Shown here: positions 1-64,000 of the stretch, piece by piece
Position numbering within the stretch: position 1 is the stretch's first letter
Layout: every line of letters starts with the position of its first letter
NCBI GenBank assembly: GCA_964395625.1
Contig: CAYNAR010000007.1
Coordinates: 2,113 to 66,112, forward strand
Direction: 5' to 3'
DNA: 64,000 nt
DNA from: an uncultured Gammaproteobacteria bacterium
Lineage (GTDB): Bacteria > Patescibacteriota > Patescibacteriia > Patescibacteriales > WJLG01
Translations under genes and position numbers: made by a program
The notes under the pieces: model-generated
What the model saw: the letters and a program-made list of their open reading frames with translations, nothing else
Database searches by the model: none
What the model was told of the DNA's origin: nothing

Positions 1-173
1 AGTTGGCCGATATTGATCGTCGTAGCGTCCGCAATCTGATTCATGCCTCCGGTAATCCCGAGGAATCGGCTAAGGAGATACCTATCTGGTTCAAGGATGA
101 TGAATTGCAGAACTATATGAGCATTCAAGAAAGAATCCTTTACGATGTCGACCTCAACGGAATACAAGAATAA
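1..173 (+). CDS. ndk: nucleoside diphosphate kinase, C-terminal fragment (5' end outside window)
   Basis: Frame 3 reads ...SVRNLIHASGNPEESAKEIPIWFKDDEL..., resembling the conserved NDK C-terminal block N-x-IHGSD-x-ESA-x-x-EI-x-x-FF. Stop TAA at 171-173. Confidence 0.6.
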   Translation, partial: LADIDRRSVRNLIHASGNPEESAKEIPIWFKDDELQNYMSIQERILYDVDLNGIQE

Positions 174-183
174 TATTCTAAGG

Positions 184-218
184 ATCGCGTCCGCCGATGG
201 CCGGGCGCGATTTTTTTT
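184..218 (+). terminator. rho-independent terminator after ndk
   Basis: About 10-bp GC-rich stem (184-193 / 202-211) followed by a T8 run at 211-218. Confidence 0.75.
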
Positions 219-298
219 GTGGAAAAACACCATTGACAAAGTCGTTTAAAATGATATCTTATGTCTGGTACCTTAAGTAAAACAAAAGGAGGACAAAG

Positions 299-433
299 AT
301 GGAGAATCAAGAACAGGTCTTGATTGGTGTCGGAGAAAGCGAGCAAACTTCTCGAAAAAACGAAGACGGCTTGAACATTGATGTTCTTGGCGAAGATTCT
401 TCCTTTTTTCAGGATGGCTTTCCCGTGACGTAG
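299..433 (+). CDS. small acidic hypothetical protein (44 aa)
   Basis: Not in the ORF track (under 60 aa). ATG at 299 is preceded by AAAGGAGG at good spacing. Stop at 431-433, followed by a hairpin and T-run near 463-492. Confidence 0.35.
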   Translation: MENQEQVLIGVGESEQTSRKNEDGLNIDVLGEDSSFFQDGFPVT

Positions 434-506
434 GCGACATGGCAGAGGCCGTGTTCGATTTCGCTCGCCAGCATTTGGCGGGCTTTTTTATTGGCCTTGT
501 CGGGGC

Positions 507-534
507 TTGTATTTTTGTTTTTTTATGCTAAAAT
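507..534 (+). promoter_or_regulatory. putative promoter of the pfl operon (TTGTAT-16-TGCTAAAAT extended -10)
   Basis: TTGTAT at 507-512 and TGcTAAAAT at 526-534. The same TATGCTAAAAT string recurs at 21913-21923 upstream of another operon. Confidence 0.45.
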
Positions 535-610
535 TAGTTTGTGAGTCAAGGCTATTGGTGGTTTTGGAAAACCGTCGAAGAGGGCCTTTTTTTCTTTTTC
601 ACGGAATCAA

Positions 611-1339
611 ATGTTGAAGATACATTCTTTGGAAACTTTCGGTACGCACGAAGGACCCGGCATAAGGCTGGTTATTTTTACGCAAGGGTGCAATTTTCGC
701 TGTGCCTATTGTCATAATCCCGATACGATAAAGATATCCGGCGGTCGAGAGATTCCCAATAAAGAGATAATTTCCATGTTGGAGGAGCAGAGACCTTATT
801 TCGCCAATGGTGGCGGTTTGACGGTTTCCGGAGGCGAGCCATTGCTTTGGGCGAAGGACCTGATTTCTCTGTTTAGGGAGGTTAAAAAGAAAGGTTTCGA
901 CATCTCCTTGGATACCAACGCCAGTGTAGACACCGCGGACGCTAAAGAAGTTTTCGACCTTTCCGATCTGGTAATGATGGATCTGAAACATTTCGACGAC
1001 GAGACGCATCGCGAGCTTGTCGGACAGAGCAACGAGAAGGTCTTTAAGATGATCGAATATCGCGAAAAGACCGGTAAGCCTTTCTGGATAAGACATGTGT
1101 TGGTTCCCGGGTGGAGCGAGAAGAATGACTCTCTTGAAAAAATGGCTCAGTATTTGAAAAAATTTAAGCATTTGGAGCGTTTAGAAATTTTACCCTACCA
1201 TAATTTAGGAGAATATAAATATAAAGAACTGGGCGAGAAATATCGTCTCAAGGGCCAGAAGCCGCCGAGTAGCGACGAGCTGAAGGCTGTTGAAAAGATT
1301 TTCGCCAAACTTTCCGTGCCTGTCGTAATAAGGCACTAA
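611..1339 (+). CDS. pflA: pyruvate formate-lyase activating enzyme (radical SAM)
   Basis: Has the CNFRCAYCHNP radical-SAM CxxxCxxC motif near the N-terminus. Size is 242 aa. Located in an operon with pflB. Confidence 0.9.
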   Translation: MLKIHSLETFGTHEGPGIRLVIFTQGCNFRCAYCHNPDTIKISGGREIPNKEIISMLEEQRPYFANGGGLTVSGGEPLLWAKDLISLFREVKKKGFDISLDTNASVDTADAKEVFDLSDLVMMDLKHFDDETHRELVGQSNEKVFKMIEYREKTGKPFWIRHVLVPGWSEKNDSLEKMAQYLKKFKHLERLEILPYHNLGEYKYKELGEKYRLKGQKPPSSDELKAVEKIFAKLSVPVVIRH

Positions 1340-1345
1340 AATAAT

Positions 1346-2161
1346 ATGTCAGAACTCAATTATTTTTCTCCGCCGGAAATGTCCGCTGGGGCATCTCTTG
1401 CGGCTTATAAAAAGATTTCCTTCTCGTCGGCCAAGACTTTTTCCTTGGCGATTTTGGGAGGGGCCTATATCGCTTTCGGTGGAATGTTGATGGTCATGGC
1501 TTCGGTCGGAGCGTCCGGCGTGATGCCGTTCGGTGTCACGCGCCTGTTGATGGGCTTAGTCTTCTCCATCGGTCTGGTCTTGGTGGTCATCGGCGGGGCC
1601 GAACTGTTCACCGGTTCGACGATCGTCGCCTTGTCGGCCATAGAGAAGAAGGTCTCCTGGGGTGCGGTGCTCAAGAATTGGCTCTTGGTCTATTCTGGAA
1701 ATTTAGTCGGAGCCTTGTTCGTCGCCAGTCTGGTAGTCTTGTCCGGTCGTTGCGGATTCGGAGATGGCGCACTGGGAGCGGCGATGATTAAGACGGCCGA
1801 GTCTAAATTGCATTATGGATTCCTACAAGCAGTAGTCCTGGGAACACTTTGCAATATCTTCGTCTGTCTCGGTGTCTGGCTGTCGATGGCGGCTAAGAGC
1901 GTCGAGGGGAAGATACTGGCGATAATATTCCCCATAACATTGTTCGTCGCTTGGGGATTCGAACATTCCGTCGCCAATATGTACCTCCTTTCTTCGGCGA
2001 AGTTCTTGCAGATTTTCTGCGACGGTTATGCGAATGCCGTTCTTCCTTTCTGGAAAATGCTCGTCGGCAATCTTTTGCCGGTGACCATAGGAAATATTAT
2101 AGGAGGTCTGTTGGTTTTCGTTCCGTATCACTTTATTTATAAAAAAGATAATAATCAATAA
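1346..2161 (+). CDS. focA: formate/nitrite transporter family channel
   Basis: Polytopic 271-aa protein with FNT-like segments (GAELFTG, WGFEHSVANMY). Lies between pflA and pflB. Confidence 0.85.
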   Translation: MSELNYFSPPEMSAGASLAAYKKISFSSAKTFSLAILGGAYIAFGGMLMVMASVGASGVMPFGVTRLLMGLVFSIGLVLVVIGGAELFTGSTIVALSAIEKKVSWGAVLKNWLLVYSGNLVGALFVASLVVLSGRCGFGDGALGAAMIKTAESKLHYGFLQAVVLGTLCNIFVCLGVWLSMAAKSVEGKILAIIFPITLFVAWGFEHSVANMYLLSSAKFLQIFCDGYANAVLPFWKMLVGNLLPVTIGNIIGGLLVFVPYHFIYKKDNNQ

Positions 2162-2164
2162 TTT

Positions 2165-4267
2165 ATGTCTAATTTGGATTTCGTTTTCAAGCCGAAGAGC
2201 ATCGCTATCGTGGGCGCTTCGACCAAAGAGGGGAATGTCGGTAACGACATTGTTAAGAATTTGGTTCGTCAGGGTTTTGTCGGTGAGGTTTTTCCGATTA
2301 ATCCTAAAGCTGAAGAGTTGTATGGAGTGAAATGCTACCCGTCTTTGACCGCCGTCGAAAAGAAGATCGATTTGATGGTCGTCGTCGTTCCGGCTGTGGC
2401 TGTGCCTGATGTCTTGGAAGAGGGCGGTAAACTCGGTATTGGCGGTGCTGTCATCATTTCCGCCGGTTTCAAGGAGACCGGAAACCATGAACTCGAAGAG
2501 AAGATCAAGGAGGTTTGCGCTAAATACGATATCGCCATGGTCGGCCCGAACTGCTTGGGCGTAATCAATCCGGATTTATCCATGAACGCTTCCTTCGCCG
2601 CTACTTTGCCTGGCAAGGGAAGCATCGCTTTCATCTCGCAGTCCGGCGCTCTTTGCACCGCCGTTTTGGATAGAGCCAAGTCTATGGGAATCGGCTTTTC
2701 TAAATTCATAAGCGTCGGCAATAAGGCTTCTTCCGACGAGGAGACTATCTTGGAATATTTGGAAAGAGATAAAGAGACTAGCGCCATCGGCGTCTATGCC
2801 GAATCCTTGACTAAGGGTGGCGAATTGATTGAGAAGATTCGTCGCATCAGCGTCGAGCCGAATCCGAAACCGATAATTTTTCTAAAGTCCGGACGCACGA
2901 GCGCCGGTGCTAACGCCAGCGCCTCCCATACCGGAGCTTTGGCCGGCAACGATGCCGCTTATAGCGCCTTGTTCCGTCAGAGTTTGGCTATTCGCGCCGA
3001 GAACGTCACAGAACTTTTCGACTTCTTGAATATATTCGCCAACAACGATTTGAAGCCGGCTCGCCGCTTGGGAATCGTCACTAACGCCGGAGGTCCTGGC
3101 GTGCTTTCCGTCGACGCCGCCGTCGAATGCGGTTTGGAATTGGCCAAGATGGAAGAGCAGAACGTCAACGAATTAGCTTCCTTGTTACCACCGGCCGCTA
3201 GCGCCAAGAATCCTGTCGACGTCTTGGGCGATGCCAAGGCCGATCGCTATTCGATCGCTTTGGAGAATGTCTTGGGCGATCCGAATGTCGATTCCGCCAT
3301 CGTCATCTTGACCCCGCAATCCGTCACCGAGGTCGAAGCGACAGCCAAGATGGTCGTCGAGGCCAAGAATAAGTTCAATAAACCCTTGGCCGCCGTGTTT
3401 ATGGGCGAGGATTTGGTTAAGCCGGGCATAGAGATTCTAAAGGATGGCGGTGTGGCCTCTTATCCGAGTCCGGAACAGGCCGTTAAGTCCTTGGCGGCTT
3501 TAGCTGATTTCTATGATAATTCCCAGAGAAAATACGAGGCCGGAAAAGGTTTCGACGATATCGATAAAGAGGCTGTGGCCAAGATTTTCGCCGAGGCTCG
3601 CGCTCAAGGCCAATTGGCTTTCCCAGAGGCTCGCGCCACTGCGGTTTTGGAAGCCTATGGTTTTCCGGTTTTGAAGACCAATATCGCCCATAGTCGCGCC
3701 GAGGCCGAAGAGATGGCTGCCAAGATCAATACGATTATGGTTTTAAAGATCGTCTCTCCTGACATCTTGCACAAGAGTGACGCCGGCGGAGTCATGCTCA
3801 ACATCATGCCGGAGCAGGTCGGAGAAAAATACGACGAGATGATGGAGCGCGTGGCCAAGAATTGCCCGACCGCCAAATTGGAGGGCGTCATGCTTCGCGA
3901 GATGGTCGTCGATCCGGGCGTGGAAATGATTTTGGGCTCATTCAAAGAACCTTCTTTGGGTCAGACTATTATGGTCGGTTTGGGTGGTATCTATGTCGAA
4001 ATATTGAAGGATGTTTCCTTCGGCTTGAATCCGATCGGTCCAGAGGACGCCGCTTCCATGTTGGAGAATTTGCGCTCTAAGAAGATTCTGGACGGTGCTC
4101 GCGGAGCCAAAGCCGCCGACAAAGGAAAAATCATCGAGTGTCTCTTGCGTTTGTCGCAACTCCTTTCCGACTTCCCGGAAATAAAAGAAATGGATATCAA
4201 TCCGCTTTTGGCCATGGAGAATGGCAAGGGCGCCAAGGTTTTGGACGCTCGTATCGTGATTGAATAA
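2165..4267 (+). CDS. acetyl-CoA synthetase (ADP-forming), fused alpha/beta type
   Basis: N-terminal CoA-binding Rossmann segment ([16 protein letters not shown]), a succinyl-CoA-ligase-like middle and a C-terminal ATP-grasp region. 700 aa. Confidence 0.8.
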
Positions 4268-4280
4268 TTTAAATAAAAAT

Positions 4281-6569
4281 ATGACAAAAAGTAAAAAGGT
4301 TAAGAAGTCTGTCGCTAAGAAATGCGACTGTACTTGCTGCACTTGTTCCCCGATGTCCAAGGAAGGCGTCCTTTTGAACAAGCTTGATGTCAACGGTTAC
4401 ATCAAGAAAAACATCAAACCGTACAATGGTAAGGCCGACTTCTTGTGCGGACCTTCCGACAAGACTAAGAATCTTTGGGAGAAAGCCAAAGGTCTCTTGG
4501 CTCAGGAAATGAAGAATAAGGGTGTCTTGAAGATAGACAATGTCACCGTGTCTTCCATAACCAGCCACTCGGCCGGTTATATCGACCAAGAGTTAGAAAC
4601 GATCGTCGGTTTCCAGACTGATGAGCCACTCAAGAGAGGCATTAAGCCTTTTGGCGGTGTTCGTGTCGTCGAAAAGTCTTGCGAGGAGAACGGCGTCAAA
4701 TTGGATCCGAAGGTTTCGGAGATTTTCACCAAATATCGCAAGACCCATAACGACGGCGTCTTCGATGCCTACACCGAGACCATGCGCGTCTTGCGCAAGA
4801 CCGGAACTTTGACCGGTTTGCCTGATGCCTACGCCCGCGGTCGCATCATCGGCGATTATCGTCGCGCCGCTTTGTATGGTATCGATTTCATCATCGGCAC
4901 CAAAGAGGACGATAAGGCTAAATTGGATAAAGAGGAGTGGAGTGAGGAGTTGATCCGCTTGCGTGAGGATATCAGCGAACAGATCAAGGCCTTGAACGAT
5001 ATCAAGATCATGGCTCAGTCCTATGGCTTCGACATCTCTGGTCCGGCTTTGACCGCTCGTGAAGCTATCCAATGGACATACTTCGCCTATTTGGCGGCTT
5101 TGAAAGAGCAGGATGGCGCCGCTATGAGCTTGGGCAGTGTCAGTAGTTTCTTTGATATATATATTGAAAGAGATATCAAGGCCGGCATTTTGACCGAAGA
5201 GGAGGCTCAGGAATTGGTCGACCAATTCGTCATGAAGTTGCGCCTCATCCGTCATTTGCGCGCCGACGAGTACAATCAGCTTTTTGCCGGCGACCCGACT
5301 TGGCTTACCGAGTCTTTGGGCGGTATGATGTCCGACGGACGTCATAAGGTCACCAAGACTTCCTATCGTTTCTTACAGACTTTGTATAATTTGGGACCTT
5401 CACCGGAGCCGAATATCACCGTTCTGTGGTCGAAAGATTTGCCCGAGACTTTCAAGAGATTCTGCGCCAAAGTCTCCGTCGAGACATCTTCCATACAATA
5501 TGAGAACGATGATATCATGCGCGAGGCCGGCGATTGCGACGATTACGGCATCAGCTGTTGCGTCTCTCGCTTGTCCTTGGGCAAGGAGATGCAATATTTC
5601 GGCGCTCGTTGCAACGGAGTGAAGGCTTTGCTCCTGGCGATCAACGGCGGAGTCGACGAGATGACCGGCTTGAAGATAATGGATGGGATAAAACCGTCCA
5701 AGACCAAGACCCTCTCTTACGAGGCTGTGATGGCCGAATTCAAGAAGAGCGTCTCTTTCTTGGCCAGAGAATACGTCAAGACGATGAACGCCATCCATTG
5801 GATGCACGATAAGTACTACTACGAACGCGCTCAGATGGCTTTCGTCGATAGCGACGTGAAACGCATCGTGGCCTTCGGCTTGGCCGGACTTTCCGTAGCC
5901 GCCGATTCCTTGTCCGCCATCAAATACGCCAAGGTCTATCCGAAGCGCGACGAAAAGGGTATCGCCGTCGATTTCGAAGTGAAAGGCGACTTCCCTAAAT
6001 ACGGCAATAACGACAAGCGCGTCGACGACATCGCCAAGATGTTGGTGAAGATGTTCATCACCGAACTACGTAAGCACTGGATATATCGCGAAGCCTTCCC
6101 GACTCTTTCCATATTGACCATCACTTCCAATGTGGTCTATGGCAAAAAGACCGGCGCGACACCGGATGGTCGTAAAGCCGGCGTCCCTTTCGCCCCGGGA
6201 GCCAATCCGATGCACGGACGCGACACCAACGGCGCTATCGCTTCGCTCAATTCCGTCGCCAAGCTCTCTTATGACGATGCGCGCGACGGTATCTCCAACA
6301 CCTTCTCGATCACCCCGAATACCTTGGGTGCGACCGACGAAGAGAGGACCGGCAACCTAGTCGCTTTGCTTTCCGGATACTTCGCCAAAGGCGCCCATCA
6401 CCTCAATGTCAACGTGCTCAATAAAGAGACTTTGAAGGATGCCATGGAACATCCGGAGAAATATCCGCAATTGACGATCCGCGTCTCCGGCTATGCCGTG
6501 AACTTCGTCCGTCTGTCTCGCGAACAACAACAAGAAGTGTTGTCCAGGACATTCTTTGAATCGATGTAA
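4281..6569 (+). CDS. pflB: pyruvate formate-lyase (glycyl radical enzyme)
   Basis: C-terminal glycyl-radical motif RVSGYAVNF and active-site CC (GISCCVS). The first ATG is at 4281; the track start at 4260 is a TTG. The N-terminus has an unusual Lys/Cys-rich extension. Confidence 0.9.
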
Positions 6570-6580
6570 TAATCTCAGAC

Positions 6581-6612
6581 AAAACCCCGACCTCAATGGT
6601 CGGGGTTTTGCT
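6581..6612 (+). terminator. rho-independent terminator after pflB
   Basis: AAAACCCCGACC / GGTCGGGGTTTT forms a perfect 12-bp stem with loop TCAAT. Confidence 0.85.
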
Positions 6613-6642
6613 ATGAAAATCCATACGAGAGTTTGTTGTCGG

Positions 6643-6743
6643 AAGTGGTAAATTATCTTGGCAGCTATTATGATTGTTAGTAGGATATTTAAGAAAAAAA
6701 TGATTTATTATTAATAAAAAGTTAAAAACGCTGAAAGTAAAGA
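6643..6743 (+). repeat. decayed duplicate of the 3' end of the HUH transposase-like gene (homologous to 9576-9668)
   Basis: A 20-bp block TTAGTAGGATATTTAAGAAA is identical at 6677-6696 and 9613-9632. Flanking blocks also match (GAAGTGG, TGATTTATTAT, AAAACGCT, AAAGTAAAGA). The copy at 6643 has frame-breaking indels. Confidence 0.7.
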
Positions 6744-6852
6744 GTTAACTACGGCACAATACTAATAACTAAATTAATACTTGATATGTATTTGAAATAA
6801 TGCTAAGGTTTATTGAAATAATTATTATTTTAGTATTTTTTGTTTTGAATAA

Positions 6853-7027
6853 ATAAAAAAGAAGATAAATAGAAAAAAATTTGTCTGGGCGTTGTTGATC
6901 CTGCGACGACCTTAATAAAGTTTAGTTAATGTGCTTTTCCTTGTGTCTTGGTTGTTTTGTTTACGGCACAAGTGTACATCTGTGTGCTTATGCAGAGAGT
7001 GAAATCGCTGTTTATCTTCTTTTTTAT
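6853..7027 (+). ncRNA. candidate retron msr-msd non-coding RNA, bracketed by a2/a1-like inverted repeats
   Basis: Perfect 17-bp inverted repeat: 6853-6869 ATAAAAAAGAAGATAAA and 7011-7027 TTTATCTTCTTTTTTAT. It extends to 20 bp with one G-U. GC-rich hairpins at 6887-6911 and 6940-6972 lie inside. The 3' arm overlaps the RT ATG. Confidence 0.5.
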
Positions 7028-8180
7028 GGATCTCAAATTGATTGCAGAGGATAATGTTTTAATTGAAAAATTTAAAAAACTTAGTAGTAGGGATGATGTT
7101 GCTGATATGCTGGAAGTTAGTTTAAAAACTTTGAATTTTTTTCTCTATATAAACAAGAGGAAAAATTATAAGAGTTTTTCAATTAAGAAAAAAAATGGTG
7201 GTGAGAGAATTATCTTGGCACCGGTTTCATCTTTAAAAATAATACAGAAAAAATTGTATTATATTTTAAGTTTAGTGTATACAAATCCAAGACCATCTAT
7301 CCATGGTTTTTTATCTGAAAAAAGTATTATTACTAATGCCTCTGAGCATGTAAGGAAGAATTTGATTTTAAATGTGGATTTGGAAAATTTTTTTGGGACT
7401 ATTACTTTTCCTAGGGTTTTTGGTCTTTTAAAAAAGCCGCCATATAATGTTTCCGAAAAAGCCGCAGTCGTTTTGGCTCAGATATGTACACATGAAGGTG
7501 TTCTGCCTCAGGGTGCTCCAACTTCACCGATTATATCAAATATGATACTTTCAAGAATGGATCGGGAACTTCAGTCTTTGGCTAGAGAGAATAGTTGTTA
7601 TTATACTAGATATGCAGATGATATAACTTTTTCAACTACTCAGCGATTAATTTCTAAAGAAATTGTAGATTATGATAATACTGGTAAGTTTAGGCTTGGT
7701 CTAGGGTTGATTAATGTTATAAATAAAAATAAGTTTAAAATTAATTCTGACAAGATTAAATTTAATAACAAAAGACAAAGACAGGAGGTGACCGGGTTGA
7801 TCGTTAATAAAAAAGTTAATATTAAGCGAGGCTTTATTAGACAAGTTAGAGCAATGCTCCATGCTCTTTATAAATTTGGAAAGAAAGATGCTGAGAGGGA
7901 GTATTATGAAAAATACGTTTTTAATAAAAACACCGGACCATTTACCAGAAATAGAAATTTTTTAGAAGTTGTTAAGGGTAAATTAAATTTTATAAAAATG
8001 GTTAAGGGTTTTTCCGATCCGCTTTATGTTAAATTAGCTAAGAAGTTTAACACGATTTATGGTTCAGAGGCTTTAAAATATTTTGATTTAGGGAAAGTAA
8101 TTTTAGTTTTAAGTAATGAGGATGATTTAAAAAAACCAGAAGATATTAAGGAGTCAACGCAGGGAACGGGATTTTTTTAG
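7026..8180 (+). CDS. retron-type reverse transcriptase
   Basis: Motifs: KKKNGGERIILAP, ITNASEHV (NAxxH), LNVDLENFF, LPQGAPTSP, YTRYADDITFS (YADD at 7611-7622) and QEVTGLIVNKK (VTG). Start taken at MDLK (7026) because the 6948 TTG extension would run through the structured ncRNA. The frame ends ...QGTGFF then TAG on a T7 run. Confidence 0.85.
   Translation: MDLKLIAEDNVLIEKFKKLSSRDDVADMLEVSLKTLNFFLYINKRKNYKSFSIKKKNGGERIILAPVSSLKIIQKKLYYILSLVYTNPRPSIHGFLSEKSIITNASEHVRKNLILNVDLENFFGTITFPRVFGLLKKPPYNVSEKAAVVLAQICTHEGVLPQGAPTSPIISNMILSRMDRELQSLARENSCYYTRYADDITFSTTQRLISKEIVDYDNTGKFRLGLGLINVINKNKFKINSDKIKFNNKRQRQEVTGLIVNKKVNIKRGFIRQVRAMLHALYKFGKKDAEREYYEKYVFNKNTGPFTRNRNFLEVVKGKLNFIKMVKGFSDPLYVKLAKKFNTIYGSEALKYFDLGKVILVLSNEDDLKKPEDIKESTQGTGFF
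8172..8178 (+). other. T7 homopolymer at the RT/protease frame junction (candidate -1 slippage site or indel)
   Basis: Sequence is GGA TTT TTT TAG. A -1 shift or one extra T gives ...GTGFF-LVDYGFVTCWHV... The protease frame is open from 8150. Confidence 0.6.
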
Positions 8181-8194
8181 TCGATTATGGATTT

Positions 8195-8659
8195 GTGACA
8201 TGTTGGCATGTTTGGGATTCTAATATTAAGCCAACGGCATTTAGATATGATAATTTTACCAAGAAAAATACTTTAACACAGACAACAGAAAAACATGAGA
8301 GTATTGATTTAGTTGTTTTGTCGGTAGACGGCTTAAAATTGCAAAAAGATGATTTTTTGAAGATTGGAAAGACTGACAGCGTTAAAATTGGAGAGGCTGT
8401 TAAATGCTATGGTTTTGGTGGATACAGTAATGGGTGCTTACCAGTTATTGTAGAATCACAAATAGATAGCATGAAAAGTATTTCTTCGGTGAAGTATTTT
8501 GTCGTTGGCGGAAATATTCGTGGAGGGCAAAGTGGGGCTCCGGTTTTAAATAAAAACAATGAGGTTATTGGAGTTTTGGTAAAAAGTATTAATGCAGGCA
8601 ATGAAGAAAATTTAGTTATATCAATAGATGCATTAAAGTTTTTGAAAAAAATAAATTAA
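8195..8659 (+). CDS. trypsin-like (S1/Trypsin_2-type) serine protease domain, probably the C-terminal part of an RT-protease fusion
   Basis: Triad: His in TCWHV (8207-8209), Asp in SIDLVVL (8306-8308), Ser in GGQSGAPV (8531-8533). The expected N-terminal GTGFF strand sits in the RT frame. The track start is a GTG with no SD. Confidence 0.75.
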   Translation: MTCWHVWDSNIKPTAFRYDNFTKKNTLTQTTEKHESIDLVVLSVDGLKLQKDDFLKIGKTDSVKIGEAVKCYGFGGYSNGCLPVIVESQIDSMKSISSVKYFVVGGNIRGGQSGAPVLNKNNEVIGVLVKSINAGNEENLVISIDALKFLKKIN

Positions 8660-8685
8660 TCTTTTCGTGTTTTTTATTTTCCCAT

Positions 8686-8703
8686 AACTCTTTTAACTCT
8701 TTT
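8686..8703 (+). repeat. tandem 9-mer AACTCTTTT x2 abutting the left inverted repeat
   Basis: Copies at 8686-8694 and 8695-8703 are identical and lie just before the left inverted repeat GGGGTCAGGTCT (8705-8716). Confidence 0.6.
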
Positions 8704-8704
8704 A

Positions 8705-8716
8705 GGGGTCAGGTCT
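8705..8716. repeat. left 12-bp inverted repeat GGGGTCAGGTCT flanking the HUH gene
   Basis: Exact reverse complement of 9666-9677. Confidence 0.75.
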
Positions 8717-8792
8717 GGAATTAAGACTTTTTTGTTTCAAAACAAGGCAGTTAGTGATAAAATAGAATTATAAAAAATTAAAGGAGGGGAAA

Positions 8793-9659
8793 ATGGCTAG
8801 ACCAATAAGGATACAATATCCTGGTGCTTTTTATCATATAATGACTCGGGGCAATAGACGCTCTAGTATATTTGATTCCACGGAAGACTATCAAGATTTT
8901 TTGATAGTCTTTTTTAATATCATAAAGAGATATAATTGGACTTGCTACGCCTACTGTTTAATGCCTAATCATTATCATTTGTTAATCAGAACTAATGATG
9001 CCAATTTATCTTTAGGCATGAGGCAGTTGAATGGTGTTTACACCCAGAACTATAATATTAGACACAAAAGAGTTGGTCATCTTTTTCAAGGAAGATTTAA
9101 ATCAATATTGGTAGAGGAAGAAAATTATAAATATCAATTAATAAGATATATAGCCTTGAATCCATTGAGAGCCAATATTGTTCAGGTGATAGAAGGCTGG
9201 AAATGGAATAGTTGTTTAGAGGTGATGAATAAAATAGCCATGACCGGCTGTGTGGAGATAAAGGAAATACTCTCTAATTTTGATCAGGACGAAAATAAAG
9301 CCAGGGAGGTGTTTTTAAATTATTTAACAAATAAAATAGAAGATGAGAATAGTCTAAGTAGTCTGAAAGGGGGTATAATATTAGGCTCGGTTGAATTTGT
9401 AGATAAAATAAAAGGCTATTTAAGAATTAAAGAGAAAGAATTAGAAATACCAGTAAAAGAAAGATTGGTTTCCAGGCCATCTCTGGAAGAGCTGTTTGAT
9501 GACAAAATAATAACAAGAGAGACAAGAAATAGGGCAATATATGTGGCGCACGTTGGCTATGGATATTTACTCTCAGAAGTGGCAAATTATTTAGGTATTC
9601 ACTATACTACTATTAGTAGGATATTTAAGAAAGAAAATGATTTATTATCAAAACGCTAA
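8793..9659 (+). CDS. HUH/Y1 transposase-like protein (IS200/RAYT-like) with a C-terminal HTH
   Basis: HUH motif in MPNHYHLLIRT and the catalytic-Tyr region RYIALNPLRA. C-terminal HTH-like segment is LSEVANYLGIHYTTISRIFKK. Strong RBS AAAGGAGGGGAAA. Confidence 0.75.
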   Translation: MARPIRIQYPGAFYHIMTRGNRRSSIFDSTEDYQDFLIVFFNIIKRYNWTCYAYCLMPNHYHLLIRTNDANLSLGMRQLNGVYTQNYNIRHKRVGHLFQGRFKSILVEEENYKYQLIRYIALNPLRANIVQVIEGWKWNSCLEVMNKIAMTGCVEIKEILSNFDQDENKAREVFLNYLTNKIEDENSLSSLKGGIILGSVEFVDKIKGYLRIKEKELEIPVKERLVSRPSLEELFDDKIITRETRNRAIYVAHVGYGYLLSEVANYLGIHYTTISRIFKKENDLLSKR

Positions 9660-9665
9660 AAGTAA

Positions 9666-9677
9666 AGACCTGACCCC
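9666..9677. repeat. right 12-bp inverted repeat AGACCTGACCCC
   Basis: Reverse complement of 8705-8716, starting 7 bp after the gene's stop codon. Confidence 0.75.
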
Positions 9678-9847
9678 AATATCATTAAGTGAGCAGATTA
9701 GTAATTATTTTACTAAAATTCTAAAATCTGCCAATCCTACCAAGGCACCAAACTATTGGACAATGCCAAAAAAAGATAGTAGAAATGCCCCATCAAAAAC
9801 TAATTACACAACAAAACCAGTTGATTTAAAAGTTATAATAAAAAGTA

Positions 9848-10198
9848 ATGAAAAATAATTTTTTGATTAAAAATAAATTAAAATATGCGCTGGGTGTGAC
9901 ACTGTTTGTTATATTCGTGCTATTTTCTTTTTGGCTTACTAGTTTAAATGATTCGGGAATAGGCGGATTAATAAAACAAGGCAATGAGGTTGTTGAAAAA
10001 ATTGAAGATTTTAGAAAGATAAGTGGCCGTTTGCCCGATTCCTTAAAGGAAATTGGTGTATACGAATCCGAACAAGGCCCAATTTTTTATGAGAAAAGAG
10101 GTGATTCCGAATATGCAATATTTTTTAGTATAGGTTTTGATGAGATGAAAGCATATTATTCCGATTCAAAAAAATGGGAAGATTCTTATCGGAAATAG
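9848..10198 (+). CDS. hypothetical membrane-anchored small protein
   Basis: 116-aa ORF with one N-terminal hydrophobic helix (ALGVTLFVIFVLFSFWL). Protein-like composition. No recognisable motif. Confidence 0.45.
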   Translation: MKNNFLIKNKLKYALGVTLFVIFVLFSFWLTSLNDSGIGGLIKQGNEVVEKIEDFRKISGRLPDSLKEIGVYESEQGPIFYEKRGDSEYAIFFSIGFDEMKAYYSDSKKWEDSYRK

Positions 10199-10548
10199 AA
10201 CTTAATTAAATAATGATTTCCCTTTCCTATAATGTATAATTATATAGGAGCATGTAGGTTTATATTTTGTTTTCTCCTCCCGCATTCGCGCTTAGTTTTT
10301 CTGATGAATAGACGATTGTTCCATTAAGATATGATCAAAATGTTTACGTCGGTGGAGTTTAGCCTCGGGCGGGCATACTCGATTTGTTTCTCACATTGAA
10401 GCTGGGCCACTGGTGATCGCACTCTGATATTTCGTGGCGCGGGTCCTTTTCCCTCTAGCGAAAGAGAGAGGATGAAAATTTGTTACTGGCAAGGTTGTCA
10501 GGTAAAAATACGAATGTAAAGAAAATATTAGTTATTTGTTTTATTTTC

Positions 10549-10560
10549 GTGGTCAGGTCT
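10549..10560. repeat. third, solo copy of the repeat (GTGGTCAGGTCT, 11/12)
   Basis: Same orientation as the left IR, with one mismatch. Confidence 0.5.
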
Positions 10561-10647
10561 TCGTGTTACTGTTTTTGACAAGATTATATTTTTGTTTTAC
10601 TCTTCTTTTAAAGCAATTGTTCTTTAAACAATGAAAAAAGGAGGCTT

Positions 10648-10923
10648 ATGATTGCTTTTCGGGAGAATATTCGAGAGATTGTCGGAGTTGTCGGTAATTT
10701 TCCCTGTCGCGACGCTACTTGTGTCGGCGTGGTGGAGGTTTCCGAAAATAATTCTGTACCGATGATAGACCATCGTGGCCTATCGGAAGTCTATCCCTGT
10801 CTTGTCTGCGGATTGATGCATACGGAGGAGGGCGCGCATATCCATGATCAGGAAAATAGTCTCGGGTCTTATTGGATCGATAATAATATCTTCAATAAGT
10901 CGATCGAGAAGATACGGGCTTAG
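10648..10923 (+). CDS. small Cys-containing hypothetical protein (possible zinc ribbon)
   Basis: Strong RBS AAAGGAGG. Has CRDATC ... CLVCG cysteine pairs. 91 aa. Confidence 0.5.
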   Translation: MIAFRENIREIVGVVGNFPCRDATCVGVVEVSENNSVPMIDHRGLSEVYPCLVCGLMHTEEGAHIHDQENSLGSYWIDNNIFNKSIEKIRA

Positions 10924-10947
10924 TCATTTTTTCGAAGGAGTCGGTTG

Positions 10948-11796
10948 ATGAAATTATTTTGGCGGATTTTTTTTCTCGTACTGTTGTGCCTCTCGTCTGT
11001 TTTTTCGGCCACGCCCTATGTCGACAAGATCGAAAAGTCGGCGAGCGAGAAAGAGGCTGTTCTATTCGTTTCCTGGAATGTCAAGAATTTCGGGCGCTCT
11101 AAAACTCCGGAAGTGATAGCTCGCATGGCTAAATTTTTGCGCAATGCCGACATCGTCGCTTTGCAGGAAGTGAGTACTTCACAATTCGGCGCTCAGACAG
11201 TCGCTTCTTTAAGCGACGAGTTGAATCGCACCGGCGCTAAATGGGATTATGCCGTCAGCGACGCGACCCATCCTAGCAAAAGCAAGGAGTGCTATGCCTT
11301 CCTTTGGAAAAGTTCCAAGATAAAAACAAGTTCTCGGATCAAGTTGTTGGTTTCCGAATTTGCTTCGGGCATGGAACGCGAGCCGGGCTTGGTCGAATTT
11401 TCGATCGATGATCGGCCTTTGTCCGTCGCCACTCTGCATCTGGTCCCAACCGCTAAAGACCCTAAGGCCGAAACAGTTTTTTTAAGTAGCAAGGCTCAGG
11501 TTTTTTCAGCTCAGTGTTTTATTCTGGCCGGCGATTTTAATCTTGGCTACAAAATGATTGGTAAAGAGTTTGAGGAAAAGATGAACATGAAGCACCAGAT
11601 TGAGGGCAAGACATCGCTCAAGAACAAGTTCGGCGCCAAAGGCGAGTATCTGTTGAATGAGTATGACAATATCTATAGTCGAGGCGTGTCGGTCGTGCGT
11701 GCGGGTATTTTGGATTTTTTTCCAGTCTTCGGTGGTTTCACCGAGGCTAAAGAAATCAGCGATCATTTGCCGGTATTCATCGTGTTCAAGCTTTGA
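10948..11796 (+). CDS. secreted endonuclease/exonuclease/phosphatase (EEP, DNase I-like) family protein
   Basis: N-terminal signal-like helix. EEP blocks: VSWNVKNFG, VALQEV, LAGDFNL, SDHLPVF. ATG at 10948 lies 7 nt after AAGGAG. Confidence 0.8.
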   Translation: MKLFWRIFFLVLLCLSSVFSATPYVDKIEKSASEKEAVLFVSWNVKNFGRSKTPEVIARMAKFLRNADIVALQEVSTSQFGAQTVASLSDELNRTGAKWDYAVSDATHPSKSKECYAFLWKSSKIKTSSRIKLLVSEFASGMEREPGLVEFSIDDRPLSVATLHLVPTAKDPKAETVFLSSKAQVFSAQCFILAGDFNLGYKMIGKEFEEKMNMKHQIEGKTSLKNKFGAKGEYLLNEYDNIYSRGVSVVRAGILDFFPVFGGFTEAKEISDHLPVFIVFKL

Positions 11797-11853
11797 TCGT
11801 TGCACCGCGCTTTCAAAAAGTGCGGTTTTTTTATTGCCTTCGTATAATACGGC

Positions 11854-11883
11854 TTGACCTTTTTGCGGTTTAAGGGCTATAAT
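11854..11883 (+). promoter_or_regulatory. near-consensus sigma70-type promoter (TTGACC-18-TATAAT)
   Basis: TTGACC at 11854-11859 and TATAAT at 11878-11883. Confidence 0.6.
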
Positions 11884-11896
11884 CATATCAAGTTAT

Positions 11897-11986
11897 ATGA
11901 ATCAAAGCCTTTCAAGGAATCAGATTATCGTAAGCTTGTTGTCCATTATTTTGGTCAACGTCTTTGGAAGTGGCTCAACTTGCTGA
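11897..11986 (+). CDS. candidate 29-aa hydrophobic peptide MNQSLSRNQIIVSLLSIILVNVFGSGSTC (nearly leaderless)
   Basis: It is the only ORF between the promoter at 11854 and the terminator at 12013. The ATG lies about 6 nt after the predicted TSS. No SD. Confidence 0.3.
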   Translation: MNQSLSRNQIIVSLLSIILVNVFGSGSTC

Positions 11987-12012
11987 ATATAGTGCAATAT
12001 CGCAAATAATAA

Positions 12013-12048
12013 GCCGCCGCTTCCAAACAGGAAAGCGGCGGTTTTTTT
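12013..12048 (+). terminator. strong rho-independent terminator
   Basis: GCCGCCGCTTCC / GGAAAGCGGCGG stem with one bulge, followed by a T7 run. Confidence 0.85.
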
Positions 12049-12080
12049 AATCGTTCTTTAAAAAAGAAAGGATCGGTCAT

Positions 12081-12293
12081 ATGTTGGAGATGTCGTCGAT
12101 GGTTTTGGAAAAAGTCGAAGCGTTCGCCCTACTAGTCGAACAGAAAAGCGCTTTGGAAAAGAAGTTGTCGACCGCCAAGTTAAGACGCGATATTAATATG
12201 ATAAAGGTTTATCAGTCTCAACTCGACGGTGTTAGTAAAAAATTGGATTTAGTGATGGTAGGGCTGGATAATTATCAGTGTGTTTGCGGGTGA
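12081..12293 (+). CDS. small hypothetical protein, paralog of the next gene
   Basis: 70 aa. Shares the core x-K-x-ALE-x-KLS with 12334-12561. Cys residues near the C-terminus. Confidence 0.55.
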   Translation: MLEMSSMVLEKVEAFALLVEQKSALEKKLSTAKLRRDINMIKVYQSQLDGVSKKLDLVMVGLDNYQCVCG

Positions 12294-12333
12294 TGTTTTA
12301 TTTAAATTTTAATTTTTAATGGAGGAGTGTGTG

Positions 12334-12561
12334 ATGAAAGATGCGATTACGATGTCCGGTGAGAATTGCACGATCATAAAAAGGCTCGATGCCCTAATCA
12401 GGGAAAAAGTGGCGCTTGAAAGGAAATTATCTGACAGCAGGACGCTAAAGGCCAACAAGGTTTTGATCTATATACGATTGATAGAGAATATTGATCGTAA
12501 TTTGAAGATGGTGACCAGTAAGGTCGGATATCCTGATTTTGTAGATTTGAGCTGTTTTTAA
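12334..12561 (+). CDS. small hypothetical protein, paralog of the previous gene
   Basis: ATG at 12334 lies 6 nt after GGAGGAG; the track start at 12319 overlaps that SD. Core sequence REKVALERKLS. Confidence 0.55.
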   Translation: MKDAITMSGENCTIIKRLDALIREKVALERKLSDSRTLKANKVLIYIRLIENIDRNLKMVTSKVGYPDFVDLSCF

Positions 12562-12588
12562 AAATGAGCCGATGTTCGGTCCTTTATG

Positions 12589-12622
12589 AAAGTCGATGAT
12601 TTGATTCGTCGACTTTTTTATT
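12589..12622 (+). terminator. rho-independent terminator
   Basis: AAAGTCGA / TCGACTTT 8-bp stem followed by a T-run. Confidence 0.7.
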
Positions 12623-12626
12623 TCTA

Positions 12627-12654
12627 TTGATTTAAATTTAAAATGATTTATTAT
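12627..12654 (+). promoter_or_regulatory. putative promoter of the pheA leader (TTGATT-16-TATTAT)
   Basis: TTGATT at 12627-12632 and TATTAT at 12649-12654. Confidence 0.45.
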
Positions 12655-12672
12655 GATTTGTAAGTTCAAGAT

Positions 12673-12738
12673 ATGAATATTGTCAAAGCCAACAATTTTT
12701 TCTTCGCTTTTTTCTTTGCCCCTAGGGGCAGGGGTTAA
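12673..12738 (+). CDS. Phe-rich leader peptide MNIVKANNFFFAFFFAPRGRG
   Basis: Six Phe codons fall within seven consecutive codons (12697-12717). Located between a promoter and a terminator, directly upstream of pheA. Confidence 0.55.
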   Translation: MNIVKANNFFFAFFFAPRGRG

Positions 12739-12771
12739 TTGGCTTTGATCAAATTGTCGCGTTCAAGCCTT

Positions 12772-12803
12772 CTGACCCCCGATGCGGTGGTCGGATTTTT
12801 TTT
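12772..12803 (+). terminator. attenuator terminator upstream of pheA
   Basis: CTGACC (12772-12777) pairs with GGTCGG (12789-12794), followed by T8 at 12796-12803. An alternative pairing, GGGGT 12731-12735 with ACCCC 12775-12779, overlaps the 5' arm. Confidence 0.55.
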
Positions 12804-12858
12804 AGCTCTTTATAATAAAATTCATAAAATTTAGTTCATTTAAAGAAGGGTGGTTTCT

Positions 12859-13716
12859 ATGGTTAATCGCGTAGCGGTCCTTGGTCCTAAGGGTACTAAC
12901 GGGCATGAAGCCGGTGGTCGTTTCATGGTTGGTGAAGATGCTAGTGAGTTTATCTTTTGTCGGAGCAATGTCGAAGTCTTCTCCAAGATATCTTCTGGCG
13001 AGGCGGATTACGGAGTCACGCCGATCCATAATAGCTCTACCGGCCTCATCGACGACGTTAAGCGTTTCTGGCTTGGCCAAGACGGAGATTTCGAAAAGCG
13101 GGGAGTGTATCCGATCATGGAAACGTCCTTGTCGATCGAGCATTGTCTGTTGGTGAGGCCGGATTTTCCGACTGACGCCAAGATAGAGAAAGTCTTCTCT
13201 CATCCCGAAGCTCTAAAGCAATGTCGGGAAGTCATCGAGGAGTACGGAATCGAGGATGAGCAGGCGGCCTTAAGTACGGCCGATGCGGCGCGCCTGGTCT
13301 CCTTGTCCGAGTCCGGGTCGAAGATAGCGGCCATCGCTTCTCGTTTCACTGCTGAAACATATGGTTTGAAGATTCTGAAGGAGGGCATACAGGATAATGG
13401 CGGTAATGAGACGACTTTCCATTTGATCGGTAAGAAGAGGAGCCTACCGACTTCGGGATGTAAGACGGCGATAATCTTCTGGGTCGACAACGAGCCCGGG
13501 TCGCTTGATGCGGTATTGGGCGTTATTTCGGCGGCTCGTCGCAACAAGTCCATCTTAGCCACTGTTTTTACCGGCAATAAGGGTAAAATCGCCTTTTATG
13601 TCGAGTTCGATGGACATAAGGAAGAGAAAGTCATTAAACACGTTTCCGGTCTTATCGAATGTATCACTAATAAATTGGTGGTGCTCGGTTCTTTTGTCGA
13701 GCTTCTTCGAGTGTGA
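12859..13716 (+). CDS. pheA: prephenate dehydratase with C-terminal ACT-like domain
   Basis: VAVLGPKGTNGHEAG opens the PDT domain. NETTFHLIG is also present. The C-terminus GKIAFYVEFDGH is typical of the ACT region. ATG at 12859 follows AAAGAAGGG. Confidence 0.8.
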   Translation: MVNRVAVLGPKGTNGHEAGGRFMVGEDASEFIFCRSNVEVFSKISSGEADYGVTPIHNSSTGLIDDVKRFWLGQDGDFEKRGVYPIMETSLSIEHCLLVRPDFPTDAKIEKVFSHPEALKQCREVIEEYGIEDEQAALSTADAARLVSLSESGSKIAAIASRFTAETYGLKILKEGIQDNGGNETTFHLIGKKRSLPTSGCKTAIIFWVDNEPGSLDAVLGVISAARRNKSILATVFTGNKGKIAFYVEFDGHKEEKVIKHVSGLIECITNKLVVLGSFVELLRV

Positions 13717-13723
13717 TCTTTTT

Positions 13724-13757
13724 AGCCACGGCTTATCAAGTAAGTCGTGGCTTTTTT
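13724..13757 (+). terminator. rho-independent terminator after pheA
   Basis: AGCCACG / CGTGGCT stem followed by a T6 run. Confidence 0.75.
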
Positions 13758-13859
13758 AAAGGGTTGATTTTTTGCCAAATACTTGCTAAGTTATCATTAT
13801 AAACGTTAGACAAATAACGTTTTATTTTACAAGGGAGAGTTTTAATTTTTTTTATTTCT

Positions 13860-14582
13860 ATGTCAGGACATTCCAAGTGGGCAACGACCCATCGCCAGAA
13901 AGAGGCTAATGACGCTAAGAGAGGCGCCGTTTTCACCAGACTGGCTAACGTTATAACCATCGCTGCGCGCGAGAAGGGTGGTAATATCGATATGAACTTC
14001 GCTTTGCGCATCGCCGTCGATCGCGCCAAGGCCGCCAATATGCCTAAGGAGAATATCGAGCGCGCCATTAAGCGCGGAACCGGCGAATTGGAAGGTGCCA
14101 CTATCGAAGAAATGACCTATGAGGCAGTCGGTCCTGTCAATTCCCAATTCGTTTTAAAGATTGTTACTGATAATAAGAATCGCACCGCCGCCGAAGTTCG
14201 CCATTTGCTTTCACAGCATGGAGGAGCTATGGGTGCCGTGATGTGGAATTTTGATCTAAAAGGTGTTATTCGCGTCACAGCCACTGAGGCGCAGGCCAAA
14301 GGCATTACCGGTGATGAAGCTCAGTTGGAATTAGTCGATGCTGGTGCCGACGACGTTAAAGTCGAAGAGGAGGGTGTGACGATATTGATGTCTCCGGCAA
14401 GTTTACAGAGCGTTAAAACTTATTTGGAAGGCAAGAATGTGACCGTTGAATCCGCCGGTTTGGAGTATGTCGCCAAGGATTGTATTGACCCTGCCGGTGA
14501 GGACGCCGAAAAGATCGAGAGACTTTTGTCTGCCATGGAGGATAATCAAGACATATCCGAATATTTCTCGAATTTGAAATAA
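13860..14582 (+). CDS. yebC: YebC/PmpR family DNA-binding regulator
   Basis: N-terminus MSGHSKWATTHRQKEANDAKRG is the family signature. 240 aa. Confidence 0.9.
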   Translation: MSGHSKWATTHRQKEANDAKRGAVFTRLANVITIAAREKGGNIDMNFALRIAVDRAKAANMPKENIERAIKRGTGELEGATIEEMTYEAVGPVNSQFVLKIVTDNKNRTAAEVRHLLSQHGGAMGAVMWNFDLKGVIRVTATEAQAKGITGDEAQLELVDAGADDVKVEEEGVTILMSPASLQSVKTYLEGKNVTVESAGLEYVAKDCIDPAGEDAEKIERLLSAMEDNQDISEYFSNLK

Positions 14583-14593
14583 TAAGACCTAAA

Positions 14594-15076
14594 ATGGGCA
14601 AGAATATCATAGGAATAGACCCGGGGATAGCCGATACCGGCTTCGGAGTGATCGAGAAATTGCCTGGCGGTAAGACCAAGTGCTTGGATTTCGGCTCCAT
14701 TAAGACCGCCGCCAATACCCCTTTGCCCGATAGATTAGCGATTTTAGAGAGGGAATTGTTGTCGATATTGGATAAGTATAAGCCGTCTTTGGCGGCTATC
14801 GAGGAGCTGTTTTTTGCCAATAACGCCAAAACGGCGCTTGTCGTCGGTCAGGCCAGGGGGGTCGTGCTGTTGACCTTGAAAAAAGCCGGCATCCCGATAG
14901 TCGAGTTTACCCCACCACAAGTCAAACAATCAATTTCTTGTTATGGTAAGGCCGATAAAAGACAGGTGCAGAAAATGGTCGCTTTGTTGTTAGGATTGAA
15001 GGAATTGCCGAAACCTGACGATGCGGCCGATGCTTTAGCTATCGCTTTGACTGGCATGAATGATTTGAAATTATAA
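14594..15076 (+). CDS. ruvC: crossover junction endodeoxyribonuclease RuvC
   Basis: IIGIDPGIADTGFGVIE at the N-terminus and DAADALAIAL at the C-terminus. 160 aa. Confidence 0.9.
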   Translation: MGKNIIGIDPGIADTGFGVIEKLPGGKTKCLDFGSIKTAANTPLPDRLAILERELLSILDKYKPSLAAIEELFFANNAKTALVVGQARGVVLLTLKKAGIPIVEFTPPQVKQSISCYGKADKRQVQKMVALLLGLKELPKPDDAADALAIALTGMNDLKL

Positions 15077-15106
15077 AATATAAGCTAATATTAGCTTATA
15101 TTTTTT
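15077..15106 (+). terminator. terminator after ruvC (perfect 26-bp palindrome + T-run)
   Basis: AATATAAGCTAAT / ATTAGCTTATATT at 15077-15102, followed by T residues. Confidence 0.7.
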
Positions 15107-15154
15107 ATGTAAAAAAGTAGTAGGTGGCTTTATTTTTACCAGCCCCTCGATGTA

Positions 15155-15183
15155 TTGACATTTTTTTTAAAATATATTATAAT
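15155..15183 (+). promoter_or_regulatory. consensus sigma70-type promoter TTGACA-17-TATAAT
   Basis: TTGACA at 15155-15160 and TATAAT at 15178-15183. Confidence 0.6.
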
Positions 15184-15206
15184 AGGAATAGTCGGCGTTA
15201 AAGATA

Positions 15207-15235
15207 TTGACAGCCGATAAATAAGATAGTATATT
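15207..15235 (+). promoter_or_regulatory. second tandem promoter TTGACA-17-TATATT
   Basis: TTGACA at 15207-15212 and TATATT at 15230-15235. Confidence 0.5.
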
Positions 15236-15356
15236 AGGTTTAATATAATTATTTTTTTATAAATATACAAGTTGGCTCAAGCGCTTGTAAGGACTAAAAA
15301 CCAAGGTTATTTTGATCAATCAAGAAGGAAAATAACACTCGGCTTTTAGTTCTCGA

Positions 15357-16517
15357 ATGAATATGAACAGCAACACAAAGTTGAATACCAACGAGATAAT
15401 AAAAAGTTTGCTTGGCAAACTTTCTAAAAAGGAGAAGGATATCATCTCTCGTCGTTTTGGTCTTAAAGATTCCGAACGTGAAACTTTGGAGGCCGTGGGC
15501 AAACTTCATAATTTGACCAGAGAGAGAATAAGACAGATTGAGAATTCCACAATCAAAAAGCTTAAGGACCTCAAGGATTTAAAGGAGGCTCTTGTGGAGC
15601 TTAATGTTAAGACCTCTTCCATTATCGCCGAACATGGCGGTTTGGCTGAGCGCGAATATCTCTTTCATCTTTTGAACACTTTTTCTCCTGTCGAATGCAA
15701 GAGCAAGGATTATGATGTCGAGAAGAATCATTATGATTTCTTGTTGTCCAGAGTAATGAACGACGATTTCGAGGAAGTGAAGAATTCCGAGATTTTCAAA
15801 CATTCATATAAGAATAAGGGCGCGACATTGGAACATTTGGAGGACATGGCTAAGGAGTTGATTTCCAGAGTCGAGCAGATGAAGGAAGTCGCCAAGACAG
15901 ACGACGTCATAAATTCTTTGACCTCTTCGGATACCTATAATACTCACAAGGATAAATTGCCGACCGTTTCCGAGTTGGACGTCTCTTCTTTCTGGAAGGA
16001 CGCCCTCTATGAAGAGGATCATGATATCGTTCATAATAATAAGGCTTTATATTCTCTCTTGCAGGCCGTTCGCGACGTCGAACAGAATAAGTTCGGTTTC
16101 TGGGGCTTGTTTCATTGGGAGGAAGTCTCTCCGAAGACTATCAATCATAAGATATATTTGGTCTTGAAGAACGAAGGTAAGCCAATGCATTTCGTCGATA
16201 TCGCCAAACGTATCAATGAAGTTTGTTTTGATCGCAAGATCGCTAACGCGGCCACCGTTCACAACGAGTTGATTTTGGACGCTAAATACGTCTTGGTTGG
16301 ACGCGGTATCTATGGTCTCAAGGAATGGGGTTACAAGGAAGGCGTCGTTCAGGACGTCATCCGCGAGATTTTGAAGGAGAACGGCCCTTTGACCAAGGAC
16401 GAGATCGTTAATAAGGTTTTGGAGAATAGATTAGTCAAGAGAACCACCATTTCTTTAGCTTTGATGAATAAGGATGCCTTTGAGAAGGTCGGTGACAAGT
16501 ATCAGTCTAAGGCTTAA
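15357..16517 (+). CDS. sigma-70 region-4-like HTH protein with C-terminal HARE-HTH-like domain
   Basis: SRRFGLKDSERETLEAVGKLHNLTRERIRQIENSTIKKLK resembles sigma region 4. The C-terminal half (KPMHFVDIAKRINEV...) resembles the HARE-HTH/RpoE-delta type. Confidence 0.6.
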   Translation: MNMNSNTKLNTNEIIKSLLGKLSKKEKDIISRRFGLKDSERETLEAVGKLHNLTRERIRQIENSTIKKLKDLKDLKEALVELNVKTSSIIAEHGGLAEREYLFHLLNTFSPVECKSKDYDVEKNHYDFLLSRVMNDDFEEVKNSEIFKHSYKNKGATLEHLEDMAKELISRVEQMKEVAKTDDVINSLTSSDTYNTHKDKLPTVSELDVSSFWKDALYEEDHDIVHNNKALYSLLQAVRDVEQNKFGFWGLFHWEEVSPKTINHKIYLVLKNEGKPMHFVDIAKRINEVCFDRKIANAATVHNELILDAKYVLVGRGIYGLKEWGYKEGVVQDVIREILKENGPLTKDEIVNKVLENRLVKRTTISLALMNKDAFEKVGDKYQSKA

Positions 16518-16564
16518 AATTTAACGGTTTTCAGAGAAATACCGGAGAAATCCACAAGAAGGAT

Positions 16565-16593
16565 TTGACCTCTTTGAAAACCTTTGCTATAAT
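16565..16593 (+). promoter_or_regulatory. consensus-like promoter TTGACC-17-TATAAT
   Basis: TTGACC at 16565-16570 and TATAAT at 16588-16593. Confidence 0.6.
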
Positions 16594-16599
16594 TATCCA

Positions 16600-16677
16600 C
16601 AGGATGATGTTTAGCTGTCTAACCATTTAAGCATCATTAGGGAAAACGAAGATCGGTCCTTTTTGGGACCGATTTTT
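16600..16677 (+). ncRNA. candidate ~80-nt small RNA or 5' leader (promoter-to-terminator unit without a meaningful ORF)
   Basis: The predicted TSS is near 16600. There is an internal hairpin ATGATG/CATCAT, then the terminator at 16652-16677. Only an 8-codon ORF lies inside. Confidence 0.3.
16652..16677 (+). terminator. rho-independent terminator
   Basis: ATCGGTCC / GGACCGAT 8-bp stem followed by a T-run. Confidence 0.75.
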
Positions 16678-16744
16678 GTTTTACATAAATCATTTTTTGC
16701 GTTATGTTGTAACTACGGATAATATTTTAAAATAGCTATAATAT

Positions 16745-18499
16745 ATGCTTAGTCTTGTGAAGAAAATACCAGTGAAAGCGGTTATTTATGTGGAGGTTGC
16801 GATTTTTTATCTTTTTTTGGCGCTAATCATGACCTGGCCGTTGGTCACGGTCTTCTCTACGCATATTCTTGGTAATCCCGGCGACAGTCCTTTGTATATC
16901 TGGAATCAGTGGTGGTTTAAATACTCCGTACTTGCCGGTCACAATCCCTTGGATTGTTATCTGATAGCTCACCCTTTCGGAGCCGATTTGTCTTCTTCCG
17001 CAACAACTTTTACCAACGCCTTCTTGGCTAATTTATTATTCTTCTTTTTACCGATCGTCGAAGCCTTCAATTCTTTTTTTATCCTTTCTTTGGTTTTGGC
17101 GGCTATGGGGGCGTTTCTTCTGATCGATTATCTTTTTAAGAGTAAATTCGCCGCCCTCATCGGTGGTGCGATGTTCGTTTTTAACTCTTATATTTTTAGC
17201 AAGATCGACCATTATAATTATTCGAGTGTTTATTTGATGCCATTTTTCGTTTTGTTCTTTGTGAAATCTTTTTTAGAAGAGAGGAGAAAACGATACGCCA
17301 TTGCCGCCGCCATCGTGTTGGCGATGTCTTTTTACAATGATTACTACTACACCATCGGTCTCTTTATGGTCTCGGCGTTAATGGCCTCCTATTTTTTCTT
17401 TAAACAAAAAAAACGTCGCTTGGCTAATTTGAAAAATCTGTCCTTGTTTTTTTTCGTTTGGCTCGCGCTTTCTTTACCGCTTCTTCTTTCAGCTGTCAGC
17501 TCGCTTTTTTCCGGAGATTTTCCAATGGCCAACATCGGACAGGTTTCTTTATATTCTCCCGACGTCAGGTCGTTTTTGATACCGCCAGCCGGGCATACCG
17601 TCTTTGGCCAGTATTTTTCGGACTATGGTAAGAGTCTAAGTTATCACGGCAGTGTGGTTTATTCCGGGTTCTTGTTATTGATCATGTCCGTGCTCGGGTA
17701 TTTTTTCGGTAGAAAAAAAGAGGCTCCTGTGTTGCCGATTTTTTGGTTTTTATTCACACTTTTCTTTTTCTTCGTGGTCGTCGGGCCGATATTCTATATG
17801 AAGGACGTCTTTGCTTTTCCGGCTCCGTATCGTCTCCTCGCCGTCTTACCCATAATAAAAGGCATCTTGGTCCCTTGTCGCTTGGTGATTTTCATGATTC
17901 TCGGTCTTATAATTATGTCGTCGTTCTTTTTGGCGGATATCTTCGCCAGAATAAAAATGTCCTTAACCGTCAAAGCCATGATAGCTTTCTGTTTCGTCGG
18001 CGTGTTTTTGTTCGAGAATTTTTCGTTGCCGTTACCCGTCAACGATGTTAGCATTCCCGAGGTTTATCAAAAAATAGCCGGAGATGGTCAGAATGGAGCG
18101 ATTCTGGAGCTCCCTTTCGCCTTAAGCACGAGCTTCTTCACTATCGGCAATGTCCCGTCTTCGGCAGTATTGCAATATTATCAAACAGCCCATCGTAAGA
18201 ATATTTTGGGTGGTTACATATCTCGCGTTCCTGATAAGTATCCGGATTTTTACGGTCGTTTGGGAGGGGTTAACTATCTATTCTTTCCTGAAAGGACTTT
18301 GACGGGAGATGAACTTGAGACCGTCTCTTTGCACGCTTTGAATAATTTAAAGGGATTGGGAGTGGATTATGTGATAGTGCATGCGGAATACTATGATTCC
18401 GTGCGCCTTAAGAATACCTTGAGTTTCTTGACTTTTGCGTTGAAAGTTGAACCGGAGCGGGATGGGCAGACGATTATCTATAAAATATCAAAGGATTGA
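16745..18499 (+). CDS. polytopic membrane protein (possibly a GT-C-type glycosyltransferase; function uncertain)
   Basis: 584 aa with more than 10 hydrophobic segments followed by a soluble C-terminal domain. No diagnostic motif recognised. Confidence 0.55.
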   Translation: MLSLVKKIPVKAVIYVEVAIFYLFLALIMTWPLVTVFSTHILGNPGDSPLYIWNQWWFKYSVLAGHNPLDCYLIAHPFGADLSSSATTFTNAFLANLLFFFLPIVEAFNSFFILSLVLAAMGAFLLIDYLFKSKFAALIGGAMFVFNSYIFSKIDHYNYSSVYLMPFFVLFFVKSFLEERRKRYAIAAAIVLAMSFYNDYYYTIGLFMVSALMASYFFFKQKKRRLANLKNLSLFFFVWLALSLPLLLSAVSSLFSGDFPMANIGQVSLYSPDVRSFLIPPAGHTVFGQYFSDYGKSLSYHGSVVYSGFLLLIMSVLGYFFGRKKEAPVLPIFWFLFTLFFFFVVVGPIFYMKDVFAFPAPYRLLAVLPIIKGILVPCRLVIFMILGLIIMSSFFLADIFARIKMSLTVKAMIAFCFVGVFLFENFSLPLPVNDVSIPEVYQKIAGDGQNGAILELPFALSTSFFTIGNVPSSAVLQYYQTAHRKNILGGYISRVPDKYPDFYGRLGGVNYLFFPERTLTGDELETVSLHALNNLKGLGVDYVIVHAEYYDSVRLKNTLSFLTFALKVEPERDGQTIIYKISKD

Positions 18500-18677
18500 G
18501 TTTGCGGGAGTAATGGGGGTTGATAAAATTTATGTATTTTTAGCATTTTTTTGCTTTTTACCGGATTATTACCTATGATTTGCTTTTTTTAAGGCAAGAT
18601 GTTATATTGTCTCTATTGCCTATTGGTTATATTGGCATAAAAATTAAAAATAAAACGGCGTACTTGCCATTCTTTAT

Positions 18678-19244
18678 ATGGTGAAAAATTTCTTCGTCTA
18701 TGTCTTGGATTTGTTGAAGGTCGTGGTTATTTCTTTGGCTATAATCATTCCGATAAGGTATTTTTTGATTCAGCCTTTCTATGTCAAAGGAGCGTCGATG
18801 GAACCTAATTTCCATGACCACGAATATCTGATAATAGACGAGATAAGTTACAGATTCAATCCGCCGAAGCGCGGAGAGATTGTTGTTTTCCGTTACCCTC
18901 GCGATCCGCAGGAGTATTTCATCAAGAGGATAATCGGTTTGCCGGGCGAGAAAGTGGAATTGAAGGATGGTAAGATAATGATATATAACCAAGATAATCC
19001 TGACGGATTCTTCTTGTTGGAGCCGTATCTGCCGGATGGGACAAAGACCTATGGAGGATTGGGACAAGAGCAAGTCGAGCTTGAGGAGGGTGAGTACTTC
19101 GTGATGGGAGACAATCGTAATTCATCGAAAGATTCCCGTTCGTTCGGACCAGTCGATAGGAGTTTCATCACCGGTCGCGTCGCTTTGCGTGGATGGCCGT
19201 TGAGCAAATTCAGCGTCTTCGACACCCCGGAATATCAAAATTAA
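18678..19244 (+). CDS. lepB: signal peptidase I
   Basis: GASMEPNF (catalytic Ser), RGEIVVF, KRIIGLPGE and GDNRNSSKDSR boxes. Confidence 0.88.
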   Translation: MVKNFFVYVLDLLKVVVISLAIIIPIRYFLIQPFYVKGASMEPNFHDHEYLIIDEISYRFNPPKRGEIVVFRYPRDPQEYFIKRIIGLPGEKVELKDGKIMIYNQDNPDGFFLLEPYLPDGTKTYGGLGQEQVELEEGEYFVMGDNRNSSKDSRSFGPVDRSFITGRVALRGWPLSKFSVFDTPEYQN

Positions 19245-19295
19245 TAATCGTTTAAAATAATCGCCGCCTTCTTTGGCGTCCGTTAATTTAAGCTT

Positions 19296-20699
19296 ATGCC
19301 AAGAAAAAAAATGACCGAAAAAAGACCGGCCGCTCCTCACAGGGAGTTTAGGAAAAAGGAGGAGGAAAAACCGCGCGGTATATCCGAGAAATTCGCTCGT
19401 TTGCGCGGCATGAGAGACGTAGCTTTCGACGAGAGCAAATATTGGGATTTGGTAGTCGGTAAAGCTTCCGAGCTAGCCACTGTCTATGGTTTCAAGAAAA
19501 TCATGGTTCCGATTTTGGAGAATCAGGAATTGTATCGCCGTTCGACCGGTGAGACTTCCGATATCGTCTCCAAAGAGATGTATGCCTTCGTCGACAAGAA
19601 CGGCGACAAGGTGGCTATCAGACCGGAGATTACTCCTGGCTTGGCCAGAGCCTATGTCGAGGGCGGTATGTTCACTTTGCCTCAACCGGTGAAGATGTTT
19701 ACGCATGGCCCGATCTTCAGACACGAGAAACCGCAATCCGGTCGCTATCGTCAGGCCCATCAATTCGATTTCGAGATTTTCGGAGAGGCTAACCCTGTAG
19801 CCGATGTACTTTTGATGATATTGGCTCATAATCTTTTTAACGAATTGCAGATTCCTATCGAATTTCAGATCAACAGCATCGGTTGCAAACAGTGTCGCCC
19901 GGACTATGTCAAGAAATTAGTCGCTTACTATAAAGAGAGGGGTAATCGCTCCAAGCTTTGCTTGGATTGCAAGAAGAGATTGGAGAAGAATCCTTTGCGC
20001 CTCTTGGATTGCAAAGAGCCTTCCTGTGTCGCCTTGAAAGAAGGCGCTCCTCCGATAGTCGATTTTCTGTGCGAGGATTGTAAGAAGCGTTTCACTAGGG
20101 TTTTGGAATATCTGGACGAGATGAACATACCTTATAATTTGAACTTGAGCTTGGTTCGCGGTTTGGACTATTACAATGGTCCGGTGTTCGAAATCTGGGC
20201 TTTGGACGAGAACGAGAAGAACGGACGCAGCGAATTGGCTTTGGGCGGTGGAGGACGCTATGACGGCTTGGTGGAATTCTTGGGCGGACGCCCGACCGCG
20301 GCTTGCGGTTTCGCCATCGGCATCGAGAGGGTCGTCAACAGAATCAAGGCCGTGGGCTTGCCTTTAAGCAAAGAAGATGGTAATATCGTTTTCATCGCCC
20401 AATTGGGAGATGTGGCCAGACGCAAAGCTATGGCTTTATTCGAAGAATTGCGTCGTGCCGGCTTTAACGTCAAACAATCTTTTACTCGCGATAGCTTGAA
20501 AGACCAATTAGAGGAGGCTAACTTACTCGGTGCCAAATTGACGCTGATAATAGGCCAAAAAGAGATGAACGACAAGACTATCATGTTCCGCGACATGGAA
20601 TCCGGAAACCAGGAAGTCGTCGATTATAAGAAGGTCAAACAGGAAGTCGAGAAGAGGGTTGCCGCGATGGAAGAGAAGGTCGTGCAGGAGGCAAAGTAA
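19296..20699 (+). CDS. hisS: histidine--tRNA ligase
   Basis: Contains RGMRD, RYRQAHQFDFEIFG, NPLRLLDCK, RGLDYYNGPVFE and GGGRYDGL. Confidence 0.9.
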   Translation: MPRKKMTEKRPAAPHREFRKKEEEKPRGISEKFARLRGMRDVAFDESKYWDLVVGKASELATVYGFKKIMVPILENQELYRRSTGETSDIVSKEMYAFVDKNGDKVAIRPEITPGLARAYVEGGMFTLPQPVKMFTHGPIFRHEKPQSGRYRQAHQFDFEIFGEANPVADVLLMILAHNLFNELQIPIEFQINSIGCKQCRPDYVKKLVAYYKERGNRSKLCLDCKKRLEKNPLRLLDCKEPSCVALKEGAPPIVDFLCEDCKKRFTRVLEYLDEMNIPYNLNLSLVRGLDYYNGPVFEIWALDENEKNGRSELALGGGGRYDGLVEFLGGRPTAACGFAIGIERVVNRIKAVGLPLSKEDGNIVFIAQLGDVARRKAMALFEELRRAGFNVKQSFTRDSLKDQLEEANLLGAKLTLIIGQKEMNDKTIMFRDMESGNQEVVDYKKVKQEVEKRVAAMEEKVVQEAK

Positions 20700-20770
20700 T
20701 TTAATTAAGTAATAGTATGGGCCGTAAGGCTTGTATATATAGTTTCTACAACTAGAATGGAGGTGTTTTT

Positions 20771-21004
20771 ATGGCAGAATTCAAAAGAAAGAAAGGAGAA
20801 AGTTTTGAAGGTTTCTTGAGACGCTTTAACCGCGGTTTGAAGAACAGCAAAACCCTGTCCGTCGCTAGATCTAAGAGATCCTATGTTCGCGGCAGTAACA
20901 AGATAAGACAGAAGAAATACGCCTTGAAAAGCATCGAGCTTCGCAAAGAAAAAGATTATTTGCGCAAGACCGGCAAAATCAGCGAATCGTCTTCTTCAAG
21001 ATAA
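20771..21004 (+). CDS. rpsU: 30S ribosomal protein S21
   Basis: Basic 77-aa protein with ...ESFEGFLRRFNRGLKNSKTL...LRKEKDYLRKTGK. Confidence 0.85.
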   Translation: MAEFKRKKGESFEGFLRRFNRGLKNSKTLSVARSKRSYVRGSNKIRQKKYALKSIELRKEKDYLRKTGKISESSSSR

Positions 21005-21016
21005 GATAATTAAAGG

Positions 21017-21040
21017 GCACTGCTTTTGGCAGTGTCTTTT
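21017..21040 (+). terminator. terminator after rpsU
   Basis: GCACTGC / GCAGTGT stem followed by CTTTT. Confidence 0.6.
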
Positions 21041-21164
21041 AATTACGTCTTAATTAGATGTAAAAAATTATGATTAAGGCGGCATGACCGCTCATGATTT
21101 TAGCAGTAAGTGAGTATATGAAATTATGTTTGACTCGGGAAAAAACCGAACTTTTTATTTTTAC

Positions 21165-21198
21165 ATAAAAAAAGAGGCATCTTTTTAAAGTGCCTCTT
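21165..21198 (-). terminator. terminator of the minus-strand gene at 21226-21795
   Basis: AAGAGGCA / TGCCTCTT 8-bp stem. The A-run on the plus strand at 21165-21173 is a T-run on the minus strand. Confidence 0.7.
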
Positions 21199-21225
21199 GA
21201 AATGGCGATTTTAACGATCGATTGA

Positions 21226-21795
21226 TTAGCCTCTGCTGATCACTTGGCGGTTTTTTCTGAAATTTTTTTCAAAATTATGCTCTTCATCGAAAGCATGGGC
21301 TACTATCATAATGCTATTGAAGGCATTACTTACCCCGGAAGTTATGCACCACATTTGGCCTTCGACGTCTTTTATGAAGGCGACTATCGTCGATGATTCC
21401 GTGGGCTCGAAGTTTAATAAGTAATATAAAAGTCCATGATTGTTTTCTGCGCAGAAATTGGAAATTTTTGCGTTGATCATTTTTTTATATCCCTCCTCAA
21501 GGATATAAAGCAGTTCGCTCATGTGAATTTCCGCTTTTTCGATTCCGCCAAGCTCTTCGATGATTTTATCATTCGTCGCTGGTCTTAGTAGTTTATTGAA
21601 TCGTATGATTGACCTTGAGCGTTTTGGTTCTTTTATGTCGAAGAATGGCTTTTTTAGATTATTTTTGGTTATAAAAAATTTTTTTTCATCAGACAGTATA
21701 TCTCCGACGACGAACCCTTCCCTGCCCGGAAAGAGAATTTCTCCCGAGTATTCGAGTGTTTTTCTTTCTTTTTTTCCGATCAGTAGATTAAATAT
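21226..21795 (-). CDS. hypothetical protein, probably 190 aa with a non-canonical ATA start (track shows only the 98-aa ATG version)
   Basis: I checked the frame codon by codon; it stays open for 91 codons upstream of the ATG at 21522. A perfect AAGGAGG (21808-21802) lies 6 nt before an in-frame ATA (21795-21793). No ATG, GTG or TTG is available. Confidence 0.5.
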   Translation of the reverse strand: MFNLLIGKKERKTLEYSGEILFPGREGFVVGDILSDEKKFFITKNNLKKPFFDIKEPKRSRSIIRFNKLLRPATNDKIIEELGGIEKAEIHMSELLYILEEGYKKMINAKISNFCAENNHGLLYYLLNFEPTESSTIVAFIKDVEGQMWCITSGVSNAFNSIMIVAHAFDEEHNFEKNFRKNRQVISRG

Positions 21796-21914
21796 TTTGC
21801 GCCTCCTTTGTTTTTGGTTATTCGATTTTATCGAAAGTTAAAAAATGCCTTTGTTAAGGTACGTAAAGTCATTAAAAAAAGTTAGGACGGCAATTTTATT
21901 TTTATCGATTTTTA

Positions 21915-21923
21915 TGCTAAAAT
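21915..21923 (+). promoter_or_regulatory. extended -10 element TGCTAAAAT upstream of the ABC exporter
   Basis: Same TATGCTAAAAT string as at 524-534. Confidence 0.4.
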
Positions 21924-22001
21924 TCTTTGAAGATGTAATAAATACGGCTTTTTATCGTATTATTAGACAGCGTCCGAAGCGGCGCTTTATTTTTATATTA
22001 T

Positions 22002-23765
22002 ATGAAAGGTAGTTTTAGAAAGACTTTAAGCGTTTTTTGGGGCCATATGCGCGGTATGCGTTGGCAGTTTTTTTCTTTGGTTTTCCTGGTGGCGCTTGGT
22101 ACGTTCTTCAATGCTATAATCCCGGTCTATTTAAAAAAGATCGTCGATTCCGTCTCCGTCGTCGATAACAAAGATGAAGCTTATCGCTCGGTGGTATTCT
22201 TTTTGTTCGTCGTCGCCGGGTTGGAACTTTCTCGAATTTTGTCCAGTCGCGGTGCGGGTTTTTGGTACATTCGCTTCCTGTCTCGTCTATTGGCTAGAAT
22301 TTCCAATGGCAGTTTCGAATACCTGCATCGCCATTCCTTCACTTTCTTCGCCAATAATTTTTCCGGCGCTTTAGTAAAGAAGGTGAACTACCTGACTCGC
22401 GCCGCCGAAAGCATCTTTGATAGTTTTGTTTGGGATTTCATTAACATGGTCGTCAATTTGAGTGTCGTGCTTTTTGTGTTGTCTGTGCGCGATTGGCGTC
22501 TTGGTGCTTGTGTGTCTGTTTGGTTGATGGTCTTTTTCGCCATTAGTGCGGCTTTTTCCAATTGGAAGTTTAAGTACGATGTCATAGCCAACGAGGCCAT
22601 ATCTAAGACGACGGGTTTCTTGGCTGACACGATTACGAATTTTTCCAGTTTGAAATTGTTCAATGGGTATAAACGTGAAGTTTCCGGCTTTGCCGATTTG
22701 CAGGAAGACCTTAGGAAGAAGAATGTCTTTACATGGAGCATGAACGAATTTTTTAATATGATAACCGCTTTCCTGATGGTATTTCTAGAAATCGGTTTGT
22801 TATGGATAGCCATTTTTCTGTGGCGTAAAGGCTCGTTCACTCCAGGTGATTTCGTTTTGACCCAATCCTATGTAATCATCATCGTTTGGAATTCTTGGCA
22901 TTTTGGGCATATGTTGCGCGGTTTTTATCGCTCCTTTTCCGACGCCGAAGAGATGGTTGAGGTTCTTAACACGGTTCCTGATATCCGCGATGTTCACAAT
23001 GCTGGTGAATTGAAGGTCGAGAAGGGCGGTATCGAATTTAGGAAAGTCGATTTTTGCTATAATCAGACGCGTAAGATTCTTGAAAGCTTCGATTTATCGG
23101 TCGCGGCAGGAGAGAAAATCGCTTTAATCGGTCCTTCCGGGGCTGGTAAGACCACCGTCATCAAATTATTGTTGCGCAATTTCGATTTAACCGGCGGCGG
23201 TATCTTTATCGATGGGCAGAATATCTCCGCGGTGACTCAAGAGAGTTTGTGGCGAAATATTTCTTTAGTCCCTCAGGACCCGGTGCTATTCCATCGTACT
23301 TTGGCGGATAATATCGCTTATGGTTGCCCTGGCGCTACTAAAGATGATATCGAACGAGCCTCTAGATTGGCGCATTGTCACGAGTTCATCTCTAATTTGC
23401 CGGAAGGATATGACACTTTCGTCGGTGAGCGAGGCATAAAATTGTCGGGAGGCGAGCGTCAGCGTGTGGCCATTGCTCGCGCTATCCTGCGCAATGCCCC
23501 TATTTTGGTTTTGGACGAAGCCACTTCCAGTTTGGATTCGGAATCCGAGGCGTTGATTCAGGACGCGCTGGAGAAGCTTATGAAAGATAAGACGGTCATC
23601 GTCATCGCTCATCGCTTGTCGACGATTAGGGAGATGGATCGAATCGTCTTCATTGATGAGGGTAAGATCAAGGAAGAGGGTAGGCATGAAGATTTAGAAA
23701 AGAAAGAGGGTGGTCTGTATCGTCGTCTTTGGGAGATTCAGGCTTGCGGTTTCGTTAGTGAATAG
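22002..23765 (+). CDS. ABC transporter, fused permease/ATPase (type I exporter, MsbA-like)
   Basis: Six-TM N-terminal half. Walker A GPSGAGKTT, signature LSGGERQR, Walker B ILVLDEATS. Confidence 0.9.
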   Translation: MKGSFRKTLSVFWGHMRGMRWQFFSLVFLVALGTFFNAIIPVYLKKIVDSVSVVDNKDEAYRSVVFFLFVVAGLELSRILSSRGAGFWYIRFLSRLLARISNGSFEYLHRHSFTFFANNFSGALVKKVNYLTRAAESIFDSFVWDFINMVVNLSVVLFVLSVRDWRLGACVSVWLMVFFAISAAFSNWKFKYDVIANEAISKTTGFLADTITNFSSLKLFNGYKREVSGFADLQEDLRKKNVFTWSMNEFFNMITAFLMVFLEIGLLWIAIFLWRKGSFTPGDFVLTQSYVIIIVWNSWHFGHMLRGFYRSFSDAEEMVEVLNTVPDIRDVHNAGELKVEKGGIEFRKVDFCYNQTRKILESFDLSVAAGEKIALIGPSGAGKTTVIKLLLRNFDLTGGGIFIDGQNISAVTQESLWRNISLVPQDPVLFHRTLADNIAYGCPGATKDDIERASRLAHCHEFISNLPEGYDTFVGERGIKLSGGERQRVAIARAILRNAPILVLDEATSSLDSESEALIQDALEKLMKDKTVIVIAHRLSTIREMDRIVFIDEGKIKEEGRHEDLEKKEGGLYRRLWEIQACGFVSE

Positions 23766-23810
23766 GATTTTTTCTTATATTTACGACTCTGTTTTGTTTG
23801 GTGCGATTGG

Positions 23811-23819
23811 TGCTATAAT
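23811..23819 (+). promoter_or_regulatory. extended -10 element TGCTATAAT
   Basis: Lies 30 nt upstream of the ATG at 23849. Confidence 0.4.
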
Positions 23820-23848
23820 ATTAGCATAAACAAAATATTAAAATACCT

Positions 23849-25762
23849 ATGGTTAAAAAAACCAAAGCCGTCAGGAAGTCGGCCGTAAAAGCGGTGAAGA
23901 AAAGTTTCTTCGCCGGTCATTTGTATCTTTTTATCTTTTTAGCGAGCGCCTTCTTGTTTTTGATCGCCGCTTTCTATCTATTGGCGGTTTCGAATTTTTT
24001 GTTGTTCAAGAATAAGAAGATAGATGTCCCGACTATCGATGAGCAAGTTGTGAATATCCCAACAGGGATATTAGACATAACAGAGCCTCGAAGTGAGATG
24101 ACTACGACAAGCGTCCCGTCTTTTACGATCATGGGTACGGCTGTCGGAAGCACTACCGGTATTAGAGTTTCGTTCAATAATTCAGAGTCGGCAATTTCTC
24201 ATTATGACGTGTTGGCCGATTTTGTTCCCGGGCAGGCACAGTGGCGATACTATGTCTCGACAGAATCTGGCACTTTTGCACCGGGAATGAATGAATATTA
24301 TTTTACTTTATATAATGGGGATTTTGTTTTAGATACGAGAAAAGTCTTTGTTTATTATAGTAATCCTCCTGAAGTTTCAGAAGAGTCTCTGATGGTTGAG
24401 TGGTTTGATGAGCTAAAGAAAGCTTCTGGTACGAACTGGGTTTTTGTCGATGATGGTGGTAATGAGTTTGGCGCTTCAGGTGATCTTTATGAAGCTGGGG
24501 TTATAAAATCCGGTAAATATATTGGTAGTAAAGTGTTTTTATTTTCGGAGTTTACGATGGGGGTGTCGATATATCATGTGGTAGAGGTTGATGGTCAATA
24601 TAGAACTGCGTATTCTTTGGGTTTAAAGATTGATGAGGTTGGTAAGCTATCGAAAAAGATAAAATTTAAACCAGGCGACTATGTATTAAGGAAGAGTGAA
24701 TACGTTTCTGGTGTAAAGGGTGCTAATGCAAAGAATCGGGAGGTTGCTTATATTGATCCGTCGGTCGGTGAGTTGTATTACGAGGGCAATTGTCTTGTGG
24801 CTGATTTGCCGGACAACACTTTTGTTGATTATTCTTTTGACTTTCCTTTTTTGAAAGATTTAGCTATTATCTTTGTCGATGGCAAGATGAATGAAGATGG
24901 ATATAACTATATACGCCCGACTTGTGGTGGTGTCTGTAGTGAATATGTGTTTACGAAAGTTGATTTTTCTTTGTTAAAAGAAGCTGGTCGAATCGATAAA
25001 GAGGTTTTTTATGAGTTTAAAGATAGAAACGCTAAAGCTTTAAAGGATCTTTATAACAATAAGTCAACTCTGGCTTATTATAGTGATTGCGGTGTTTTGG
25101 ACAAGAGTAAATATACTTACGAAGAATTTTTAGCCACTCATCCGATTCTATTCTGGAAGGATCCATTGGGTCGTTGGGTGGAATTGACCAATGGCAAATT
25201 CGGCACCATGGCCGAGATGTGCAAACCAGTGATCTATCTCTATCCGCAAGAAAAAATTAAAGCTTCGGTTAAAGTCGCGCCTAATGGTGGTATGACTTTT
25301 TCCGAACCACAGTATAAAGGTCTTTGGGATGTCGTAGCCGAGCCGAGCGGAAAATTGACTGTCGATGGCCAGCCTTATGATTATCTTTTTTGGGAAGGCA
25401 TCGGTAAGGATTTGTCTTGGCCGAGCGAAGGTTTCGTGGTCGAGAAAGACGAGTTGGAAAAGTTTTTCAGCGACTCGCTAAAGAAATTGTCTTTAAATGA
25501 TGATGAGATATACGACTTCAACGAATATTGGATCGGCAGGCTCTCGACTAGCGATTATTGGCAGATATCCTTTATCGACGAAGAAGATTTCGATGCCGTA
25601 GCGCCCTTGTCCGTCTCTCCGAAGCCCGACACCGTCATTAGGGTAATGATCTATGCCAAGCCATTGTCGTCGCCTGTATCTATAAAGGAACAGAGACTTG
25701 ATGGTAAGAAGAGGGAAGGTTTTACGGTGGTGGAATGGGGTGGTGCCGTATTCGATAAATAA
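23849..25762 (+). CDS. hypothetical membrane-anchored extracytoplasmic protein
   Basis: 637 aa with a basic N-terminus and a single TM (LYLFIFLASAFLFLIAAFYLLAV). No motif recognised. Confidence 0.6.
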   Translation: MVKKTKAVRKSAVKAVKKSFFAGHLYLFIFLASAFLFLIAAFYLLAVSNFLLFKNKKIDVPTIDEQVVNIPTGILDITEPRSEMTTTSVPSFTIMGTAVGSTTGIRVSFNNSESAISHYDVLADFVPGQAQWRYYVSTESGTFAPGMNEYYFTLYNGDFVLDTRKVFVYYSNPPEVSEESLMVEWFDELKKASGTNWVFVDDGGNEFGASGDLYEAGVIKSGKYIGSKVFLFSEFTMGVSIYHVVEVDGQYRTAYSLGLKIDEVGKLSKKIKFKPGDYVLRKSEYVSGVKGANAKNREVAYIDPSVGELYYEGNCLVADLPDNTFVDYSFDFPFLKDLAIIFVDGKMNEDGYNYIRPTCGGVCSEYVFTKVDFSLLKEAGRIDKEVFYEFKDRNAKALKDLYNNKSTLAYYSDCGVLDKSKYTYEEFLATHPILFWKDPLGRWVELTNGKFGTMAEMCKPVIYLYPQEKIKASVKVAPNGGMTFSEPQYKGLWDVVAEPSGKLTVDGQPYDYLFWEGIGKDLSWPSEGFVVEKDELEKFFSDSLKKLSLNDDEIYDFNEYWIGRLSTSDYWQISFIDEEDFDAVAPLSVSPKPDTVIRVMIYAKPLSSPVSIKEQRLDGKKREGFTVVEWGGAVFDK

Positions 25763-26655
25763 TGCGCATGAGGAGGATTTCGAAGCTGACCATTTGCCTG
25801 TTGTTTTTATTAGTGCTTTCCGGTTGCCGAGGCGAGTATATCGCGATTGGTGCGGATACTCCGCAAGCAGAAAAGCCCGATAGTCAGCATATTGGTTTTA
25901 TCGCTGAAAAAAATAGTATAGATAAGGCCATTTCTTCGTCTAGTAAAACGATAACCACGGATAAGGTTTATGGAGCGTTGGTGAATCATCATCTCTTGGC
26001 AATTTCGGCTATGGGTGATTTATTCAAGGCTTTATCTGGCCAGAAATATAGTACGATAGTTTTGATAGGTCCTGATCATTTCGATGCCGCTAAAAATAGG
26101 ATAGCTATATCGAAAGAGAATTTTGCGACACCCCATGGTTTATTGGAGCCCGATTTAGTCTTGGCGGATAAATTACTTGGTTCGGAATATGTCTCGATCG
26201 ACGAGGATGTTTTTATTTTCGAGCATAGTATCGGCGCGCCGGTCGGTTTCATTAAGAGGAATTGGCCGAACGCCAAGTTTTTGCCTGTCGTAGTGAGCTT
26301 TAAAGCCAACGAGGAGACGGTCAAGAATCTCGGGGATAAGCTGGCCGAATATTTACCAGATGATAGTTTAGTCATAGCTAGTTGCGACTTCTCCCATCAT
26401 GTCGATCGCGATACTTCCATGCTTCAAGACGCGGAGTCGTTGGCGGCTTTGAGGAGCGGCGACATTGATAAAATCAAAAAAGCACATGTCGATTCCTTGC
26501 AGTCATTGATAGTTTTAGAGTTGTATCTCACTAAGCGCCGTTCGCGCGATTTCGAATTAGTTACCAATACGAATGCCGCCGATATTTTAAATGATCCGAA
26601 TTATGACGATGTGACCAGTTATATAGTCGGATATTTTAAAAGCGAGGAAAGATGA
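25762..26655 (+). CDS. putative lipoprotein, Memo/AmmeMemoRadiSam-B-like
   Basis: Lipobox LVLSGC. Contains ALVNHHLLA...LIGPDHF...TPHGLLEPD...CDFSHH, resembling the Memo-like His cluster. Confidence 0.45.
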   Translation: MRMRRISKLTICLLFLLVLSGCRGEYIAIGADTPQAEKPDSQHIGFIAEKNSIDKAISSSSKTITTDKVYGALVNHHLLAISAMGDLFKALSGQKYSTIVLIGPDHFDAAKNRIAISKENFATPHGLLEPDLVLADKLLGSEYVSIDEDVFIFEHSIGAPVGFIKRNWPNAKFLPVVVSFKANEETVKNLGDKLAEYLPDDSLVIASCDFSHHVDRDTSMLQDAESLAALRSGDIDKIKKAHVDSLQSLIVLELYLTKRRSRDFELVTNTNAADILNDPNYDDVTSYIVGYFKSEER

Positions 26656-26712
26656 AAGATTGCCGTCGCTATAAGGCTTGATTTGATAGTATAGTAATAA
26701 ATTAAATATCGT

Positions 26713-28515
26713 ATGTTTAAAAAAATGTCTTTGTCCGGCATGGTGTCTGATTTAGAATCAACGATTCGCAGGTTTACATTGCCAGCCTTGATCTCGGCTT
26801 GCGCGACTGCTGTTTCGATTATTCTGGTTAATTTCATCGGGGATGATGACGGCATGCTTTGGGGCAAAATTTTAGTTGTTTTGGTTTTGGCCTTTCCGTT
26901 GCTGATTTCTTCGGTCATCGTCTGTGAGAGAAAGGGCTTTGACAGGAAAATTAGATTGATCGCGGATTTTTCCATCTTGTCGCTTCTTGGGGCGTATTAT
27001 TTTTTATTGCCCAAGGATTTATTTGTCGATGGTGTCGGTTATTGGGTGTTGATTCGCCATGTACTTTGGGGTATTGGCGCGGTTTTGTCTGTCGCGTTTG
27101 TGGGTTTTTTAATGAAAGGCAAAGATTCGGTTATCGCTTTTTGGCATTATAATAAGACGTTAGTTTTTTCTTTGGCGCTGACCGCTGTATATGGCGTGGC
27201 TATTGGCGGTGGGTTGTCCATAGCGCTGACTTCTATTAATTTTCTTTTTGATTTAAATTTGGACGGTGTGATGTATGCGGATATCTGGTCGGTGGTTTGG
27301 AGCTTGTTTGCGCCCTTGTTCTTTTTGGCGCATATCCCGAAAATAAATTTGGGCACTAAAGACGAGTATGGTTATCCGAAAGAGCTGAGATTATTTACGA
27401 GATTCGTGCTACTTCCGCTGGTGGCGATTTATTTTTTAATTCTATATTCCTATACCGTCAAGATAGTCGTTTCGTGGGAATGGCCAAAGAGTATTTTGGC
27501 CTATATGATTTCCGGCTTCTCCCTTCTTGGTGTTTTGACTTATGTCATCCTACATCCTTTAAGAGAGCAATATTCTTGGGTGAGAAGGTATGGATATATG
27601 TTCTTCGCCGTTCTTATTCCGCAGGTCGGAATGCTTTTTTGGGCTCTATGGTTTAGGATTTCGCAATATAGCATTACGGAGAATAGGGCCTTGATTTTTA
27701 TTTTTGGCTCTTGGCTTTTGGCGATGGCTATTTATTTTTTGGCCTCCAGAAAAAAGGATATTCGTTTAATACCGGTCACTCTTTTCTTGATTACTGTTTT
27801 GTTTTCGTTCGGGCCATGGAGTATTTTTAGCGTCTCTAAAAATTGCCAAACAAATCGTCTTGTCGGGATACTGAAAAGATATGACGCTTTTTCGCAGGGC
27901 AAAATCGTAAAGATTGTTAAGCCGGATGGCGTTTCTGTCGAAGACAGGAGGGAAATAAGCTCTATCGTCGGATATTTATATGACGCACATGGATGGGAAT
28001 ATGTTCAGGGATTTTTTAACGATTCGATTAAAGATGGCGGTGACGGAAAGAATTACTTGACTTCTGAACAGGTGGTTGAGAGATTTATTGGTATAGAGTT
28101 TACCACCAGTCGTAATTCTGGCGGTTATGAACATTTTTACATCAATTCAACTTTAAATGCTTCTTTCGATGTGTCTGATTTTGATCGTTTGGTGATAATT
28201 GAAAATCCTGGTCGCGCACTTGATGATTACGGTTATAGTTTGACGGATAGAGGGGCCGTGTTCAATGTCATTAAAAAGAATCAAGTCGTCGCCAGTCATA
28301 ATCTAGATGATCTTATTAAGAAAAATATTAGCGAAACTGGCGATTCGTATGCGAATAATGTCGCACAGGATAAGATGATTGCGAGAGGGGAGAGTAATAA
28401 TATTTTTTATGAGTTGCATTTAAGTTCCGTGAGCGGAATGAGGAGTGGTCAAGAGGAGAATGTGAGTTATGAAAATTTACACGTTAGTGGGGTATTGTTG
28501 ATAAAAGAAAAGTAG
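26713..28515 (+). CDS. polytopic membrane protein with soluble C-terminal domain, unknown function
   Basis: 600 aa with about 10 hydrophobic helices in the first 380 aa. Confidence 0.6.
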   Translation: MFKKMSLSGMVSDLESTIRRFTLPALISACATAVSIILVNFIGDDDGMLWGKILVVLVLAFPLLISSVIVCERKGFDRKIRLIADFSILSLLGAYYFLLPKDLFVDGVGYWVLIRHVLWGIGAVLSVAFVGFLMKGKDSVIAFWHYNKTLVFSLALTAVYGVAIGGGLSIALTSINFLFDLNLDGVMYADIWSVVWSLFAPLFFLAHIPKINLGTKDEYGYPKELRLFTRFVLLPLVAIYFLILYSYTVKIVVSWEWPKSILAYMISGFSLLGVLTYVILHPLREQYSWVRRYGYMFFAVLIPQVGMLFWALWFRISQYSITENRALIFIFGSWLLAMAIYFLASRKKDIRLIPVTLFLITVLFSFGPWSIFSVSKNCQTNRLVGILKRYDAFSQGKIVKIVKPDGVSVEDRREISSIVGYLYDAHGWEYVQGFFNDSIKDGGDGKNYLTSEQVVERFIGIEFTTSRNSGGYEHFYINSTLNASFDVSDFDRLVIIENPGRALDDYGYSLTDRGAVFNVIKKNQVVASHNLDDLIKKNISETGDSYANNVAQDKMIARGESNNIFYELHLSSVSGMRSGQEENVSYENLHVSGVLLIKEK

Positions 28516-28543
28516 TGCACTATTGTGTTTTTTAAATAAAAAG

Positions 28544-28576
28544 ACCGCCTTATCGATTATAGATAAGGCGGTTTTA
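28544..28576. terminator. bidirectional terminator between convergent genes
   Basis: ACCGCCTTATC / GATAAGGCGGT 11-bp stem flanked by an A-run and a T-run. Confidence 0.8.
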
Positions 28577-28581
28577 TTCAC

Positions 28582-29523
28582 TTAGATGCCCATGGCATCT
28601 TTCTGATATTGCTTAAGACTTAATCCGGTTAGTCGAAGCACTATTTCTTTGTATCGCGCTTCGGCTTCTTCCAGTATTTCGTACGGCACGGAAAGCTTAT
28701 TAACGAAGTCTACATGATTTTCGTTCTCCGGATCAAGATTGTTGATTCCTTTGACACCAAAAGGGGTCTCGACGGTTTTTCCCCAGTCACGAACGACTTC
28801 TTTGTCATAAAACTTGGGGTCTTTCCCTGTGGCGACCGCTTTTTCCCAGTCGTTTTTGTCGACGAATCTGGAAGAGTCCGGCGTCAGAATCTCGTCGGCT
28901 ACGCAGTGATTCGATGCTTCGAATTTAGTGTCGAGAATTAAGATTCCTTTCTTCTCTGCGTATTCGTACGCGTCGGCATACATATCAAGAAGCATCGATG
29001 CCGTGCTTCTCCCTTCTATTCCCATGTCCTCATAAAAAAGAGATGGCTCCACTGGCAGGTCATGTCCGTTTTCCGACTTTGTCGTCGGAGTGAATATCGG
29101 ATTTTTCAATTTACTCCACTTGGGAAGATTCGGCGGAAGTTGTTCTTCTGCCACCAATCCGTTATTCTCGATGTATTTTTTGTACACCGAGCCACCGATA
29201 TGATGTCTGAATATCAATTCGTAGAGAAAGAGTTTTCCTGTAAGGTCTTTTACCAGGAGGGACCTTTCCATCGGCAATAAAGGGATTTGTTTTTTGTAGT
29301 TGCGCAGTTTATGGAGCATGTTGTCGGCGAGGTGATTGGGATACTCGGCAAGTATTTCCATTAACCAGAAGTGCGTTAGTGCGACCAAACATTCTCCTTT
29401 TCCTGTCACTGTGGCTGGCAGGACAAAATCGAATATGCTCAAGCGATCGCTTGCGATCACTAGTAACTCTTTTTTGTCTACTCTATAGGTGTCGCATACT
29501 TTTCCTCGATGGATTAAATTCAA
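28582..29523 (-). CDS. purC: phosphoribosylaminoimidazole-succinocarboxamide (SAICAR) synthase
   Basis: RGKVCDTY...LLVIASDRLSIFDFVLP and ILILDTKFE blocks are typical of PurC. Confidence 0.88.
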   Translation of the reverse strand: MNLIHRGKVCDTYRVDKKELLVIASDRLSIFDFVLPATVTGKGECLVALTHFWLMEILAEYPNHLADNMLHKLRNYKKQIPLLPMERSLLVKDLTGKLFLYELIFRHHIGGSVYKKYIENNGLVAEEQLPPNLPKWSKLKNPIFTPTTKSENGHDLPVEPSLFYEDMGIEGRSTASMLLDMYADAYEYAEKKGILILDTKFEASNHCVADEILTPDSSRFVDKNDWEKAVATGKDPKFYDKEVVRDWGKTVETPFGVKGINNLDPENENHVDFVNKLSVPYEILEEAEARYKEIVLRLTGLSLKQYQKDAMGI

Positions 29524-29589
29524 TCCAGCTGAAATAAGGGGGGTTGTTGGCCGTTTCAGAAAGGACGACTTTAGGGATTTTTGGCATAA

Positions 29590-30177
29590 TCACTCCTTTT
29601 GTTTTTTTGTTGCAAGTTCAATGGCTTCGGACAATGACATTCTGAATGATGTCGGTGGTTTCTTGAGACTTATTTTTGGTAATTCGCTTGAAGTTGCGAA
29701 TACGCAAGCATTATAAAAACCTCTACCTCCGATAAACATTTCTCCGGTTTCATTTTTGAATACGACCTGTGTGCCAGGGACGCAGGTAATGCTTAGAATA
29801 GCTGCCAGATTATGATCTTCGAAGTGTGGCACATGCGAGGCTATTTTTTGTTTAAGATCCTCTATGGCCACCCCTATGACGACCGTCTTTTCATTGAGCA
29901 TTGTGAACCTGAGAAAGGCATCGGTGCACCCTGTCAGATGATTGGCCCAGCCAGCGGCTACGATGATCGCGTCCGGCGGATCCATGTTGTGGGACAAATT
30001 AATAAGTATATCCTGAACAAGAAGCGTGTGCCGGTGTTGACTGGCGACATGAATCGCTAACACTTCCACGTAATCGCCATGGTCTTGCAGATATTGTAAT
30101 CCGCTGAGTGTTTGTGGTAGGTCGTTTTCCGACCCGACAATGATTACAATCCTTCTTTTTTTCTTCGAAACATTCAT
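29590..30177 (-). CDS. PurE/AIR-carboxylase-family protein, divergent
   Basis: RIVIIVGSENDLP, IHVASQHRH (compare SAHRTP) and IIVAAGWANHLTG (compare AGGAAHLPG). Confidence 0.5.
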   Translation of the reverse strand: MNVSKKKRRIVIIVGSENDLPQTLSGLQYLQDHGDYVEVLAIHVASQHRHTLLVQDILINLSHNMDPPDAIIVAAGWANHLTGCTDAFLRFTMLNEKTVVIGVAIEDLKQKIASHVPHFEDHNLAAILSITCVPGTQVVFKNETGEMFIGGRGFYNACVFATSSELPKISLKKPPTSFRMSLSEAIELATKKQKE

Positions 30178-30321
30178 TTCGATCCTCCTTTGGTTGTTGT
30201 TTGTTGTGAAAGAGCTGAATGCTTACATTAGCCCAGTTTTATGAAAAAGTCAAATATCTATGTTGTCTTTTGATATTTTATAAAAAATAAAAACCACCTT
30301 TTCGGTAGTTTTTATTTTATG

Positions 30322-31815
30322 TTATTTTTCGCCGGTTTTTTTGTTTTTTTCCTTATCGCGCGAAAAGCTTGGTATGAGTTTCTTTATTAATGAGTATTTT
30401 TGAGCGTTTTGTTTTATCTTTTCTCTGGCGCGCTTGCTTTTGACGAAGTTGAGCCAGCTCAGGCTTGGGCCTTTGCGATTTTTTTCTATTATTATTTCCA
30501 CCATATCGCCATTTTTCAACGGCTCGCTTAGAGTGGCCATTTTTTCATTGACAATCGCACCCATGGCCTTGTTTCCGATCTCTGTGTGTACGGCGTAGGC
30601 GAAGTCCACCGGTGTCGCGCCTTCCGGCAGTTCGAAGACGTCGCCCTTGGGGGAGAATACGAAGATGCGATGTTGGAAGACGTCTAGCTGGATATTTTTT
30701 ATAAAGTCCTCTGTGTCATTGATGCTTTTTTGTATTTCCAGAATTTCTTCTACCCATTTCGGTTGTTTCATATTTTCGCCTTCGTATTTTCTTTTGTAAT
30801 GCCAGTGGGCCGCGATACCGTATATATTTTCATCATTCATCTCCTCGGTGGCGATTTGAAATTCTACGGACTTTCCTTCTGGTCCGAAAACGGTAGTATG
30901 TAGAGCGCGATAGCCATTGGGTTTCGGTAAGGCGATGTAGTCTTTGAAGCGACCCGGTTTCGGTTTCCAGAGGGAGTGGACAATGCCCAATACTTTATAG
31001 CAATCCGAGACGCTATTCGTTATGACGCGCAAGGCGAATACGTCGTAGATTTCGTCGAATTTACGATTTTTTTCTTGCATCTTAAGCCAAATACTATAAA
31101 GATGCTTAAAGCGACCGTCTATTTCGTTCTCAACGTCGGCCTTTTTTAATTCGGCAATCAAGATGTTCTTTATCTTTTGTATGTATTGGTTGTTTTCAGC
31201 CTTTTTCTCTATCTCGTACTTGTATTCTATTTTTTTAAACTCTTCAGGGTAGAGGATTTTGAAGCAAATATCTTCCATTTGCCATTTAAGCCCCCACATG
31301 CCTAATAGTTCGGCGATTGGAACATATATCTCTAGGCTTTCTCTGGCGATTCTTTCTTGTTTTTCCGGCGGCAAAAACTCCAATGTTAAAAGGTTATGTA
31401 TACGGTCGCAGAACTTAATCATTATTATTCTGATGTCGTTGGCCATAGCCAAGAACATCTTGCGTAGGTTTTCGCGATAGCGTTGGATGCCACGGTATTT
31501 TATCTTGCCGAGTTTAGTCACACCTTTGACCATACTTGCGACGTCCGGGCCGAAATTCTTTTCAACGTCGGCTAAGGTGTATTCGGTGTCTTCTGGTACG
31601 TCATGAAGTAGGCCGGCTATTATCGTATTCAGGTCGGATTTCATTTGCGCCAAAAGGAACGCAGTGTAAAGACTGTGTGTTATGTATGGTTCTCCGGATT
31701 TTCTGTTCTGTCCGTCGTGGGCGCGTTTGGCGAAATCGTAAGCCAGCCAAACCAAGTCGGTGTCGGCGTTTTTGTTGTTCTCTTTTACTCTTGCGATTAT
31801 TTGTTCGATTGTCAT
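30322..31815 (-). CDS. rel: RelA/SpoT homolog, bifunctional (p)ppGpp synthetase/hydrolase (HD + synthetase + TGS)
   Basis: HD motif LLHDVPEDT, synthetase block GYRALHTTV, and TGS region VFSPKGDVFELPEGATPVDFAYAVHTEIG. Confidence 0.9.
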   Translation of the reverse strand: MTIEQIIARVKENNKNADTDLVWLAYDFAKRAHDGQNRKSGEPYITHSLYTAFLLAQMKSDLNTIIAGLLHDVPEDTEYTLADVEKNFGPDVASMVKGVTKLGKIKYRGIQRYRENLRKMFLAMANDIRIIMIKFCDRIHNLLTLEFLPPEKQERIARESLEIYVPIAELLGMWGLKWQMEDICFKILYPEEFKKIEYKYEIEKKAENNQYIQKIKNILIAELKKADVENEIDGRFKHLYSIWLKMQEKNRKFDEIYDVFALRVITNSVSDCYKVLGIVHSLWKPKPGRFKDYIALPKPNGYRALHTTVFGPEGKSVEFQIATEEMNDENIYGIAAHWHYKRKYEGENMKQPKWVEEILEIQKSINDTEDFIKNIQLDVFQHRIFVFSPKGDVFELPEGATPVDFAYAVHTEIGNKAMGAIVNEKMATLSEPLKNGDMVEIIIEKNRKGPSLSWLNFVKSKRAREKIKQNAQKYSLIKKLIPSFSRDKEKNKKTGEK

Positions 31816-31920
31816 GGAGGTGGTATAATGTAATTAAATAACAAAAACTGTGGATTAGTCAATTGCTCTATATTTTCTTTCGCTTATTTTAAGCAATCCA
31901 CTTAAAACGCGGACAATAAA

Positions 31921-34893
31921 ATGAATAAAGCCGCGAAGATATTTTTTATAGGCTTGATCGCTTTTGCGGGGATCCTTTCGGTTCCTTGCTTTGCGTTAGC
32001 CGCCGATCTTGGGCAGGGTTTTGTTGGCAACTCAATACAGTTAAGCAATCTCGACCCGCGTATAGTCGTTGCCAGAGCTATTCAGATAATTCTTGGTTTC
32101 TTGGGTGTGATTGTGGTCGGGTTAATAACTTATGCCGGTTTCTTATGGATGACTTCCGGTGGAGAGGAGCATAAGATAGAGAGAGCTAAGCAGATTATTT
32201 TGAATGCTACTATAGGATTAATAGTAATATTGGCGTCTTTTGGTATAACGACATTTATACTGGCAAAGATTTTAGAGGCTACCGGCAATGGTGGTGCTAC
32301 CGGTAGCGGGAGCAATCCGCCAGTTGGGATAGGCGGGGCCGGTGTTCTTGGGGCTTGCAGTGTCGAAAGCGTCTACCCAGCTCCCGACCAGCGTAATGTC
32401 CCTGGAAATACCGCTATTATCGTTACCTTCAAAGAAGAAGTTGATCCTAGTACGGTTTGCGGTGCCGCTTCTTGCGTTGGGAATAATGTTTTGGTCGGTT
32501 CTGTCAAGATACACAAGAGTAATGATGACGAGTCCACCGCTTTGACCGACGTCTTGGTTTATTCCAATGACAATAAGACCTTTATTTTTAGACCAACTAG
32601 CTATTTGCACTCTCCTTCTGAGAATATCTGGTATACGGTCAGATTTACCGAAGACGTCTCTCGTCTTGACGGTGAGTCGATTTTTGATGGTTGTCCGGCT
32701 AATTTGACTTGGCAATTCGAGGTTAGCAATACAATAGATTTGACGCCTCCGCAGGTTAGGAGCGGTGGAGTGTTCCCTCCGCCGGATAATGGTCGCGATA
32801 CCGTGTCGTTACTCTCGACACCATCACAGGCCGCAGGCACTATCGCCGTGGCTAGCCAGCCGAATGTCTATGTCGCCGCTTCCGTGACCGCCGCTTCTCG
32901 CGTCGGTGCCTCTCAGGCTATTTCCGTATCGGACGTAACCGTTAATCCTAATTGCGCGGAGAATGGTGTCCTTACCGTTTCCGTGACCGCCGACAATGAG
33001 ACCGCTCAGCTTTCAGCTGGGGCAAGACAGCTCGGCACTGCTAAATTTAATGGTAGAACTGTTTCTTTTCCTAATCTTTTCAGTTTGACGTTGCCGACCG
33101 CTGATCCGGTTGCTGGCAATTCTTGGAATATCACTTTATCTTCTTCTGTCTCCGCGGATACTTTGACCGTTGGTGGGATGACGTATGTCTTTGTCGTTGG
33201 AGCGCCAGCCGCACCGAATCAGATACAACTTGGGGCCAATCCTAACCAGACAGCTCTGAATATACGTAATGTGGTTGATGATAATTCTTCTGTCGGAGCG
33301 TCCGTTTCCGGTAATGTTGTTAGTTTGACAGCAACTTTAGCCGGTGTTTCCGGTAATAATATCACATTAGATTCTAGCGAAAAGACTAAGCTGGTTTTGT
33401 CTGGCGGTTCTTTATCCGGAGGTTCTGATCGCAGTGAAAGGACTCAGATTGTCGGTCGAAGAGATAGGGCAATGAATACGGCTATTCAAATCAATTTCAA
33501 TGAAGCCTTGATGCCGACCACGGTCACTGGTGACGCTGCCGCCGTGTCCAATTACGTCAGAGTCGTAAATGCCGAACCCGGATCGCTTGCGGCCGGAGTT
33601 GGTTGCACCAACGACTCGGATTGTTTGTCTTATGACTGCACTGGCGGTGTCTGTGTGAATGACTTTTTGGCTGGTAAATTCGTCCTATCTAATCAATATA
33701 AGACTTTGGAATTCGTCAGCGACGATCAGTGCGGGGTCAACGGTTGCGGAGACCCTATTTACTGCTTACCTTCCGGTAGTCATCTTAAAGTGGTTTTGGT
33801 GGCAGCAAGTCTACAACCTTGCACGAGCGATAATGATTGCATAGCTAAAACTCCGTATAATTCTTGCGTCGCTACCCCACAGAGTGGTGGCGTTAGGGTT
33901 TGCCGTCAGGATTTTGGCGGAAATTACACGGGTTCTCGTACAAGAAGTTTCCCAGGAGCCGATTTGAGTGCTATGAACGGCGTCATGGACGCGGCTTTCA
34001 ATTCTTTGGATGGTGATCGCAATACCTTCTCGGAGGGTCCGATAGCCGAGTACAGCGACAATCCGCCTGTTTATTCGAGTAATTCGACTTGTCAATCCGA
34101 TTTCGAAAGAATCATCGCCGCGGTTAAGGGTAAAAGAATTGCCGATAATACCGTCCTCGGTGCCATTACTGGAAGTTTTTGCTCCAGTTGTTCTTGCGCT
34201 ACGCCAGCCTCTTGCCAGTCCATTATGACGACTTCGATGTCCTCGATAGGTTTGCCGCTTATGAGGGATTATGGAAGCGCCTTATTTGTCTTTGATGAAA
34301 ATGAGGATGAGGGGACTTATGGAGCTTGTCGCACTGACTCAGTCGGTTCCAGTAATTGTGGATCAATATCTATTCCAATGTATTTTTGTGCCAATGGCGA
34401 TAATTTTTCTTGGGAATTTTTCATTAATGACAAAATGGACACCAATCCTCCTGTCTTGACTGCCATAACCCCAGCCTTGGGGGCGACGATCTCGATCGGA
34501 GGTGAGATTGGCGGTGAATTTGATAAAGTCATGCTTTCCAGTTCCTTGTCTACCGGTGAGGGGAGGGTGGTAAATAATGAAGAAACCGTTATCCATAAAA
34601 ATATCAATATTTGGAGTCTTTCGAATAGACCTGTTGGGTATTGGATAGAGACGGATGGCGTAGATTTGGATAGCGATGGTGAAATGGATCGTACGAAAGT
34701 CGTAATAGACCATAGTTTGCTCGGCGATTCCGTGTCTTATCGCGCTCAATTCGGTTCCGGTATTAGGGATGTCTATCAGAATTGCTATAAACCGTCGAAT
34801 GGCCCTGGCTGTTCCGGCGTCAATCAATCAAGCCCATCGTGTTGTAATGGCTCGGCGAGCTCTGCTCTTGATGAGAATGGGAATTGTAATTAA
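31921..34893 (+). CDS. giant surface protein 1: signal peptide + VirB2/TrbC-like two-helix pilin module + Cys-rich extracellular region
   Basis: 990 aa. The N-terminal 120 aa closely parallel those of the next gene (ILGFLGVI..GLI.YAG..WM.SGG......AK.I......GLI.ILASFGITTF). Confidence 0.75.
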   Translation: MNKAAKIFFIGLIAFAGILSVPCFALAADLGQGFVGNSIQLSNLDPRIVVARAIQIILGFLGVIVVGLITYAGFLWMTSGGEEHKIERAKQIILNATIGLIVILASFGITTFILAKILEATGNGGATGSGSNPPVGIGGAGVLGACSVESVYPAPDQRNVPGNTAIIVTFKEEVDPSTVCGAASCVGNNVLVGSVKIHKSNDDESTALTDVLVYSNDNKTFIFRPTSYLHSPSENIWYTVRFTEDVSRLDGESIFDGCPANLTWQFEVSNTIDLTPPQVRSGGVFPPPDNGRDTVSLLSTPSQAAGTIAVASQPNVYVAASVTAASRVGASQAISVSDVTVNPNCAENGVLTVSVTADNETAQLSAGARQLGTAKFNGRTVSFPNLFSLTLPTADPVAGNSWNITLSSSVSADTLTVGGMTYVFVVGAPAAPNQIQLGANPNQTALNIRNVVDDNSSVGASVSGNVVSLTATLAGVSGNNITLDSSEKTKLVLSGGSLSGGSDRSERTQIVGRRDRAMNTAIQINFNEALMPTTVTGDAAAVSNYVRVVNAEPGSLAAGVGCTNDSDCLSYDCTGGVCVNDFLAGKFVLSNQYKTLEFVSDDQCGVNGCGDPIYCLPSGSHLKVVLVAASLQPCTSDNDCIAKTPYNSCVATPQSGGVRVCRQDFGGNYTGSRTRSFPGADLSAMNGVMDAAFNSLDGDRNTFSEGPIAEYSDNPPVYSSNSTCQSDFERIIAAVKGKRIADNTVLGAITGSFCSSCSCATPASCQSIMTTSMSSIGLPLMRDYGSALFVFDENEDEGTYGACRTDSVGSSNCGSISIPMYFCANGDNFSWEFFINDKMDTNPPVLTAITPALGATISIGGEIGGEFDKVMLSSSLSTGEGRVVNNEETVIHKNINIWSLSNRPVGYWIETDGVDLDSDGEMDRTKVVIDHSLLGDSVSYRAQFGSGIRDVYQNCYKPSNGPGCSGVNQSSPSCCNGSASSALDENGNCN

Positions 34894-34905
34894 TAAAAAG
34901 ATAAA

Positions 34906-37900
34906 ATGACCAATAGGCTTAGAAAAATATTACTATCCGCCTTTTTACTGATCGGTTTATTCGCGATCGGCAATTCCGTTTTGGCTGCCGCCGATGTCGG
35001 AATGGGAGGGTTCGGCGCCGTCACGCAGCTAAGCAATACGGACCCTCGTACTGTAGTCGCCAATGTCATACGTATTATTTTAGGATTTTTGGGCGTGATC
35101 GCCATAGGTTTGATAATCTATGCCGGAGCTATCTGGATGCTTTCTGGCGGCAATGAGAAGAATATCGATAAAGCCAAAAAGATATTGGTGAGCTCTGTTA
35201 TTGGTCTAATAATAATATTAGCTTCCTTTGGTATAACCACGTTTTTGTTGAATAGTATTTTGAATGCAACTGGCACCGGTTCTGGTACCGGTTCCGGGCC
35301 GGGTGGCGTTATAGTTCCGCCTGGTGGAGGACCAGGCTCTTCTTGCGATGGCATTACACTGACTCCGCTTTGCGAAGCGGACGATAGTCTTTGTGGTTCT
35401 GGTCTTTATTGTAATCCTGGTACTTGTACATGTACTGTTGGTGGCGGTATTGGTGATCCGTGTGATTCTGATGTGGCTTTGGCCGATTGTCAGGCTAGTG
35501 GGGCTATGTGTATGCCTGGTCTTTCTTGTAATACAACTACTTGTCTTTGTGAGAGTGGTTCCGGTGTAGGTATAAATTGCGATTCCGATGTCGCAGCCGG
35601 ATGTCAAGCCTCTGATGCTATATGTTCCAATCTCTTGACTTGCGACAATGGTACTTGTACTTGTGAAGAGAGGCCTTTGATACAATGGATTAGTCCGCAA
35701 GGAGGTTTTTGCGATGATTTTCCGAATCAAGTCTGTTTAAATGATTCGGATTGTTCTTCGGGAACGTGCAATGTATCCACTCCTAATGCAGCTTCTGGTA
35801 ATATAATAACCATCATGGGCCGATATTTTGGGACAACCGTCGGTCAGGTCAATTTTTGGGATGGTGCCGGTTTTACGATTCCCGGCGTTTTACCATCCAC
35901 CATCAATTCTCAGTGTAGTTCTTTCTGGAGCGATGATCAGATAATGATGGTCGTTCCTGTTGGCGCTGTCTCCGGTCCTGTGCAAGTCGTAAGATCTGAT
36001 CTTTTCTCCGATACGACCAATGATGCTCATGGCACGGTTATAGACGATTTAAGAGTTAATGCGATATCTCGCCCCGGTCTTTGCAGGATTGATCCTGATA
36101 ATGGGTATTTAAACGATCCGGTGGCTTTACACGGCGTTAATTTCCCCACAGTCTTGTCAGAGGCTCGTTTTGGTAATTATCACTCCTTTGTTTCCGGTAC
36201 CAACTCCGTTTTTTATACCGCGACCTTAGCTAACACTCTTACCCCTAATATAAACTCGGGGAAAACTACAGCCTTCGTGTCAGGTTCGGCGGGGGAGCTT
36301 AGTAACTATGTCAGATTTGGTAAGAATAGCGAGGATGATCGTGGTCCATATATCGTTTCTTTTTCGCCGACATCTGGTGCCCCTGGTCAATATATAACAA
36401 TATATGGGTCTGGTTTCGGTTCGAGTAGGGGTAGTAGTGCCGTTTATTTTGGTGATGAGACTGGCTATGAAGTCGATTATTCGTTTCCAACGATTTGCGA
36501 TGATAGTGTCTGGTCTGATAGTCAGGTTATAGTCAAGGCGCCTTCGACCGCTCCAGATGGTAATTATACGATAACCATGGTAATAGGTGCTCGTACCATA
36601 GACACATCGGCTTTGGCTACTAATCAGTTCAATTTAAACAGGTCTTTGTCTTTGGCGCCTTCCCTCTGTAAGATATCTCCTCCGATAGGTGATGTGGGGG
36701 TAGAGGTTTCCGTTTGGGGTGAGTATTTCGACACACTTAACGCTTCGAGCCGTGTTAGATTTTATAACGATAAAGACGCTGTCGGCACAAATATAGTTTT
36801 CTGGAATCAAGACCAGAGTTTCAACTCCGGTTCTAGACCGGATAGAGCCGACGTTTTAGTCCCGGCCGGAACGATAACAGGCCCAGTCAAGGTCGGTAAA
36901 GGTGCGGGTATGCTTTTTGGAAATGCTTTGAACTTTCAAGTAGGTAGTTGTTTGGAGGCGCCTGATCCGAATAATGCCTGTTCTCCGGAGATTTGCTGTC
37001 CGGAGGGAACTCCGGAAGCCGGGCGCTGTGTCGCTACGACGAACGATTGTTTCGCCGATATAAAGTCCAGTGTCTATGAGTGGGATTTCAATACGGGCAT
37101 AACGACGTCTCCGTCCGGTCCGTCCACGCCTTTCTTTAGCTGCACGGAAAGAAGTCGTTTGCTAAGTCTTTGCGATAACGTGATATGTCCGAATTCGGCT
37201 GGTGAATGCTCTCCTTATGATAATGTTTTCTCAACCATGGAGAATGTTGGTAAGAGCTGTGTCTATAATTGTGACAATGTCGGCTCTTGCGGTGTTGGTG
37301 GTTGCACATACAACAGTTCTTTGGATGTCTGCGTGGCTAATGTCGGCACTTCTTGCAGTTTGCCGATTGCCGCGACTAATGTTTCGGGTGCCACGGTCGA
37401 AGCTTTCTGCGAGCAATATCAGGGTAACAACAGACGAGTTATCTATTTGAGTGGAAACGAGGGTTGTCCTTCCGGTTGGATTAAGGCTTCTTTACCTTCT
37501 GATGGTGGGGTGGAATTAGTTTGTGTCGATCCTTCTTCCACTTGCAATGTTTGTAGTACCGGTTTTGTATGTACTCCCGACAACGCTCCTGTCCCTAGCG
37601 GTATTTGCATAGCTCCTGGAGATATTTGCCCGTCCGGATCGGCTTGTCAGTCTGATAATCGTTGCAAAAAGCTAGTAGCTGATGAGTGTCAGTGTTGTTG
37701 TCGTAAAGCCAATGCCAACCAAGATTGTTGTTATCCTTTGACCTGTGCCGGTACTTGTGGAAGTGATAAGGCTACCGATACCGGGACTTACGGATCTTGC
37801 AGTGGTTGTCGTATAGAGGTTGGTGGCGTTGTCAATCAAGCGGCTTCGGATGCTGCCTGCAATTGTTCAGGTTCTTTCGGTAAATATTGCGATACTAGCA

Positions 37901-40728
37901 TTGACGTGAATGCCGATGGCGTTGCCGATGGTGTTTGTAACGACTGCGCTCAATTAGCTAATAATAATTCTTGCACCAATCATAGCGCTTCGTGCTGTGT
38001 CGACGCGACAAGAAGTGATGTTTGTACTGGAAGAAGGTACGGTTCCGGTGGTAGTGATGTGTTTGATTTGGTGGTTAGCGGTGGCACGGCTTATTGCGGT
38101 TACTATTCTTGTTCGACCAATAACACGACTTGCGATGGAACCGCCGATGTAGGCCCTTTCGCGTCCGGTGTCAATTTCTTTAAAAAATTCTCGGATTGTT
38201 CTAATAGATGTAACCCACCAACGCCTTTTGGTGTCTCTTGCGTGAATACCGACAACACGGCTTGTGCGGCTTCTATCTGTTCTCTTGGTGCTTCATGTCG
38301 CAATGATTCAGGGGCCTCTCTCTTTCCGGATTGTGGTGTTTGCTGTTGCGACCCTTCCAACGATCAGTGTTCTTTAATAGGAAATCCTAATTTACGCTGT
38401 GAAGCCGATAAGAGCCCGTGCGGTGGAGCTAATCGAGGTCTTTGCTGCGGTTGTAATTCCAATTCCGAATGCGTCGCCTCTCCGGCGTTGCCGATAGCGA
38501 CCGGTTGCGGTCTGGATGGTTGTTGCAGAGCTAGGCCGGAAATAATAAACACCGCCCCGCAAGACGATCAGAGTAATGTCTGTACTAATATCGAAATACA
38601 GGCCATATCCAGTGTTGCGATGGATAGTGGTAGTGTCACCGGTAATATAATAGTCGTCGGCGAGTACGTAACACCATGCCCGGAGGGAACGGTTTACTTA
38701 TCTTTGAATCAAGACTCGCAAAATACTAATAGCTTGTTGAGGGGAGTCAAAGTCGCATGGAATTCCATTAAGAGTATCTTTAATAAGGTTATGGGCTCCG
38801 ATGTCCTAGCTAGCGACCCTCCGTTGGCTTTCATGAATTATTGTGCCGTTCCTGGTGTCGTAGCCGTCGAACATGTCGATCCGGAAGACGAGAGCCAGCC
38901 ATCGATATTGAAATTTCGTCCTTCAAAAATTCTCGATACCGACAGAAAGTACTTTGTCATAGTCAAGGGTGATGAGAATCTCGATAACACTAATGGAGTA
39001 AAGAGTTCTTGGGGTATCGGAATGAATACTCCTGTCGGGGCTATAGCCGGAATCAGGACTGATAATTCTTCGACCTTTAACGGAACTAGCTATGCCGGTT
39101 CTTTCATATGGTCTTTTAGAACTCGCCCTAATAATGGTGGCAATAAGGGTATTTGCGACATAGATCATGTTGCTATAACCCCTAAATCTTATTTATTTAA
39201 TAGGTTGGAACAAGACTTGAACGAAGATGATAATAATCCGTCCGGCAAGACTTTTGACACTGTTAGAGATATAGATAAAAAGTTCACGGCCAGGGCGTTG
39301 AGTTCCAGAGGTGAAGTTTTATCCTCTGCTACCGGCTATTCATGGAATTGGAGTTGGAACGTGGATGATGTTGCTGTTGTGAGGTTTATAAATCCTGCGC
39401 CATTCGCCGTCGACAGTGGCGAACAATTAATCTCGGCTTTTGACAATATAACCGATCGCAAGGCTAAAGTTACCGCTACCGTCAATCTCATAGACTCGAC
39501 TTTGTCTTCTGCTGGAAATGGTCAATCGGCGACAGCTGAAGTTTATGTGTTTAGGTGCGCTAATCCTTGGCCAGGTTTTGTCGCTGGGACTTGGCGTCCT
39601 TGGAGAGATAATCCGGATGCTATGAATCCCTATTGTGTCGGTGGCACTTGTATGGATATGGGTTATGAATTGTATTATTGCAGGGATAGTGGTTCGGAGG
39701 GTACGGCCGATGATTTGCCGGTGATCTCTTCTGGAACAACCGTTGGCAGTGGAGTATCCACGGATGTTTTGAAGGAATCATATTTCTTCAGACAAGCTCC
39801 GCCCGTAGTCGAAGGGGTTGATTTTATGGTGGAACCTGTTCCAAGTGGTGGGGAAGTGCGACTTAATTGGGATGCCGTAGTAGATCCAGCTGGCGAGCAG
39901 GTCGTTTCCAAATACAATATTTATTATAGTCAAAAATCTGGCGCACCGTACGCTTTTTCTATTTCTGTGCCAGTAGCGGATGCGCCGTATATATCTTCTA
40001 ATTCTCCAGTGTCGGTAACCGGCCTGGATAAAACTAAGGATTATTATTTTGCCATAACAGCAGTATATGATAGTGGAGAGGAAAGTACTTATTCTAAAGA
40101 GGTTGCAGTCAGGCCAGCTGATTCCTTCCCGCCAGCGAGTCCTATTAACATCATTGCTGAGGCGGGCAGGAAAGACGTGGTGGTTAATTCGTCGATTTCC
40201 GCTAGTGATTGGAGTTCGACAGTGCAGGAGACTATTAGCGCCAAAGTTAGTTTTTCGCTTTCTCCTAATGAGTTATTGAAGCATTTAAGGACTTTTGATT
40301 TGCGATGGGGGACTGCGATAGATGATTATCCGAATATTGTTTCTGTGCCGGCGAGAGAGGCTTTGGTTAATGGTGAAGATTTGAAGGTTGTTGGTGATTT
40401 TTCTGCTGGAACCCCTTATTATTTCATAGTTTCGGCAACGCGACTGGATAATTCTTATTCCGAAACTTCAGGAGTTGTTAAAGTTGTCTTTGATTCCGGT
40501 GGTGCAACAAGTATCGAGCCAATGGTTGCTGATGATGTTGGTGATTTTGAAATAGCGATTCCCTCTGGGACTATAAAAGTTTCTTGGCCCCCCAATACCG
40601 ATGATGCTGTAAAGTATAATCTTTATTGGGGCGCTAATCATGCCAGTTATGGCGAGAAAATAGAGGTCGGGGGGCGCGATGCTTTATCGGGGGGGGATGG
40701 AGAAGGAAGCCTCTTTTTCTTATGGTAA
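34906..40728 (+). CDS. giant surface protein 2, N-terminal 1,940 codons (reading frame broken at a G8 tract)
   Basis: Has the same pilin-like N-terminus and three tandem ~35-aa Cys-rich modules. Also has IPT/TIG-like domains (ISPQGG..., FSPTSGAPGQYITIYGSGFG, ISPPIGDVGVEVSVWGEYF) and FN3-like domains near the end. Confidence 0.8.
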   Translation: MTNRLRKILLSAFLLIGLFAIGNSVLAAADVGMGGFGAVTQLSNTDPRTVVANVIRIILGFLGVIAIGLIIYAGAIWMLSGGNEKNIDKAKKILVSSVIGLIIILASFGITTFLLNSILNATGTGSGTGSGPGGVIVPPGGGPGSSCDGITLTPLCEADDSLCGSGLYCNPGTCTCTVGGGIGDPCDSDVALADCQASGAMCMPGLSCNTTTCLCESGSGVGINCDSDVAAGCQASDAICSNLLTCDNGTCTCEERPLIQWISPQGGFCDDFPNQVCLNDSDCSSGTCNVSTPNAASGNIITIMGRYFGTTVGQVNFWDGAGFTIPGVLPSTINSQCSSFWSDDQIMMVVPVGAVSGPVQVVRSDLFSDTTNDAHGTVIDDLRVNAISRPGLCRIDPDNGYLNDPVALHGVNFPTVLSEARFGNYHSFVSGTNSVFYTATLANTLTPNINSGKTTAFVSGSAGELSNYVRFGKNSEDDRGPYIVSFSPTSGAPGQYITIYGSGFGSSRGSSAVYFGDETGYEVDYSFPTICDDSVWSDSQVIVKAPSTAPDGNYTITMVIGARTIDTSALATNQFNLNRSLSLAPSLCKISPPIGDVGVEVSVWGEYFDTLNASSRVRFYNDKDAVGTNIVFWNQDQSFNSGSRPDRADVLVPAGTITGPVKVGKGAGMLFGNALNFQVGSCLEAPDPNNACSPEICCPEGTPEAGRCVATTNDCFADIKSSVYEWDFNTGITTSPSGPSTPFFSCTERSRLLSLCDNVICPNSAGECSPYDNVFSTMENVGKSCVYNCDNVGSCGVGGCTYNSSLDVCVANVGTSCSLPIAATNVSGATVEAFCEQYQGNNRRVIYLSGNEGCPSGWIKASLPSDGGVELVCVDPSSTCNVCSTGFVCTPDNAPVPSGICIAPGDICPSGSACQSDNRCKKLVADECQCCCRKANANQDCCYPLTCAGTCGSDKATDTGTYGSCSGCRIEVGGVVNQAASDAACNCSGSFGKYCDTSIDVNADGVADGVCNDCAQLANNNSCTNHSASCCVDATRSDVCTGRRYGSGGSDVFDLVVSGGTAYCGYYSCSTNNTTCDGTADVGPFASGVNFFKKFSDCSNRCNPPTPFGVSCVNTDNTACAASICSLGASCRNDSGASLFPDCGVCCCDPSNDQCSLIGNPNLRCEADKSPCGGANRGLCCGCNSNSECVASPALPIATGCGLDGCCRARPEIINTAPQDDQSNVCTNIEIQAISSVAMDSGSVTGNIIVVGEYVTPCPEGTVYLSLNQDSQNTNSLLRGVKVAWNSIKSIFNKVMGSDVLASDPPLAFMNYCAVPGVVAVEHVDPEDESQPSILKFRPSKILDTDRKYFVIVKGDENLDNTNGVKSSWGIGMNTPVGAIAGIRTDNSSTFNGTSYAGSFIWSFRTRPNNGGNKGICDIDHVAITPKSYLFNRLEQDLNEDDNNPSGKTFDTVRDIDKKFTARALSSRGEVLSSATGYSWNWSWNVDDVAVVRFINPAPFAVDSGEQLISAFDNITDRKAKVTATVNLIDSTLSSAGNGQSATAEVYVFRCANPWPGFVAGTWRPWRDNPDAMNPYCVGGTCMDMGYELYYCRDSGSEGTADDLPVISSGTTVGSGVSTDVLKESYFFRQAPPVVEGVDFMVEPVPSGGEVRLNWDAVVDPAGEQVVSKYNIYYSQKSGAPYAFSISVPVADAPYISSNSPVSVTGLDKTKDYYFAITAVYDSGEESTYSKEVAVRPADSFPPASPINIIAEAGRKDVVVNSSISASDWSSTVQETISAKVSFSLSPNELLKHLRTFDLRWGTAIDDYPNIVSVPAREALVNGEDLKVVGDFSAGTPYYFIVSATRLDNSYSETSGVVKVVFDSGGATSIEPMVADDVGDFEIAIPSGTIKVSWPPNTDDAVKYNLYWGANHASYGEKIEVGGRDALSGGDGEGSLFFLW

Positions 40729-41665
40729 TACAGCAGGAAGATTTTTTATAGCCGTTTCAGCTGTGGATGCTTCCGGGAATGAAAGTGCTTTTTCTGATGA
40801 GATAATCGTTATTCCTAGCCAATCTAGTTATACTTTTCGCAATGCCTTGGCTAATGTGGATTTCGAGTCCGGTGCTATCGGCGGATTACCTGCGTATTGG
40901 TCAAGGGCGACACAGGTCAGGTCTTCTGTCGGCATAAGTGACGCTTTTTCTTTTTCCGGAAATCAAAGCCTTCGCTTGTACCAAGCGCCGAATATACCAT
41001 ACCCCGGCGTTTGTGGAAGCGATTTGAATGATAGAGTAGCCCCAGCTTATGAAGCCTATCCTTTTTCCAGTTACCTGACCTACAACGGTTCTAATTGTAC
41101 TTTTTCAAGCACTCTCGATTGCAATGCCGGCGGACCATGCATAGTTTCGAATGGCAGTTCCTTGCCATGGCCCTATACTAACAGGGTTATGTGGGAATCT
41201 TTGTCTTATAATGTGTCTAATTTGCCTTGGGAGGTTGGAGAGGATTATTTAGTAGCTTTTTATTATAAGGGAAATTTAGCCGCTAGTACTAGACCGATAT
41301 TGAATTTCGATTTGGGTTGGGGTGCTCAATGTAGGGGGGTAATAGCGGGAGGGTGTTCGGCTTGGGGTGCCGGATGGTTCGTCTGTCCTGACAATTCGTC
41401 GGCATGTTGTCGATATCCATTACAGAGGGATTGTTATCCGAGTCTTTACATGCCGGTTATCCCTGCTGGTAATTACAACAGTGGACCTTATGATGGTTGG
41501 AACTTGTATTTCGATACTTTTACATACACTGAGGATCTGGCGGGTATATACGACATTTCTAATAATTTGCGCAATATGATAGGTCTTTCTATCGGGTATA
41601 ACAATACTGGAGCCGGAACTGATTTTTATGTCGATGATTTTATCGTAGCGAAGAAAGTTAAATAA
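40679..41665 (+). CDS. C-terminal continuation of giant surface protein 2 (separate ORF only because of the G8 frame break)
   Basis: The translation completes the FN3 domain begun in the previous frame: ...YNLYWG...SGG | MEKEASFSYGNTAGRFFIAVSAVDASGNESAFS. No SD of its own. Confidence 0.7.
   Translation: MLYRGGMEKEASFSYGNTAGRFFIAVSAVDASGNESAFSDEIIVIPSQSSYTFRNALANVDFESGAIGGLPAYWSRATQVRSSVGISDAFSFSGNQSLRLYQAPNIPYPGVCGSDLNDRVAPAYEAYPFSSYLTYNGSNCTFSSTLDCNAGGPCIVSNGSSLPWPYTNRVMWESLSYNVSNLPWEVGEDYLVAFYYKGNLAASTRPILNFDLGWGAQCRGVIAGGCSAWGAGWFVCPDNSSACCRYPLQRDCYPSLYMPVIPAGNYNSGPYDGWNLYFDTFTYTEDLAGIYDISNNLRNMIGLSIGYNNTGAGTDFYVDDFIVAKKVK
40689..40696 (+). repeat. G8 homopolymer at the frame break of the giant gene
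   Basis: Sequence is TCG GGG GGG GAT. With seven G the two ORFs fuse into one 2,252-codon frame. A G6 run lies at 40669-40674. Confidence 0.8.
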
Positions 41666-41689
41666 ATAATTTTTTTAAAATAATAGACT

Positions 41690-42529
41690 ATGTTCGAAAA
41701 CTTAGATGAAAAAAAAGATGGTGCATCCTCTTCTGTGAAGCAGTCGCCTATATCGCCAGTCGCTTATCCGCCACAGGGTAAGGTCGAAGATATTTTTGAT
41801 GGAGTAAAAGACACTCCGGCTCCTGGACAGAATTTTAAAAGTGACAATGGAGACAAGAACGATGATTCGTCAAAAAAGAAAAGTGGCAATCTCGTCGGAG
41901 TGCTGATTTCCGTGGTGGTAGTTTTGATTTTAGCTGTTGTCGGCGTCGTATTGGTTAAACAAAAGGATTTAATATTGTCTAAATTTGGTGGTAGTGAGAA
42001 GGTTGAGACGCCCGCGATTAGCAACGAAAGTCTTGCAAACCCTGCTATAATTGATGCAGATAATAAGAAGGTGAATGCTCCGATAGTGAACGAGTATGAC
42101 AAACCGTCTGGAATGCCAGAAGACAATGGGCCAGCCGTCAAGAACAACCCAATAAACAACGTCGGTAACACTAGCACAACCACTGCCGTAATTACTGAAA
42201 CGGAGTATATTGTATCCACTTCCACTAAAGTTGTAGAGGATATGGATTCCGATGGTTTGCCGACTGACGAGGAAAATTCCGCAGGGACGGATCCGAAAAA
42301 GGCCGACACAGATAGTGATGGTTTATTGGATGGGGAAGAGGTGAACACCTACAAGACTAATCCGCTCAAAGCCGATACGGATAACGATGAATTATCCGAT
42401 TATGATGAGGTTAAGGTTTATTTAACGAACCCTAACAACGAGGATACCGATGCCGATACATATTTGGATGGCAAGGAAGTCAAGGGTGGGTATAATCCAA
42501 AAGGCCCAGGAATGATAATAGTAAAATAA
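41690..42529 (+). CDS. membrane-anchored protein with thrombospondin-type-3-like Ca-binding repeats
   Basis: One TM (LVGVLISVVVVLILAVVGVVLV). Repeats: DMDSDGLPTDEE, DTDSDGLLDGEE, DTDNDELSDYDE, DTDADTYLDGKE. Confidence 0.65.
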   Translation: MFENLDEKKDGASSSVKQSPISPVAYPPQGKVEDIFDGVKDTPAPGQNFKSDNGDKNDDSSKKKSGNLVGVLISVVVVLILAVVGVVLVKQKDLILSKFGGSEKVETPAISNESLANPAIIDADNKKVNAPIVNEYDKPSGMPEDNGPAVKNNPINNVGNTSTTTAVITETEYIVSTSTKVVEDMDSDGLPTDEENSAGTDPKKADTDSDGLLDGEEVNTYKTNPLKADTDNDELSDYDEVKVYLTNPNNEDTDADTYLDGKEVKGGYNPKGPGMIIVK

Positions 42530-42543
42530 TTTATCTGAATAAT

Positions 42544-43653
42544 ATGTCTTTAAATCAAAATAAAGGTGTCGGTGTCGACGAGACGGAGAGGGAGGGTGGC
42601 TCGTCCGCATACGATGCGAGCCAATCCAGGGATAGTATCGAGAGCGAAATAGAAAAAAACCTTTTGATCAAGACCATGCCCCGTAAGTTCAAGGTCAGTG
42701 CACCAGACCCTGAAAACACTAAGAATAAGACAGTCGGCATAGTCATTATGGTGATTGGAATATTGGTGATGGGTGTCGCCGCTTATTTGGTTTACATTTT
42801 TTTGATTAACCCGACAACTAATAACGGCCTTAGTGTAGTAGCCCCGACAAAAAAAGAAATTCCCGTAGATAAAAAAAGCAATGATTCTATTCAAAGCAAT
42901 AAGGAATCCACACCGGTTAATACGAATAGTAATGCTCCCAAAGAGGAGGTGAAAAGTGTTTTAAGTCAAATAAACGACAACAAGGCTTCTTCTAGCGATA
43001 ATATTTTAGCCACCACCACTCCCGTAGACACCAAAAAGCCAGAAGTTGCCACAAGCACGTCTGCTGAAAAAATAGCCGACAAAGCTGAAACAATCCCTAC
43101 CGTCGTCAAAAAGGCCATTGATACGGATAAGGATGGTCTGTCCGATAAGGAGGAGTCGATTTTGGGTCTCAGCGCCTCGGTCGCGGATTCCGATAATGAT
43201 GGTTTTTCCGATTCTTCAGAGCTTTCTAAAATGTATAACCCGGCCGGTGCCGGACGTTTGTCGGATAATCCGAATTTGGTCTCTTACAAGAATATCACTT
43301 ATAAGTATTCCGTCTTGAAGCCGGCCGTTTGGAAGGTTCAACAAGTCGGAGATTCTATAATATTCTCTTCAACCGATAATTCCTTTATACAAATAATAAC
43401 CGAGCGCGTTGAAAATGGCAGTGGCGTTTTGGCTTGGTATAACGAGCAATTTCCCGATAAACAGAAGTCTCTATCCGATGTCATGTCCAAGAATGGCTGG
43501 GAAGGTTTGTTTCATGACGATGGGCAAATATTTTATTTGATCGACGCTAAGAACAAGAATAACATATTTACAGTGTCTTATACGCCGTCGGAAGAAGGTA
43601 ATGACGATTATTATAATATATTCAAGATGATAATCGATAGTTTTTCTTTTTGA
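42544..43653 (+). CDS. membrane-anchored protein with Ca-binding D-x-D-x-DG repeats and a C-terminal globular domain
   Basis: One TM. Repeats DTDKDGLSDKEE and DSDNDGFSDSSE. 369 aa. Confidence 0.6.
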   Translation: MSLNQNKGVGVDETEREGGSSAYDASQSRDSIESEIEKNLLIKTMPRKFKVSAPDPENTKNKTVGIVIMVIGILVMGVAAYLVYIFLINPTTNNGLSVVAPTKKEIPVDKKSNDSIQSNKESTPVNTNSNAPKEEVKSVLSQINDNKASSSDNILATTTPVDTKKPEVATSTSAEKIADKAETIPTVVKKAIDTDKDGLSDKEESILGLSASVADSDNDGFSDSSELSKMYNPAGAGRLSDNPNLVSYKNITYKYSVLKPAVWKVQQVGDSIIFSSTDNSFIQIITERVENGSGVLAWYNEQFPDKQKSLSDVMSKNGWEGLFHDDGQIFYLIDAKNKNNIFTVSYTPSEEGNDDYYNIFKMIIDSFSF

Positions 43654-44096
43654 AAATAAATAAGATGGTAGAAATCAACAATGCTGCTCGAGCGGTTTTC
43701 GACAAAAAGGCCCTCAAGGAGGTCAGCGAGTATTTTTTAAGGAAGTTTAAGCTGACAAGGCGTTCCGTTTCCATGGCTTTCGTCACCGCCAACGAGATGA
43801 AAAAACTCAACCTAGCCTACAGAGGAAAAAACAAGACGACAGATGTCCTGTCTTTCGAGGGCGAGGATGATTTTTTGGGTGAGATAATCTTCGATTATGA
43901 GCAGATAAAGAAACAAGCCGAAGAGTTGGGGCATTCAGCTAAAAAAGAACTCCTCTTCATAGCTATTCATGGGTTATTGCACTTGATAGGCCGTGAGGAC
44001 GATAAGGAATGCGATCGGCTTGGAATGATTGCCGAGGGAGAAAAGATACTGGAGGATTTTAATAAAAAAAATGCTAAACATAAAAAGACTGTTTAA
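43650..44096 (+). CDS. ybeY: rRNA maturation RNase YbeY
   Basis: Metal-binding motif IHGLLHLIGRED (H-x-x-x-H-x-x-x-x-x-[HD] region). 148 aa. Confidence 0.85.
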   Translation: MKINKMVEINNAARAVFDKKALKEVSEYFLRKFKLTRRSVSMAFVTANEMKKLNLAYRGKNKTTDVLSFEGEDDFLGEIIFDYEQIKKQAEELGHSAKKELLFIAIHGLLHLIGREDDKECDRLGMIAEGEKILEDFNKKNAKHKKTV

Positions 44097-44439
44097 AAGT
44101 TTCAAGTATGCCTCTAGGGGCTTATTCAGGATGTTTAAGGAGGAGCAGAATTTACAAGTACAATCGATAGTTGCTATAATCGTATTAGTGTTGGCCGTGT
44201 TTTTTGGTATAGGTCGTATCGAATGGTGTCTAATCGGAATATCTATAATACTCGTGCTTTTGTCTGAAATGATTAATAGTGCTATAGAAAGAGTCGCTGA
44301 TATTTTAAAGCCCAGAATCCATGAATATGTCAAAGAGGTCAAAGATATAATGGCCGCAGTAGTTTTATTGTCGTCTTTTCTGGCGATTTTTATAGGAGTC
44401 GCGGTATTTTGGCCTTATGTATTAGAATTTTTCGCTTAA
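44071..44439 (+). CDS. dgkA: diacylglycerol/undecaprenol kinase family protein
   Basis: Three TM helices and the SEMINSAIERVADI block. ATG at 44071 chosen over the upstream 44029 start to limit overlap with ybeY. Confidence 0.75.
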   Translation: MLNIKRLFKSFKYASRGLFRMFKEEQNLQVQSIVAIIVLVLAVFFGIGRIEWCLIGISIILVLLSEMINSAIERVADILKPRIHEYVKEVKDIMAAVVLLSSFLAIFIGVAVFWPYVLEFFA

Positions 44440-44448
44440 GATAAAAAG

Positions 44449-44760
44449 ATGTCGCCGCAAAAAGCTTTAAAGATAATATTTTTTTCGTTTTTTTTCTTGA
44501 TCCTATCCTCTTTGATTTTTTATGGTGTCAAATCTGTTATTGACGAGAATAAGGGGAGAGATGCTAGACGTCAATTCTTTATCGATGAACAGAATAGGCA
44601 GCAGGCGAATGTGATTAACGGAGAAAAAGAGAGGGATAGTTTTGAGATGGTGAATGACGATTTGAAGAAGTATAATACCGTTCGGCAGGAGACCGTCGAT
44701 GAATTAATAAGAAGAAGCAAAATAGAAAATCGGCGCCTAAACGGCTTGCCGGTCGATTGA
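44449..44760 (+). CDS. hypothetical small membrane-anchored protein
   Basis: 103 aa with an N-terminal TM and a charged C-terminal half. Confidence 0.45.
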   Translation: MSPQKALKIIFFSFFFLILSSLIFYGVKSVIDENKGRDARRQFFIDEQNRQQANVINGEKERDSFEMVNDDLKKYNTVRQETVDELIRRSKIENRRLNGLPVD

Positions 44761-44766
44761 TATAAA

Positions 44767-46419
44767 ATGAATACACAAAAGGAGAGAAAGGGAAACTTTA
44801 ATTCTCATAAGACGACTATTTCATTGATAGCCGGGTTTTTTCTTTTATTTTTTTCGGTGGCCTTGCCGGTTACGGTCTTCGCCGCTTGGCAGAATCCTAC
44901 CGCTAATCCGCCAGGAAATAATTCAGCTGAGCCTGTGAATGCTGCCGATACGCCACAAAACAAACAAGGAACGTTATGGCTTTCCAGCGGTAACGCCTAT
45001 CTTTCCAATACCAATACTTATGGATTCATAGTGCAGAAAGGCAGGGTCGGTATTGGTTCTACCACCCCTTGGAATCTTTTATCGGTCGATAGCATTCCCG
45101 GTACAGCCGTTGCTAATATGGGCGGGGGGCGTATTGTCGGTTTGTCCGAGGTTCCGGTTAATGCGACTGAGGCCGTTTCTCGTTATTACGTAGATTCCTT
45201 GGTTGGTGGTGGGATACCATCTCCTGGTGCTAACGGAAACACTCTTCGCTCTAATGGTACTAATTGGTTGGCTAATAGTTTCTTGTATAATAACGGAACA
45301 GCTATTGGTATAGGAACTAACAGTCCTGGTGATAGATTAGATGTTTATAATGGATATTATAGTCTTAGATTTGGTGGTGATACTGCTTCTTGGGCTGGTA
45401 GTAATAGATATCCAACTATATATAGTTCAGCTGGTAGTAAATGGGTAATGATTATAAATCCTCATATACCCTATACACAATCTGGGTTTAATGGTTTTTT
45501 AGGAAGTATGACTGGTGCCACAATAAGAATGGGAAGCGACCCTGCTACTACTCATGAATGGGATTTGGGGCCGGGGACTTCTCTTGTTGGCGTGGATAAA
45601 TTTTCTATTGGTCGCGATGGCACTTCTTTTCTTGCGATTGATAATGCTGGACGAATCGGAATCGGCACAACGAATCCTGGGGCCAGGTTGTCTATCTCCG
45701 GTGGGGAGGGGACGTATTCCGCTCCGGATTTTGGTAGTACTAATCTCGGATCAATAAACATATTGAGTACCGTTTCCGGTAGGCGTAACGCTATAACTTT
45801 CAGTTCAGCCGGTTCTTCTAATGCTCAGGCTGGTATATATGTCCACCAAGATAATTCTCTTGGAACGCATATGTATCTAGCGACCACCGATAGTTACGCC
45901 ACTGGTCCGCAAGCCAGATTGACTATAAGGAATAACGGTAATGTTGGTATTGGCACTACTGACCCAGGAACATATCGTTTGTATGTAAACGGACATGCCT
46001 ACGTTAGGGGTTCAATAGAGGCTAGCGGTGCCGACTTAGCCGAAGAGTTTGCCACTGATCGCAAATATCCGGCAGGGACAGTTTTGGTTATGGGCAGTGA
46101 CGATTATTTTAAATCGGCAAAGTCTTGCAGTCAGGAATACGACAAGGCTGTCATTGGAGTAGTCTCCGACATGGCTTCGATAATAATCGGCAAGATAGAT
46201 GCACCGACTAAGGCGATCGTGTCTATGACCGGTGTCGTCCCGGTAAAAGTCAATAGCTCTAATGGCTTAATAAAAAAAGGTGATCTTTTAGTTACTTCAA
46301 GTATTAGCGGTGAGGCTATGAAGGGTATTAATCCTCCGACTGGGACTATAATAGGCAAGGCCTTGGAAAACGCCAACGGGGCTAAGGATGAAGTGATGAC
46401 TTTGATAAATCTGCAGTAA
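44767..46419 (+). CDS. fibre-like surface protein with G-x-(V/I)GIGT-x-x-P repeats
   Basis: N-terminal TM/signal, then AWQNPTANPPGNN. Repeats: GRVGIGSTTPWNLLSV, GTAIGIGTNSPGDRLDV, GRIGIGTTNPGARLSI, GNVGIGTTDPGTYRLYV. C-terminal ADLAEEF block. Confidence 0.65.
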   Translation: MNTQKERKGNFNSHKTTISLIAGFFLLFFSVALPVTVFAAWQNPTANPPGNNSAEPVNAADTPQNKQGTLWLSSGNAYLSNTNTYGFIVQKGRVGIGSTTPWNLLSVDSIPGTAVANMGGGRIVGLSEVPVNATEAVSRYYVDSLVGGGIPSPGANGNTLRSNGTNWLANSFLYNNGTAIGIGTNSPGDRLDVYNGYYSLRFGGDTASWAGSNRYPTIYSSAGSKWVMIINPHIPYTQSGFNGFLGSMTGATIRMGSDPATTHEWDLGPGTSLVGVDKFSIGRDGTSFLAIDNAGRIGIGTTNPGARLSISGGEGTYSAPDFGSTNLGSINILSTVSGRRNAITFSSAGSSNAQAGIYVHQDNSLGTHMYLATTDSYATGPQARLTIRNNGNVGIGTTDPGTYRLYVNGHAYVRGSIEASGADLAEEFATDRKYPAGTVLVMGSDDYFKSAKSCSQEYDKAVIGVVSDMASIIIGKIDAPTKAIVSMTGVVPVKVNSSNGLIKKGDLLVTSSISGEAMKGINPPTGTIIGKALENANGAKDEVMTLINLQ

Positions 46420-46472
46420 CAGGTTTATCCACTTTTTCCATCGCAGAGCTATTTATAAAATATTATTTTTTG

Positions 46473-46481
46473 TGGTATAAT
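46473..46481 (+). promoter_or_regulatory. extended -10 element TGGTATAAT
   Basis: Lies upstream of the 46558 gene. Confidence 0.35.
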
Positions 46482-46557
46482 AAAAGTGATAAAAATTGCT
46501 CAGGAGTTGTCTTAAAAATAATAATTCAATATCGCGAAATTTAAATTAATATAAAAT

Positions 46558-49500
46558 ATGATTCTCTCAAAAAGAACAAAGAAACTTGGCCTCGGACTGC
46601 TCAGTTTCTTCTCGATGCTGGCAATGCTAGTCTTGCCATTGTCCAATGTTTCGGCTCAAGTCGTCGGTGTTGTTACAAGTAATAATCCAACGGGAAGCCA
46701 AAATATTTTTTATGGACGCATAACAGGCGGCGGAACAGGAAATGCGCTTTTATTAGAAGATCAGCTATACAATGATTTGTTTAGAGTGTCTTACAATGGC
46801 ACCGTGTCTTCTGCTGGCAGCATTGGCATAGGAACTGCAGCCCCTGGATATCCATTAGACATCTATAATGCTAGTGGAGAGAATGGTGTTCGAATGAATG
46901 TCGGCGGTAATTTGTTCTACATGAGTCATGGTGGTTGGAGTATGGGTGCCGGTCGTCTTGGTATTGGCGATGGAACAGCTCCTTCTATAGTTATAAACGC
47001 CAGCAACGATAATGTCGGCATCGGAACTAATAATCCTGGCGTGAGACTGGATATCAATGGTGGTTCTGGTGCGGCTTTAAGAATTCTCGGGGGAGGCGAT
47101 CTTGTTATCAGCCCTCAATTTTTTGGGTCTAACGCTACTTTATACAATGATTATGGAGCATTATTGTCAGATGTTCCATTTAGCGCTCCCTATCTATGTA
47201 TTTCCGGAGTCTGTCAAAGTTCTTGGGCGTCTATCGCCAGTCAGTGGTTTACTAACGGGTCTAGTATATCTTACAATGTTGGTAACGTCGGCATAGGATC
47301 GGCCTCTCCGGCTTATAGTTTAGATATTGGTGGTAACATGAGAACAACCGGTCGCTATTATTCAAATGAATGGATACAGATGGATAATTTTTCCGGCCTT
47401 TATTCTCCAAACAATGGAGCGCATCTCTATCCAAACAATGGTTCATACGGAGCTTGGCGCGTCGCCGGCAATCGTAATGGTTGGTATGGTTTAGAGTTTG
47501 ATACAGCTGGTGGTCAGACAAGTTTTATGATGGGTCATACATCTCAAGGTTGGGGCGCACAGACCACTGGTGTTCATAATAATACTTATGGATGGCTGTG
47601 GTCCTTCACTCATAATCGCCTTAGTGCAGCTGGTGGTGCCGATTTTGGTGGAGGAAGCATAATCACTACTGGTAATGTTGGAATTGGAACTACGGATGTT
47701 TCTACTTATAAGATATACGGGAAGACCAATCTTGGCGGTTGGGGATATCGTTTTGATAATGATGCTAATGGAAGCAATGTCTACATGGCTCATGGTGGTG
47801 GTTATGGCATGCATGTGAATGCCGGATCAAATGCCAGTGCTAGTACTTATTTACTCGAACTTTATTCTGCTAATGGAATAAACAGTAATAGCAAATTGCA
47901 AGTCATGGGCAATGGTAATATCGTTGTTAATGGCTCGACTGTTATTGATGGTAACGCCGGATGGCACAGAACCTATGGAGACACTGGTTGGTATAATGGT
48001 ACTTATGGTGGAGGTTGGTATATGGCGGATTCATCTTGGATAAGGTCTTATGGTAATAAAAATATCTATCAGAATACTGGTGTATTAAGAACTGATGGAA
48101 CCTTGCAAGTCGGTCCTAATGGAGATACTTTTGTTGCTACCAGTGGTGGTAATGTTGGTGTTGGAACAGCCTCGCCGACGTCCAAATTGCATGTACAGGG
48201 AAATTTTTATACTGTCGGAAATGCTACAGTTACTGGAAATATTAGCAGTTTAGGTGGCAATATAAGCACTACCGGAACTATTTCGTCCACTGGCAACATT
48301 TCAACAACTGGCGGTTTTTCCGCTAATGGTGGTGGTTATTTTGGTGGAGATACTGGCATTGGAATAGCTCCTGAGTATCATGTTCGACTAAGAATTAGAG
48401 GTGTTGTCGTGCCGAACGTCTATGATTACGGAATATATGCCGATAATGCCTATACAGGAATCGTTGGTAGAGGATCAGCTTCTGGTCTTGAAGGGTATGG
48501 CCTAGATGCTGGCTCGGGAGGAACAGGTGTCTATGGCTATGGTGCTTTATATGGTGTTCGCGCTTACGGTAATGGATATGATTTTTATGGATCTTCCGGA
48601 AATCCAAGTTATTTAATGGGGGCATTGACGGTTGGAAAAACTATTACCGCAAATGATACAATTTACGCTTCTACTGGTTTGTTTATGGGTACTGGTATAC
48701 AAGGAAGATCTTCAGGTAGTAGTTCAACTGGAGTTAGAGCTTGGGGTGGTGTCGATAGTATTGGTATAGATGCTCTTACTGACGGCGGACAATACAGTAC
48801 TGCTGTTAGGGCTCGTTCTGCGGATACGGGAATTCATATAACGGCTGATGATTATGGTATATATGAGGATTTTACGCCAAGAAATTATTTTTCTGGAATG
48901 ATAGGTGTGGGGACAGATGTTCCTTCTTCTATGATGCACGTTATTGATTCTCGGGCTGGTGATGCCCCAGCCATTGCAGGTATACACTCAGTGACTAATT
49001 ACTCCGGCGTTGGTGTTTATGGTGAGGGTAAATGGAAGGGTGTTGAAGGGACTTGTAATTCAGGTACTGGCCATTGTTACGGAGCCGTTTTTAATGCCTA
49101 TACACCAACAGGAGGAACTGCGATAACTTATGGTGTTTCAGCTTCTGGAGGAAATTATGGCATTGTAGCTTCCGGAGGAACCTATGCTGGATATTTTTAT
49201 GGTAACGTTCATGTTACCGGCACTCTTAGTAAAGAAGCTGGTTCCTTTAAAATAGATTATCCGGCTGATCCGAAGAATAAAGTTTTGCAGCACAGCTTCG
49301 TCGAGAGTCCGGAAATGCGCAATATGTATTATGGACAGGCCGAAACCAAGGATGGCGTGGTCGAGGTTTCCTTCCCCGAGTGGTGGATACCCCTTAATGG
49401 TACAGATAAGGCCGAGTATAACTATCAATTCACTCCAATCGGCAAGTGGTGCAGTTTGTATGTCTCCCAGGAAGTCGAAGATGGGAAATTCAAGGTTGCA

Positions 49501-49644
49501 AGTAATGACGGGGATTGTAAATTTTCCTGGACCGTCTCAGCCGTTCGTCATGACGCCTATGCCGAAGCTAATCGCATAAAGGTTGTCGATGACAAAAAAG
49601 GCGACGAAAAGGGTAAATGCCTCTTTGAAGGTGCTTGTAAATAA
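46558..49644 (+). CDS. large fibre-like surface protein with the same GIGT repeats
   Basis: 1,028 aa with a signal peptide. Repeats: GSIGIGTAAPGYPLDI, DNVGIGTNNPGVRLDI, GNVGIGSASPAYSLDI, GNVGIGTTDVSTYKIY, GNVGVGTASPTSKLHV. Gly/Tyr-rich beta-like middle and a conserved-looking C-terminal domain (FKIDYPADPKNKVLQHSFVESPEM). Confidence 0.7.
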   Translation: MILSKRTKKLGLGLLSFFSMLAMLVLPLSNVSAQVVGVVTSNNPTGSQNIFYGRITGGGTGNALLLEDQLYNDLFRVSYNGTVSSAGSIGIGTAAPGYPLDIYNASGENGVRMNVGGNLFYMSHGGWSMGAGRLGIGDGTAPSIVINASNDNVGIGTNNPGVRLDINGGSGAALRILGGGDLVISPQFFGSNATLYNDYGALLSDVPFSAPYLCISGVCQSSWASIASQWFTNGSSISYNVGNVGIGSASPAYSLDIGGNMRTTGRYYSNEWIQMDNFSGLYSPNNGAHLYPNNGSYGAWRVAGNRNGWYGLEFDTAGGQTSFMMGHTSQGWGAQTTGVHNNTYGWLWSFTHNRLSAAGGADFGGGSIITTGNVGIGTTDVSTYKIYGKTNLGGWGYRFDNDANGSNVYMAHGGGYGMHVNAGSNASASTYLLELYSANGINSNSKLQVMGNGNIVVNGSTVIDGNAGWHRTYGDTGWYNGTYGGGWYMADSSWIRSYGNKNIYQNTGVLRTDGTLQVGPNGDTFVATSGGNVGVGTASPTSKLHVQGNFYTVGNATVTGNISSLGGNISTTGTISSTGNISTTGGFSANGGGYFGGDTGIGIAPEYHVRLRIRGVVVPNVYDYGIYADNAYTGIVGRGSASGLEGYGLDAGSGGTGVYGYGALYGVRAYGNGYDFYGSSGNPSYLMGALTVGKTITANDTIYASTGLFMGTGIQGRSSGSSSTGVRAWGGVDSIGIDALTDGGQYSTAVRARSADTGIHITADDYGIYEDFTPRNYFSGMIGVGTDVPSSMMHVIDSRAGDAPAIAGIHSVTNYSGVGVYGEGKWKGVEGTCNSGTGHCYGAVFNAYTPTGGTAITYGVSASGGNYGIVASGGTYAGYFYGNVHVTGTLSKEAGSFKIDYPADPKNKVLQHSFVESPEMRNMYYGQAETKDGVVEVSFPEWWIPLNGTDKAEYNYQFTPIGKWCSLYVSQEVEDGKFKVASNDGDCKFSWTVSAVRHDAYAEANRIKVVDDKKGDEKGKCLFEGACK

Positions 49645-49659
49645 TAAACATAAAAAAAT

Positions 49660-50376
49660 ATGAAAAACATCATTATCGTGGCTTATTTCGCTGTAGTGTT
49701 AGTGATTGGGCTTGCAGCTGGGTATTTCCTTGGCGTTAATTTTTCTAAGGGTGGGTCTGGATTAGTTTGTGCCTATGGCAGTGGTAATCTTCAGCAAGTA
49801 AGAGATAGATTGTTAAAAGCCAATGTTATTACTGACTATGCCAATGCGTTATCTGGAACAATAGCTTCCGTATCTGGAAACAATATTTCTTTCGAAGCTT
49901 CTTTGGTTAATCCATTGCAGGATGAGAAGTTGAAGAATAGAGTCGCTACAATATCAGAAAATACTAAAATTTATGTCTACACAAATCGTTCCAGGGAGGA
50001 AATCGATAGAGACATAGAAATGAACGCTGCTAATATAAACGAGCTAAAAACAAAACTCAATACAGCAACGGAGAATATTAAAGAATGCATGTCCAATAAA
50101 GACCCCAAGGACTGCATAAAAGAGCAAGAAGAGGAGAGTTCTCTTAGGGAGAAAATTAATAAATTAAGTGATATATATCTGCCTTATTCTAGAAGGGAAG
50201 GGTCTATCTCCGATATTAAGCCTGGTATGTTGATAACGGTTTCCGCGGGTAGAGAGGAAAAGGATGGTTTCCCGGCTCAGGGTATTAATATCGCTGAAAA
50301 ATTAGAATTCGAAGCTGTCAGTATAGAGCTTCGTGAGAATCTTGCTAAGAAAGACGCTTTGACTGTTAAGCCGTAA
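49660..50376 (+). CDS. hypothetical membrane-anchored protein
   Basis: 238 aa with an N-terminal TM. No motif recognised. Confidence 0.5.
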   Translation: MKNIIIVAYFAVVLVIGLAAGYFLGVNFSKGGSGLVCAYGSGNLQQVRDRLLKANVITDYANALSGTIASVSGNNISFEASLVNPLQDEKLKNRVATISENTKIYVYTNRSREEIDRDIEMNAANINELKTKLNTATENIKECMSNKDPKDCIKEQEEESSLREKINKLSDIYLPYSRREGSISDIKPGMLITVSAGREEKDGFPAQGINIAEKLEFEAVSIELRENLAKKDALTVKP

Positions 50377-50408
50377 GCGGATCTTTTGTACTCGCTTTAC
50401 TCCTTTAA

Positions 50409-51158
50409 ATGTTTGATATGAAAAAAGACAAGGCAAGTAAATTGTTCGTTCTTACTATTTTTGTCGTCGTTTTCGCGATGATCGGTTTAGTGATTTTCTT
50501 GGTTTGGAAAGGGTTGCCATCCCCAAGTGATAATGTCGAAGTTGGTGAAGAAACGAAAGTTTCCTCTGGGGACATGGACGCCGAAACTCAAAAATTGATC
50601 GATGAAGTCAAAAGTGCCGCCAATAAAACAGTAGAGGATAGTGGCGAACAGCAAGTCATTGGGCAATTGGTTACTTTCACCAAAGATGATGAGGTCGCAG
50701 GAGGTGATAGTGTCGAACAGGCCGTGGTGGTTGCGCCGAATAGCAATCCGGTGTCTACCGATACTGGAAAAGTTTTAACTCATGACGGAAGAAATGAAGC
50801 TACTAACGTCGGATATGCGGGAAGCCCTGATGCCCCCTTGCAATCCGATCCCATAAAGGATACTTCTAAATTGCCATCAAGCGTCATAAGAGTTTTGATA
50901 AAACCAGATGCAATGGAACCGAAGCGTATTGAAGTGGTCGCCGGTCAGGCCGTTGCGTTAGCTGTTACGGCAGATTCTTCGGTCGAAATTTTTAAATTCG
51001 ATGACCCATTATTATCGGCTGTGGCTATTGGTTTGAAACCTGGGGAGACTAGAGAGATAACCTTTAATGCTCCTAGTAAACCAGGAAATTATGTATTCTT
51101 TTCCGATTATATCGGACATCGTTCCTCTGGAGCCGAAGGCTTGATGGTTGTCAAATAA
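50409..51158 (+). CDS. membrane-anchored protein with C-terminal cupredoxin-like domain (no Cys ligand)
   Basis: The C-terminus FNAPSKPGNYVFFSDYIGHRSSGAEGLMVVK resembles the cupredoxin Y-x-x-x-C-x-x-x-x-H-x-x-x-x-M strand. However, Ser/Asp occupies the position where Cys is expected. Confidence 0.45.
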   Translation: MFDMKKDKASKLFVLTIFVVVFAMIGLVIFLVWKGLPSPSDNVEVGEETKVSSGDMDAETQKLIDEVKSAANKTVEDSGEQQVIGQLVTFTKDDEVAGGDSVEQAVVVAPNSNPVSTDTGKVLTHDGRNEATNVGYAGSPDAPLQSDPIKDTSKLPSSVIRVLIKPDAMEPKRIEVVAGQAVALAVTADSSVEIFKFDDPLLSAVAIGLKPGETREITFNAPSKPGNYVFFSDYIGHRSSGAEGLMVVK

Positions 51159-52551
51159 AAGTTTAATGATAGCGACTCTGAAACAAAAAAACAAAGGCGG
51201 ATTTTGGCGGCCGGCTGTCATTCCGGCTTTGTTTTTATTTTTGTGTTTAAGTGTTTTAGTCTTTCGCGGTAGCATCAATTACGGTCTAGCGGATGCCAAC
51301 GACAATGTTCGCGGATGGGCATGGAATTCTAACATTGGGTGGACTAGTTTTAATTGCTTGAATGATAGTTCTTGCGCATCTTCCGATTATGGAGTAAATA
51401 TAGATTTGCCAAGTATGAATTTTTCCGGGTATGCTTGGAATTCTTACGTCGGATGGATAAGTTTTCAGAGTAATGGGGCTCCCGATTATTCTTTTAATGT
51501 CCATTGTCCCAATACTTGCAATAATGCCGTCAACTGCACCGCTTGCTTTAATCCGGATGATGGGTTGGTGTGGGGCTGGGCTCACATAATTTCTATGGGT
51601 GCCGATGGTTGGATAAAGTTACGCGATGGAGCTAATCTTTGGGAAGGTTTGTATTTGGACTTGAATAGTGCCAGTTCCTCTTGGCGTGGTTGGGGCTGGA
51701 ACGGAAACGACGATAGTACTGGAATAGGCTGGGTTAATTATAATTGCTTGGATTCCAATACTTGTCCGCCGATAGGAGCTTCCGACTATATGACTTGGAT
51801 GAAAGGCTTTGAATTCCCTGTCGTCGATAATCTTTCCTCTCCTAACTGGAGCTTTGAAGACGCATGTGTTTCTGCTGCTAGAGGTTTCACGCTGCGATGG
51901 GATATTGAGGATAGAAAGAATAACAGTATAAATCAATCGGCTTATCGTGTCATTATTAACACTGTGAATAGTACTTCTACTCCGCTTTTTGATAGTGGAA
52001 AGCGTTATTCTTCGGCCGAGCAGTACTCCACTACTAGCTCGATGCTTAGCTATAATACCTCCTATTATTGGTGGGTTAAAGTATGGAGTGATTTAGGCCT
52101 ATCTTCTCCTTGGACTCAATTTAATACCGCCACTCCATCCAGTACTTTAACTGATAATATAGCTGCCAATATGGCGGTATCACCGGATTTTCATAAGACA
52201 TTCACGACGTATATGAGTGAATTCCCCGATGTAGACTATACTTATAGCCCACTAGAGCCTCGTGTCGACGACAATGTGCATCTCGTTGACAATTCTTTCT
52301 TCTATTTGCCGGCATCGCCGTCAACTCCTGTTCCGTGTGACGAAGTTCATTGCGCTTGGGCTTGGTCCGGGGAAAATATAAAAACTATCATTGACCCTAG
52401 TGCCTCTTCGACCGATGCGGTTTTTGGTTATGGTCAAAACGATTTTAGCGATACCGTCAGAATAGTAGGGACTAATTATGTCTGCACTACGACGAAGAAT
52501 TTATTCGTCGATCTCTTGCCCGGTTGGCGAGAGATAAAGCCAGGTAATTGA
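51148..52551 (+). CDS. secreted protein with four Trp-rich G-W-x-W-N repeats plus an FN3-like region
   Basis: Repeats: GWAWNSNIGWTSFNC, GYAWNSYVGWISFQS, GWAHIISMGADGWIKL, GWGWNGNDDSTGIGWVNYNC. N-terminal TM. Confidence 0.6.
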   Translation: MSNKSLMIATLKQKNKGGFWRPAVIPALFLFLCLSVLVFRGSINYGLADANDNVRGWAWNSNIGWTSFNCLNDSSCASSDYGVNIDLPSMNFSGYAWNSYVGWISFQSNGAPDYSFNVHCPNTCNNAVNCTACFNPDDGLVWGWAHIISMGADGWIKLRDGANLWEGLYLDLNSASSSWRGWGWNGNDDSTGIGWVNYNCLDSNTCPPIGASDYMTWMKGFEFPVVDNLSSPNWSFEDACVSAARGFTLRWDIEDRKNNSINQSAYRVIINTVNSTSTPLFDSGKRYSSAEQYSTTSSMLSYNTSYYWWVKVWSDLGLSSPWTQFNTATPSSTLTDNIAANMAVSPDFHKTFTTYMSEFPDVDYTYSPLEPRVDDNVHLVDNSFFYLPASPSTPVPCDEVHCAWAWSGENIKTIIDPSASSTDAVFGYGQNDFSDTVRIVGTNYVCTTTKNLFVDLLPGWREIKPGN

Positions 52552-52552
52552 A

Positions 52553-53122
52553 ATGTTTAAAATAAAATGTAAAAAAGGTTTCACTTTAATGGAAATGCTC
52601 GTAAGCATTAGTATTATGGGTATTTTAGTGTCACTTTTTTTAGTTAATTATAGGGCTGGTTCTCGCGGTTCGGAATTGACGCTCGCCTCACAGCATGCCT
52701 TGTCGGATATGCGCTTGGTGCAGAATAATTCTTTAGGGTCGGTCCGCTATAATGGGCAAGTTCCGCAAGGAGGATGGGGTGTACATATTGACACCACTTC
52801 TGGAAACAATAATAAGTACATAGTCTTTGCCGATATAAACGGCAACCATGCCTATGATGGTGCGGCAGAGTCCAATCCTTCATATGGTGGCAAGACGGTC
52901 AAATTGCCGGAAAATATTTTTATTACAAGAATAGAATACCATGGCGGTCTTAGTAAGACTTGGTCGGATTTCGTGTTTTTGCCGCCAATGCCAAAGACTA
53001 TTATTTGGGATGGAGTTGGAACGACGACCGAAGCCGATATAATGCTCCGGCATATCGTGACCGGTGAAGATAAGACGATCTATTCCAATATTCACGGCCT
53101 TCTGCAGGTCGTTCATCCGTAG
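52553..53122 (+). CDS. prepilin-type (type IV pilin / pseudopilin-like) protein
   Basis: Class III signal KKG|FTLMEMLVSISIMGILV. Confidence 0.75.
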   Translation: MFKIKCKKGFTLMEMLVSISIMGILVSLFLVNYRAGSRGSELTLASQHALSDMRLVQNNSLGSVRYNGQVPQGGWGVHIDTTSGNNNKYIVFADINGNHAYDGAAESNPSYGGKTVKLPENIFITRIEYHGGLSKTWSDFVFLPPMPKTIIWDGVGTTTEADIMLRHIVTGEDKTIYSNIHGLLQVVHP

Positions 53123-53133
53123 TTCGTATTTTT

Positions 53134-53694
53134 ATGAAAAATAAAGACCAAAAATCGGTTTTTTCTCAAAACCGCCAAGGCTTCACTATCGTGGAGTTGG
53201 TGGTGGTGATTTTTATATTGTCTTTCGGCATGCTCGGGGTCGTATCTTTGATAACGCAGACCGTTCAAGTTAGCCATATCAATAAGAATATGGTGATAGC
53301 TTCGCAACTTTGTCAGGAAAGCTTGGAGTTGGTTAGGAATATCCGTGATAATAATTGGCTTGGTAAAGATAATTGGGAAACGGGGAGTACTACTAATTCC
53401 AATACTAATTGGATACAGGATGGTATATATTCCATCGATCATACTGGGATTATAAAAAACTCTTTTAATATAGATGATCCGTTGGCCAAGCTTTATTTGG
53501 ATAGCTCGGATTTATATCGTCATTTTTTAGTTCCCGGACTTGCTACTACGACACCTTTTTCGAGAACCATTGAAATAAAGAGTCAAAGTGGCGCTTCGAC
53601 TACTGTCGAGTGTGTCGTGCAATGGAGCGTGGGCAATAATAAGAATCGTTTTACCGCTCAAGAAGTTTTGTATAATTGGCGACAAGTGCCATAA
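53134..53694 (+). CDS. prepilin-type protein
   Basis: Class III signal RQG|FTIVELVVVIFILSF. Confidence 0.75.
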   Translation: MKNKDQKSVFSQNRQGFTIVELVVVIFILSFGMLGVVSLITQTVQVSHINKNMVIASQLCQESLELVRNIRDNNWLGKDNWETGSTTNSNTNWIQDGIYSIDHTGIIKNSFNIDDPLAKLYLDSSDLYRHFLVPGLATTTPFSRTIEIKSQSGASTTVECVVQWSVGNNKNRFTAQEVLYNWRQVP

Positions 53695-53697
53695 TTT

Positions 53698-54264
53698 ATG
53701 TCGAACAATAGTTTAAAAATAAAAAAACTTTTTTCGGATAATCGCGGTATTTCTTTAATGGAGATGATAGTTTCCGTCTTTCTTTTCGCAATGACGATGT
53801 TGATGGCCACTGAAATTTTCAAGACAGTCATCGATCGCCAGCGTGATGCGATATTCTCTCAAGACCTTCAGGAGGGGATAAGATATGCCTTTGAGCGAGT
53901 CGGCAAGGATGTCAGAACTGCAGTCAAGGACGAGACTGGTTCGTGCTCTGGTACCCCGGGCTTGATTTATAATGTTTTTGGTGGTGGAAAATATATAACC
54001 TTTCTTAATGAATACGGCAATTGTGTGACCTATGCTTTTGACAACGATACGTTGATTTTGAAGACTAGCGATACCGGTTGGATTACATTGCCGATAGTAC
54101 CGACCTATCTTAAAGTGAAAAGAGGTTTCTTCCAAGCGACGACGAACACCCAGTTCGTTCAATCGAAAGTTCTAATAAGGATGCAATTAGAGGCTGGCGA
54201 ACAGGGGAGGAGTAATCAATCTATGGAAGTTCAAACAATATTATCATCTCGCTACTATGAATAA
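53698..54264 (+). CDS. prepilin-type protein
   Basis: Class III signal NRG|ISLMEMIVSVFLFAM. Confidence 0.7.
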   Translation: MSNNSLKIKKLFSDNRGISLMEMIVSVFLFAMTMLMATEIFKTVIDRQRDAIFSQDLQEGIRYAFERVGKDVRTAVKDETGSCSGTPGLIYNVFGGGKYITFLNEYGNCVTYAFDNDTLILKTSDTGWITLPIVPTYLKVKRGFFQATTNTQFVQSKVLIRMQLEAGEQGRSNQSMEVQTILSSRYYE

Positions 54265-54637
54265 TTCGCAAAAAAAACAAAAAGATCATAAGGGTACGGC
54301 TTTATTAATGACGATAATGATGCTTAATATAATTTTGCTTTCAGCTCTGACGGCTTCCAGTTTGATGAGTTCCGGAATCAAGATGAGCGGTACGCAGATG
54401 AGGTCGACTCAGGCTTTCTTTGCGGCCGAGTCCGGAGCGGAGAGAGTTTTATGGGAATGGCGTAAGAATGATTGGGTGATTCCCGGTGGGGCGGCGACCA
54501 ATGCTTTTTCTTCGACTTTGCTGAATAATTCCAGCTATCAGGTGGACAAAGACGCCTCGGCTTCTCCGACCATCTTCCGAAGTCATGGTTTTTTTGGTAA
54601 TTTACAAAGGACTGTAGAACTTAAATTGTATTTTTAG
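54257..54637 (+). CDS. PilX-like minor pilin candidate
   Basis: HKGTALLMTIMMLNIILLSAL hydrophobic N-terminus without Glu5. Overlaps the previous gene's stop. Confidence 0.5.
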   Translation: MNNSQKKQKDHKGTALLMTIMMLNIILLSALTASSLMSSGIKMSGTQMRSTQAFFAAESGAERVLWEWRKNDWVIPGGAATNAFSSTLLNNSSYQVDKDASASPTIFRSHGFFGNLQRTVELKLYF

Positions 54638-54714
54638 CTAAATGTTGCTTTGGGGTGTAAAATAGTGTATAATTAATAGGAAATAATTCAATAATTAAAA
54701 CAAGGAAAAAAAGT

Positions 54715-55035
54715 ATGAAAATGAATAAAACGCTTATCACCATGATAGCCTTGATTGTTTGGGGTGTGTTTTCCACTGTCTATATCGGCTGGAACAGCTG
54801 GCAACAGTTTAAAAACGGTCAAATGGTCGCAGCTTTCAACAATGGTGCCACACAGGGCTATCAGCAGGCTATCGTAACTATCGCAACGGAAGCTGAAAAA
54901 TGCCAAGCCGTGCCATTAAATACCGGTACTGATAAGGATGGCAAACAGTTGTCCACTGAAATCGTCGCCGTCAAATGTTTGCAACAGCAGAACGCCGATC
55001 CTTCCACTCAAGGCAAGGCTGTTGAAAAGAAATAA
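54715..55035 (+). CDS. small membrane-anchored hypothetical protein
   Basis: 106 aa with an N-terminal TM. RBS AAGGAAAAAAAG. Confidence 0.5.
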   Translation: MKMNKTLITMIALIVWGVFSTVYIGWNSWQQFKNGQMVAAFNNGATQGYQQAIVTIATEAEKCQAVPLNTGTDKDGKQLSTEIVAVKCLQQQNADPSTQGKAVEKK

Positions 55036-55071
55036 TATTTTCAATTTGTCAAGTAGATTTTTTCAAAGAAT

Positions 55072-55095
55072 CGCTGGAAATTCCAGTGGTTTTTT
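55072..55095 (+). terminator. rho-independent terminator
   Basis: CGCTGG / CCAGTG stem (one G-U) followed by a T6 run. Confidence 0.6.
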
Positions 55096-55127
55096 GTTAG
55101 AATAATATAGTGTTATAAAAATATAAA

Positions 55128-57239
55128 ATGACAGATATCAAAAAAAATGAAACAAAGGACAGGGTAGAGAAGTTGCGTAACGAGATAAATCATTATCGCT
55201 ATCAGTATCACGTCTTGGACGATTCGGAGATATCCGATGCGGCTTTAGATTCGCTCAAGAACGAATTGCAGAAATTAGAGCAGGATAACCCCGAATTGAT
55301 AACCGCCGATTCTCCGACACAACGTGTGGCCGGCAAAGCTCTGGATAAATTTTCTAAGGTTAAACATCGATATCCGATGATGTCCCTTTTTGACGCTTTT
55401 AACGAGCAGGATATGCGTGATTGGGAGAAGCGCAATAGCAATATTTTAAATAAGGAATATGAATATTTCGTCGAACTTAAAGTGGATGGCTTGGCGATAA
55501 GTTTGAATTATCTGAATGGCTTGTTCATGGTCGGTGCTACTAGAGGTGATGGCGTCATCGGCGAGGATGTCACACAGAATTTGAAGACCATCGAGAGCAT
55601 ACCTCTGTCTTTGCATAAAATTTCTAAAAAAGATTTGGAAAAGATCGGACTCTCTCAGGACGATTCCGGAAAGGCTATGTCGACGCTGGAAAATGGGGAG
55701 TTGTTCGTTCGTGGTGAGGCCGTCATGACGACCAAAGTCTTTAATGAGTTGAATGAAATGTACGCAAAGCAAGGGAAGCAGTCTTTGGCCAATCCGCGCA
55801 ATGGCGCAGCCGGTTCCATCAGGCAACTCGATTCAAAGATTGCTGCTGAGAGACGTTTGGATTTTTACGCTTATGAGATAATCGGTCTTCCCGGATTATT
55901 GAAACATAGTCAGAAGCGAGAGGTTTTAAAGGCGTTGGGTTTTAAGACTATTAAAGAAAATAAAGTGTGTCGTAATTTGGAAGAAGTTTTCGCTTTTTAT
56001 CGTTCGATAGGCGAGAAGCGCGAGAAGCTGTTATTCGAGATAGACGGCACAGTGGTTAAAGTAAACGATTTAAAGGACTGGGAAACTTTAGGTATCGTTG
56101 GCAAAGGACCGCGTTATATGATGGCTTTCAAGTTTCCAGCCATTCAGACTACGACGGTCGTCAAGAACGTCAATTGGCAAGTCGGTCGCACTGGGACATT
56201 GACTCCGGTGGCCGAATTGGAACCGGTCGATGTCGGAGGTGTGACGGTCTCGCATGCTACTTTGCATAATTATGACGAGATAGAAAGACTCGGAGTCATG
56301 GTCGGCGACACGGTGATCATTGAGCGCGCCGGAGACGTCATTCCGAAAGTCGTTCAGGTTTTACCTAATTTGCGTAATGGCCAAGAGAAAAAAATCACCT
56401 CTCCGGACAAGTGTCCGATCTGCGGCGGAGAAGTCGATCGCGTCGGCGACGACGTGGCCTATCGTTGTTTGAATAAAGAATGCTACGCGGTCGTACTGCG
56501 CGGTTTGATTCATTTCGTCTCGAAGAATGCGACCGATATCGAAGGTTTGGGCAAGAAGATAGTTGAGCAATTATTGCAAGAAGGTTTGGTTTCCGATGTG
56601 GCGGATTTCTATTCTTTGACCGAAGGCGATTTGAAGCCACTCGAAAGATTCGCCGAGAAGAAGGCCAATAAGATAATCGAATCGATAGATTCTCGCCGTG
56701 TGATCGATATTTCCAGATTCATCTATGCATTAGGGATTAGACATGTCGGAGAGGAGACGGCCATCACTATATCCAAAGAATATCTTGAAAAGTCGTCGGT
56801 TATCGGTTTGGATTTGTCGATCGGCGGATTGATAGAATATTTCGACAATCTGTCTTTGGACGAAATTCAGAATATGAAGGATATCGGGCCGATAGTGGCG
56901 GAAAGCATCTTCGAATGGTGGCATAATCGGAAAAATTTAGCCGTTTTAGAGAAATTGCAGAAAAACGGCGTTTCTTTGAAAGCGGAGGACCGTTTGGCCG
57001 GGCAAGGTGGACCTTTGTCCGGGCAAAGCTTCGTTTTAACGGGAACTTTGTCGAGTTTGACACGCGATGAGGCAAAAGATAGAATTAGACGACTAGGGGG
57101 TGAAATATCCGAATCGGTCAGTAAAAAGACGTCTTTCGTCGTTGCCGGCGTCGAGGCTGGCAGTAAACTGGAAAAGGCGCAGAAATTGGGAGTAAGGGTT
57201 TTGAACGAGGAGGAATTCGTTTCAATGATAAATTTTTAA
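55128..57239 (+). CDS. ligA: NAD-dependent DNA ligase
   Basis: Adenylation motif ELKVDGLAISL, four-Cys zinc finger CPICGGEV...CLNKEC, HhH region and C-terminal BRCT (GQSFVLTGTL). Confidence 0.92.
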   Translation: MTDIKKNETKDRVEKLRNEINHYRYQYHVLDDSEISDAALDSLKNELQKLEQDNPELITADSPTQRVAGKALDKFSKVKHRYPMMSLFDAFNEQDMRDWEKRNSNILNKEYEYFVELKVDGLAISLNYLNGLFMVGATRGDGVIGEDVTQNLKTIESIPLSLHKISKKDLEKIGLSQDDSGKAMSTLENGELFVRGEAVMTTKVFNELNEMYAKQGKQSLANPRNGAAGSIRQLDSKIAAERRLDFYAYEIIGLPGLLKHSQKREVLKALGFKTIKENKVCRNLEEVFAFYRSIGEKREKLLFEIDGTVVKVNDLKDWETLGIVGKGPRYMMAFKFPAIQTTTVVKNVNWQVGRTGTLTPVAELEPVDVGGVTVSHATLHNYDEIERLGVMVGDTVIIERAGDVIPKVVQVLPNLRNGQEKKITSPDKCPICGGEVDRVGDDVAYRCLNKECYAVVLRGLIHFVSKNATDIEGLGKKIVEQLLQEGLVSDVADFYSLTEGDLKPLERFAEKKANKIIESIDSRRVIDISRFIYALGIRHVGEETAITISKEYLEKSSVIGLDLSIGGLIEYFDNLSLDEIQNMKDIGPIVAESIFEWWHNRKNLAVLEKLQKNGVSLKAEDRLAGQGGPLSGQSFVLTGTLSSLTRDEAKDRIRRLGGEISESVSKKTSFVVAGVEAGSKLEKAQKLGVRVLNEEEFVSMINF

Positions 57240-57246
57240 TAAAAAT

Positions 57247-57543
57247 ATGTTGACCAAAGAAGATGTTAAAAAAGTCGCGGCCTTGGCCAGACTGGAATTG
57301 ACCGAAAAGGAATTGGAGACTATGCCGGAGCAACTTTCCAACGTCCTTAATTATATCGATCAATTGAAAGAAGTGGACACTGAAGGTGTTCTACCGACCG
57401 CTCAAGTCACCGGGTTGTCCGATGTTTGGCGCGAGGACGAGGCCAGACCTTGGGCTAAAGACGAAGCCGAGGCGGCTTTGAACGAGGCGCCGGAGGTGTA
57501 CGCTCATCAGATTAAAGTCAAAAAAGTCTTGGAACAAGATTAA
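57247..57543 (+). CDS. gatC: Asp/Glu-tRNA amidotransferase subunit C
   Basis: 98 aa with VKKVAALARLELTEKELE...QLSNVLNYIDQL. Confidence 0.85.
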   Translation: MLTKEDVKKVAALARLELTEKELETMPEQLSNVLNYIDQLKEVDTEGVLPTAQVTGLSDVWREDEARPWAKDEAEAALNEAPEVYAHQIKVKKVLEQD

Positions 57544-57558
57544 TTTTAAAATAATCAT

Positions 57559-58410
57559 ATGCAAAAAAATAAAATAGGTTTCATCGGACAAGGATGGATC
57601 GGTAAGAATTATGCCGACAATTTTGAAATGCGCGGCTATGACGTGGTTCGTTATGACGTCGAGAAATTCAAAGACAATAAAGACAAGATAAAGGAGTGCA
57701 ACATCGTCTTCGTGGCGGTCCCAACTCCGACCGCCGGCGACGGATTCGACGATAGTATTTTAATCGACGCTATCAAGAGCGCTACTCATCCGGGACAGAC
57801 GGTGATCATTAAATCGACTATAGTGATAGGTACTACCGAGAAGATGCAGGAAATGTTCCCGGATCGTTTCATAATCCATAGCCCGGAATTTTTGACCGAG
57901 AAGACCGCGGCTTTCGACGCCGCCAATCCGGATAGGAATATTTTGGGTTACACCGAGAAGTCCTTCACTAAATGCGGTGCAGTCATGAATGTCCTTCCGC
58001 CGGCTCCTTATGAGGCGATGGTGCCTTGCCGTGAGGCCGAGTTGGTCAAATATATGGGTAATTGTTGGTTCTATGCCAAGGTTATGATGATGAACACTTT
58101 CTATGATATCGCCGTTCATCATGGTTTGAATTTTGATAATATAAAAGAGATGCTTGCCGCCGATAAACGCGTCGGCAGAACTCATTTGGATGTCGTGCAT
58201 CAGGGCGGACGCGGTGCCGGTGGTCATTGTTTCATCAAGGACTTCGCCGCTTTGCGCGAGATGTATGAGAGCGTTCTTTCTGACGAAGGTTCCAGCGCTT
58301 GGAGTAAAGAAGGTTTGGAGATGTTGAAGGGCATGGAAAAATATAATATAAATTTACTCCGCAAGACAGGAAAGAATTTGGATTTGCTGGAGGGGGTTTA
58401 CGGTAAATAA
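57559..58410 (+). CDS. UDP-glucose/GDP-mannose dehydrogenase-family protein, short form (no C-terminal UDP-binding domain)
   Basis: Contains IGFIGQGWIGKNYA (Rossmann), VFVAVPTP, SPEFLTEKTAAFDAANPDRNILG and GGHCFIKDFAAL. Only 283 aa. Confidence 0.55.
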   Translation: MQKNKIGFIGQGWIGKNYADNFEMRGYDVVRYDVEKFKDNKDKIKECNIVFVAVPTPTAGDGFDDSILIDAIKSATHPGQTVIIKSTIVIGTTEKMQEMFPDRFIIHSPEFLTEKTAAFDAANPDRNILGYTEKSFTKCGAVMNVLPPAPYEAMVPCREAELVKYMGNCWFYAKVMMMNTFYDIAVHHGLNFDNIKEMLAADKRVGRTHLDVVHQGGRGAGGHCFIKDFAALREMYESVLSDEGSSAWSKEGLEMLKGMEKYNINLLRKTGKNLDLLEGVYGK

Positions 58411-58411
58411 T

Positions 58412-59863
58412 ATGAAGCTCAATCAATTGACTATAAAAGAGGCGATTGAAAAGTTGGACGCAGGAGAAATCACTTCCGTAGATTTGACGCGCGCGTGTTT
58501 GGATAGGATAAAAGAATTGAACGCCAAGCTTAACACTTTGTTGACCGTTTGCGAAGAAGAGGCGATGAGAGAGGCTTCTGTGGCCGATGAGCGTCGCGCT
58601 AAGGGCGAGAAGGGCGGTCTTTTAGGAATTCCTTATATCGCTAAGGACAATATGATGACCAAGGGAGTGCGCACGACCGCCGCTTCTAAGATATTGGAGA
58701 ATTATATCGCACCGTTCGACGCTACTATCATTAAAAGGTTACGCGAGGCCGGTGCTGTGCTTTTGGGTAAGGCCAATATGGACGAATTCGCCCATGGCGG
58801 TTCTGGCGAGAATAGCGCTTTTGGTCCGACTCGCAATCCATGGGACCTGGAAAGGGTGCCAGGAGGCTCTTCGGCCGGTTCGGGAGCGTCCGTGGCCGCC
58901 GATATGTGTATTTTTGCCCTAGGAACGGACACAGGAGGCTCGATCCGCTGTCCCGCGTCATTCTGTGGCATCGTCGGCTTGAAGCCGACCTACGGCCGTT
59001 CTTCGCGTTTCGGACTATTGGCGATGACTTCGTCTAATGATGTACCTGGTCCGATAACGAAGACTGTCGAGGATGCCGCTTTGGTCTTGCAAGTCATGGC
59101 CGGACGAGATGAATATGATGCGACCACAGCCGATGTCTCAGCGGTTTTGAATATTTCGAAAGACAAAGATTTGAAAGGCGTCAAAATCGGTTGGCCGATA
59201 GAAAACGACTCCGAAGGTTTGTCTGATGGCGTTAGGACGGCCTTGAAAGAGGCTCGTGCTAAATTTGAAGAGTTAGGCGCTGAGATTGTTGAAATAACTT
59301 TGCCGTACGCCAAATACGCCATACCGGTCTATTATATAATCACTCCATCGGAGATATCTTCGAATCTGGCACGCTTCGATGGCGTAAAATACGGTTTCTC
59401 CTCGCAAGAGGCCAAAGAGCTGAACGAGGTTTACACTAAATCGCGCGGTCAAGGATTCGGCAAGGAAGTTAAGAGAAGGATAATGCTTGGCACCTATGCC
59501 TTGTCCGCTGGCTATCGCGATGCCTATTATTTGAAAGCGCAGAAAGTTCGCACAAAGATAAAAGAGGAGTTGGATGGAGCCTTGAAGGAGGTCGATGTGA
59601 TTTTGACACCGACTCAGCCGACAACGGCCTACAAGATAGGCGCCTATGACGCCAATCCGTTGCAAATGTATCTTGAGGACGCTTTCGTAGCCCCGGCTTC
59701 CATGGCTGGGCTACCGGCCATCTCCATCCCTGGAGGTTTTGATGGCGATTTGCCGATAGGTTTGCAGTTAATCGGTCCGAGATTCGGTGAAGAGAAGATA
59801 TTGAATGTGTCATCGGTGTTTGAGAAGGCTACAGAATATCATAATAAAAAGGCTAATATATAG
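58412..59863 (+). CDS. gatA: Asp/Glu-tRNA amidotransferase subunit A
   Basis: Amidase signature GGSSAGSGASVAA and GTDTGGSIRCPASFCGIVGLKPTYG. Confidence 0.92.
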   Translation: MKLNQLTIKEAIEKLDAGEITSVDLTRACLDRIKELNAKLNTLLTVCEEEAMREASVADERRAKGEKGGLLGIPYIAKDNMMTKGVRTTAASKILENYIAPFDATIIKRLREAGAVLLGKANMDEFAHGGSGENSAFGPTRNPWDLERVPGGSSAGSGASVAADMCIFALGTDTGGSIRCPASFCGIVGLKPTYGRSSRFGLLAMTSSNDVPGPITKTVEDAALVLQVMAGRDEYDATTADVSAVLNISKDKDLKGVKIGWPIENDSEGLSDGVRTALKEARAKFEELGAEIVEITLPYAKYAIPVYYIITPSEISSNLARFDGVKYGFSSQEAKELNEVYTKSRGQGFGKEVKRRIMLGTYALSAGYRDAYYLKAQKVRTKIKEELDGALKEVDVILTPTQPTTAYKIGAYDANPLQMYLEDAFVAPASMAGLPAISIPGGFDGDLPIGLQLIGPRFGEEKILNVSSVFEKATEYHNKKANI

Positions 59864-59875
59864 TATTTTAAAGAG

Positions 59876-59905
59876 CAGGCGCTAGAGATGGCGTCTGTTT
59901 TTTTA
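59876..59905 (+). terminator. terminator after gatA
   Basis: CAGGCGC / GCGTCTG stem (one G-U) followed by a T-run. Confidence 0.65.
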
Positions 59906-59985
59906 CTCGTCTTTTTTATATTTAAAATTCGTGGTATTTTGGTTATGAAATAAAATACGGCAGAGAAGCGTATAATTTAAAGACT

Positions 59986-60567
59986 ATGGAAGAAGAGAAA
60001 GTCCAGTCATTTTCCAAAGCCCAGTCTTTGAGCGATGAAGAGCTTGTCGCTTCGTCGATAAAAGACGGCAAATTTTTTACCACTCTTGTCGGAAGATACA
60101 AAGAGAAATTTTTTTATTACCTGAAAAGCTTCACTGGTTTCGGTTCTGATGAAGTTGAAGATGTCGTCCAGGCCTCTTTCATTAAGATATATTTGAACTT
60201 GAACGCTTTCGATGGGAAATTAAAGTTCTCGTCTTGGGCCTATCGAATAGTCCATAACGAAGCGATAGACGAGATGAGGAGGCAGAAGCGCAGACAAGCC
60301 ACGAACATCTCCGAGCTGGATATCCCCGACGAGACGAGCTTGGCGCAGGAGTTGGATATAAAATTCGAGAAAGAGAAGATAGTCCATGTACTTTCGGAAA
60401 TAAAGGAAGACTATCGGGAAGTTTTGATTTTACGTTTTTTTGAACACAAAGAGTATAAGGAAATATCGGATATATTGAAAAAACCGATAGGGAGTGTCTG
60501 CACGATGGTGGCCAGAGCTAAAAAGATTTTTAAAGATAAGTATGAAAAATATGTTAAAAGATCTTGA
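59986..60567 (+). CDS. ECF-type (group 4) sigma-70 family factor
   Basis: Region 2 SWAYRIVHNEAIDEMRR. Region 4 YREVLILRFFEHKEYKEISDILKKPIGSVCTMVARAKK. Confidence 0.85.
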   Translation: MEEEKVQSFSKAQSLSDEELVASSIKDGKFFTTLVGRYKEKFFYYLKSFTGFGSDEVEDVVQASFIKIYLNLNAFDGKLKFSSWAYRIVHNEAIDEMRRQKRRQATNISELDIPDETSLAQELDIKFEKEKIVHVLSEIKEDYREVLILRFFEHKEYKEISDILKKPIGSVCTMVARAKKIFKDKYEKYVKRS

Positions 60568-61324
60568 AGAAAAAATAAGCAAGGAAATAGAAAATGAGAA
60601 AATCAAACCGATCGGTCGAGGCTTCTTTATTTTAAAGAAGACGCTCGTCTGGTCTTTGATTTTTTTCTTTTTGTTGATGGCGGGACTCTCTTTGTCGGTC
60701 TTGCTTCTTCTCATAGCGCACGGGGATTGGGATATCTATAGATTTTTATCCATGTCCGAAGAGCTGTTTTTTATAAGAGCCTTCCCTTATTTTTGGCTGA
60801 TGACGGTTTTGGTCTTTTTGCTCTTGGCGATATTTCGCATCAAAAAGACGGAGAACGCCTACAGCCATCCTTTCTTGTATAATGGCTTAGCCGGTTTCGC
60901 GCTCATCTGCGTCTTCGCCTCCGTCTTCTATTTTTCCGGTCTGGGAGGAATGGCGGAGTCTTCTCTGTCGGAGAACGACGCCTATCGTCGGATGAATTTT
61001 TTCCGTTCCTCTTGGGATAATCCGGACAAAGGTCTGCTTTCCGGCGTATTGGAGGTTGATGGCGAAAATGTCTTGTTGAAGGATTTTTCGGAGAAGATTT
61101 GGACCATCGACAGTCCGAAAGGGGATTTCCCCGGTAAAAATTTGATGTCGCCAGGGAGAAAAGTGAAGCTTATCGGGAGAATGGTTTTTACCGATCGTTT
61201 TTATGTCGAAGAAGCAAGGCCATGGGAGTGCGGATGCCGTCATTGCGCCAAACAAGAAGAAGCTTGCTCCGGTTGCTCCAATGGATCTTGTTCGGGTGGA
61301 GCATCTTCTTGCTCGATGAAATAA
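60542..61324 (+). CDS. putative anti-sigma / membrane sensor with a Cys-rich C-terminal tail
   Basis: Start overlaps the sigma stop. Has 3-4 TM helices and an extracytoplasmic domain. Tail sequence: WECGCRHCAKQEEACSGCSNGSCSGGASSCSMK. Confidence 0.55.
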   Translation: MKNMLKDLEEKISKEIENEKIKPIGRGFFILKKTLVWSLIFFFLLMAGLSLSVLLLLIAHGDWDIYRFLSMSEELFFIRAFPYFWLMTVLVFLLLAIFRIKKTENAYSHPFLYNGLAGFALICVFASVFYFSGLGGMAESSLSENDAYRRMNFFRSSWDNPDKGLLSGVLEVDGENVLLKDFSEKIWTIDSPKGDFPGKNLMSPGRKVKLIGRMVFTDRFYVEEARPWECGCRHCAKQEEACSGCSNGSCSGGASSCSMK

Positions 61325-61390
61325 ATATAGACCCTCGGTCGTATTATTTTAGGAAGGCGCTTCCAAGCTAAAAAATTAACAAAAAAATAA

Positions 61391-61744
61391 ATGAAGAAAG
61401 GTATTCTTTTCGGCGGAATGGGCCTCGCCCTTTTCGCGGCAGGAATTTTCTTTTTCGCTAATTCCGGGACAGGCAATGTTTCGGCCAGCGGAAATGATAA
61501 GAGCGTAGAAGTAGTTAAGAGCGATGTTGCTCCGACTTGCGGATGCAATGGTGCTGGCGGAGCCTCATGTTCTTGCTCTTCGGCCAATGGAGAAGCTGGA
61601 AAAGGTTGCTCAGCCAACGGCGGTTCTTGCGGTTGCTCGGCCAATGGGGGAGCAGGTAAAGGCAAGGAATTGCGTGGTGCTTCTATTGAAGAAAAGAATG
61701 CTGCCAGAGCCGAGAGACAAGCCTCTTGTGGTTGCAAAAAATAG
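61391..61744 (+). CDS. small membrane-anchored Cys/Gly-rich protein
   Basis: N-terminal TM. Contains TCGCNGAGGASCSCSSANGEAGKGCSANGGSCGCSANGGAGKG...SCGCKK. Confidence 0.55.
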   Translation: MKKGILFGGMGLALFAAGIFFFANSGTGNVSASGNDKSVEVVKSDVAPTCGCNGAGGASCSCSSANGEAGKGCSANGGSCGCSANGGAGKGKELRGASIEEKNAARAERQASCGCKK

Positions 61745-61766
61745 TAGTTTTCAGTAGTTAAGTCGT

Positions 61767-61796
61767 AAAGGGCGCTTTAATGCGCCCTTTATTTTC
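61767..61796 (+). terminator. rho-independent terminator
   Basis: AAGGGCGC / GCGCCCTT 8-bp stem followed by T-rich sequence. Confidence 0.75.
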
Positions 61797-61892
61797 TCTT
61801 GTTTTAGCGGGGTTGACTAAAGCCGTGGATTTTATTAGGATATTACAGTAGGCAGTGAGTGGATATCTCCCTGCCTTTATTAAGCCACTCTT

Positions 61893-61982
61893 GGAGAGTT
61901 CGCATAGTGGTCTAGTGCACTCGCTTGGAAAGCGGGCAGGGTGTCAAAGCCCTCGAGGGTTCAAATCCCTCACTCTCCGCCA
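61893..61982 (+). tRNA. tRNA-Ser (anticodon GGA), CCA encoded
   Basis: Acceptor GGAGAGT/ACTCTCC. Anticodon stem CTCGC/GCGGG with loop TTGGAAA. Long variable arm AGGG..CCCT. T-arm GAGGG-TTCAAAT-CCCTC. Discriminator G followed by CCA. Confidence 0.9.
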
Positions 61983-61994
61983 GTAAAAAGATGA

Positions 61995-62016
61995 AACGCC
62001 CACAAGGCGTTTTTTC
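61995..62016 (+). terminator. terminator after tRNA-Ser
   Basis: AACGCC / GGCGTT stem followed by a T5 run. Confidence 0.65.
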
Positions 62017-62047
62017 TTTTATATTAAGAGAGAAAGAAGCATTTTTA

Positions 62048-63160
62048 TTACCTCGGACAAGCGATATTGACCTCTTGTTTTCGGGGAGTGTTGACCGCCT
62101 GTTGACCAAAAGTTTGAAGCTTGTTCAAAATATCGATCGTATCGTTCAGGACATTCGGCTCAAGATGGGCGTAGCGCATCGTTGTTTGTATTTCGGAATG
62201 GCCTAAGAGCGCTTGAATGCCTTTTAAGGGAGCTCCATGGCTAACAAGTCGGCTTGCGAACGTGTGGCGCAACGTGTGCCATTTCAAGCGCCTTAAACCA
62301 GCTCGCTGGCAGATTCTGACAAGATTATTCAGGCATCTGTTCTGTAATATCGGTTTGCTGGGCTCGATAGTAAAAACGAAGCCTATTCTTTCGTTCTTGG
62401 CCAGAAGCATCTGATAGACTCGGTTAGTCATCGGTATGCGCCTTTCGCGATTGCTTTTCGGGGAGGATATCTGTTTTACTGTGAACGACCTCCTGACCAC
62501 GATCTCGTTTTTCTCGAAGTTTACTGATGGCCAATCAAGCGCCGCTAATTCACCGAGCCTTAGACCGGTATCGACTGACATGATAATCATTTCTCTCCAT
62601 GTTCCGGTAGCCGCGGCAATCAACTCGTTTTCTTCTTCCAAGGTTAAGAAGTCGTATTTATAGGGAGGGACTTTCAGTTTTTGTATTCGAGGTATCTTTT
62701 CGATAAGCTCCCACTCCACTGCCGTGCGCAAACATTTGGATAAGATTGAAGTTAGATTGTTTACGGTTTTGGCCTTTGTTGGTGTTCCCGATCTTGTTAT
62801 TCTTTTTAATTCAGCCGCCTTGAATTCCTCAACTTTTTGATTGGTAATTTCAGAAAGTAAAAGTTTTCCAAAGAAGGGTATTAAGTGCGCGTCTAGGGCG
62901 CTCCTTTTGTGCATCTGCTCGGAAAGCTTGTTGTTGGTCGCGACATAGCAGTCAAACCATTTATTGGCAAAATCCAAAAAAGTCGGAATAGTTTTTTCCT
63001 CCACGTGGTCGTTTATTTTTTCGCCTTTGCTTAATTTAGTCCTTAGCGAAAATTCATAGGCCGTTGCGCCAGTTTTGGAATTTTCAGGACTTCTTAGGCG
63101 ATATCGCCGCCGATTGAAACGGAAATCAGTCCACCAGGTATTTCTAACTTTTCTTGGCAT
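62048..63160 (-). CDS. tyrosine recombinase / phage-type integrase
   Basis: RLGELAALDW (Arg I), HTLRHTFAS (H-x-x-R) and LLGHSEIQTTMRYAH (catalytic Tyr). Confidence 0.9.
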   Translation of the reverse strand: MPRKVRNTWWTDFRFNRRRYRLRSPENSKTGATAYEFSLRTKLSKGEKINDHVEEKTIPTFLDFANKWFDCYVATNNKLSEQMHKRSALDAHLIPFFGKLLLSEITNQKVEEFKAAELKRITRSGTPTKAKTVNNLTSILSKCLRTAVEWELIEKIPRIQKLKVPPYKYDFLTLEEENELIAAATGTWREMIIMSVDTGLRLGELAALDWPSVNFEKNEIVVRRSFTVKQISSPKSNRERRIPMTNRVYQMLLAKNERIGFVFTIEPSKPILQNRCLNNLVRICQRAGLRRLKWHTLRHTFASRLVSHGAPLKGIQALLGHSEIQTTMRYAHLEPNVLNDTIDILNKLQTFGQQAVNTPRKQEVNIACPR

Positions 63161-63163
63161 AGG

Positions 63164-63364
63164 TTATTTTATTGGTTTGATACGATTTTGATTTAGGTAT
63201 TCATCAACATCTTTTTTGTCGAACAAAATTTTCCATCCAACTTTATAGCAGGGGACAATCCTCTTGTCGATAAAGCGATAGACAGATGTTTTTGACAATC
63301 TTAAATACGCTGCCAATTCGCCAGTTGTCATTAGTTTTCGGGTTGTATTCGAACCAATCTCCAT
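63164..63364 (-). CDS. excisionase/AlpA-type HTH DNA-binding protein
   Basis: LMTTGELAAYLRLSKTSVYRFIDKRIVPCYKVG. 66 aa, immediately upstream of the integrase. Confidence 0.75.
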   Translation of the reverse strand: MEIGSNTTRKLMTTGELAAYLRLSKTSVYRFIDKRIVPCYKVGWKILFDKKDVDEYLNQNRIKPIK

Positions 63365-63462
63365 TTAATTTTTAAAGAGCAACACAGCATGACGAAGGTG
63401 GTCGTCCTTGGACTGTATTACTCTACCGTTTTTTAAGCTATTAGTCAATTTTTTGTCTAACA

Positions 63463-63999
63463 TTACGCAGTATTACGCGGTTTTGTGTCTATTTTCTTAG
63501 ACGCTTTTAAATCAAATCCCAACATTCCTTGTTGGCGATTATTTATGCCGAATTCGTTTAAGATAAAGCTATGGATTTTAAAGCTGGAAAGATTAGAAAC
63601 GATTTTTAAATCCAAAAACTTCTCAATTCCCTTTAGGGTTTTGAGATAGTTGTGCCAAGTTTGTCTGCTCTTATATTTTTCTAGGCAATTTCTCCTTGTT
63701 TGTGCTATTCCTTGTCTTTGTAGGCTGGCGATTATTCCTCTTGCCGTGTCCTTTGTTGCAATGTGGCAATATCGATAATCAAGATAAGCATCTATAAATG
63801 GTTGTTGCTCTAAAGCCAAAAAGATAAAATTGCTTAATGGATGATTGTAAATTTTGCCTATCTCTTCCTTTATTAGCGCTTCCCAAATTTTTGGTTTAAA
63901 AATGTTTTTAAGTGTTGGTTTGGCCTCACCTAGATATGGTTTTAATCTTTCAGCTATTTTGCGGCCTGTTTTTAAGGTGAGCTCAACCCTTAAAATTTC
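63463..63999 (-). CDS. hypothetical protein of the integrated element, 5' end outside window (possibly a replication initiator)
   Basis: The frame stays open upstream of the track's TTG start all the way to the window edge (...EILRVELTLKTGRKIAERLKPYL...). The Rep assignment is only a weak resemblance. Confidence 0.5.
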   Translation of the reverse strand, partial: EILRVELTLKTGRKIAERLKPYLGEAKPTLKNIFKPKIWEALIKEEIGKIYNHPLSNFIFLALEQQPFIDAYLDYRYCHIATKDTARGIIASLQRQGIAQTRRNCLEKYKSRQTWHNYLKTLKGIEKFLDLKIVSNLSSFKIHSFILNEFGINNRQQGMLGFDLKASKKIDTKPRNTA

Positions 64000-64000
64000 G

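Follow-up and report, generated by a model that had tools for sequence, protein, structure and literature searches.

A probable type XI retron of Patescibacteria with a broken reverse transcriptase-protease fusion

A 64,000-nt stretch of a Patescibacteria genome (hereafter the window) carries a reverse transcriptase (RT) gene that is preceded by a structured segment and followed by a trypsin-like protease sequence, and this arrangement raises the question of whether the locus is a working retron or a disabled one. An earlier note had read it as a tripartite unit of three genes in a CPR/Patescibacteria-type host. The host is indeed a Patescibacteria bacterium, but the three-gene reading does not hold, since canonical type XI retrons have a single fused open reading frame (ORF), which is cut here by a -1 frameshift. 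We consider it probable that the locus is a type XI retron in the Mestre classification, with an RT of clade 8, in which the RT-protease fusion is broken and the effector is off.

Affinities of the reverse transcriptase

The RT is encoded at positions 7026 to 8180 of the forward strand (384 aa and a TAG stop), where it is recovered by PADLOC, Pfam (RVT_1), NCBIfam, and Foldseek alike, and its start at 7026 is consistent with the alignment of its homologues. The retron-specific regions X (NAxxH) and Y (VTG) are both present alongside the YADD core, just where the earlier note had placed them, the motifs being ITNASEHV (N104, H108), NVDLENFF (D118), RYADD (D198, D199), QEVTGLIVN (T256, G257), and NYKSFSIKKKNGGERIILAP. 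In an alignment of 34 sequences (A1), the residues of catalysis and of the retron signature, including N104, H108, D198, D199, T256, and G257, are invariant.

Among the PADLOC profiles, the best match to the fused reading is RT-Protease_XI (residues 15 to 538 against profile positions 2 to 501 of 506; 545 bits; E = 4.8e-164), a full-length match that applies to the frameshift-corrected reading only. The runners-up, RT-TIR_XII and RT-Toprim_I-C, cover the RT portion only, and all 25 matches listed are retron RT models. This bears out the assignment to type XI, which the earlier note had proposed and which is defined by the fusion of an RT to a trypsin-like protease (PMC7736814). The searched literature yielded no mechanistic or defence characterisation of any type XI retron. 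Profile scores and structural neighbours are the basis on which the RT is grouped with retrons, and the two agree. In NCBIfam, the retron TIR and Ec67 families score 350 and 338 bits, as against 59 for the group II intron RT and 38 for Drt2; in Foldseek, the best neighbours are the retron Eco2 structures 9lm3 and 9i2f (33-36% identity over about 350 residues), followed by other retron RTs. Both results speak against an origin of the RT from a group II intron, a DGR, or an Abi/UG system, in which case the upstream inverted repeat would be unrelated to it and might be a transposon end or a terminator. Together with an RNA hairpin found specifically upstream of clade 8 retron RTs, they leave such an origin with a vanishingly small probability, and it is effectively refuted.

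The upstream RNA gene

The retron noncoding RNA gene (msr-msd) occupies 175 nt of the forward strand (6853 to 7027), as counted between the outer ends of a1 and a2. [quoted passage not shown] Downstream of a1 lies an ATTTG motif (6879 to 6883), the local form of the family motif ATTG, which is conserved in a model alignment of 50 loci. Its ATTT can pair with AAAT at 7002 to 7005, and the a1/a2 stem thereby reaches G6883, which is a candidate for the branching (priming) guanosine. Similar geometry is seen more widely: in 39 of 41 clade 8 loci the fold is closed by a long-range stem that lies 5' of the conserved TTG, and in 12 of the 39 the stem ends one base before the conserved G. When the upstream regions of type XI genes are considered by themselves, 21 of 33 have a significant helix (p <= 0.02), which lies in a retron-like position in 20, the window included. 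The arms could not be followed in a whole-RNA MAFFT alignment (A2) because their sequences differ between loci, and per-locus helix tests and folding were used instead. The expectation that an AT-rich a1/a2 stem would be atypical did not survive this comparison, as the stem sequence varies freely and may be GC-rich or AT-rich among the relatives.

The best conserved part of the RNA is the msr hairpin H1 (6887 to 6911, forward strand), with strands at 6887 to 6894 and 6904 to 6911 and the loop TTGATCCTG at 6895 to 6903. In the covariation check that had been proposed for 6853 to 7027, H1 covaries: 96.4% of the cells are paired, compensatory changes occur in 6/6 pairs, and none of 500 shuffles reached the observed values. 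About 48 related retron RTs have the hairpin and its loop (GTTGATCCTGCG) upstream, conserved with compensatory changes. An msr hairpin with this type of loop, placed 100 to 300 nt ahead of the RT and on its strand, would mark a clade 8 retron RNA, and the window has one. The covariance model was restricted to this conserved hairpin, with a gapless seed (A5) that replaced two earlier ones (A3, A4) in which L005, L031, and L010 were misaligned. The resulting model R1 matches H1 in the window, and the model R3, from which the window was left out, matches 6867 to 6915 (25.1 bits, E = 3.4e-4), its best match on both strands of the 64 kb. In the related locus L044, a second model match (6222 to 6270) was set aside as a chance one, being inside a 231-aa ORF with no RT after it.

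Between H1 and a2, the minimum-free-energy fold places a long hairpin in the msd region (6931 to 6977, forward strand), the presumed template of the msDNA; the length and sequence of this hairpin differ among the relatives. It is followed, just inside a2, by the purine-rich motif GCAGAGAGTGAAAT (6992 to 7005, forward strand; family consensus roughly AAGCGAGAAT), which visual inspection picked out in some 15 related loci and which is presumed to be the first templated region. No Rfam family matched the RNA even at E <= 10, and nearby there were only chance matches and the terminator of the upstream pflB-like gene. The same architecture is found upstream of related retron RTs, and the upstream RNA, as judged from its sequence and predicted fold, is a conserved retron msr/msd-like element. 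Type XI was first described as being without a recognisable RNA module, and type XI noncoding RNAs have been validated experimentally (PMC10849725). What emerges here is that type XI has a covarying msr hairpin and the a1/a2 architecture common to types I-C and XII, and these two features offer a simple route to the annotation of type XI RNAs.

A frameshift at the junction with the protease

In the window, the RT and the trypsin-like protease do not share one ORF: the RT frame stops at 8178 to 8180, directly after a run of seven T (T7; 8172 to 8178, forward strand). The zero frame reads GGA TTT TTT TAG; with one T more, or after a shift to -1, it would read G F F L V D. The rest of the trypsin/HtrA-like serine protease follows in the -1 frame (8177 to 8659, forward strand) as residues 385 to 544 of the fused reading and a stop. 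The protease fold begins at about residue 355, within the RT frame, whose end encodes the first beta-strands, and in an AlphaFold2 model (mean pLDDT, 88.6) the junction falls within the beta-strand at 380 to 385. The profile check that had been proposed gives Pfam Trypsin_2 at residues 380 to 517, Foldseek relates the protease part to HtrA, DegP, and MucD, and the triad residues H395, D428, and S503 are invariant in the alignment, as is L385. Of the S1-type protease that had been described downstream of the RT, the domain and its intact triad stand, but it is not a separate gene, as it starts within the RT frame and continues in the -1 frame. Gene callers will give an "RT plus small protease" pair here that should not be taken for a genuine two-gene system. 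As for a split protease, we considered a 154-aa ORF from the GTG at 8195 as a piece that might complement the tail of the RT, and rejected it: residues 385 to 390 are absent from both pieces, and this ORF is without the first strands of the barrel.

The relatives show what the junction would have looked like before the break. Among the 120 homologues listed, 114 are fused proteins of RT and Trypsin_2 (514-645 aa), all of which read through with none requiring a shift; the 6 others are the 396-aa product of this locus itself and five proteins with an RT only, in which Pfam annotates no Trypsin_2. The homologue alignment continues across the junction, with Leu385 as the first codon past the shift, and the fused RT-protease is best read as the ancestral state. 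By descent, the locus would be a disrupted rather than an intact member of type XI: the RT frame stops at the T run, the protease lies in the -1 frame, and one further T, or a slip to -1, restores the fusion.

A break at a homopolymer invites the suspicion that it is an artefact of sequencing or assembly and that the true gene is an intact type XI fusion, homopolymers being the commonest place for indel errors. The sequence, including T7, is identical in the deposited genome and in Logan assemblies of three runs (SRR27710297, SRR16642441, and SRR11845635), with gapless alignments. Because T7 recurs in assemblies from three separate sequencing runs, the frame break is probably real; a systematic homopolymer error is unlikely, and an intact gene hidden by an artefact is, in our estimate, very improbable even though a further homopolymer-linked break occurs in the window. 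That other break is at a G8 tract (40689 to 40696) in a giant surface-protein gene and is compatible with error-prone homopolymers and with genuine slipped-strand variation of the organism alike; a look-up of the G8 frameshift in other assemblies gave no record. The three Logan runs may stem from related samples.

Pseudogene, recoding, or phase variation

Given a real break, the remaining question is whether the protease is still made. Its frame stays open for 161 codons in DNA of 30% GC, which fits a very recent break and continued use by slippage equally well, and, since all available copies are 99.9 to 100% identical, evolutionary signal does not separate a pseudogene from a recoded gene. 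In the latter case, the retron would be functional: at A-TTT-TTT-TAG, transcriptional slippage or programmed -1 ribosomal frameshifting would yield much RT and less RT-protease and so control the dose of the effector. Several features are compatible with such recoding: the slippery homopolymer is followed immediately by a zero-frame stop, tRNA-Phe would re-pair perfectly in the -1 frame, the GFFLVD product regains the invariant Leu385, the downstream frame is intact, and T7 is constant in four assemblies. Against it, no downstream stimulatory structure was found (8181 to 8250, z = -0.46), no convincing Shine-Dalgarno-like stimulator was seen at the usual spacing on reading the sequence, and a run of seven T is on the short side for transcriptional slippage to be efficient. 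The relatives point the same way, as the fused homologues listed need no shift, and L044, a type XI gene from another Patescibacteria genome, is also split but at a different, nonslippery position, which argues that there is no conserved recoding site. The nearest homologue is 42-47% identical among the matches listed, and among these none was close enough for the conservation of the T run to be assessed. On balance, we regard recoding as unlikely.

Homopolymer tracts are also classic contingency loci, and a population might toggle a costly abortive-infection effector between an off state (T7) and an on state (T8). Such phase variation would find a counterpart in the break at the G8 tract of the surface-protein gene. 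The T8 allele is nowhere in evidence, with T7 in four of four consensus assemblies (although a consensus hides minority alleles) and no 544-aa product of a T8 allele among the matches listed from a collection of 5.8 billion proteins, and we view this alternative as doubtful. Taken as one proposition, the idea that the T7-TAG junction is a working switch, by low-level -1 recoding or T7/T8 phase variation, that sets the amount of protease-armed RT has a slim chance of being right. If it were, Patescibacteria would have their first described functional retron, and a minimal-genome episymbiont would bear a suicidal effector at a tolerable dose; slippage, if used, would be a new way to dose a retron effector.

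On the reading that we prefer, the effector is probably off. An ancestral run of eight T coding for Phe-Phe-Leu would have become T7, such that the TAG now closes the RT frame after two strands of the protease barrel and leaves the remaining protease in the -1 frame. The main product would be an RT that is complete (384 aa) but has no working effector attached, and full-length RT-protease could arise only via rare -1 slippage at T7. Loss of the toxic effector with the RT and RNA spared is expected to be the harmless direction of decay for a toxin/antitoxin-like system, and for this reason we favor a recent inactivation, or at best a slippage-dependent effector.

Comparison with other retrons

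The window locus shares with type XI retrons (Mestre et al. 2020, NAR) the RT with NAxxH and VTG and the upstream RNA gene with a1/a2, but type XI is a single ORF by definition, and here the ORF is split by the -1 frameshift at T7. Retron Eco2/Ec67 (type I-C, RT-Toprim; PDB 9lm3, 9i2f, and 9s1f) has an RT of the same clade 8 and the same one-polypeptide design of RT and effector, the effector being a Toprim nuclease in Eco2 and a protease in the window; the msr hairpin motif defined in this analysis (ATTG ... GTTGATCCTGCG) also occurs in other type I-C loci. Type XII retrons, which are RT-TIR fusions, have the RT clade and the msr hairpin motif in common with the window locus but a TIR effector instead of a protease; a full-length RT-TIR_XII match among the relatives (L059) is also matched by the RNA model. 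As in the window, the RT is not covalently joined to a protease in certain RT lineages related to type XI, but these lineages have lost the protease and recruited separate accessory genes (WYL, DnaB_C), whereas the window retains an intact protease sequence out of frame.

In Eco2, a trimer is caged by msDNA, the phage protein DenB releases it, and tRNA is cleaved (PMC12916289). For the window locus this can serve only as an analogy. On the model of Eco2 and other retrons, the RT would bind the msr hairpin; as in other retrons, synthesis would then be primed from the 2'-OH of G6883, where the a1/a2 stem ends on its inner side, and the msd region would be copied to msDNA. The msDNA-RNA scaffold would keep the fused effector inactive until phage interference with the msDNA freed the protease, with cleavage of cellular or phage proteins and abortion of the infection, as other retrons would suggest.

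To our knowledge, defence systems in Patescibacteria have been little studied. We found no paper describing retrons in these bacteria, and the name Patescibacteria is absent from the text of the SPIRE survey of 2026, in which retrons are reported from 13 bacterial phyla. The recorded range of type XI retrons is extended to Patescibacteria, with three examples of type XI genes (the window, a Parcubacteria genome, and a Saccharimonadales genome). The locus is less unique for its host than the earlier note implied, because related type XI genes (L044 and L054) are present in other Patescibacteria genomes. The present understanding of retrons is unaltered by these results.

Genomic surroundings

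Judged by the pflB-like gene (75% identity), the closest relatives share the upstream gene order, and downstream they have no retron; because these relatives are too distant, they do not define the ends of an insertion. The downstream nuclease gene, used as the query of a metagenome scan to test for island excision, gave no relatives. The AT-rich setting that had been noted is borne out by base composition, with GC at 25-36% from approximately 6610 to 10300 as against 45-58% in the flanks. This stretch contains the retron, a gene like those of REP-associated tyrosine transposases (8793 to 9659, with matches to Y1_Tnp and REP_Tyr_transpos), and small unknown ORFs, and these neighbours are treated as context rather than assigned to the retron.

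Identity of the retron

The locus at 6853-8659 is a type XI retron and, as such, a further member of an already described type. Its reverse transcriptase (RT) is encoded by a 384-residue ORF on the forward strand (7026-8180), which carries NYKSFSIKKKNGGERIILAP near the N-terminus as well as ITNASEHV (NAxxH), NVDLENFF, RYADD, and QEVTGLIVN (VTG); in an alignment with 33 homologues, the residues N104, H108, D118, D198, D199, T256, and G257 are invariant. Once the RT frame is joined to the protease frame in a single 544-residue reading, its best PADLOC match is RT-Protease_XI, essentially over the full length of the profile (residues 15-538 against positions 2-501 of 506; 545 bits, E = 4.8e-164). 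The RT-TIR_XII (417 bits) and RT-Toprim_I-C (371 bits) models cover the RT part only, and the remaining retron RT models reach at most 274 bits. In NCBIfam, the RT part scores 350 bits with the retron TIR, 338 with the Ec67 fusion, 59 with the group II intron RT, and 38 with the Drt2 models. In a Foldseek search of the PDB, the top-ranking hits are likewise structures of retron Eco2 (9lm3 and 9i2f; identity of 33-36% across ~350 columns), ahead of Ec86, Eco7, Ec78, Ec83, and Eco8, with group II intron RTs appearing only later.

An earlier note had read from the sequence a module of a retron RT, an upstream noncoding segment closed by a long inverted repeat, and a protease with an intact His/Asp/Ser triad, and had pointed to type XI as its class. 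We re-derived the coordinates by script and by direct reading; because every RT motif that it named, the inverted repeat, and a Trypsin_2 domain with its triad are all found, that observation is correct as to both module and type. Its estimate of novelty was set too high, and it overlooked the frameshift described below.

The retron RNA

Immediately upstream of the RT, a 20-nt inverted repeat with 95% complementarity (6853-6872/7008-7027) forms the a1 and a2 arms of the RNA gene. Its helix outscores every one of 100 shuffles that preserve the composition of that region, and the folding energy of the 181-nt segment is -53 kcal/mol, compared with -33.9 +/- 3.7 in shuffles (z = -5.1). Type XI was originally described without a recognizable RNA module (Mestre et al., PMC7736814), and a 2026 survey still counts it among the types without a validated RNA model; according to an experimental retron census (PMC10849725), noncoding RNAs of this type have since been validated. 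Among 33 type XI upstream regions, the best long-range helix is significant (p <= 0.02) in 21, with arms at about -130 to -193 and -54 to +8 from the RT start in 20 of these, the window included. The arm sequences vary between loci; the conserved order between them is an ATTG motif, a hairpin with the loop (G)TTGATCCTG(C), a variable long hairpin, and, immediately 5' of a2, a purine-rich motif (roughly AAGCGAGAAT).

We searched both strands of 590 kb with a covariance model of this hairpin region derived from eight type XI loci. Of its 50 hits at E <= 1, 48 share the strand of a related RT and sit 95-315 nt 5' of it. As the matched loci include some assigned by PADLOC to RT-Toprim_I-C (L034, L014, and L012 among our comparison loci) and to RT-TIR_XII (L059), the motif is common to clade 8, the RT clade that includes Eco2. 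In the resulting alignment, pairing across the six base pairs of the hairpin amounts to 96.4%, with compensatory changes in all six, values that none of 500 shuffles reached; a caveat is that this alignment had been fitted to the model. With filters off, a model of 42 sites, none of them from the window, has its best match in the window at 6867-6915 (25.1 bits, E = 3.4e-4; runner-up E = 0.25). Across the loci L002-L081, the hairpin motif ATTGATTTCCGTTGTTGATCCTGCGACGG is nearly unchanged between types I-C (RT-Toprim), XII (RT-TIR), XI, and other clade-8 RT fusions, and it is most uniform in cyanobacteria.

Under unconstrained folding, 39 of 41 loci form a long-range closing stem just 5' of a conserved TTG, and in 12 of these 39 it ends at the base preceding the G of that TTG. 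In the window, ATTT (6879-6882) is able to pair with AAAT (7002-7005), which makes G6883 a candidate branching guanosine.

A frameshift between the RT and its protease

Whether the system can work is decided by a frameshift. The RT frame ends as ...QGTGFF-TAG (stop at 8178-8180) directly after a run of seven T on the forward strand (8172-8178), and the protease continues in the -1 frame from 8177 (...LVDYGFVTCWHV). Merging the frames at the run yields QGTGFFLVDYGFVTCWHV, which lines up gaplessly with the consensus of the family, QGTGFMLxGxGLVTCxHV, and the first codon past the shift encodes a leucine (Leu385) that is invariant among the homologues. The Pfam Trypsin_2 domain 3' of the RT region has His395, Asp428, and Ser503 (fused-reading numbering) in invariant columns, and Foldseek matches this C-terminal part to MucD, HtrA1, DegQ, and DegS. 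Fusion is the rule: a 5.8-billion-protein collection gave a list of 120 homologues, of which 114 combine RT and Trypsin_2 in 514-645 aa, five are RT-only proteins in which Pfam reports no Trypsin_2, and one is the 396-aa product of the window's own locus. Neither this collection nor 185,579 species-representative genomes yielded a relative above 42-47% identity. The AlphaFold2 model of the joined protein, which is confident (mean pLDDT 88.6), has the junction within a beta-strand (380-385); the RT frame also contributes a preceding strand of the protease barrel (359-363). A 154-aa gene-caller ORF starting at GTG 8195 was rejected as a self-standing protease, as it would miss both strands.

The identical GGGATTTTTTTAGTCG is present in the Logan assemblies of three different runs (SRR27710297, SRR16642441, and SRR11845635), which match the window over the retron at 99.9-100% identity with zero gaps, making random assembly error unlikely. 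A systematic homopolymer error might still account for the run, though we consider an artefact of any kind improbable. The window has a second homopolymer-linked frame break: a G8 run (40689-40696) appears to interrupt one repeat domain of a giant surface-protein gene (>2200 aa; ORFs 34906-40728 and 40679-41665), with YNLYWG...GGRDALSGG read in the first frame and ...FFIAVSAVDASGNESAFS in the following one. This break reflects either error or phase variation and fits error-prone and genuinely variable homopolymers alike; phase variation of the T tract itself we consider unlikely.

Two other Patescibacteria type XI loci bear on programmed slippage at T7 as a source of the fusion. One, in a Parcubacteria-group genome (L044, JACPLU010000002.1, 3001-4606), has a clear a1/a2 RNA and an RT-protease that is also split, elsewhere and at a nonslippery site (GKINFVKDG-stop, then MVKGQK); its ORFs overlap by ATGGTTAA, which looks like translational coupling. 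The other, in a Saccharimonadales genome (L054, DATELH010000002.1, 2992-4599, on a 951-kb contig), encodes an intact 535-aa fusion; neither an msr hairpin match nor a clear a1/a2 was found upstream of it, and it adjoins a divergently oriented 531-aa gene whose product, judged by its sequence, may be a large serine recombinase. With one locus split elsewhere and the other intact, there is no conserved recoding site; no stimulatory structure was found 3' of the shift site either (z = -0.46), and programmed slippage is an unlikely explanation.

The RT is complete, the RNA is conserved and of the msr/msd type, and the HtrA-like protease is intact but out of frame. We favor as the probable state of the locus a genuinely disrupted, effector-off copy. 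With the effector removed by the break and the RT and RNA spared, no harm is expected from the locus in its encoded form, and it probably provides no defense; only slippage at T7 or reversion to T8, by supplying the fusion, would make it active. By analogy with the mechanism described for Eco2 (PMC12916289), the RT would make branched msDNA from the RNA, the nucleoprotein would hold the fused effector inactive, and phage attack on the msDNA would free it, whereupon the protease would cleave proteins and abort infection.

Host and genomic setting

Named relatives of the window's LigA (56-69% identity) are almost all from Patescibacteria, Parcubacteria, Falkowbacteria, and Magasanikbacteria, with two records under other names, one a Nanoarchaeia archaeon and the other an unclassified bacterium. 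The genes of the window are ordered on one strand and include large proteins with a T4SS-pilin-like domain. The retron lies in an AT-rich stretch (~6610-10300, GC 25-36%) flanked by a pflB-like gene on one side and a nuclease gene on the other, at 45-58% GC. Directly 3' of it, within the same stretch, is a gene for a 288-aa Y1_Tnp/REP-associated tyrosine-transposase-like protein (8793-9659; slightly under the NCBIfam cutoff), followed by small ORFs (9637-10198 and 10648-10923). The nearest relatives (pflB-like gene 75% identical) keep the upstream gene order and have no retron downstream, which fits an accessory region; they are too distant to define the ends of an insertion. A strong GC-rich hairpin with a T run (6581-6609, AAAACCCCGACC...GGTCGGGGTTTT) immediately after the pflB-like gene is likely a bidirectional terminator at the start of the AT-rich stretch.

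Between the window and L001, the Logan contig of SRR27710297, all except 2 of 82 differences fall in the acetyl-CoA synthetase and pflB-like genes (3700-5900), and 5900-10297, retron included, is identical; this clustering suggests that strains were mixed in conserved genes or that the island spread recently. Close to the window's end (61893-63160), a gene for tRNA-Ser (GGA) has an oppositely oriented phage-type integrase gene directly after it, and this pair may mark the edge of an integrated element.

Follow-up and report, generated by a model that had tools for sequence, protein, structure and literature searches.

The locus lies in an AT-rich island (positions 6620-10400; 31% GC, against 43% for the window, i.e., the whole 64-kb stretch of DNA that was analysed, and about 50% for the flanking genes) that holds the putative retron, a Y1 transposase gene, and small ORFs. 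The features of the retron are collected in Table 1. Its reverse transcriptase (RT) ORF was matched by the PADLOC model RT-Protease_XI with E = 5e-134 and 446 bits over profile positions 3-356 of 510; the runners-up were RT-TIR_XII and RT-Toprim_I-C, and the top matches were all retron RT models. These three models represent the clade-8 fusion types. The NCBIfam model retron_Ec67_fus scored 339 bits on the RT part, which is under its 450-bit cut-off. The N-termini of 30 homologues align with a start at ATG 7026; the deposited product P0001 (396 aa) implies a start at ATG 6990, inside the RNA element and its predicted msd, which is probably 12 codons too early.

The effector half of the type XI fusion is also present, although it is out of frame, a feature that an earlier reading of the DNA made from the sequence alone (hereafter, the sequence-only reading) did not mention. 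The protease-side ORF as listed spans 8195-8659 and matches both Trypsin_2 and the protease end of RT-Protease_XI; the two halves together match that model end to end but do not form a single ORF, as the protease is read in the -1 frame. The last codons of the RT frame are GGA TTT TTT TAG (8169-8180), and the -1 frame from 8177 reads LVDYGFVTCWHV... Either a -1 shift or a run of eight Ts restores the fusion with exactly the homologue spacing: the joined product (544 aa) can be aligned over its full length with 30 RT-protease homologues that have a single ORF, and the intact catalytic His, Asp, and Ser (H395, D428, and S503) are invariant in the joined alignment. The match of the joined product to its homologues therefore points to a type XI fusion that was broken by loss of one T from T8 or that is read through by slippage. 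Because the gene is interrupted at T7, the element may be inactive or decaying. The T7 run is the same in L001, a second public assembly of the locus (an independent Logan contig). RT-protease ORFs are interrupted, at different positions, in two other MAG loci (L044 2501-3466 and L066 2501-3691); type XI genes that are broken, or misassembled, are not uncommon.

Several observations concern the surroundings of the retron. Positions 5898-10297, and with them the island as far as 10297, are base-for-base identical in L001, the first differences thereafter being two SNPs at 10298 and 10303, whereas the adjoining pyruvate formate-lyase gene (4472-5897) differs from L001 at 58 positions; this juxtaposition suggests either that transfer was recent or that the assembly mixes strains. 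Immediately 3' of the retron, positions 8793-9659 encode a 288-aa IS200-like or REP-associated tyrosine transposase (Pfam Y1_Tnp; NCBIfam REP_Tyr_transpos, 71.8 bits, under the 80-bit cut-off). The stop codon of pyruvate formate-lyase is directly followed by a GC-rich hairpin and then a T run (CCCCGACC...GGTCGGGGTTTT, 6580-6609), which together look like an intrinsic terminator; the consensus terminator scan did not list it. If it is a terminator, the retron RNA would be a separate transcription unit.

Table 1. Features of the retron locus, in base-pair order.
Feature	Positions	Strand	Basis or remark
Candidate -10 hexamer TAGTAT	6832-6837	+	Read from the sequence; transcript start would be near 6844
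a2, outer 5' arm	6853-6872	+	Inverted-repeat search, fold, shuffles; equivalent arm in 30/32 RT-protease loci
Inner a2 helix, ATTT	6879-6882	+	ATT conserved at alignment columns 5-7; pairs with AAAT 7002-7005
Candidate branching (priming) guanosine G6883	6883	+	By homology
msr stem-loop SL1, loop UGAUCCU; likely RT-recognition hairpin	6887-6911	+	MFE structure, covariance models, covariation
AAnG motif (AAAG here); G6920 is the predicted last templated base	6917-6920	+	Conservation; Eco2 and retrons 1143 and 1163
msd, predicted template of an 81-nt RT-DNA (reverse complement 5'-ACTCTCTGCATAAGC...CTAAAC-3')	6920-7000	+	Boundaries from Eco2 and retrons 1143, 1163, and 1122
msd hairpin, core 6940-6947/6965-6972 (second hairpin of the sequence-only reading)	6929-6979	+	RNA fold
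G7001, opposite the candidate branching G; the neighbouring T7000 on its 5' side is predicted to be copied first	7001	+	Conserved TAAGCGA-G-AAT
Inner a1 helix, AAAT	7002-7005	+	Pairing between sequence-only anchors; constrained fold
a1, outer 3' arm	7008-7027	+	Inverted-repeat search; homologue N-termini place the start codon at 7026
Retron reverse transcriptase ORF, 384 aa, YADD present, TAG 8178-8180	7026-8180	+	PADLOC, Pfam RVT_1
T7 homopolymer, reading-frame break	8172-8178	+	Sequence, homologue alignment; T7 also in L001
Trypsin-like serine protease domain, -1 frame, effector half of the type XI fusion	8177-8659	+	Pfam Trypsin_2, E = 3e-10; PADLOC RT-Protease_XI positions 361-501

An inverted repeat brackets the region upstream of the RT gene

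The sequence-only reading had described an inverted repeat of 17-20 bp around a GC-richer interior with two hairpins, and each part of that description was found again. The perfect 17-nt core (6853-6869 and 7011-7027) is read directly in the sequence; an inverted-repeat search returned 20-nt arms that are 95% complementary and 135 nt apart, and pairing extends out to 6872/7008 with G-U at 6870/7010 as the sole position that is not Watson-Crick. The 3' arm overlaps the start codon ATG 7026-7028, so that a1 corresponds to positions -18 to +2 of the RT gene. Between the arms, the DNA is 39% GC (43% for 6883-7001), compared to 24% upstream and 26% over the first 270 nt of the RT gene. The minimum free energy (MFE) structure of 6840-7040, the fold that had been proposed as a check, contains the long stem and the hairpins 6887-6911 and 6940-6947/6965-6972; its energy is -56.4 kcal/mol (z = -5.47), and 0/200 dinucleotide shuffles folded as well.

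Because the region is AT-rich and its arms are made of A-runs and T-runs, the chance level was tested directly by shuffling. Dinucleotide-preserving shuffling of 6726-7070 (1000 replicates) gave a mean of 11.9 nt for the longest comparable inverted repeat and a maximum of 19 nt; no replicate attained 20 nt. The repeat is unusual even in AT-rich DNA, but a single-locus p of ~1e-3 would not be decisive without comparative data. Rfam scans gave only chance-level matches, and no retron msr family, over 6300-9000 at E <= 10; over the whole 64-kb window at gathering thresholds, tRNA was the sole match.

The bracket in related loci

One genome per species was scanned for relatives of the RT, returning 80 loci, of which 32 are of the RT-protease type. 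The latter share 33-47% protein identity and come from at least 10 phyla, among them Planctomycetota, Verrucomicrobiota, Nitrospirota, Acidobacteriota, Bacillota, Pseudomonadota, Myxococcota, and Patescibacteria. An inverted repeat brackets the corresponding region in 30 of the 32 loci, where it is the longest or near-longest repeat in the 345 nt around the start; its arms are 8-23 nt long and enclose 110-150 nt, and the arm sequence is unrelated from one locus to the next. Relative to the position aligned to the window RT start codon, the 5' arm of these 30 loci lies 106-205 nt upstream, and the end of the 3' arm falls between 39 nt before and 36 nt after it. Absence of the repeat from related elements would have spoken against the sequence-only reading, and all but two of the 32 have it. 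On comparison of these loci, a bracket that recurs while its sequence differs amounts to en-bloc covariation in the a2/a1 stem.

A -10-like hexamer (5 or 6 of 6 matches to TATAAT) ends 4-12 nt upstream of the 5' arm in 9/31 loci, compared to 4.9% of control positions, an enrichment that fits a transcript starting at the arm. In the window, no TATAAT-like hexamer (at least 5/6) was found within 4-12 nt of the 5' arm; TAGTAT at 6832-6837 is put forward with low confidence as the -10 hexamer, and it was not listed by the consensus scan.

Covariance models and the msr hairpin

Alignment of the related loci revealed a fixed order of elements. The 5' arm is followed by ATT(T)G, 3-4 nt of single strand, and a hairpin with the loop UGAUCCU closed by G-C-G. 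After another single-stranded segment of ~9 nt comes A-A-n-G, which hardly varies; 50-95 nt of variable sequence then lead to a purine-rich motif with the consensus TAAGCGA-G-AAT and to the 3' arm. A covariance model built from homologous loci had been suggested as a further check on the sequence-only reading. Model R1, whose training set was restricted to the 5' module of the 31 type XI loci, was run against both strands of 81 sources totalling 523 kb and scores the window's hairpin at 27.4 bits. It yielded 63 hits at E < 1, 62 of which are on the RT strand and 80-330 nt upstream of the RT match. Thirty-seven hits are in loci outside the set used to build the model, including full-length RT-Toprim I-C loci (L012, L014, L043, and L047), an RT-TIR XII locus (L070), and fusion-less XI-like loci (L028, L041, L033, and L008). 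The R1 module thus sits upstream of clade-8 RTs and almost nowhere else in the 523 kb. Among the 63 aligned hits, the conserved positions of AAnG are occupied by A in 58, A in 52, and G in 59. The sole hit that is not upstream of a matched RT (L044 5732-5776, + strand, 21 bits) lies ~1.6 kb downstream of a Parcubacteria RT-protease gene, and this second msr-like copy may mark a second retron.

Within the hairpin SL1, compensatory changes were detected at 7/7 pairs over 60 distinct sequences. Overall, 87% of cells are paired versus 74% in shuffles, and double changes number 67 versus 16; 0/500 shuffles reached the observed values, and slid registers of the hairpin all score far lower. In the 64-kb window, a broader model, R2, gives the element 32.5 bits as against 13.3 for the next best match, and it is the only hit with E below 1. 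Because the R2 training alignment includes the window copy, this result speaks for uniqueness in the window and is not an independent detection. Neither R1 nor R2 found a second copy of the element in the 64-kb window.

The inner helix and the candidate branching guanosine

The sequence-only reading had named G6872, the last paired G of the 5' arm, with low confidence as a candidate branching guanosine. This assignment is probably wrong, as in the comparative alignment the a2/a1 duplex runs past an internal loop to a conserved inner helix that ends with G facing G. In the window, the loop (6873-6878 opposite 7006-7007) separates the inner helix from the 20-bp outer stem. Anchors for the inner helix were set without the use of pairing: the 5' anchor is the model column after ATT, and the 3' anchor is the G-AAT motif as located by a position weight matrix. 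Of 48 distinct loci, 92-96% form pairs 1-3 of the helix, 81% form pair 4, and 67% form pair 5; the last two use four or five pair types and drop to 43% and 42% after partner shuffling. This covariation of pairs 4 and 5 means that the helix reaches right up to the two facing bases. The base after the helix is G in 37/48 distinct loci, and the facing 3' base is G in 47/48. Since the conserved G that follows the inner helix maps to G6883, that residue is more likely than G6872 to be the branching guanosine and is the best candidate.

In the window, the helix consists of only four A-U pairs, is outside the MFE structure, and costs 4.7 kcal/mol relative to the MFE when enforced. The weight matrix mislocated the 3' motif in the window and in ~8 other loci; G7001 was set by eye from the alignment, and the window therefore adds no independent evidence to the inner-helix statistics. 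The MFE structure pairs 6877-6882 with 6919-6924 instead, which we rejected as the native fold because the comparative data favour pairing of 6879-6882 with 7002-7005. An ungapped search for an a2/a1 helix anchored beside SL1 was also discarded, its shuffled controls giving at least 10 pairs in 44% of trials; it is too crude because in many loci, the window among them, an internal loop separates the inner from the outer helix. Duplex folding of the arms over-extended the duplexes and was used for inspection only.

Note that the G rule is not universal. Six clade-8 loci (L009, L026, L031, L042, L064, and L073; ATTTAAC..., upstream of the RT, at about 2290-2360 in most) have A at the branch position, and the stretch from the a2 stem to the msr hairpin is devoid of G. 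These loci either branch at another site or are primed in an unusual way. With six or more related loci carrying A, the rule behind the choice of G6883 has exceptions.

Comparison with characterised retrons

The Eco2 ncRNA sequence used for comparison matches E. coli S10 at 100% identity beside an Ec67-family RT gene, and it agrees with every residue named in PMC12405507. Retron-Eco2 (Ec67) is of type I-C, with an RT-Toprim fusion, and its structures have been determined by cryo-EM (PMC12405507, PMC12916289). In the order described there, IRa2 leads to rG15, which a 4-nt ssRa separates from a single stem-loop (23 nt); a 9-nt ssRb comes next. Residues rA49 and rA50 are stacked, with rU51 flipped out; the last nucleotide is copied from rG52, and dT1 is linked to rG15 (PMC12405507). 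The window has an RT of the same clade, as its match to retron_Ec67_fus indicates, and the same succession of a2, a candidate branching G, 3-4 nt, a single msr stem-loop, ~9 nt, and A-A-n-G, whose G is predicted to be copied last; the base predicted to be copied first likewise immediately precedes the G that opens a1, and G6883 is placed as rG15. The two differ in that the Eco2 effector is a Toprim domain and that of the window a protease, and in that the Eco2 msr has a 9-bp stem with a 5-nt loop and is without the ATT/AAT inner helix. With filters off, R1 and R2 gave no hit at the Eco2 ncRNA (L082 2501-2632). We therefore claim the same layout and not membership in one RNA sequence family, the alignment with Eco2 being manual. 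The other RT-Toprim I-C loci (L012, L014, L043, and L047), unlike Eco2, do match the type XI model.

Closer counterparts are the retrons of "clade 8, type XI" for which Khan et al. 2024 (10.1101/2024.01.25.577267) validated ncRNAs and sequenced the RT-DNA: 1143 from Nitrospira, 1163 from Ruminococcus, and 1122 from Sphingomonas. Retron 1143, which produced RT-DNA at 0.79 times the Eco1 level (Khan et al. 2024), reads GGGCTTGCGGG-ATGTATT-G-AAGT-CTGTTGT-TGATCCT-GCGACAG-...-AAGG-...-GAAGGCG-G-AAT-ACCCGCAAGCCC (Khan et al. 2024); this sequence, which contains ...TATTG-AAGT-CTGTTGTTGATCCTGCGACAG...AAGG...GAAGGCG-G-AAT..., fits the consensus derived here. Like the window, the Khan type XI retrons combine a clade 8 type XI RT with an a2/a1-bracketed ncRNA directly upstream, and their elements follow in the same order: inner ATT-G, a short single strand, a UGAUCCU-like hairpin with GCG closing, AAnG, the msd, and a purine-rich motif leading to G-AAT or G-AGT. 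The arm and msd sequences are different, however; the outer arms of the window are longer (20 nt), with a 6-by-2 internal loop before the inner helix, and its RT and protease are in different frames.

Toro 2026 described ncRNAs upstream of clade-8 XI-like RTs as flanked by a1/a2 and containing two or three stem-loops with covariation. Those lineages are without the protease, and we liken them to the window by description only; fusion-less XI-like RTs such as L028 and L041 do carry the window's module. For canonical type XI, no computationally identified ncRNA was available in Toro 2026, and none was reported for the type in 2020 (PMC7736814).

The predicted msd and RT-DNA

In retrons 1143, 1163, 1122, and Eco2, the 5' end of the RT-DNA is copied from the base immediately before the G with which the a1 side opens. 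Its 3' end is templated by the G of AAnG in 1143, 1163, and Eco2, and runs 4 nt further in 1122. Transferring these ends to the window leads to a predicted template of 6920-7000 and a predicted RT-DNA of 81 nt; the median predicted msd length in the related loci is 67.5 nt. Folded as DNA, the predicted msDNA has an energy of -4.6 kcal/mol (z = -0.16), no better than shuffles. Weak DNA folding of the msd is common to the clade (median z about -1), and the hairpin seen at the RNA level relies partly on G-U pairs.

Discussion

Positions 6853-7027 are very probably the msr-msd non-coding RNA gene of a type XI retron. An msr-msd flanked by a2/a1 is what the sequence-only reading had proposed, and it is supported by the type XI RT, the bracket in 30/32 loci, the covarying first hairpin, and the layout shared with validated type XI retrons. 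By analogy with these, the transcript would start probably a few bases upstream of 6853 and run on into the RT gene. Its ends would pair, a2 (6853-6872 plus 6879-6882) with a1 (7002-7005 plus 7008-7027), and the duplex would set G6883 opposite G7001. The RT is predicted to bind the conserved msr hairpin at 6887-6911 and to be primed by the 2'-OH of G6883, copying the msd from T7000 back to G6920, i.e., after the conserved AA-n-G stop motif, to give a branched RNA-DNA molecule with about 81 nt of single-stranded DNA. Intact relatives have a trypsin-like protease fused to the RT, and this is presumed to be an anti-phage effector that is restrained by the msDNA. Folding of the unprocessed transcript probably also limits translation of the RT, because a1 covers the RT start codon.

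That last point could be taken as the whole purpose of the structure, namely that it is a mere 5'-leader hiding the start codon and controlling RT translation or mRNA stability, with no reverse transcription involved. The 3' arm does cover -18 to +2 of the ATG, and no Shine-Dalgarno sequence is visible. We nevertheless consider a purely translational leader very unlikely: in related loci the end of the 3' arm varies between 39 nt before and 36 nt after the aligned start, so hiding of the start codon is not a conserved feature; furthermore, what is conserved is the set of elements that serve priming and termination in the validated type XI retrons. In the window, occlusion could well be a by-product. 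The deposited gene call raises the different idea that the GC-richer interior is coding sequence that extends the RT at its N-terminus, as the 396-aa P0001 would start at 6990 and its frame is open from TTG 6948. This is excluded, to a degree that leaves it a negligible chance, by the N-termini of 30 homologues, which align to the M at 7026, and by conservation of the region as RNA structure: conserved elements are also found upstream of 6948, and their distance to the start is variable. An accidental inverted repeat in DNA rich in A-runs and T-runs, or the terminal repeats of a small mobile element (MITE), would be in keeping with the low-complexity arms (A/G-rich and T/C-rich), with shuffle repeats that average 12 nt and reach 19 nt, and with the IS200/RAYT-like transposase gene 1.8 kb downstream. 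However, 0/1000 shuffles reach 20 nt, the window contains no second copy, and the bracket occupies the same place relative to the RT in 30/32 distant loci with different sequences; the comparative data exclude both chance and a MITE, leaving them a negligible probability.

A more serious question is whether the retron still works. The element might be a relic, a retron ncRNA gene that no longer functions because its effector fusion is broken and whose structure survives because inactivation was recent. In favour of a relic are the frame break at T7 with TAG at 8178-8180, the presence of the same T7 in a second assembly, the interruption of L044 and L066 as well, and the weakness of the msd hairpin as DNA. 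We judge it unlikely, as there is only a single lesion, with YADD and the protease triad intact; none of the conserved ncRNA elements is missing, and the long stem departs from Watson-Crick pairing at one G-U only. One added T restores the frame, whether by mutation or by slippage, and the RT alone could still make msDNA. A functional role for the frameshift can also be envisaged, in which dosage of the effector is set twice: a1 would hide the RT start until the ncRNA is processed, and T7 would make the protease dependent on rare -1 slippage at UUU-UAG. Were this speculation, which we regard as quite improbable, to be true, the slippage could be transcriptional or ribosomal, the product would be mostly free RT with a trace of a toxic RT-protease fusion, and the frameshift would be a functional, possibly phase-variable, switch and not damage.

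Read as an msr-msd, the window element is a new example of the type XI retron, a kind for which the ncRNA and RT-DNA have already been shown experimentally. The biological gain is small, as it adds one more, possibly damaged, example of a retron type with documented RT-DNA production. What is added is a corrected anatomy, comprising the inner helix, G6883, SL1, the AAAG stop motif, and an msd at 6920-7000. In addition, a short model derived from type XI loci picks up the msr module ahead of most RTs of clade 8 (types XI and XII and part of I-C), which suggests that clade-8 ncRNAs could be annotated routinely. Such annotation would mend gene calls that extend the RT into the ncRNA, as has happened at this locus.

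Follow-up and report, generated by a model that had tools for sequence, protein, structure and literature searches.

A frameshifted type XI retron RT-protease gene, interrupted at a run of seven T in a 30% GC island

Fusions of a retron reverse transcriptase (RT) with a protease are an already known kind of bacterial anti-phage gene. Type XI retrons (clade 8 RTs, Mestre et al. 2020; RT-Protease_XI in PADLOC, where it is annotated as a single gene) are defined by this covalent fusion (PMC7736814), and the non-coding RNAs (ncRNAs) of clade 8, type XI have been experimentally validated (PMC10849725). Retron Eco2 (Ec67), a type I-C RT-TOPRIM fusion, is the one RT-effector fusion with a solved structure, and its msDNA has been proposed to keep the effector part of the fusion caged (PMC12916289). 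Homopolymers placed right before a premature stop, at which one added base yields the full-length protein, are described in Citrobacter rodentium tssM1 and Thermus thermophilus dnaX, where the runs are 9-11 nt long and the effect was shown experimentally (PMC4256274, PMC5009743); for tssM, frameshifting was shown in a second species as well, Yersinia pseudotuberculosis. A further class is corrective or adventitious frameshifting, in which a homopolymer indel within a gene is compensated at a low level (PMC5009743).

The locus described here lies in a stretch of 64,000 nucleotides that was analysed as a whole (the window), and it resembles type XI retrons in its NAxxH/YADD/VTG RT, its full-length profile match, and its a1/a2-flanked ncRNA directly upstream. 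It differs from them in that the type-defining single ORF is broken by an apparent 1-nt deletion. With Eco2, the best structural match to the RT part, it shares the RT clade and the logic of one protein, whereas the Eco2 effector is a TOPRIM RNase, not a protease, and the Eco2 ORF is continuous. In contrast to tssM1 and dnaX, the run is 7 nt long and occurs in one lineage only; with the corrective class the locus shares an indel in a homopolymer, for which any low-level compensation is putative. All parts of a type XI retron are present, in an island of 30% GC, but the RT-protease gene is frameshifted, and the locus is filed here as a frameshifted derivative of type XI, not as an intact member.

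Anatomy and family assignment of the locus

Seven T at 8172-8178 (the T7 run) close the RT frame, which reads GGA TTT TTT TAG with the stop at 8178-8180, and the -1 frame, which has no stop between 8147-8149 and a TAA at 8657-8659, is open from position 8150. This arrangement, an RT frame stopped by T7-TAG beside a -1 frame open from 8150, had been put forward in the initial annotation, and both coordinates were verified on the sequence. The -1 frame holds 169 stop-free codons (about 1e-7 expected by chance at the local base composition), and the other two frames hold 17-18 stops across the identical stretch. One added T, or a slip back by one base, leads to ...QGTGFF-LVDYGFVTCWHV..., a product of 544 aa from the ATG at 7026, where the RT start was placed because the N-termini of homologues align there. 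The RT product of the gene caller is 396 aa and begins at ATG 6990, i.e. within the ncRNA. The seamless fusion of about 544 aa that had been proposed was thereby recovered, with a junction free of gaps in an alignment of 31 sequences, where the indel falls between F383/F384 and L385. The RT and protease pieces are one gene; the split falls in the protease's first core strand, and a one-base change in the T run restores the frame. Slippage targets are numerous in this gene, which has five runs of 7-8 A or T, among them T7 runs at 7136 and 7388. A promoter and terminator scan of 6500-8900 returned nothing above shuffled expectation.

Table. Features of the retron locus (window coordinates)
Feature	Coordinates	Strand	Remarks
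a1 arm, 5′ inverted repeat	6853..6872	+	20 nt, 95% complementary to 7008-7027; 135 nt between arms
a2 arm	7008..7027	+	overlaps bases 1-2 of the RT start codon
candidate msr-msd ncRNA	6853..7027	+	flanked by the a1/a2 repeat; fold of 6845-7035 at z -5.3
frame-0 gene part	7026..8180	+	retron RT (residues 1 to ~345), linker, first protease strands to GTGFF (residue 384), TAG
internal AAGGAG (Shine-Dalgarno-like)	8148..8153	+	18 nt before the T run; codes Lys-Glu of a variable linker
T7 run, site of the frame break	8172..8178	+	putative former T8 (GGA TTT TTT TTA = Gly-Phe-Phe-Leu)
-1-frame rest of trypsin-like (HtrA/DegP-like) protease	8177..8659	+	residues 385-544 of the restored protein; TAA end
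154-aa ORF as called, GTG start	8195..8659	+	judged not a stand-alone gene
palindrome ACATG-TTGG-CATGT	8198..8211	+	5-bp hairpin, -2.5 kcal/mol, 19 nt past the T run

The restored 544-aa protein matched PADLOC RT-Protease_XI over residues 15-538 (profile positions 2-501 of 506, E 4.8e-164), Pfam RVT_1 over residues 53-259 (E 2e-20), and Pfam Trypsin_2 over residues 380-517. The last profile was covered in full (1-144 of 144) and begins at residue 380, which makes GTGFF the start of the protease domain and agrees with its earlier reading as the first beta-strand. On the basis of the alignment, the RT motif residues N104 and H108 (NAxxH), D198 and D199 (YADD, residues 196-199), and T256 and G257 (VTG, residues 255-257) are invariant, and Y196, A197 and V255 nearly so. 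Across the break, G380 and F383 are invariant in the RT frame, and L385, T392, C393, H395, D428 and S503 in the -1 frame; these include the catalytic triad of His395 (8207-8209), Asp428 (8306-8308) and Ser503 (8531-8533). An AlphaFold model (pLDDT 86.8) matched HtrA1, DegP and MucD over about 190-210 columns and places the frame break in the middle of the strand 380-385. The top structural matches of the RT part were retron RTs, with 9lm3 and 9i2f (Eco2) as the best (E 1e-27, 34% identity). In all, retron RT motifs, a collinear C-terminal trypsin-like protease and an adjacent a1/a2 ncRNA are present as in type XI, and the one uninterrupted RT-protease ORF of the type is broken at T7/TAG, 8172-8180.

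In the minimum-free-energy fold, a1 and a2 pair as the stem that closes the structure. The fold of 6845-7035 reached -54 kcal/mol vs. -35.1 for shuffled sequences (z -5.3), and none of 200 shuffles was as good. A comparable repeat, here meaning at least 14 pairs with G-T allowed and an end no more than about 25 nt from where the RT is inferred to start, was present at about 15 of the 26 related loci, the arms being 96-137 nt apart; in two loci (L037 and L075) the a1/a2 repeat ends 28-38 nt past the inferred RT start. An Rfam scan of 6000-10500 at E-values up to 1 returned no retron RNA family and two chance-level matches only. The locus is predicted to produce msDNA.

The T7 run in assemblies and in relatives

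Logan contigs from the SRA runs SRR27710297, SRR16642441 and SRR11845635 (L001, L082 and L083) all read GGGA-T7-AGTCG and carry the same two gene calls. They are 99.9-100% identical to the window across the island and free of gaps, so the reads look accurate, and judging by the accession numbers the runs were deposited years apart. T7 is the only allele in public data, including a collection of 15 billion proteins, a point that tells against a plain deletion. A sequencing or assembly error, with a T8 and an uninterrupted fused gene in the true genome, was suggested by the position of the break in a homopolymer and by a second homopolymer break in the same window, but T7 is shared by four assemblies that go back to three SRA runs, which makes an error extremely unlikely. 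No length polymorphism of the T run was seen across these four assemblies, consensus contigs being unable to reveal minor alleles. Within the island, the population sampled shows almost no variation (nearly clonal, with 0-2 SNPs per comparison of 2-9 kb), and the fixation of T7 therefore says little.

Among the homologues listed, 115 of 120 are single proteins of 514-645 aa with both domains. At the nucleotide level, one frame reads through at 25/26 loci from genomes and at 48/49 from metagenomes (73/75 in total). Nearly all of these relatives are fused and none is split at the T run, which is the outcome, at their distance, of the comparison of fused and split orthologues that had been proposed. 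The two exceptions are L059, which is broken near residue 322 by an extra base at GG, and L129, broken between residues 405 and 459; neither break sits in a long homopolymer. A frame shift at the T-run site is used by none of the 73 intact or 2 broken relatives. In-frame runs of T5-T7 occur in relatives at the matching Phe-Phe/Leu codons (e.g. GCT TTT TTT CTG in L043), and the gene has a T run because these codons spell one. The best non-self match among the homologues listed is 43% identical, which makes the locus a divergent family member, and a search for close orthologues in which to compare the T run found none, so that the comparison of the site covers distant relatives. L081, the match of which ended at query residue 385, was considered as a second break at the same site and ruled out, as it is an RT-TIR fusion (type XII-like). 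Four proteins (P0105, P0092, P0099 and P0114) that appeared as truncated type XI genes are RT-only by Pfam, with 63-71% query cover and other C-terminal domains.

The sole start codon available to a separate protease ORF is the GTG at 8195, with only GGA 3 nt upstream and no convincing Shine-Dalgarno (SD) sequence, and the resulting 154-aa ORF would begin three residues ahead of the catalytic His, without the strands 359-363, 380-385 and 389-392. The earlier remark that such an ORF lacks both an SD and its N-terminal strand therefore stands. A working two-piece system, in which RT(1-384) and the 154-aa fragment would be made apart by reinitiation at GTG 8195 and would reassemble by strand complementation, draws on the short distance of this GTG from the stop (15 nt, near enough for termination-reinitiation) and on L059, another split, where the ATG of the second ORF lies exactly at the break. 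The missing SD, the loss of three N-terminal barrel strands, the covalent fusion that defines the family (PMC7736814), and the lack of any relative split at the T7 site nevertheless leave this arrangement with hardly any credibility.

Recoding context of the T7 stop

In programmed recoding, the T7-UAG would have been selected, and -1 slippage or insertion of a U would set RT-protease at a small, constant share of the product, with RT alone in excess, so that a toxic effector would be held at a low dose. Points consistent with this are a whole protease part with its triad kept, the T7 allele in every assembly, and a U run immediately before the stop with AAGGAG upstream. There is also precedent: in C. 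rodentium tssM1, 11 A precede the stop and the ratio made by slippage is functionally required (PMC4256274), and in another retron subtype, II-A2, a recurrent frameshift lies between domains (PMC7736814). Against these stand the absence of such a shift from all 73 intact relatives and both broken ones, the weakness as evidence of an allele fixed in a near-clonal island, and the TAG itself, which arises automatically once TTT TTT TTA G loses one T. In addition, the trimeric msDNA-bound complex of Eco2 consists of subunits each of which is a complete RT-effector fusion (PMC12916289), and excess RT would therefore have no obvious role.

The nucleotide context was compared with known slippage sites. 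Insertions in transcripts cluster in A/T runs, and their frequency grows exponentially as the run gets longer (PMC5574713). In bacteria, slippage is efficient at runs of at least 9 A/T, those of proven sites being 9-11 nt (PMC5009743, PMC4256274), and the run here is 7 nt; U_UUU_UUU is moreover a comparatively poor -1 site in Escherichia coli (PMC5009743). Read against the slippery heptamer X XXY YYZ, the zero frame is A UUU UUU UAG, in which the first base is mismatched; two Phe codons are able to re-pair in -1, or the P-site tRNA may slip while the stop occupies the A site. The T7-UAG resembles the classic context of a slippery run plus shifty stop, reportedly described by Weiss et al. in 1987. 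The U run meets the stop directly and the context is in this respect shift-prone, which was counted against a plain deletion.

In dnaX-type -1 sites the SD-like stimulator acts best at about 10-14 nt. At the T7 site, neither a structure 5-9 nt downstream nor an SD-like element about 10-14 nt upstream was found: the AAGGAG lies 17-21 nt from the shift site, beyond the usual spacing, and the fold of 8179-8258 was no better than shuffled (z -0.78). The AAGGAG is probably incidental, the hexamer occurring 45 times in the window vs. 33 expected. As an SD for an internal start it was rejected, there being no start codon that it could serve at its spacing (ATT 8171 is 17 nt away). The small downstream hairpin noted earlier is present, but at 8198-8211 and not at 8199-8212, and it is weak and too distant from the run. 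The palindrome is left unused in the minimum-free-energy structure, spells the Thr-Cys-Trp-His-Val of the conserved TCxHV motif, and recurs identically in 2 of 21 relatives by codon choice; it is a coding by-product, not a frameshift stimulator. Taken together, programmed recoding is improbable. A related reading, in which the T7-UAG is a selected leaky switch with most ribosomes making RT alone, which loads msDNA, and a few percent of transcripts or ribosomes shifting to give RT-protease, is similarly improbable; if true, it would provide a sub-stoichiometric dose of a dangerous protease, and be the first case of a recoding-controlled effector dose in a retron.

Probable loss of one T and its implications

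An indel, an assembly error, and a programmed frameshift or slippage setting a ratio had been offered without ranking; the indel fits best, the assembly error is essentially refuted, and the programmed shift is not supported. Probably, the break is a real deletion from T8 to T7, ordinary and possibly reversible, which leaves the effector domain off or strongly attenuated. An ancestral GGA TTT TTT TTA (T8, Gly-Phe-Phe-Leu) would have lost one T in this lineage by replication slippage, a kind of deletion to which homopolymers are prone, and the deletion itself would create the TAG stop. The main product would then be an RT of 384 residues, probably still msDNA-competent, which stops partway through the protease's first core strand and so lacks the effector. 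The remainder of the protease, with its triad intact, would be reached only by a small fraction of events regaining the frame, when RNA polymerase adds a U in the run, or when the ribosome with tRNA-Phe slips back by one base with UAG in the A site. Such rescue would be low-level and incidental; in the data of PMC5574713, no transcription error was found that restores the reading frame of a pseudogene. From these features we infer a T8 ancestor, a low level of rescue and loss of the defence function.

As a point against the deletion, the protease part has no second lesion: its 169 stop-free codons at 33% GC keep every invariant residue, so either the break happened recently, or selection still acts on what lies downstream. 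The ratio of protease to RT divergence (0.65) is low for the family (range 0.63-0.82) but within its range, and so is no guide to decay. The locus could be a young pseudogene, or a T7/T8 switch that is reversible and was caught in its OFF state.

Phase variation, with frequent interconversion of T7 and T8 by slipped-strand mispairing, a defence gene reversibly ON or OFF, and assemblies that represent an OFF majority, is a special case of the deletion just described and does not contradict it, and it is rather unlikely. It would suit a homopolymer inside a costly, toxic accessory gene with an undecayed protease part downstream, and the same window holds a second homopolymer break, a G8 in the gene of a giant surface protein. 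This second frame break at 40689, mentioned in the initial annotation, is real: a scan for homopolymers at which a change of one base merges long frames returned 8172 and the G runs at 40669 and 40689, and Logan contigs from two runs end exactly at the G8 tract, one of them showing C+G7 where the window has C+G8. Homopolymers at 44064 and 58392 were dismissed as frame breaks, being merely between adjacent genes (ybeY/dgkA and dehydrogenase/gatA). The T run, unlike the G run, was crossed cleanly by all three Logan assemblies, however, and no T8 allele occurred in any assembly or protein collection. For efficient phase variation, A/T tracts of 7-8 are rather short.

The finding is mainly a point of annotation, in that the calls of a 396-aa "RT" and a 154-aa "Trypsin_2" protein together represent one frameshifted type XI gene, and the locus should not be counted in surveys as a protease-less or split retron architecture. 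A shift under selection would mean recoding-based dose control of a toxic defence effector, which the present evidence does not favour. As a divergent member of its family, about 43% identical to its nearest relative and with a clearly delimited ncRNA, the locus provides a natural test case for whether retron effectors are silenced by homopolymer slippage.

The frame break and the restored RT-protease

The reverse transcriptase (RT) frame ends as ...CAG GGA ACG GGA TTT TTT TAG, in which seven T (T7) run into the stop codon, and the protease continues in the -1 frame. Re-reading of the sequence confirmed the coordinates of the T7 run, the TAG, the open -1 frame and the fusion of about 544 aa proposed in the initial annotation. 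The two remaining frames hold 17-18 stops over the stretch that is open in the -1 frame, the chance expectation of which is ~1e-7. One added T, or a 1-base back-slip, gives ...QGTGFF-LVDYGFVTCWHV..., a 544-aa protein to which the residue numbers below refer. The junction is gap-free in alignment with 30 homologues (consensus QGTGFMLxGxGLVTCxHV), in which the RT frame supplies invariant G380 and F383, and the -1 frame invariant L385, T392, C393, H395, D428 and S503, which places the indel within the T run. The simplest ancestor would be T8 (GGA TTT TTT TTA), as deletion of one T from it makes the TAG by itself.

Pfam assigns two domains to the restored protein, RVT_1 at residues 53-259 and, matched over its entire profile (1-144 of 144), Trypsin_2 at 380-517. 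PADLOC RT-Protease_XI, a model annotated as a single-gene system, matched residues 15-538 (E 4.8e-164), and the gene belongs to type XI in the retron classification by Mestre et al. In the AlphaFold model from the homologue alignment (mean pLDDT 86.8), the break falls mid-strand (380-385), with additional protease strands at 359-363 and 389-392. By Foldseek, the RT part was structurally similar to retron Eco2 (E 1e-27, 34% identity), and the C-terminal part to the proteases HtrA1, DegP and MucD over ~190-210 columns, more than the 160 residues past the break. The called 154-aa protease ORF starts three residues ahead of the catalytic His, and according to the model would be without three barrel strands, which bears out the earlier remark that a separate ORF needs a GTG lacking a Shine-Dalgarno (SD) sequence and misses its N-terminal strand. 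With this late start, no convincing SD and the missing strands, it is not plausible as a stand-alone protease, and a working two-piece system is highly improbable.

Coordinates of features at the retron locus and at the second frame break (window positions)
Feature	Position	Detail
Low-GC island	~6500-10500	~30% GC
GC-rich hairpin	6580-6610	perfect, 13 bp
a1/a2 inverted repeat	6853-6872 and 7008-7027	20 nt, 95% complementary, 135 nt between arms
RT ORF	6948..8180	start at ATG 7026 supported by homology
Stop in -1 frame	8147-8149	
AAGGAG	8148-8153	
Open -1 frame	from 8150 until TAA 8657-8659	169 stop-free codons
T7 run	8172-8178	
RT stop codon	8178-8180	TAG
Called protease ORF	GTG 8195	154 aa
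Palindrome	8198-8211	-2.5 kcal/mol, starts 19 nt past T run
IS200-like Y1 transposase gene	8793-9659	288 aa, Pfam Y1_Tnp residues 14-121
G6 and G8 runs	40669-40696	ORFs 34906..40728 and 40679..41665
G8 run	40689-40696	

Retron RNA and the low-GC island

The inverted repeat lies directly upstream of the RT, with its a2 (3') arm overlapping the RT ATG. The 191-nt repeat region folds at -54 kcal/mol (-35 in shuffles, z -5.3), and the predicted fold has a long closing stem and internal hairpins, as expected of msr-msd. Similar repeats, with at least 14 pairs (range 14-24, G-T pairs allowed) and arms 96-137 nt apart, were present in about 15 of the 26 related RT-protease loci (L002, L004, L007, L008, L014, L017, L023, L025, L028, L031, L037, L043, L046, L059 and L075); the 3' arm ends at or shortly ahead of the RT start, no more than ~25 nt from its inferred position, except in L037 and L075, where it ends 28-38 nt past it. 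The repeats of type XI loci are compatible with a canonical a1/a2 msr-msd. No recognisable ncRNA was assigned to type XI in the classification of Mestre et al., 2020; a later experimental census lists type XI (clade 8) among those with validated ncRNAs (PMC10849725), so the candidate ncRNA is expected rather than new.

Core genes on both sides of the island have ~50% GC. The Y1 transposase gene, with its own AAGGAG ahead of it, is located just downstream of the retron within the island, which may be mobile now or formerly. The GC-rich hairpin (CAAAACCCCGACC/GGTCGGGGTTTTG), with T-rich sequence next to it, directly follows the pyruvate formate-lyase gene at the left boundary of the island and is probably the terminator of that gene; a simple terminator scan did not pick it out.

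Homopolymer runs in separate assemblies

The NCBI and Logan records both hold a 396-aa RT call and a 154-aa protease call. GGGA-T7-AGTCG and the identical two gene calls were found in Logan contigs of three separate SRA runs, SRR27710297 (L001, 8873 bp), SRR16642441 (L082, 3403 bp) and SRR11845635 (L083, 2169 bp), which align gap-free to the window with 0-2 substitutions across the island. A fused 544-aa allele was absent from the protein collection searched. T7 in three runs and the lack of a fused allele make a homopolymer assembly error, one of the possibilities raised in the initial annotation, very unlikely; minor T8 alleles could lie beneath the assembly consensus. L001 departs from the window at 80 positions within 3703-5897, chiefly in the third base of codons and clustered in the acetyl-CoA synthetase-like and pyruvate formate-lyase genes that flank the island (22 of them in 145 nt at 3703-3847), and is identical over 5898-10297, the whole retron island included. 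Because of these differences in flanking core genes, L001 follows a different strain path; either the island is identical in several strains, or strain paths are mixed in the contig.

The second homopolymer frame break noted earlier, at 40689, is real: the G8 run interrupts a giant, cysteine-rich protein of surface type within an FN3-like domain, and a frame of 2255 codons is regained when one G is taken out. At this tract Logan contigs of two SRA runs end exactly, one of them (L165) beginning with C+G7 versus C+G8 in the window, whereas the T run is traversed. This suggests that the tract varies in length (phase variation) or that poly-G is hard to sequence, and on either count the G8 tract is a better candidate than the T run.

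Programmed shift or one-base deletion

Among the 120 best homologues, 115 combine the two domains in one protein of 514-645 aa, and by tblastn, counting loci that contain the protease part, one-frame read-through was seen in 25/26 genome and 48/49 metagenome loci. The two exceptions break elsewhere, neither at a long homopolymer: L059 (Parcubacteria group MAG, JACPLU010000002.1; 3940-3970) near residue 322 (GKINFVK/MVKGQK), with one extra base at GG and a second ORF beginning at an ATG exactly on the break, and metagenome contig L129 between residues 405 and 459, in the protease domain. This is a pattern of sporadic lesions, and the shift is not shared by the relatives compared, the closest of which is about 43% identical. 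Relatives carry in-frame T5-T7 at the corresponding Phe-Phe/Leu codons (T6 in L010, L028, L030, L090, L098 and L110; GCT TTT TTT CTG in L043), and the T run is a side effect of encoding the conserved G-F-[FML]-L strand, and is naturally prone to mutation.

No stimulatory fold beyond that of shuffles was detected in the 80 nt after the T run (z -0.78), and the hairpin pointed out earlier is unused in that fold. Its palindrome is present, with corrected coordinates (table); it is spelled by ACA TGT TGG CAT GT, the Thr-Cys-x-His-Val catalytic-His motif, and an equal one occurs in 2/21 relatives, by codon choice. The AAGGAG is 17-21 nt from the shift site, a spacing that exceeds the usual stimulatory distance for an SD-like element, and with 45 hexamers observed against 33 expected in the window is a mild curiosity. 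Efficient bacterial transcriptional slippage involves runs of at least 9, and U_UUU_UUU ranks low among -1 sites in E. coli (PMC5009743). The best analogue of a slippage-set product ratio, C. rodentium tssM1, has a run of 11 A (PMC4256274) versus T7 here. Transcript insertions increase exponentially with A/T run length (PMC5574713), so T7 should yield some U8 transcripts, but few.

Judged from the relatives in one frame, the frameshift or slippage proposed in the initial annotation does not appear to be programmed family-wide, and the local signals are weak as well. These same observations weigh against selected recoding at this T7-stop, which we consider unlikely, although continued protease use is suggested by an undecayed protease part (no further stop or indel, all invariant residues kept), by a protease/RT divergence ratio of 0.65, inside the family range of 0.63-0.82, and by the U run with a stop directly after it, a textbook case of 'slippery run, shifty stop'. 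The population sampled is close to clonal across the island, so both the undecayed protease and the 'fixation' of T7 are expected of a recent event. A genuine, non-programmed one-base deletion, including both a reversible phase-OFF state and a young pseudogene, is the probable explanation; it corresponds to the inactivating or phase-variable indel among the possibilities raised in the initial annotation. By such a deletion, a single RT-protease gene of a type XI retron would have lost one base from a T8 run, uncoupling the effector domain from an RT and ncRNA that look intact, and full-length protein would arise only via reversion of T7 to T8 or low-level, unselected slippage. The initial annotation described the frame break correctly and carefully; the phenomenon is an ordinary one, and the family is known.

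Follow-up and report, generated by a model that had tools for sequence, protein, structure and literature searches.

The window, the 64-kb stretch of DNA analysed here, contains two overlapping open reading frames (ORFs) that belong to one surface-protein gene (Table 1). The upstream ORF has 1,940 codons and ends ...GRDALSGGDGEGSLFFLW*; the downstream ORF (40679-41665) has 328 codons and begins MLYRGGMEKEASFSYGNTAGRFF. Both frames are open across just 62 nt (40664-40725), and a run of eight G (G8) lies within this overlap. The initial annotation had pointed to this run and to a G6 run 15 nt upstream of it; both are present, with 14 nt between the runs and 20 nt from start to start. When one G is deleted from the G8 tract (G7), the ORF 34906-40728 and the sequence 40697-41665 form a single 2,252-codon frame with zero internal stops, which bears out the frame that had been claimed for seven G, and G10 likewise restores the frame. 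In the G7 state the tract is read in frame as TCG GGG GGG ATG (S G G M). In the G8 state 1,929 codons of the gene are followed by 11 out-of-frame codons (DGEGSLFFLW) and a stop. By this arithmetic, a change of one unit in the tract toggles between the full-length and the truncated product. The position of the frame change could be narrowed to the G8 tract because orthologs conserve the motif GRDA upstream of it and EK..SF downstream. Repair of the frame at the G6 run was rejected since the conserved GRDA motif would be lost, which places the frame change outside the G6 run. Two other homopolymers in the window, at 44064 and 49652, also fuse ORFs; they were rejected as split genes, being ordinary gene overlaps or upstream extensions.

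Table 1. Features of the surface-protein gene and of its G/C runs (positions in the window).
Feature	Position	Strand	Remarks
Upstream ORF: surface-protein codons 1-1929 plus out-of-frame tail in the G8 state	34906-40728	+	
N-terminal T4SS_pilin-like (PF18895) two-helix membrane anchor, residues 49-114	35050-35247	+	E=2.3e-6, 28.0 bits, cut-off 26.6
Last FN3-like repeat, interrupted by the frame change	40543-40816	+	
C6 run	40588-40593	+	TGG CCC CCC AAT; one of the local cluster of G/C runs
G6 run	40669-40674	+	GTC GGG GGG CGC = V G G R; frame change lies elsewhere
G8 tract	40689-40696	+	TTA TCG GGG GGG GAT GGA; site of the frame change
Rest of the gene, 322 codons and stop	40697-41665	+	no stops, no indels
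C-terminal domain, about 275 residues, Cys-rich beta-jelly-roll	40832-41656	+	

The upstream ORF encodes a signal peptide, the T4SS_pilin-like anchor, Cys-rich modules, and TIG, Big_5 and fn3 repeats, an assembly that resembles the large surface proteins of the CPR/Patescibacteria type. Because the PF18895 anchor is N-terminal, the C-terminus is the distal end of the molecule. The same anchor is found in a neighbouring 990-aa paralogue (31921-34893). The initial annotation had placed the break inside an FN3 domain, and this is supported indirectly: the Pfam fn3 model does not score the junction segment alone, and the segment spanning the junction aligns with a Pfam-positive fn3 repeat of the same protein (residues 1650-1734; BLASTP E=8e-9). 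The downstream ORF does supply the missing half of the FN3-like repeat, as had been proposed, and it also adds a further C-terminal domain. The G tract itself encodes a variable loop of the last FN3-like repeat, which is 7-8 residues shorter in distant homologues.

The C-terminal domain is absent from the G8-state product. It had no match in searches of Pfam or of PDB sequences. An AF2 model built from a 20-sequence alignment has a pLDDT of 83 (a 3-sequence alignment gave a pLDDT of 34 and was set aside). The top Foldseek matches of this model are CBM22, CBM4, CBM27 and CBM61, with a probability of 1.00, a target-normalised TM of 0.55-0.67 and 8-12% identity. On this model the domain is predicted to be a CBM22/CBM4-like jelly-roll, with kinship at the level of the fold only. 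A Cys-rich jelly-roll of 275 residues that has no Pfam model and is likened to a CBM by fold sets the protein apart from the CPR-type surface proteins it otherwise resembles. The domain is found in 45 cluster representatives at E<=1e-10 and in 64 at E<=0.001, mostly of 600-3,800 aa. Judged from its predicted fold, it may bind a glycan carried by a host cell or by a partner cell.

Comparison with relatives supports a single gene. The syntenic ortholog (P0001/L005, 72% amino acid identity) is continuous across the tract site, as are the more distant homologues P0010 (57%), P0012, P0025 (2,367 aa), P0030 (2,234 aa) and P0040 (2,320 aa). Orthologs reading through the site, together with the frame arithmetic, confirm that one gene is split by a single-base change in the length of the G tract. 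At 78% amino acid identity to the ortholog, the part of the gene downstream of the tract is conserved beyond the upstream part, with a pN of 0.144 against a pS of 0.832 over 323 codons (upstream pN 0.202), and the downstream stretch is identical in the contigs L001, L002 and L003. An open downstream frame conserved beyond the upstream part indicates that this is no decayed pseudogene; an old pseudogene was rejected on the same grounds, the downstream part having neither stops nor indels and being under purifying selection. The initial annotation had looked to related genomes to separate a switch from a fixed, degraded pseudogene. Intact downstream sequence counts against the degraded pseudogene. 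The 72% ortholog lacks the tract and has TCT GGC AAG ACT in its place, indicating that the G tract is young. At the same position the 57% homologue has QGK, which is incapable of encoding such a run.

We also considered how readily such a tract would arise by chance. A first-order Markov model predicts 0.8 G runs of at least 8 nt and 3.2 of at least 7 nt in 64 kb. When G and C runs are taken together, one run of at least 7 nt was found in the window compared to approximately 3.9 expected under the same model, so that on these 64 kb the genome is not enriched in G/C tracts. Synonymous-codon permutation of the gene gave a G/C run of at least 7 nt in 19% of trials. The G8 run by itself is thus not improbable. 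What lies beyond chance is that the sole G/C run of at least 7 nt coincides exactly with the sole frame break of the gene. In addition, three G/C runs of at least 6 nt are clustered within 110 nt, with use of the rarest Gly codon (GGG, 11%); such clustering occurred in 0.2% of synonymous permutations, in a test that was post hoc.

An independent contig, L002 (Logan, SRR16642441), starts C-GGGGGGG-ATGG, which is the in-frame allele. After the tract, 3,806 nt of this contig were matched to the window with 2 mismatches and no gap (99.95% identical). That a near-identical strain from another sample reads G7 indicates a very recent one-base slip, natural or technical. The tract is therefore G8 in the window and G7 in L002, with one contig-level observation for each state; the G7 is read only in the first 31-mer at the edge of its contig, and the G8 is known from a single assembly, in a 67,075-bp NCBI contig. 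Each of the two Logan contigs leading up to the tract ends within 10 nt of it. These ends fit real heterogeneity, and fit equally well an Illumina sequence-specific error or a drop-out of coverage at G6-CGCG...G8. No contig spanning the tract was recovered from either direction, and none of the contigs from the presumed source runs of the assembly (SRR118456xx) covers it; of these, the runs SRR11845624/25/26/35 were checked and yielded contigs 100% identical to the window. A literature search on the SRA run numbers gave no match. A protein-based scan and an exact 29-mer scan of public genome and metagenome contigs gave zero matches; the 1,940-aa and 328-aa products had no exact entry in the contig index, and the repaired 2,252-aa protein and its 322-aa variant had none in the protein collection.

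Other homopolymers served as a control for the quality of the contig. The control set consisted of spanned A/T runs of at least 7 nt or G/C runs of at least 6 nt, including A8, T8 and the T7 at 8172, covered by 8 independent contigs (approximately 31 kb aligned, no gaps). A8 and T8 runs of the window lie at 41709, 44064 and 44488. All 60 of the 60 instances had the same length as in the window, and so a general homopolymer error is unlikely. The T7 at 8172, which had been cited as a parallel hint of homopolymer error, was identical in three further samples and is therefore real. The G7 of L002, combined with the complete agreement at homopolymers elsewhere, favours a length difference that is real, or at least specific to the site of the G tract.

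We tentatively favour a single gene bearing a young, slippage-prone tract that gained its eighth G in the source population and has seven in a sister population. On this reading, a single functional gene would encode a surface protein of 2,252 residues, with a predicted N-terminal T4SS-pilin-like anchor, a long stalk of Cys-rich, TIG, Big_5 and FN3 modules, and a distal CBM-like jelly-roll. The lineage would have come to encode the loop of the last FN3 repeat as TCG GGG GGG ATG, giving rise to a G7 tract, and polymerase slippage would have added one G in the population behind the assembly. Translation of the G8 allele would stop 11 codons on; the anchor and stalk would be retained, and half of the last FN3 repeat would be lost together with the entire distal binding domain. 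The 99.95% identical sister population would have the full-length allele, with G7. The tract would then act as an on/off site for the tip domain that is prone to slippage, an in-frame and an out-of-frame state having been observed in one contig each. G8 would be the state of most cells in the source population, and slippage at the tract may be frequent or reversible. Most likely it is a young site whose mutability is incidental, rather than a contingency locus shaped by evolution.

The two alternatives raised by the initial annotation, a contingency switch and a homopolymer sequencing error, were the right ones to weigh. Under the second, the gene would be intact in the organism, with G7, and the eighth G of the deposited contig would have entered the consensus by mistake at a G-rich site that is difficult; we regard this as somewhat unlikely. 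The sole independent read-out of the tract is G7, G8 is confined to one assembly, and the sequence beyond the tract is wholly undamaged and evolves under purifying selection. The tract is a breakpoint in two independent short-read assemblies, which marks the site as technically difficult. Homopolymer errors or micro-heterogeneity in metagenome-assembled genomes also take this form: one assembly differs by a single base at the region's longest G run, and nearby short-read assemblies are fragmented at the site. However, the same contig is right at every cross-checkable long homopolymer, 8-mers included, which makes a platform or polishing problem unlikely. An error here would need a base to be inserted into a majority consensus, and short-read consensus sequences called by majority rule seldom gain one in an 8-mer. 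That the 67-kb contig runs through the tract also suggests adequate coverage there. If the extra G is an artefact, it has no biological significance.

An evolved contingency locus, in which selection keeps the tract for high-frequency, reversible switching of the distal domain (for example to evade recognition by phage or host), appears improbable. Surface and receptor genes that vary in phase by slipped-strand changes in poly-G/C tracts are known from Campylobacter jejuni, Neisseria meningitidis (e.g. hmbR, hpuA) and Helicobacter, and 'C-terminal sequence switching' has been described in Helicobacter canadensis (PMC2823697). As in those loci, an intragenic G tract of 7-8 nt, a length known to allow switching of G/C tracts in Campylobacter and Neisseria (e.g. 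PMC8355987, PMC5084427), lies in a surface-protein gene where a gain or loss of one G toggles the frame, and the out-of-frame state alters the C-terminal end with the rest of the protein retained. The part removed is the exposed tip, both states occur in near-identical strains, and the clustering of G/C runs points in the same direction. Unlike those loci, the tract is missing from orthologs (the 72% ortholog and the 57% homologue), G/C runs are depleted rather than enriched in the window, and the site is at codon 1929 of 2,252, 86% into the gene and far from its 5' end. On these three counts the 'classic contingency switch' of the initial annotation is not supported. In addition, the states of the tract are read here from assembled contigs, and the organism looks uncultured and CPR-like, a kind of organism for which phase variation is undescribed in the literature searched; none of that literature links Patescibacteria with phase-variable genes. 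It is doubtful that the tract is a genuine phase-variation switch by which an uncultured CPR-like bacterium reversibly drops a distal glycan-binding tip while the stalk stays. Phase variation at the tract is a plausible candidate explanation.

It is very improbable that G8 is both real and fixed, the full-length protein being made by recoding or the gene being a freshly truncated pseudogene. Recoding could occur if tRNA-Gly slipped by +1 on GGG GGG G, or through slippage of RNA polymerase on the G run; as the sequence reads, a P-site tRNA shifting by +1 from GGG (40693-95) to GGG (40694-96) would next meet ATG and give exactly the G7 product. The same genome retains another homopolymer-split gene, a retron RT-protease split at a T7 that is stable across four assemblies. 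Against a fixed G8, all relatives are in frame and the near-identical strain has G7, indicating that the gene does not carry the frameshift as a conserved feature. The slip site is followed by GAT, which is not a stop and not an obviously rare codon, an Rfam search at the frame-change site gave no match, and the RNA around it shows no structure signal (z=0.00). A conserved programmed frameshift was rejected on the in-frame homologues and this structure score, and the frame downstream of the tract, intact and conserved as it is, rules out a pseudogene of long standing.

The two ORFs are best annotated as a single gene, and the locus provides a worked example of how homopolymer error and real variation can be separated through independent public assemblies. 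Should the difference in length prove real, one mutable run of G would set the display of a distal domain, predicted to be sugar-binding-like, on a protein that is among the largest surface proteins of the organism. This would be a simple route to heterogeneity in attachment or antigens in bacteria whose surface biology is barely known. If phase variation is confirmed, a CPR-like group would have its first described slipped-strand contingency locus, and with it a handle on how these cells vary their attachment to a host or escape phages.

From its start at 34906 the ORF extends over 1,940 codons to a stop at 40726–40728, and the +1 frame offers an open stretch between 40664 and 41665. Removal of one G from the G8 run (the G tract) yields a single ORF of 2,252 codons with no internal stops. 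The two frames are open together over just 62 nt, and the frame change is confined to TTA TCG GGGGGGG ATG by the conserved residues GRDA before it and EK..SF after it. Repair at the neighboring G6 run was rejected because it would destroy the GRDA motif common to both orthologs. The initial annotation had described the break, with its G8 and G6 runs, two ORFs and one-G repair to 2,252 codons, correctly in every particular. The G run by itself is not statistically unusual: 0.8 G runs of at least 8 are expected in 64 kb under a first-order Markov model, and a G/C run of at least 7 arises in 19% of synonymous-codon permutations of the gene.

Features of the surface-protein and retron loci (residues refer to the repaired protein, with one G removed)
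Feature	Position	Strand	Basis
RT ORF	6948–8180	+	PADLOC retron type XI RT-Protease, model positions 3–356 of 510
Trypsin_2 ORF	8195–8659	+	Same single-gene PADLOC model, positions 363–505 of 510
990-aa paralog, upstream of large gene	31921–34893		Same T4SS_pilin-like anchor and Big_5
T4SS_pilin-like anchor (PF18895), N-terminal	residues 49–114		Pfam
TIG domain			Pfam
Big_5			Pfam, just under cut-off (21.4 vs 23.6 bits)
fn3 repeat	residues 1650–1734		Pfam
G6 run	40669–40674	+	Sequence
G8 run	40689–40696	+	Sequence
Two TSP3-repeat (calcium-binding) proteins, downstream of large gene	41690–43653		

The proposal that the break lies inside an FN3 domain is reasonable: the junction-spanning segment aligns across the junction to the same protein's fn3 repeat (E = 8e-9), although it has no direct Pfam fn3 match. 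The Cys-rich C-terminal jelly-roll of approximately 275 residues at 40832–41656 belongs to no Pfam family. Among 1.84 billion representative proteins searched, the downstream part has 64 relatives at E ≤ 0.001, of which 45 reach E ≤ 1e-10. Most are 600–3,800 aa long, the domain being terminal or internal in homologs P0010–P0050, and several of 2,234–2,367 aa share the order of FN3 followed by terminal domain, in agreement with the length of the repaired gene. AlphaFold, given an alignment of 20 relatives, modeled residues 46–320 confidently (pLDDT 83, pTM 0.79) and left the orphaned half-FN3 disordered. The best PDB folds identified by Foldseek were CBM22, CBM4, CBM27 and CBM61 (target-normalized TM 0.55–0.67, identity 8–12%). 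These matches suggest that the frameshift costs the membrane-anchored stalk its distal jelly-roll tip, which probably binds a ligand, and the C-terminal domain is a candidate new family, related to CBM4/CBM22 in its predicted fold.

The downstream part is still a gene. The closest ortholog, P0001 (72% identical), is encoded on a JGI metagenome contig (L005) with the same order of large gene, two TSP3-related genes and YbeY as in the window, and is uninterrupted at the site (GRDADSGKTEK, compared with GRDALSGGMEK in the repaired window). Comparison with P0001 gave pN 0.144 and pS 0.832 over the 323 downstream codons and pN 0.202 and pS 0.736 over the 739 upstream codons, indicating that the downstream part is the more constrained. 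It contains no stops or indels and is base-for-base the same in three other contigs. The degraded downstream sequence that a fixed pseudogene should show in relatives, an alternative raised by the initial annotation, was thus not found, and the open, constrained and identical frame rules out a long-standing pseudogene. The paralog, the large gene and the TSP3 genes look like a cluster of putative surface proteins, the order of which is also kept in L005. The PF18895 anchor and gene content hint at a CPR/Patescibacteria-like organism.

The G7/G8 tract appears to be of recent origin in this lineage. The DNA of P0001 reads TCT GGC AAG ACT at the site, with no G tract, and the homolog P0010 (57%) reads QGK; distant homologs are 7–8 residues shorter here, which indicates a variable loop. 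The rarest Gly codon is GGG (11%), and two GGG-GGG pairs and one CCC-CCC pair fall within 110 nt at the tract. Of the seven G/C runs of at least 6 in the window, three (C6, G6 and G8) lie in the segment 40588–40696, in one FN3 repeat; the ortholog has none of these three. Such clustering was matched by 0.2% of synonymous permutations in a post hoc test.

Independent assemblies bear on the length of the tract. The source of the window is a 67,075-bp NCBI contig, and the two split products were found nowhere else. By exact look-up of neighboring genes, eight Logan contigs were obtained; they derive from six SRA runs and match the window at 99.1–100% identity over approximately 31 kb with no alignment gaps. 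None of the 60 spanned instances of A/T runs of at least 7 or G/C runs of at least 6, A8 and T8 included, differs in length between these contigs and the window, so it is unlikely that the assembly is inaccurate at homopolymers in general. Two contigs reach the G tract from the downstream side, and both terminate there. L002 (SRR16642441) begins C-GGGGGGG-ATGG, the flanking C and the in-frame G7 allele, followed by 3,806 matched nt with two mismatches. Since Logan uses 31-mers and retains only k-mers seen at least twice (PMC12424806), G7 was present in at least two reads of this run. L001 (SRR27710297) begins two bases past the tract with a C replacing T, which would give ACG (Thr), the residue of both orthologs. 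None of the contigs from SRR118456xx, the runs 100% identical to the window, extends to the tract. Chance is an unlikely reason for two contigs to stop so close to the tract (within 10 nt); real heterogeneity could account for it, as could sequence-specific read errors and drop-out at the G-rich motif. The other end of L002 is the exact end of a T8 run (44488–44495) preceded by T7-CG; homopolymer-rich spots seem to terminate contigs in SRR16642441, calling for caution before contig breaks are read as biological heterogeneity. Elsewhere, at 45102–45126 (gene 44767–46419), L001 differs from the window by six substitutions, multiples of 3 nt apart, within 25 nt, the strains being otherwise 99.9% identical; this looks like a short gene-conversion/recombination patch or a hypervariable codon stretch.

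A T7 run at 8172–8178, followed by TAG, splits the RT-protease of a type XI retron (classification, PMC7736814) into its RT and Trypsin_2 ORFs. This run had been cited as a parallel hint of homopolymer error, but it and its surroundings are unchanged in three further samples, so the split is real and stable. It is no indication of sequencing error and lacks the implied bearing on the G tract. The two ORFs would be fused, and the protease N-terminal motif GTGFF|LVDYGFVTCWHV regained, by one added T or by a −1 slip on U UUU UUU ahead of the stop; the gene may be stably split, carry a fixed frameshift, or depend on programmed −1 frameshifting or transcriptional slippage. No msr/msd RNA was detected by Rfam near these ORFs. 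The retron and a Y1_Tnp (IS200/IS605-type) transposase (8793–9659) lie in a low-GC island at 6000–10000 (0.32–0.37, flanks 0.42–0.50). Of 82 differences between the window and Logan contig L008, 80 fall in 3.5–6 kb (CoA-ligase and pyruvate formate-lyase genes), two near 10.0–10.5 kb and none between 6 and 10 kb, a pattern suggestive of recent sharing of a mobile or defence island.

The break is a one-base difference in the length of a young, slippage-prone tract, the G8 state cutting the distal CBM-like domain off an otherwise intact, selectively maintained surface-protein gene. We tentatively favor, at a little short of even chances, a natural polymorphism produced by slippage at a site that is only incidentally mutable; the in-frame and out-of-frame states were each sighted once, in near-identical strains. 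An assembly artefact at the tract is rather unlikely, given the homopolymer agreement among contigs. The contingency switch proposed initially is improbable: the tract is slippage-prone and both states were seen, but it is not conserved in P0001 or P0010, it is not 5′-proximal, and the 64-kb window shows no G/C-tract enrichment (one run of at least 7, the G tract itself, vs approximately 3.9 expected under the Markov model). Least probable is that G8 is fixed, with the gene either recoded or newly turned into a pseudogene. The exact G7 product would result from a +1 slip of tRNA-Gly on GGG GGG G, but the gene is in frame in relatives, an ordinary GAT codon follows, shuffled sequence folds as well as the surrounding RNA does (z = 0.00), and Rfam has no match at the site. 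The biological interest of the feature is modest, unless reads reveal mixed tract lengths.
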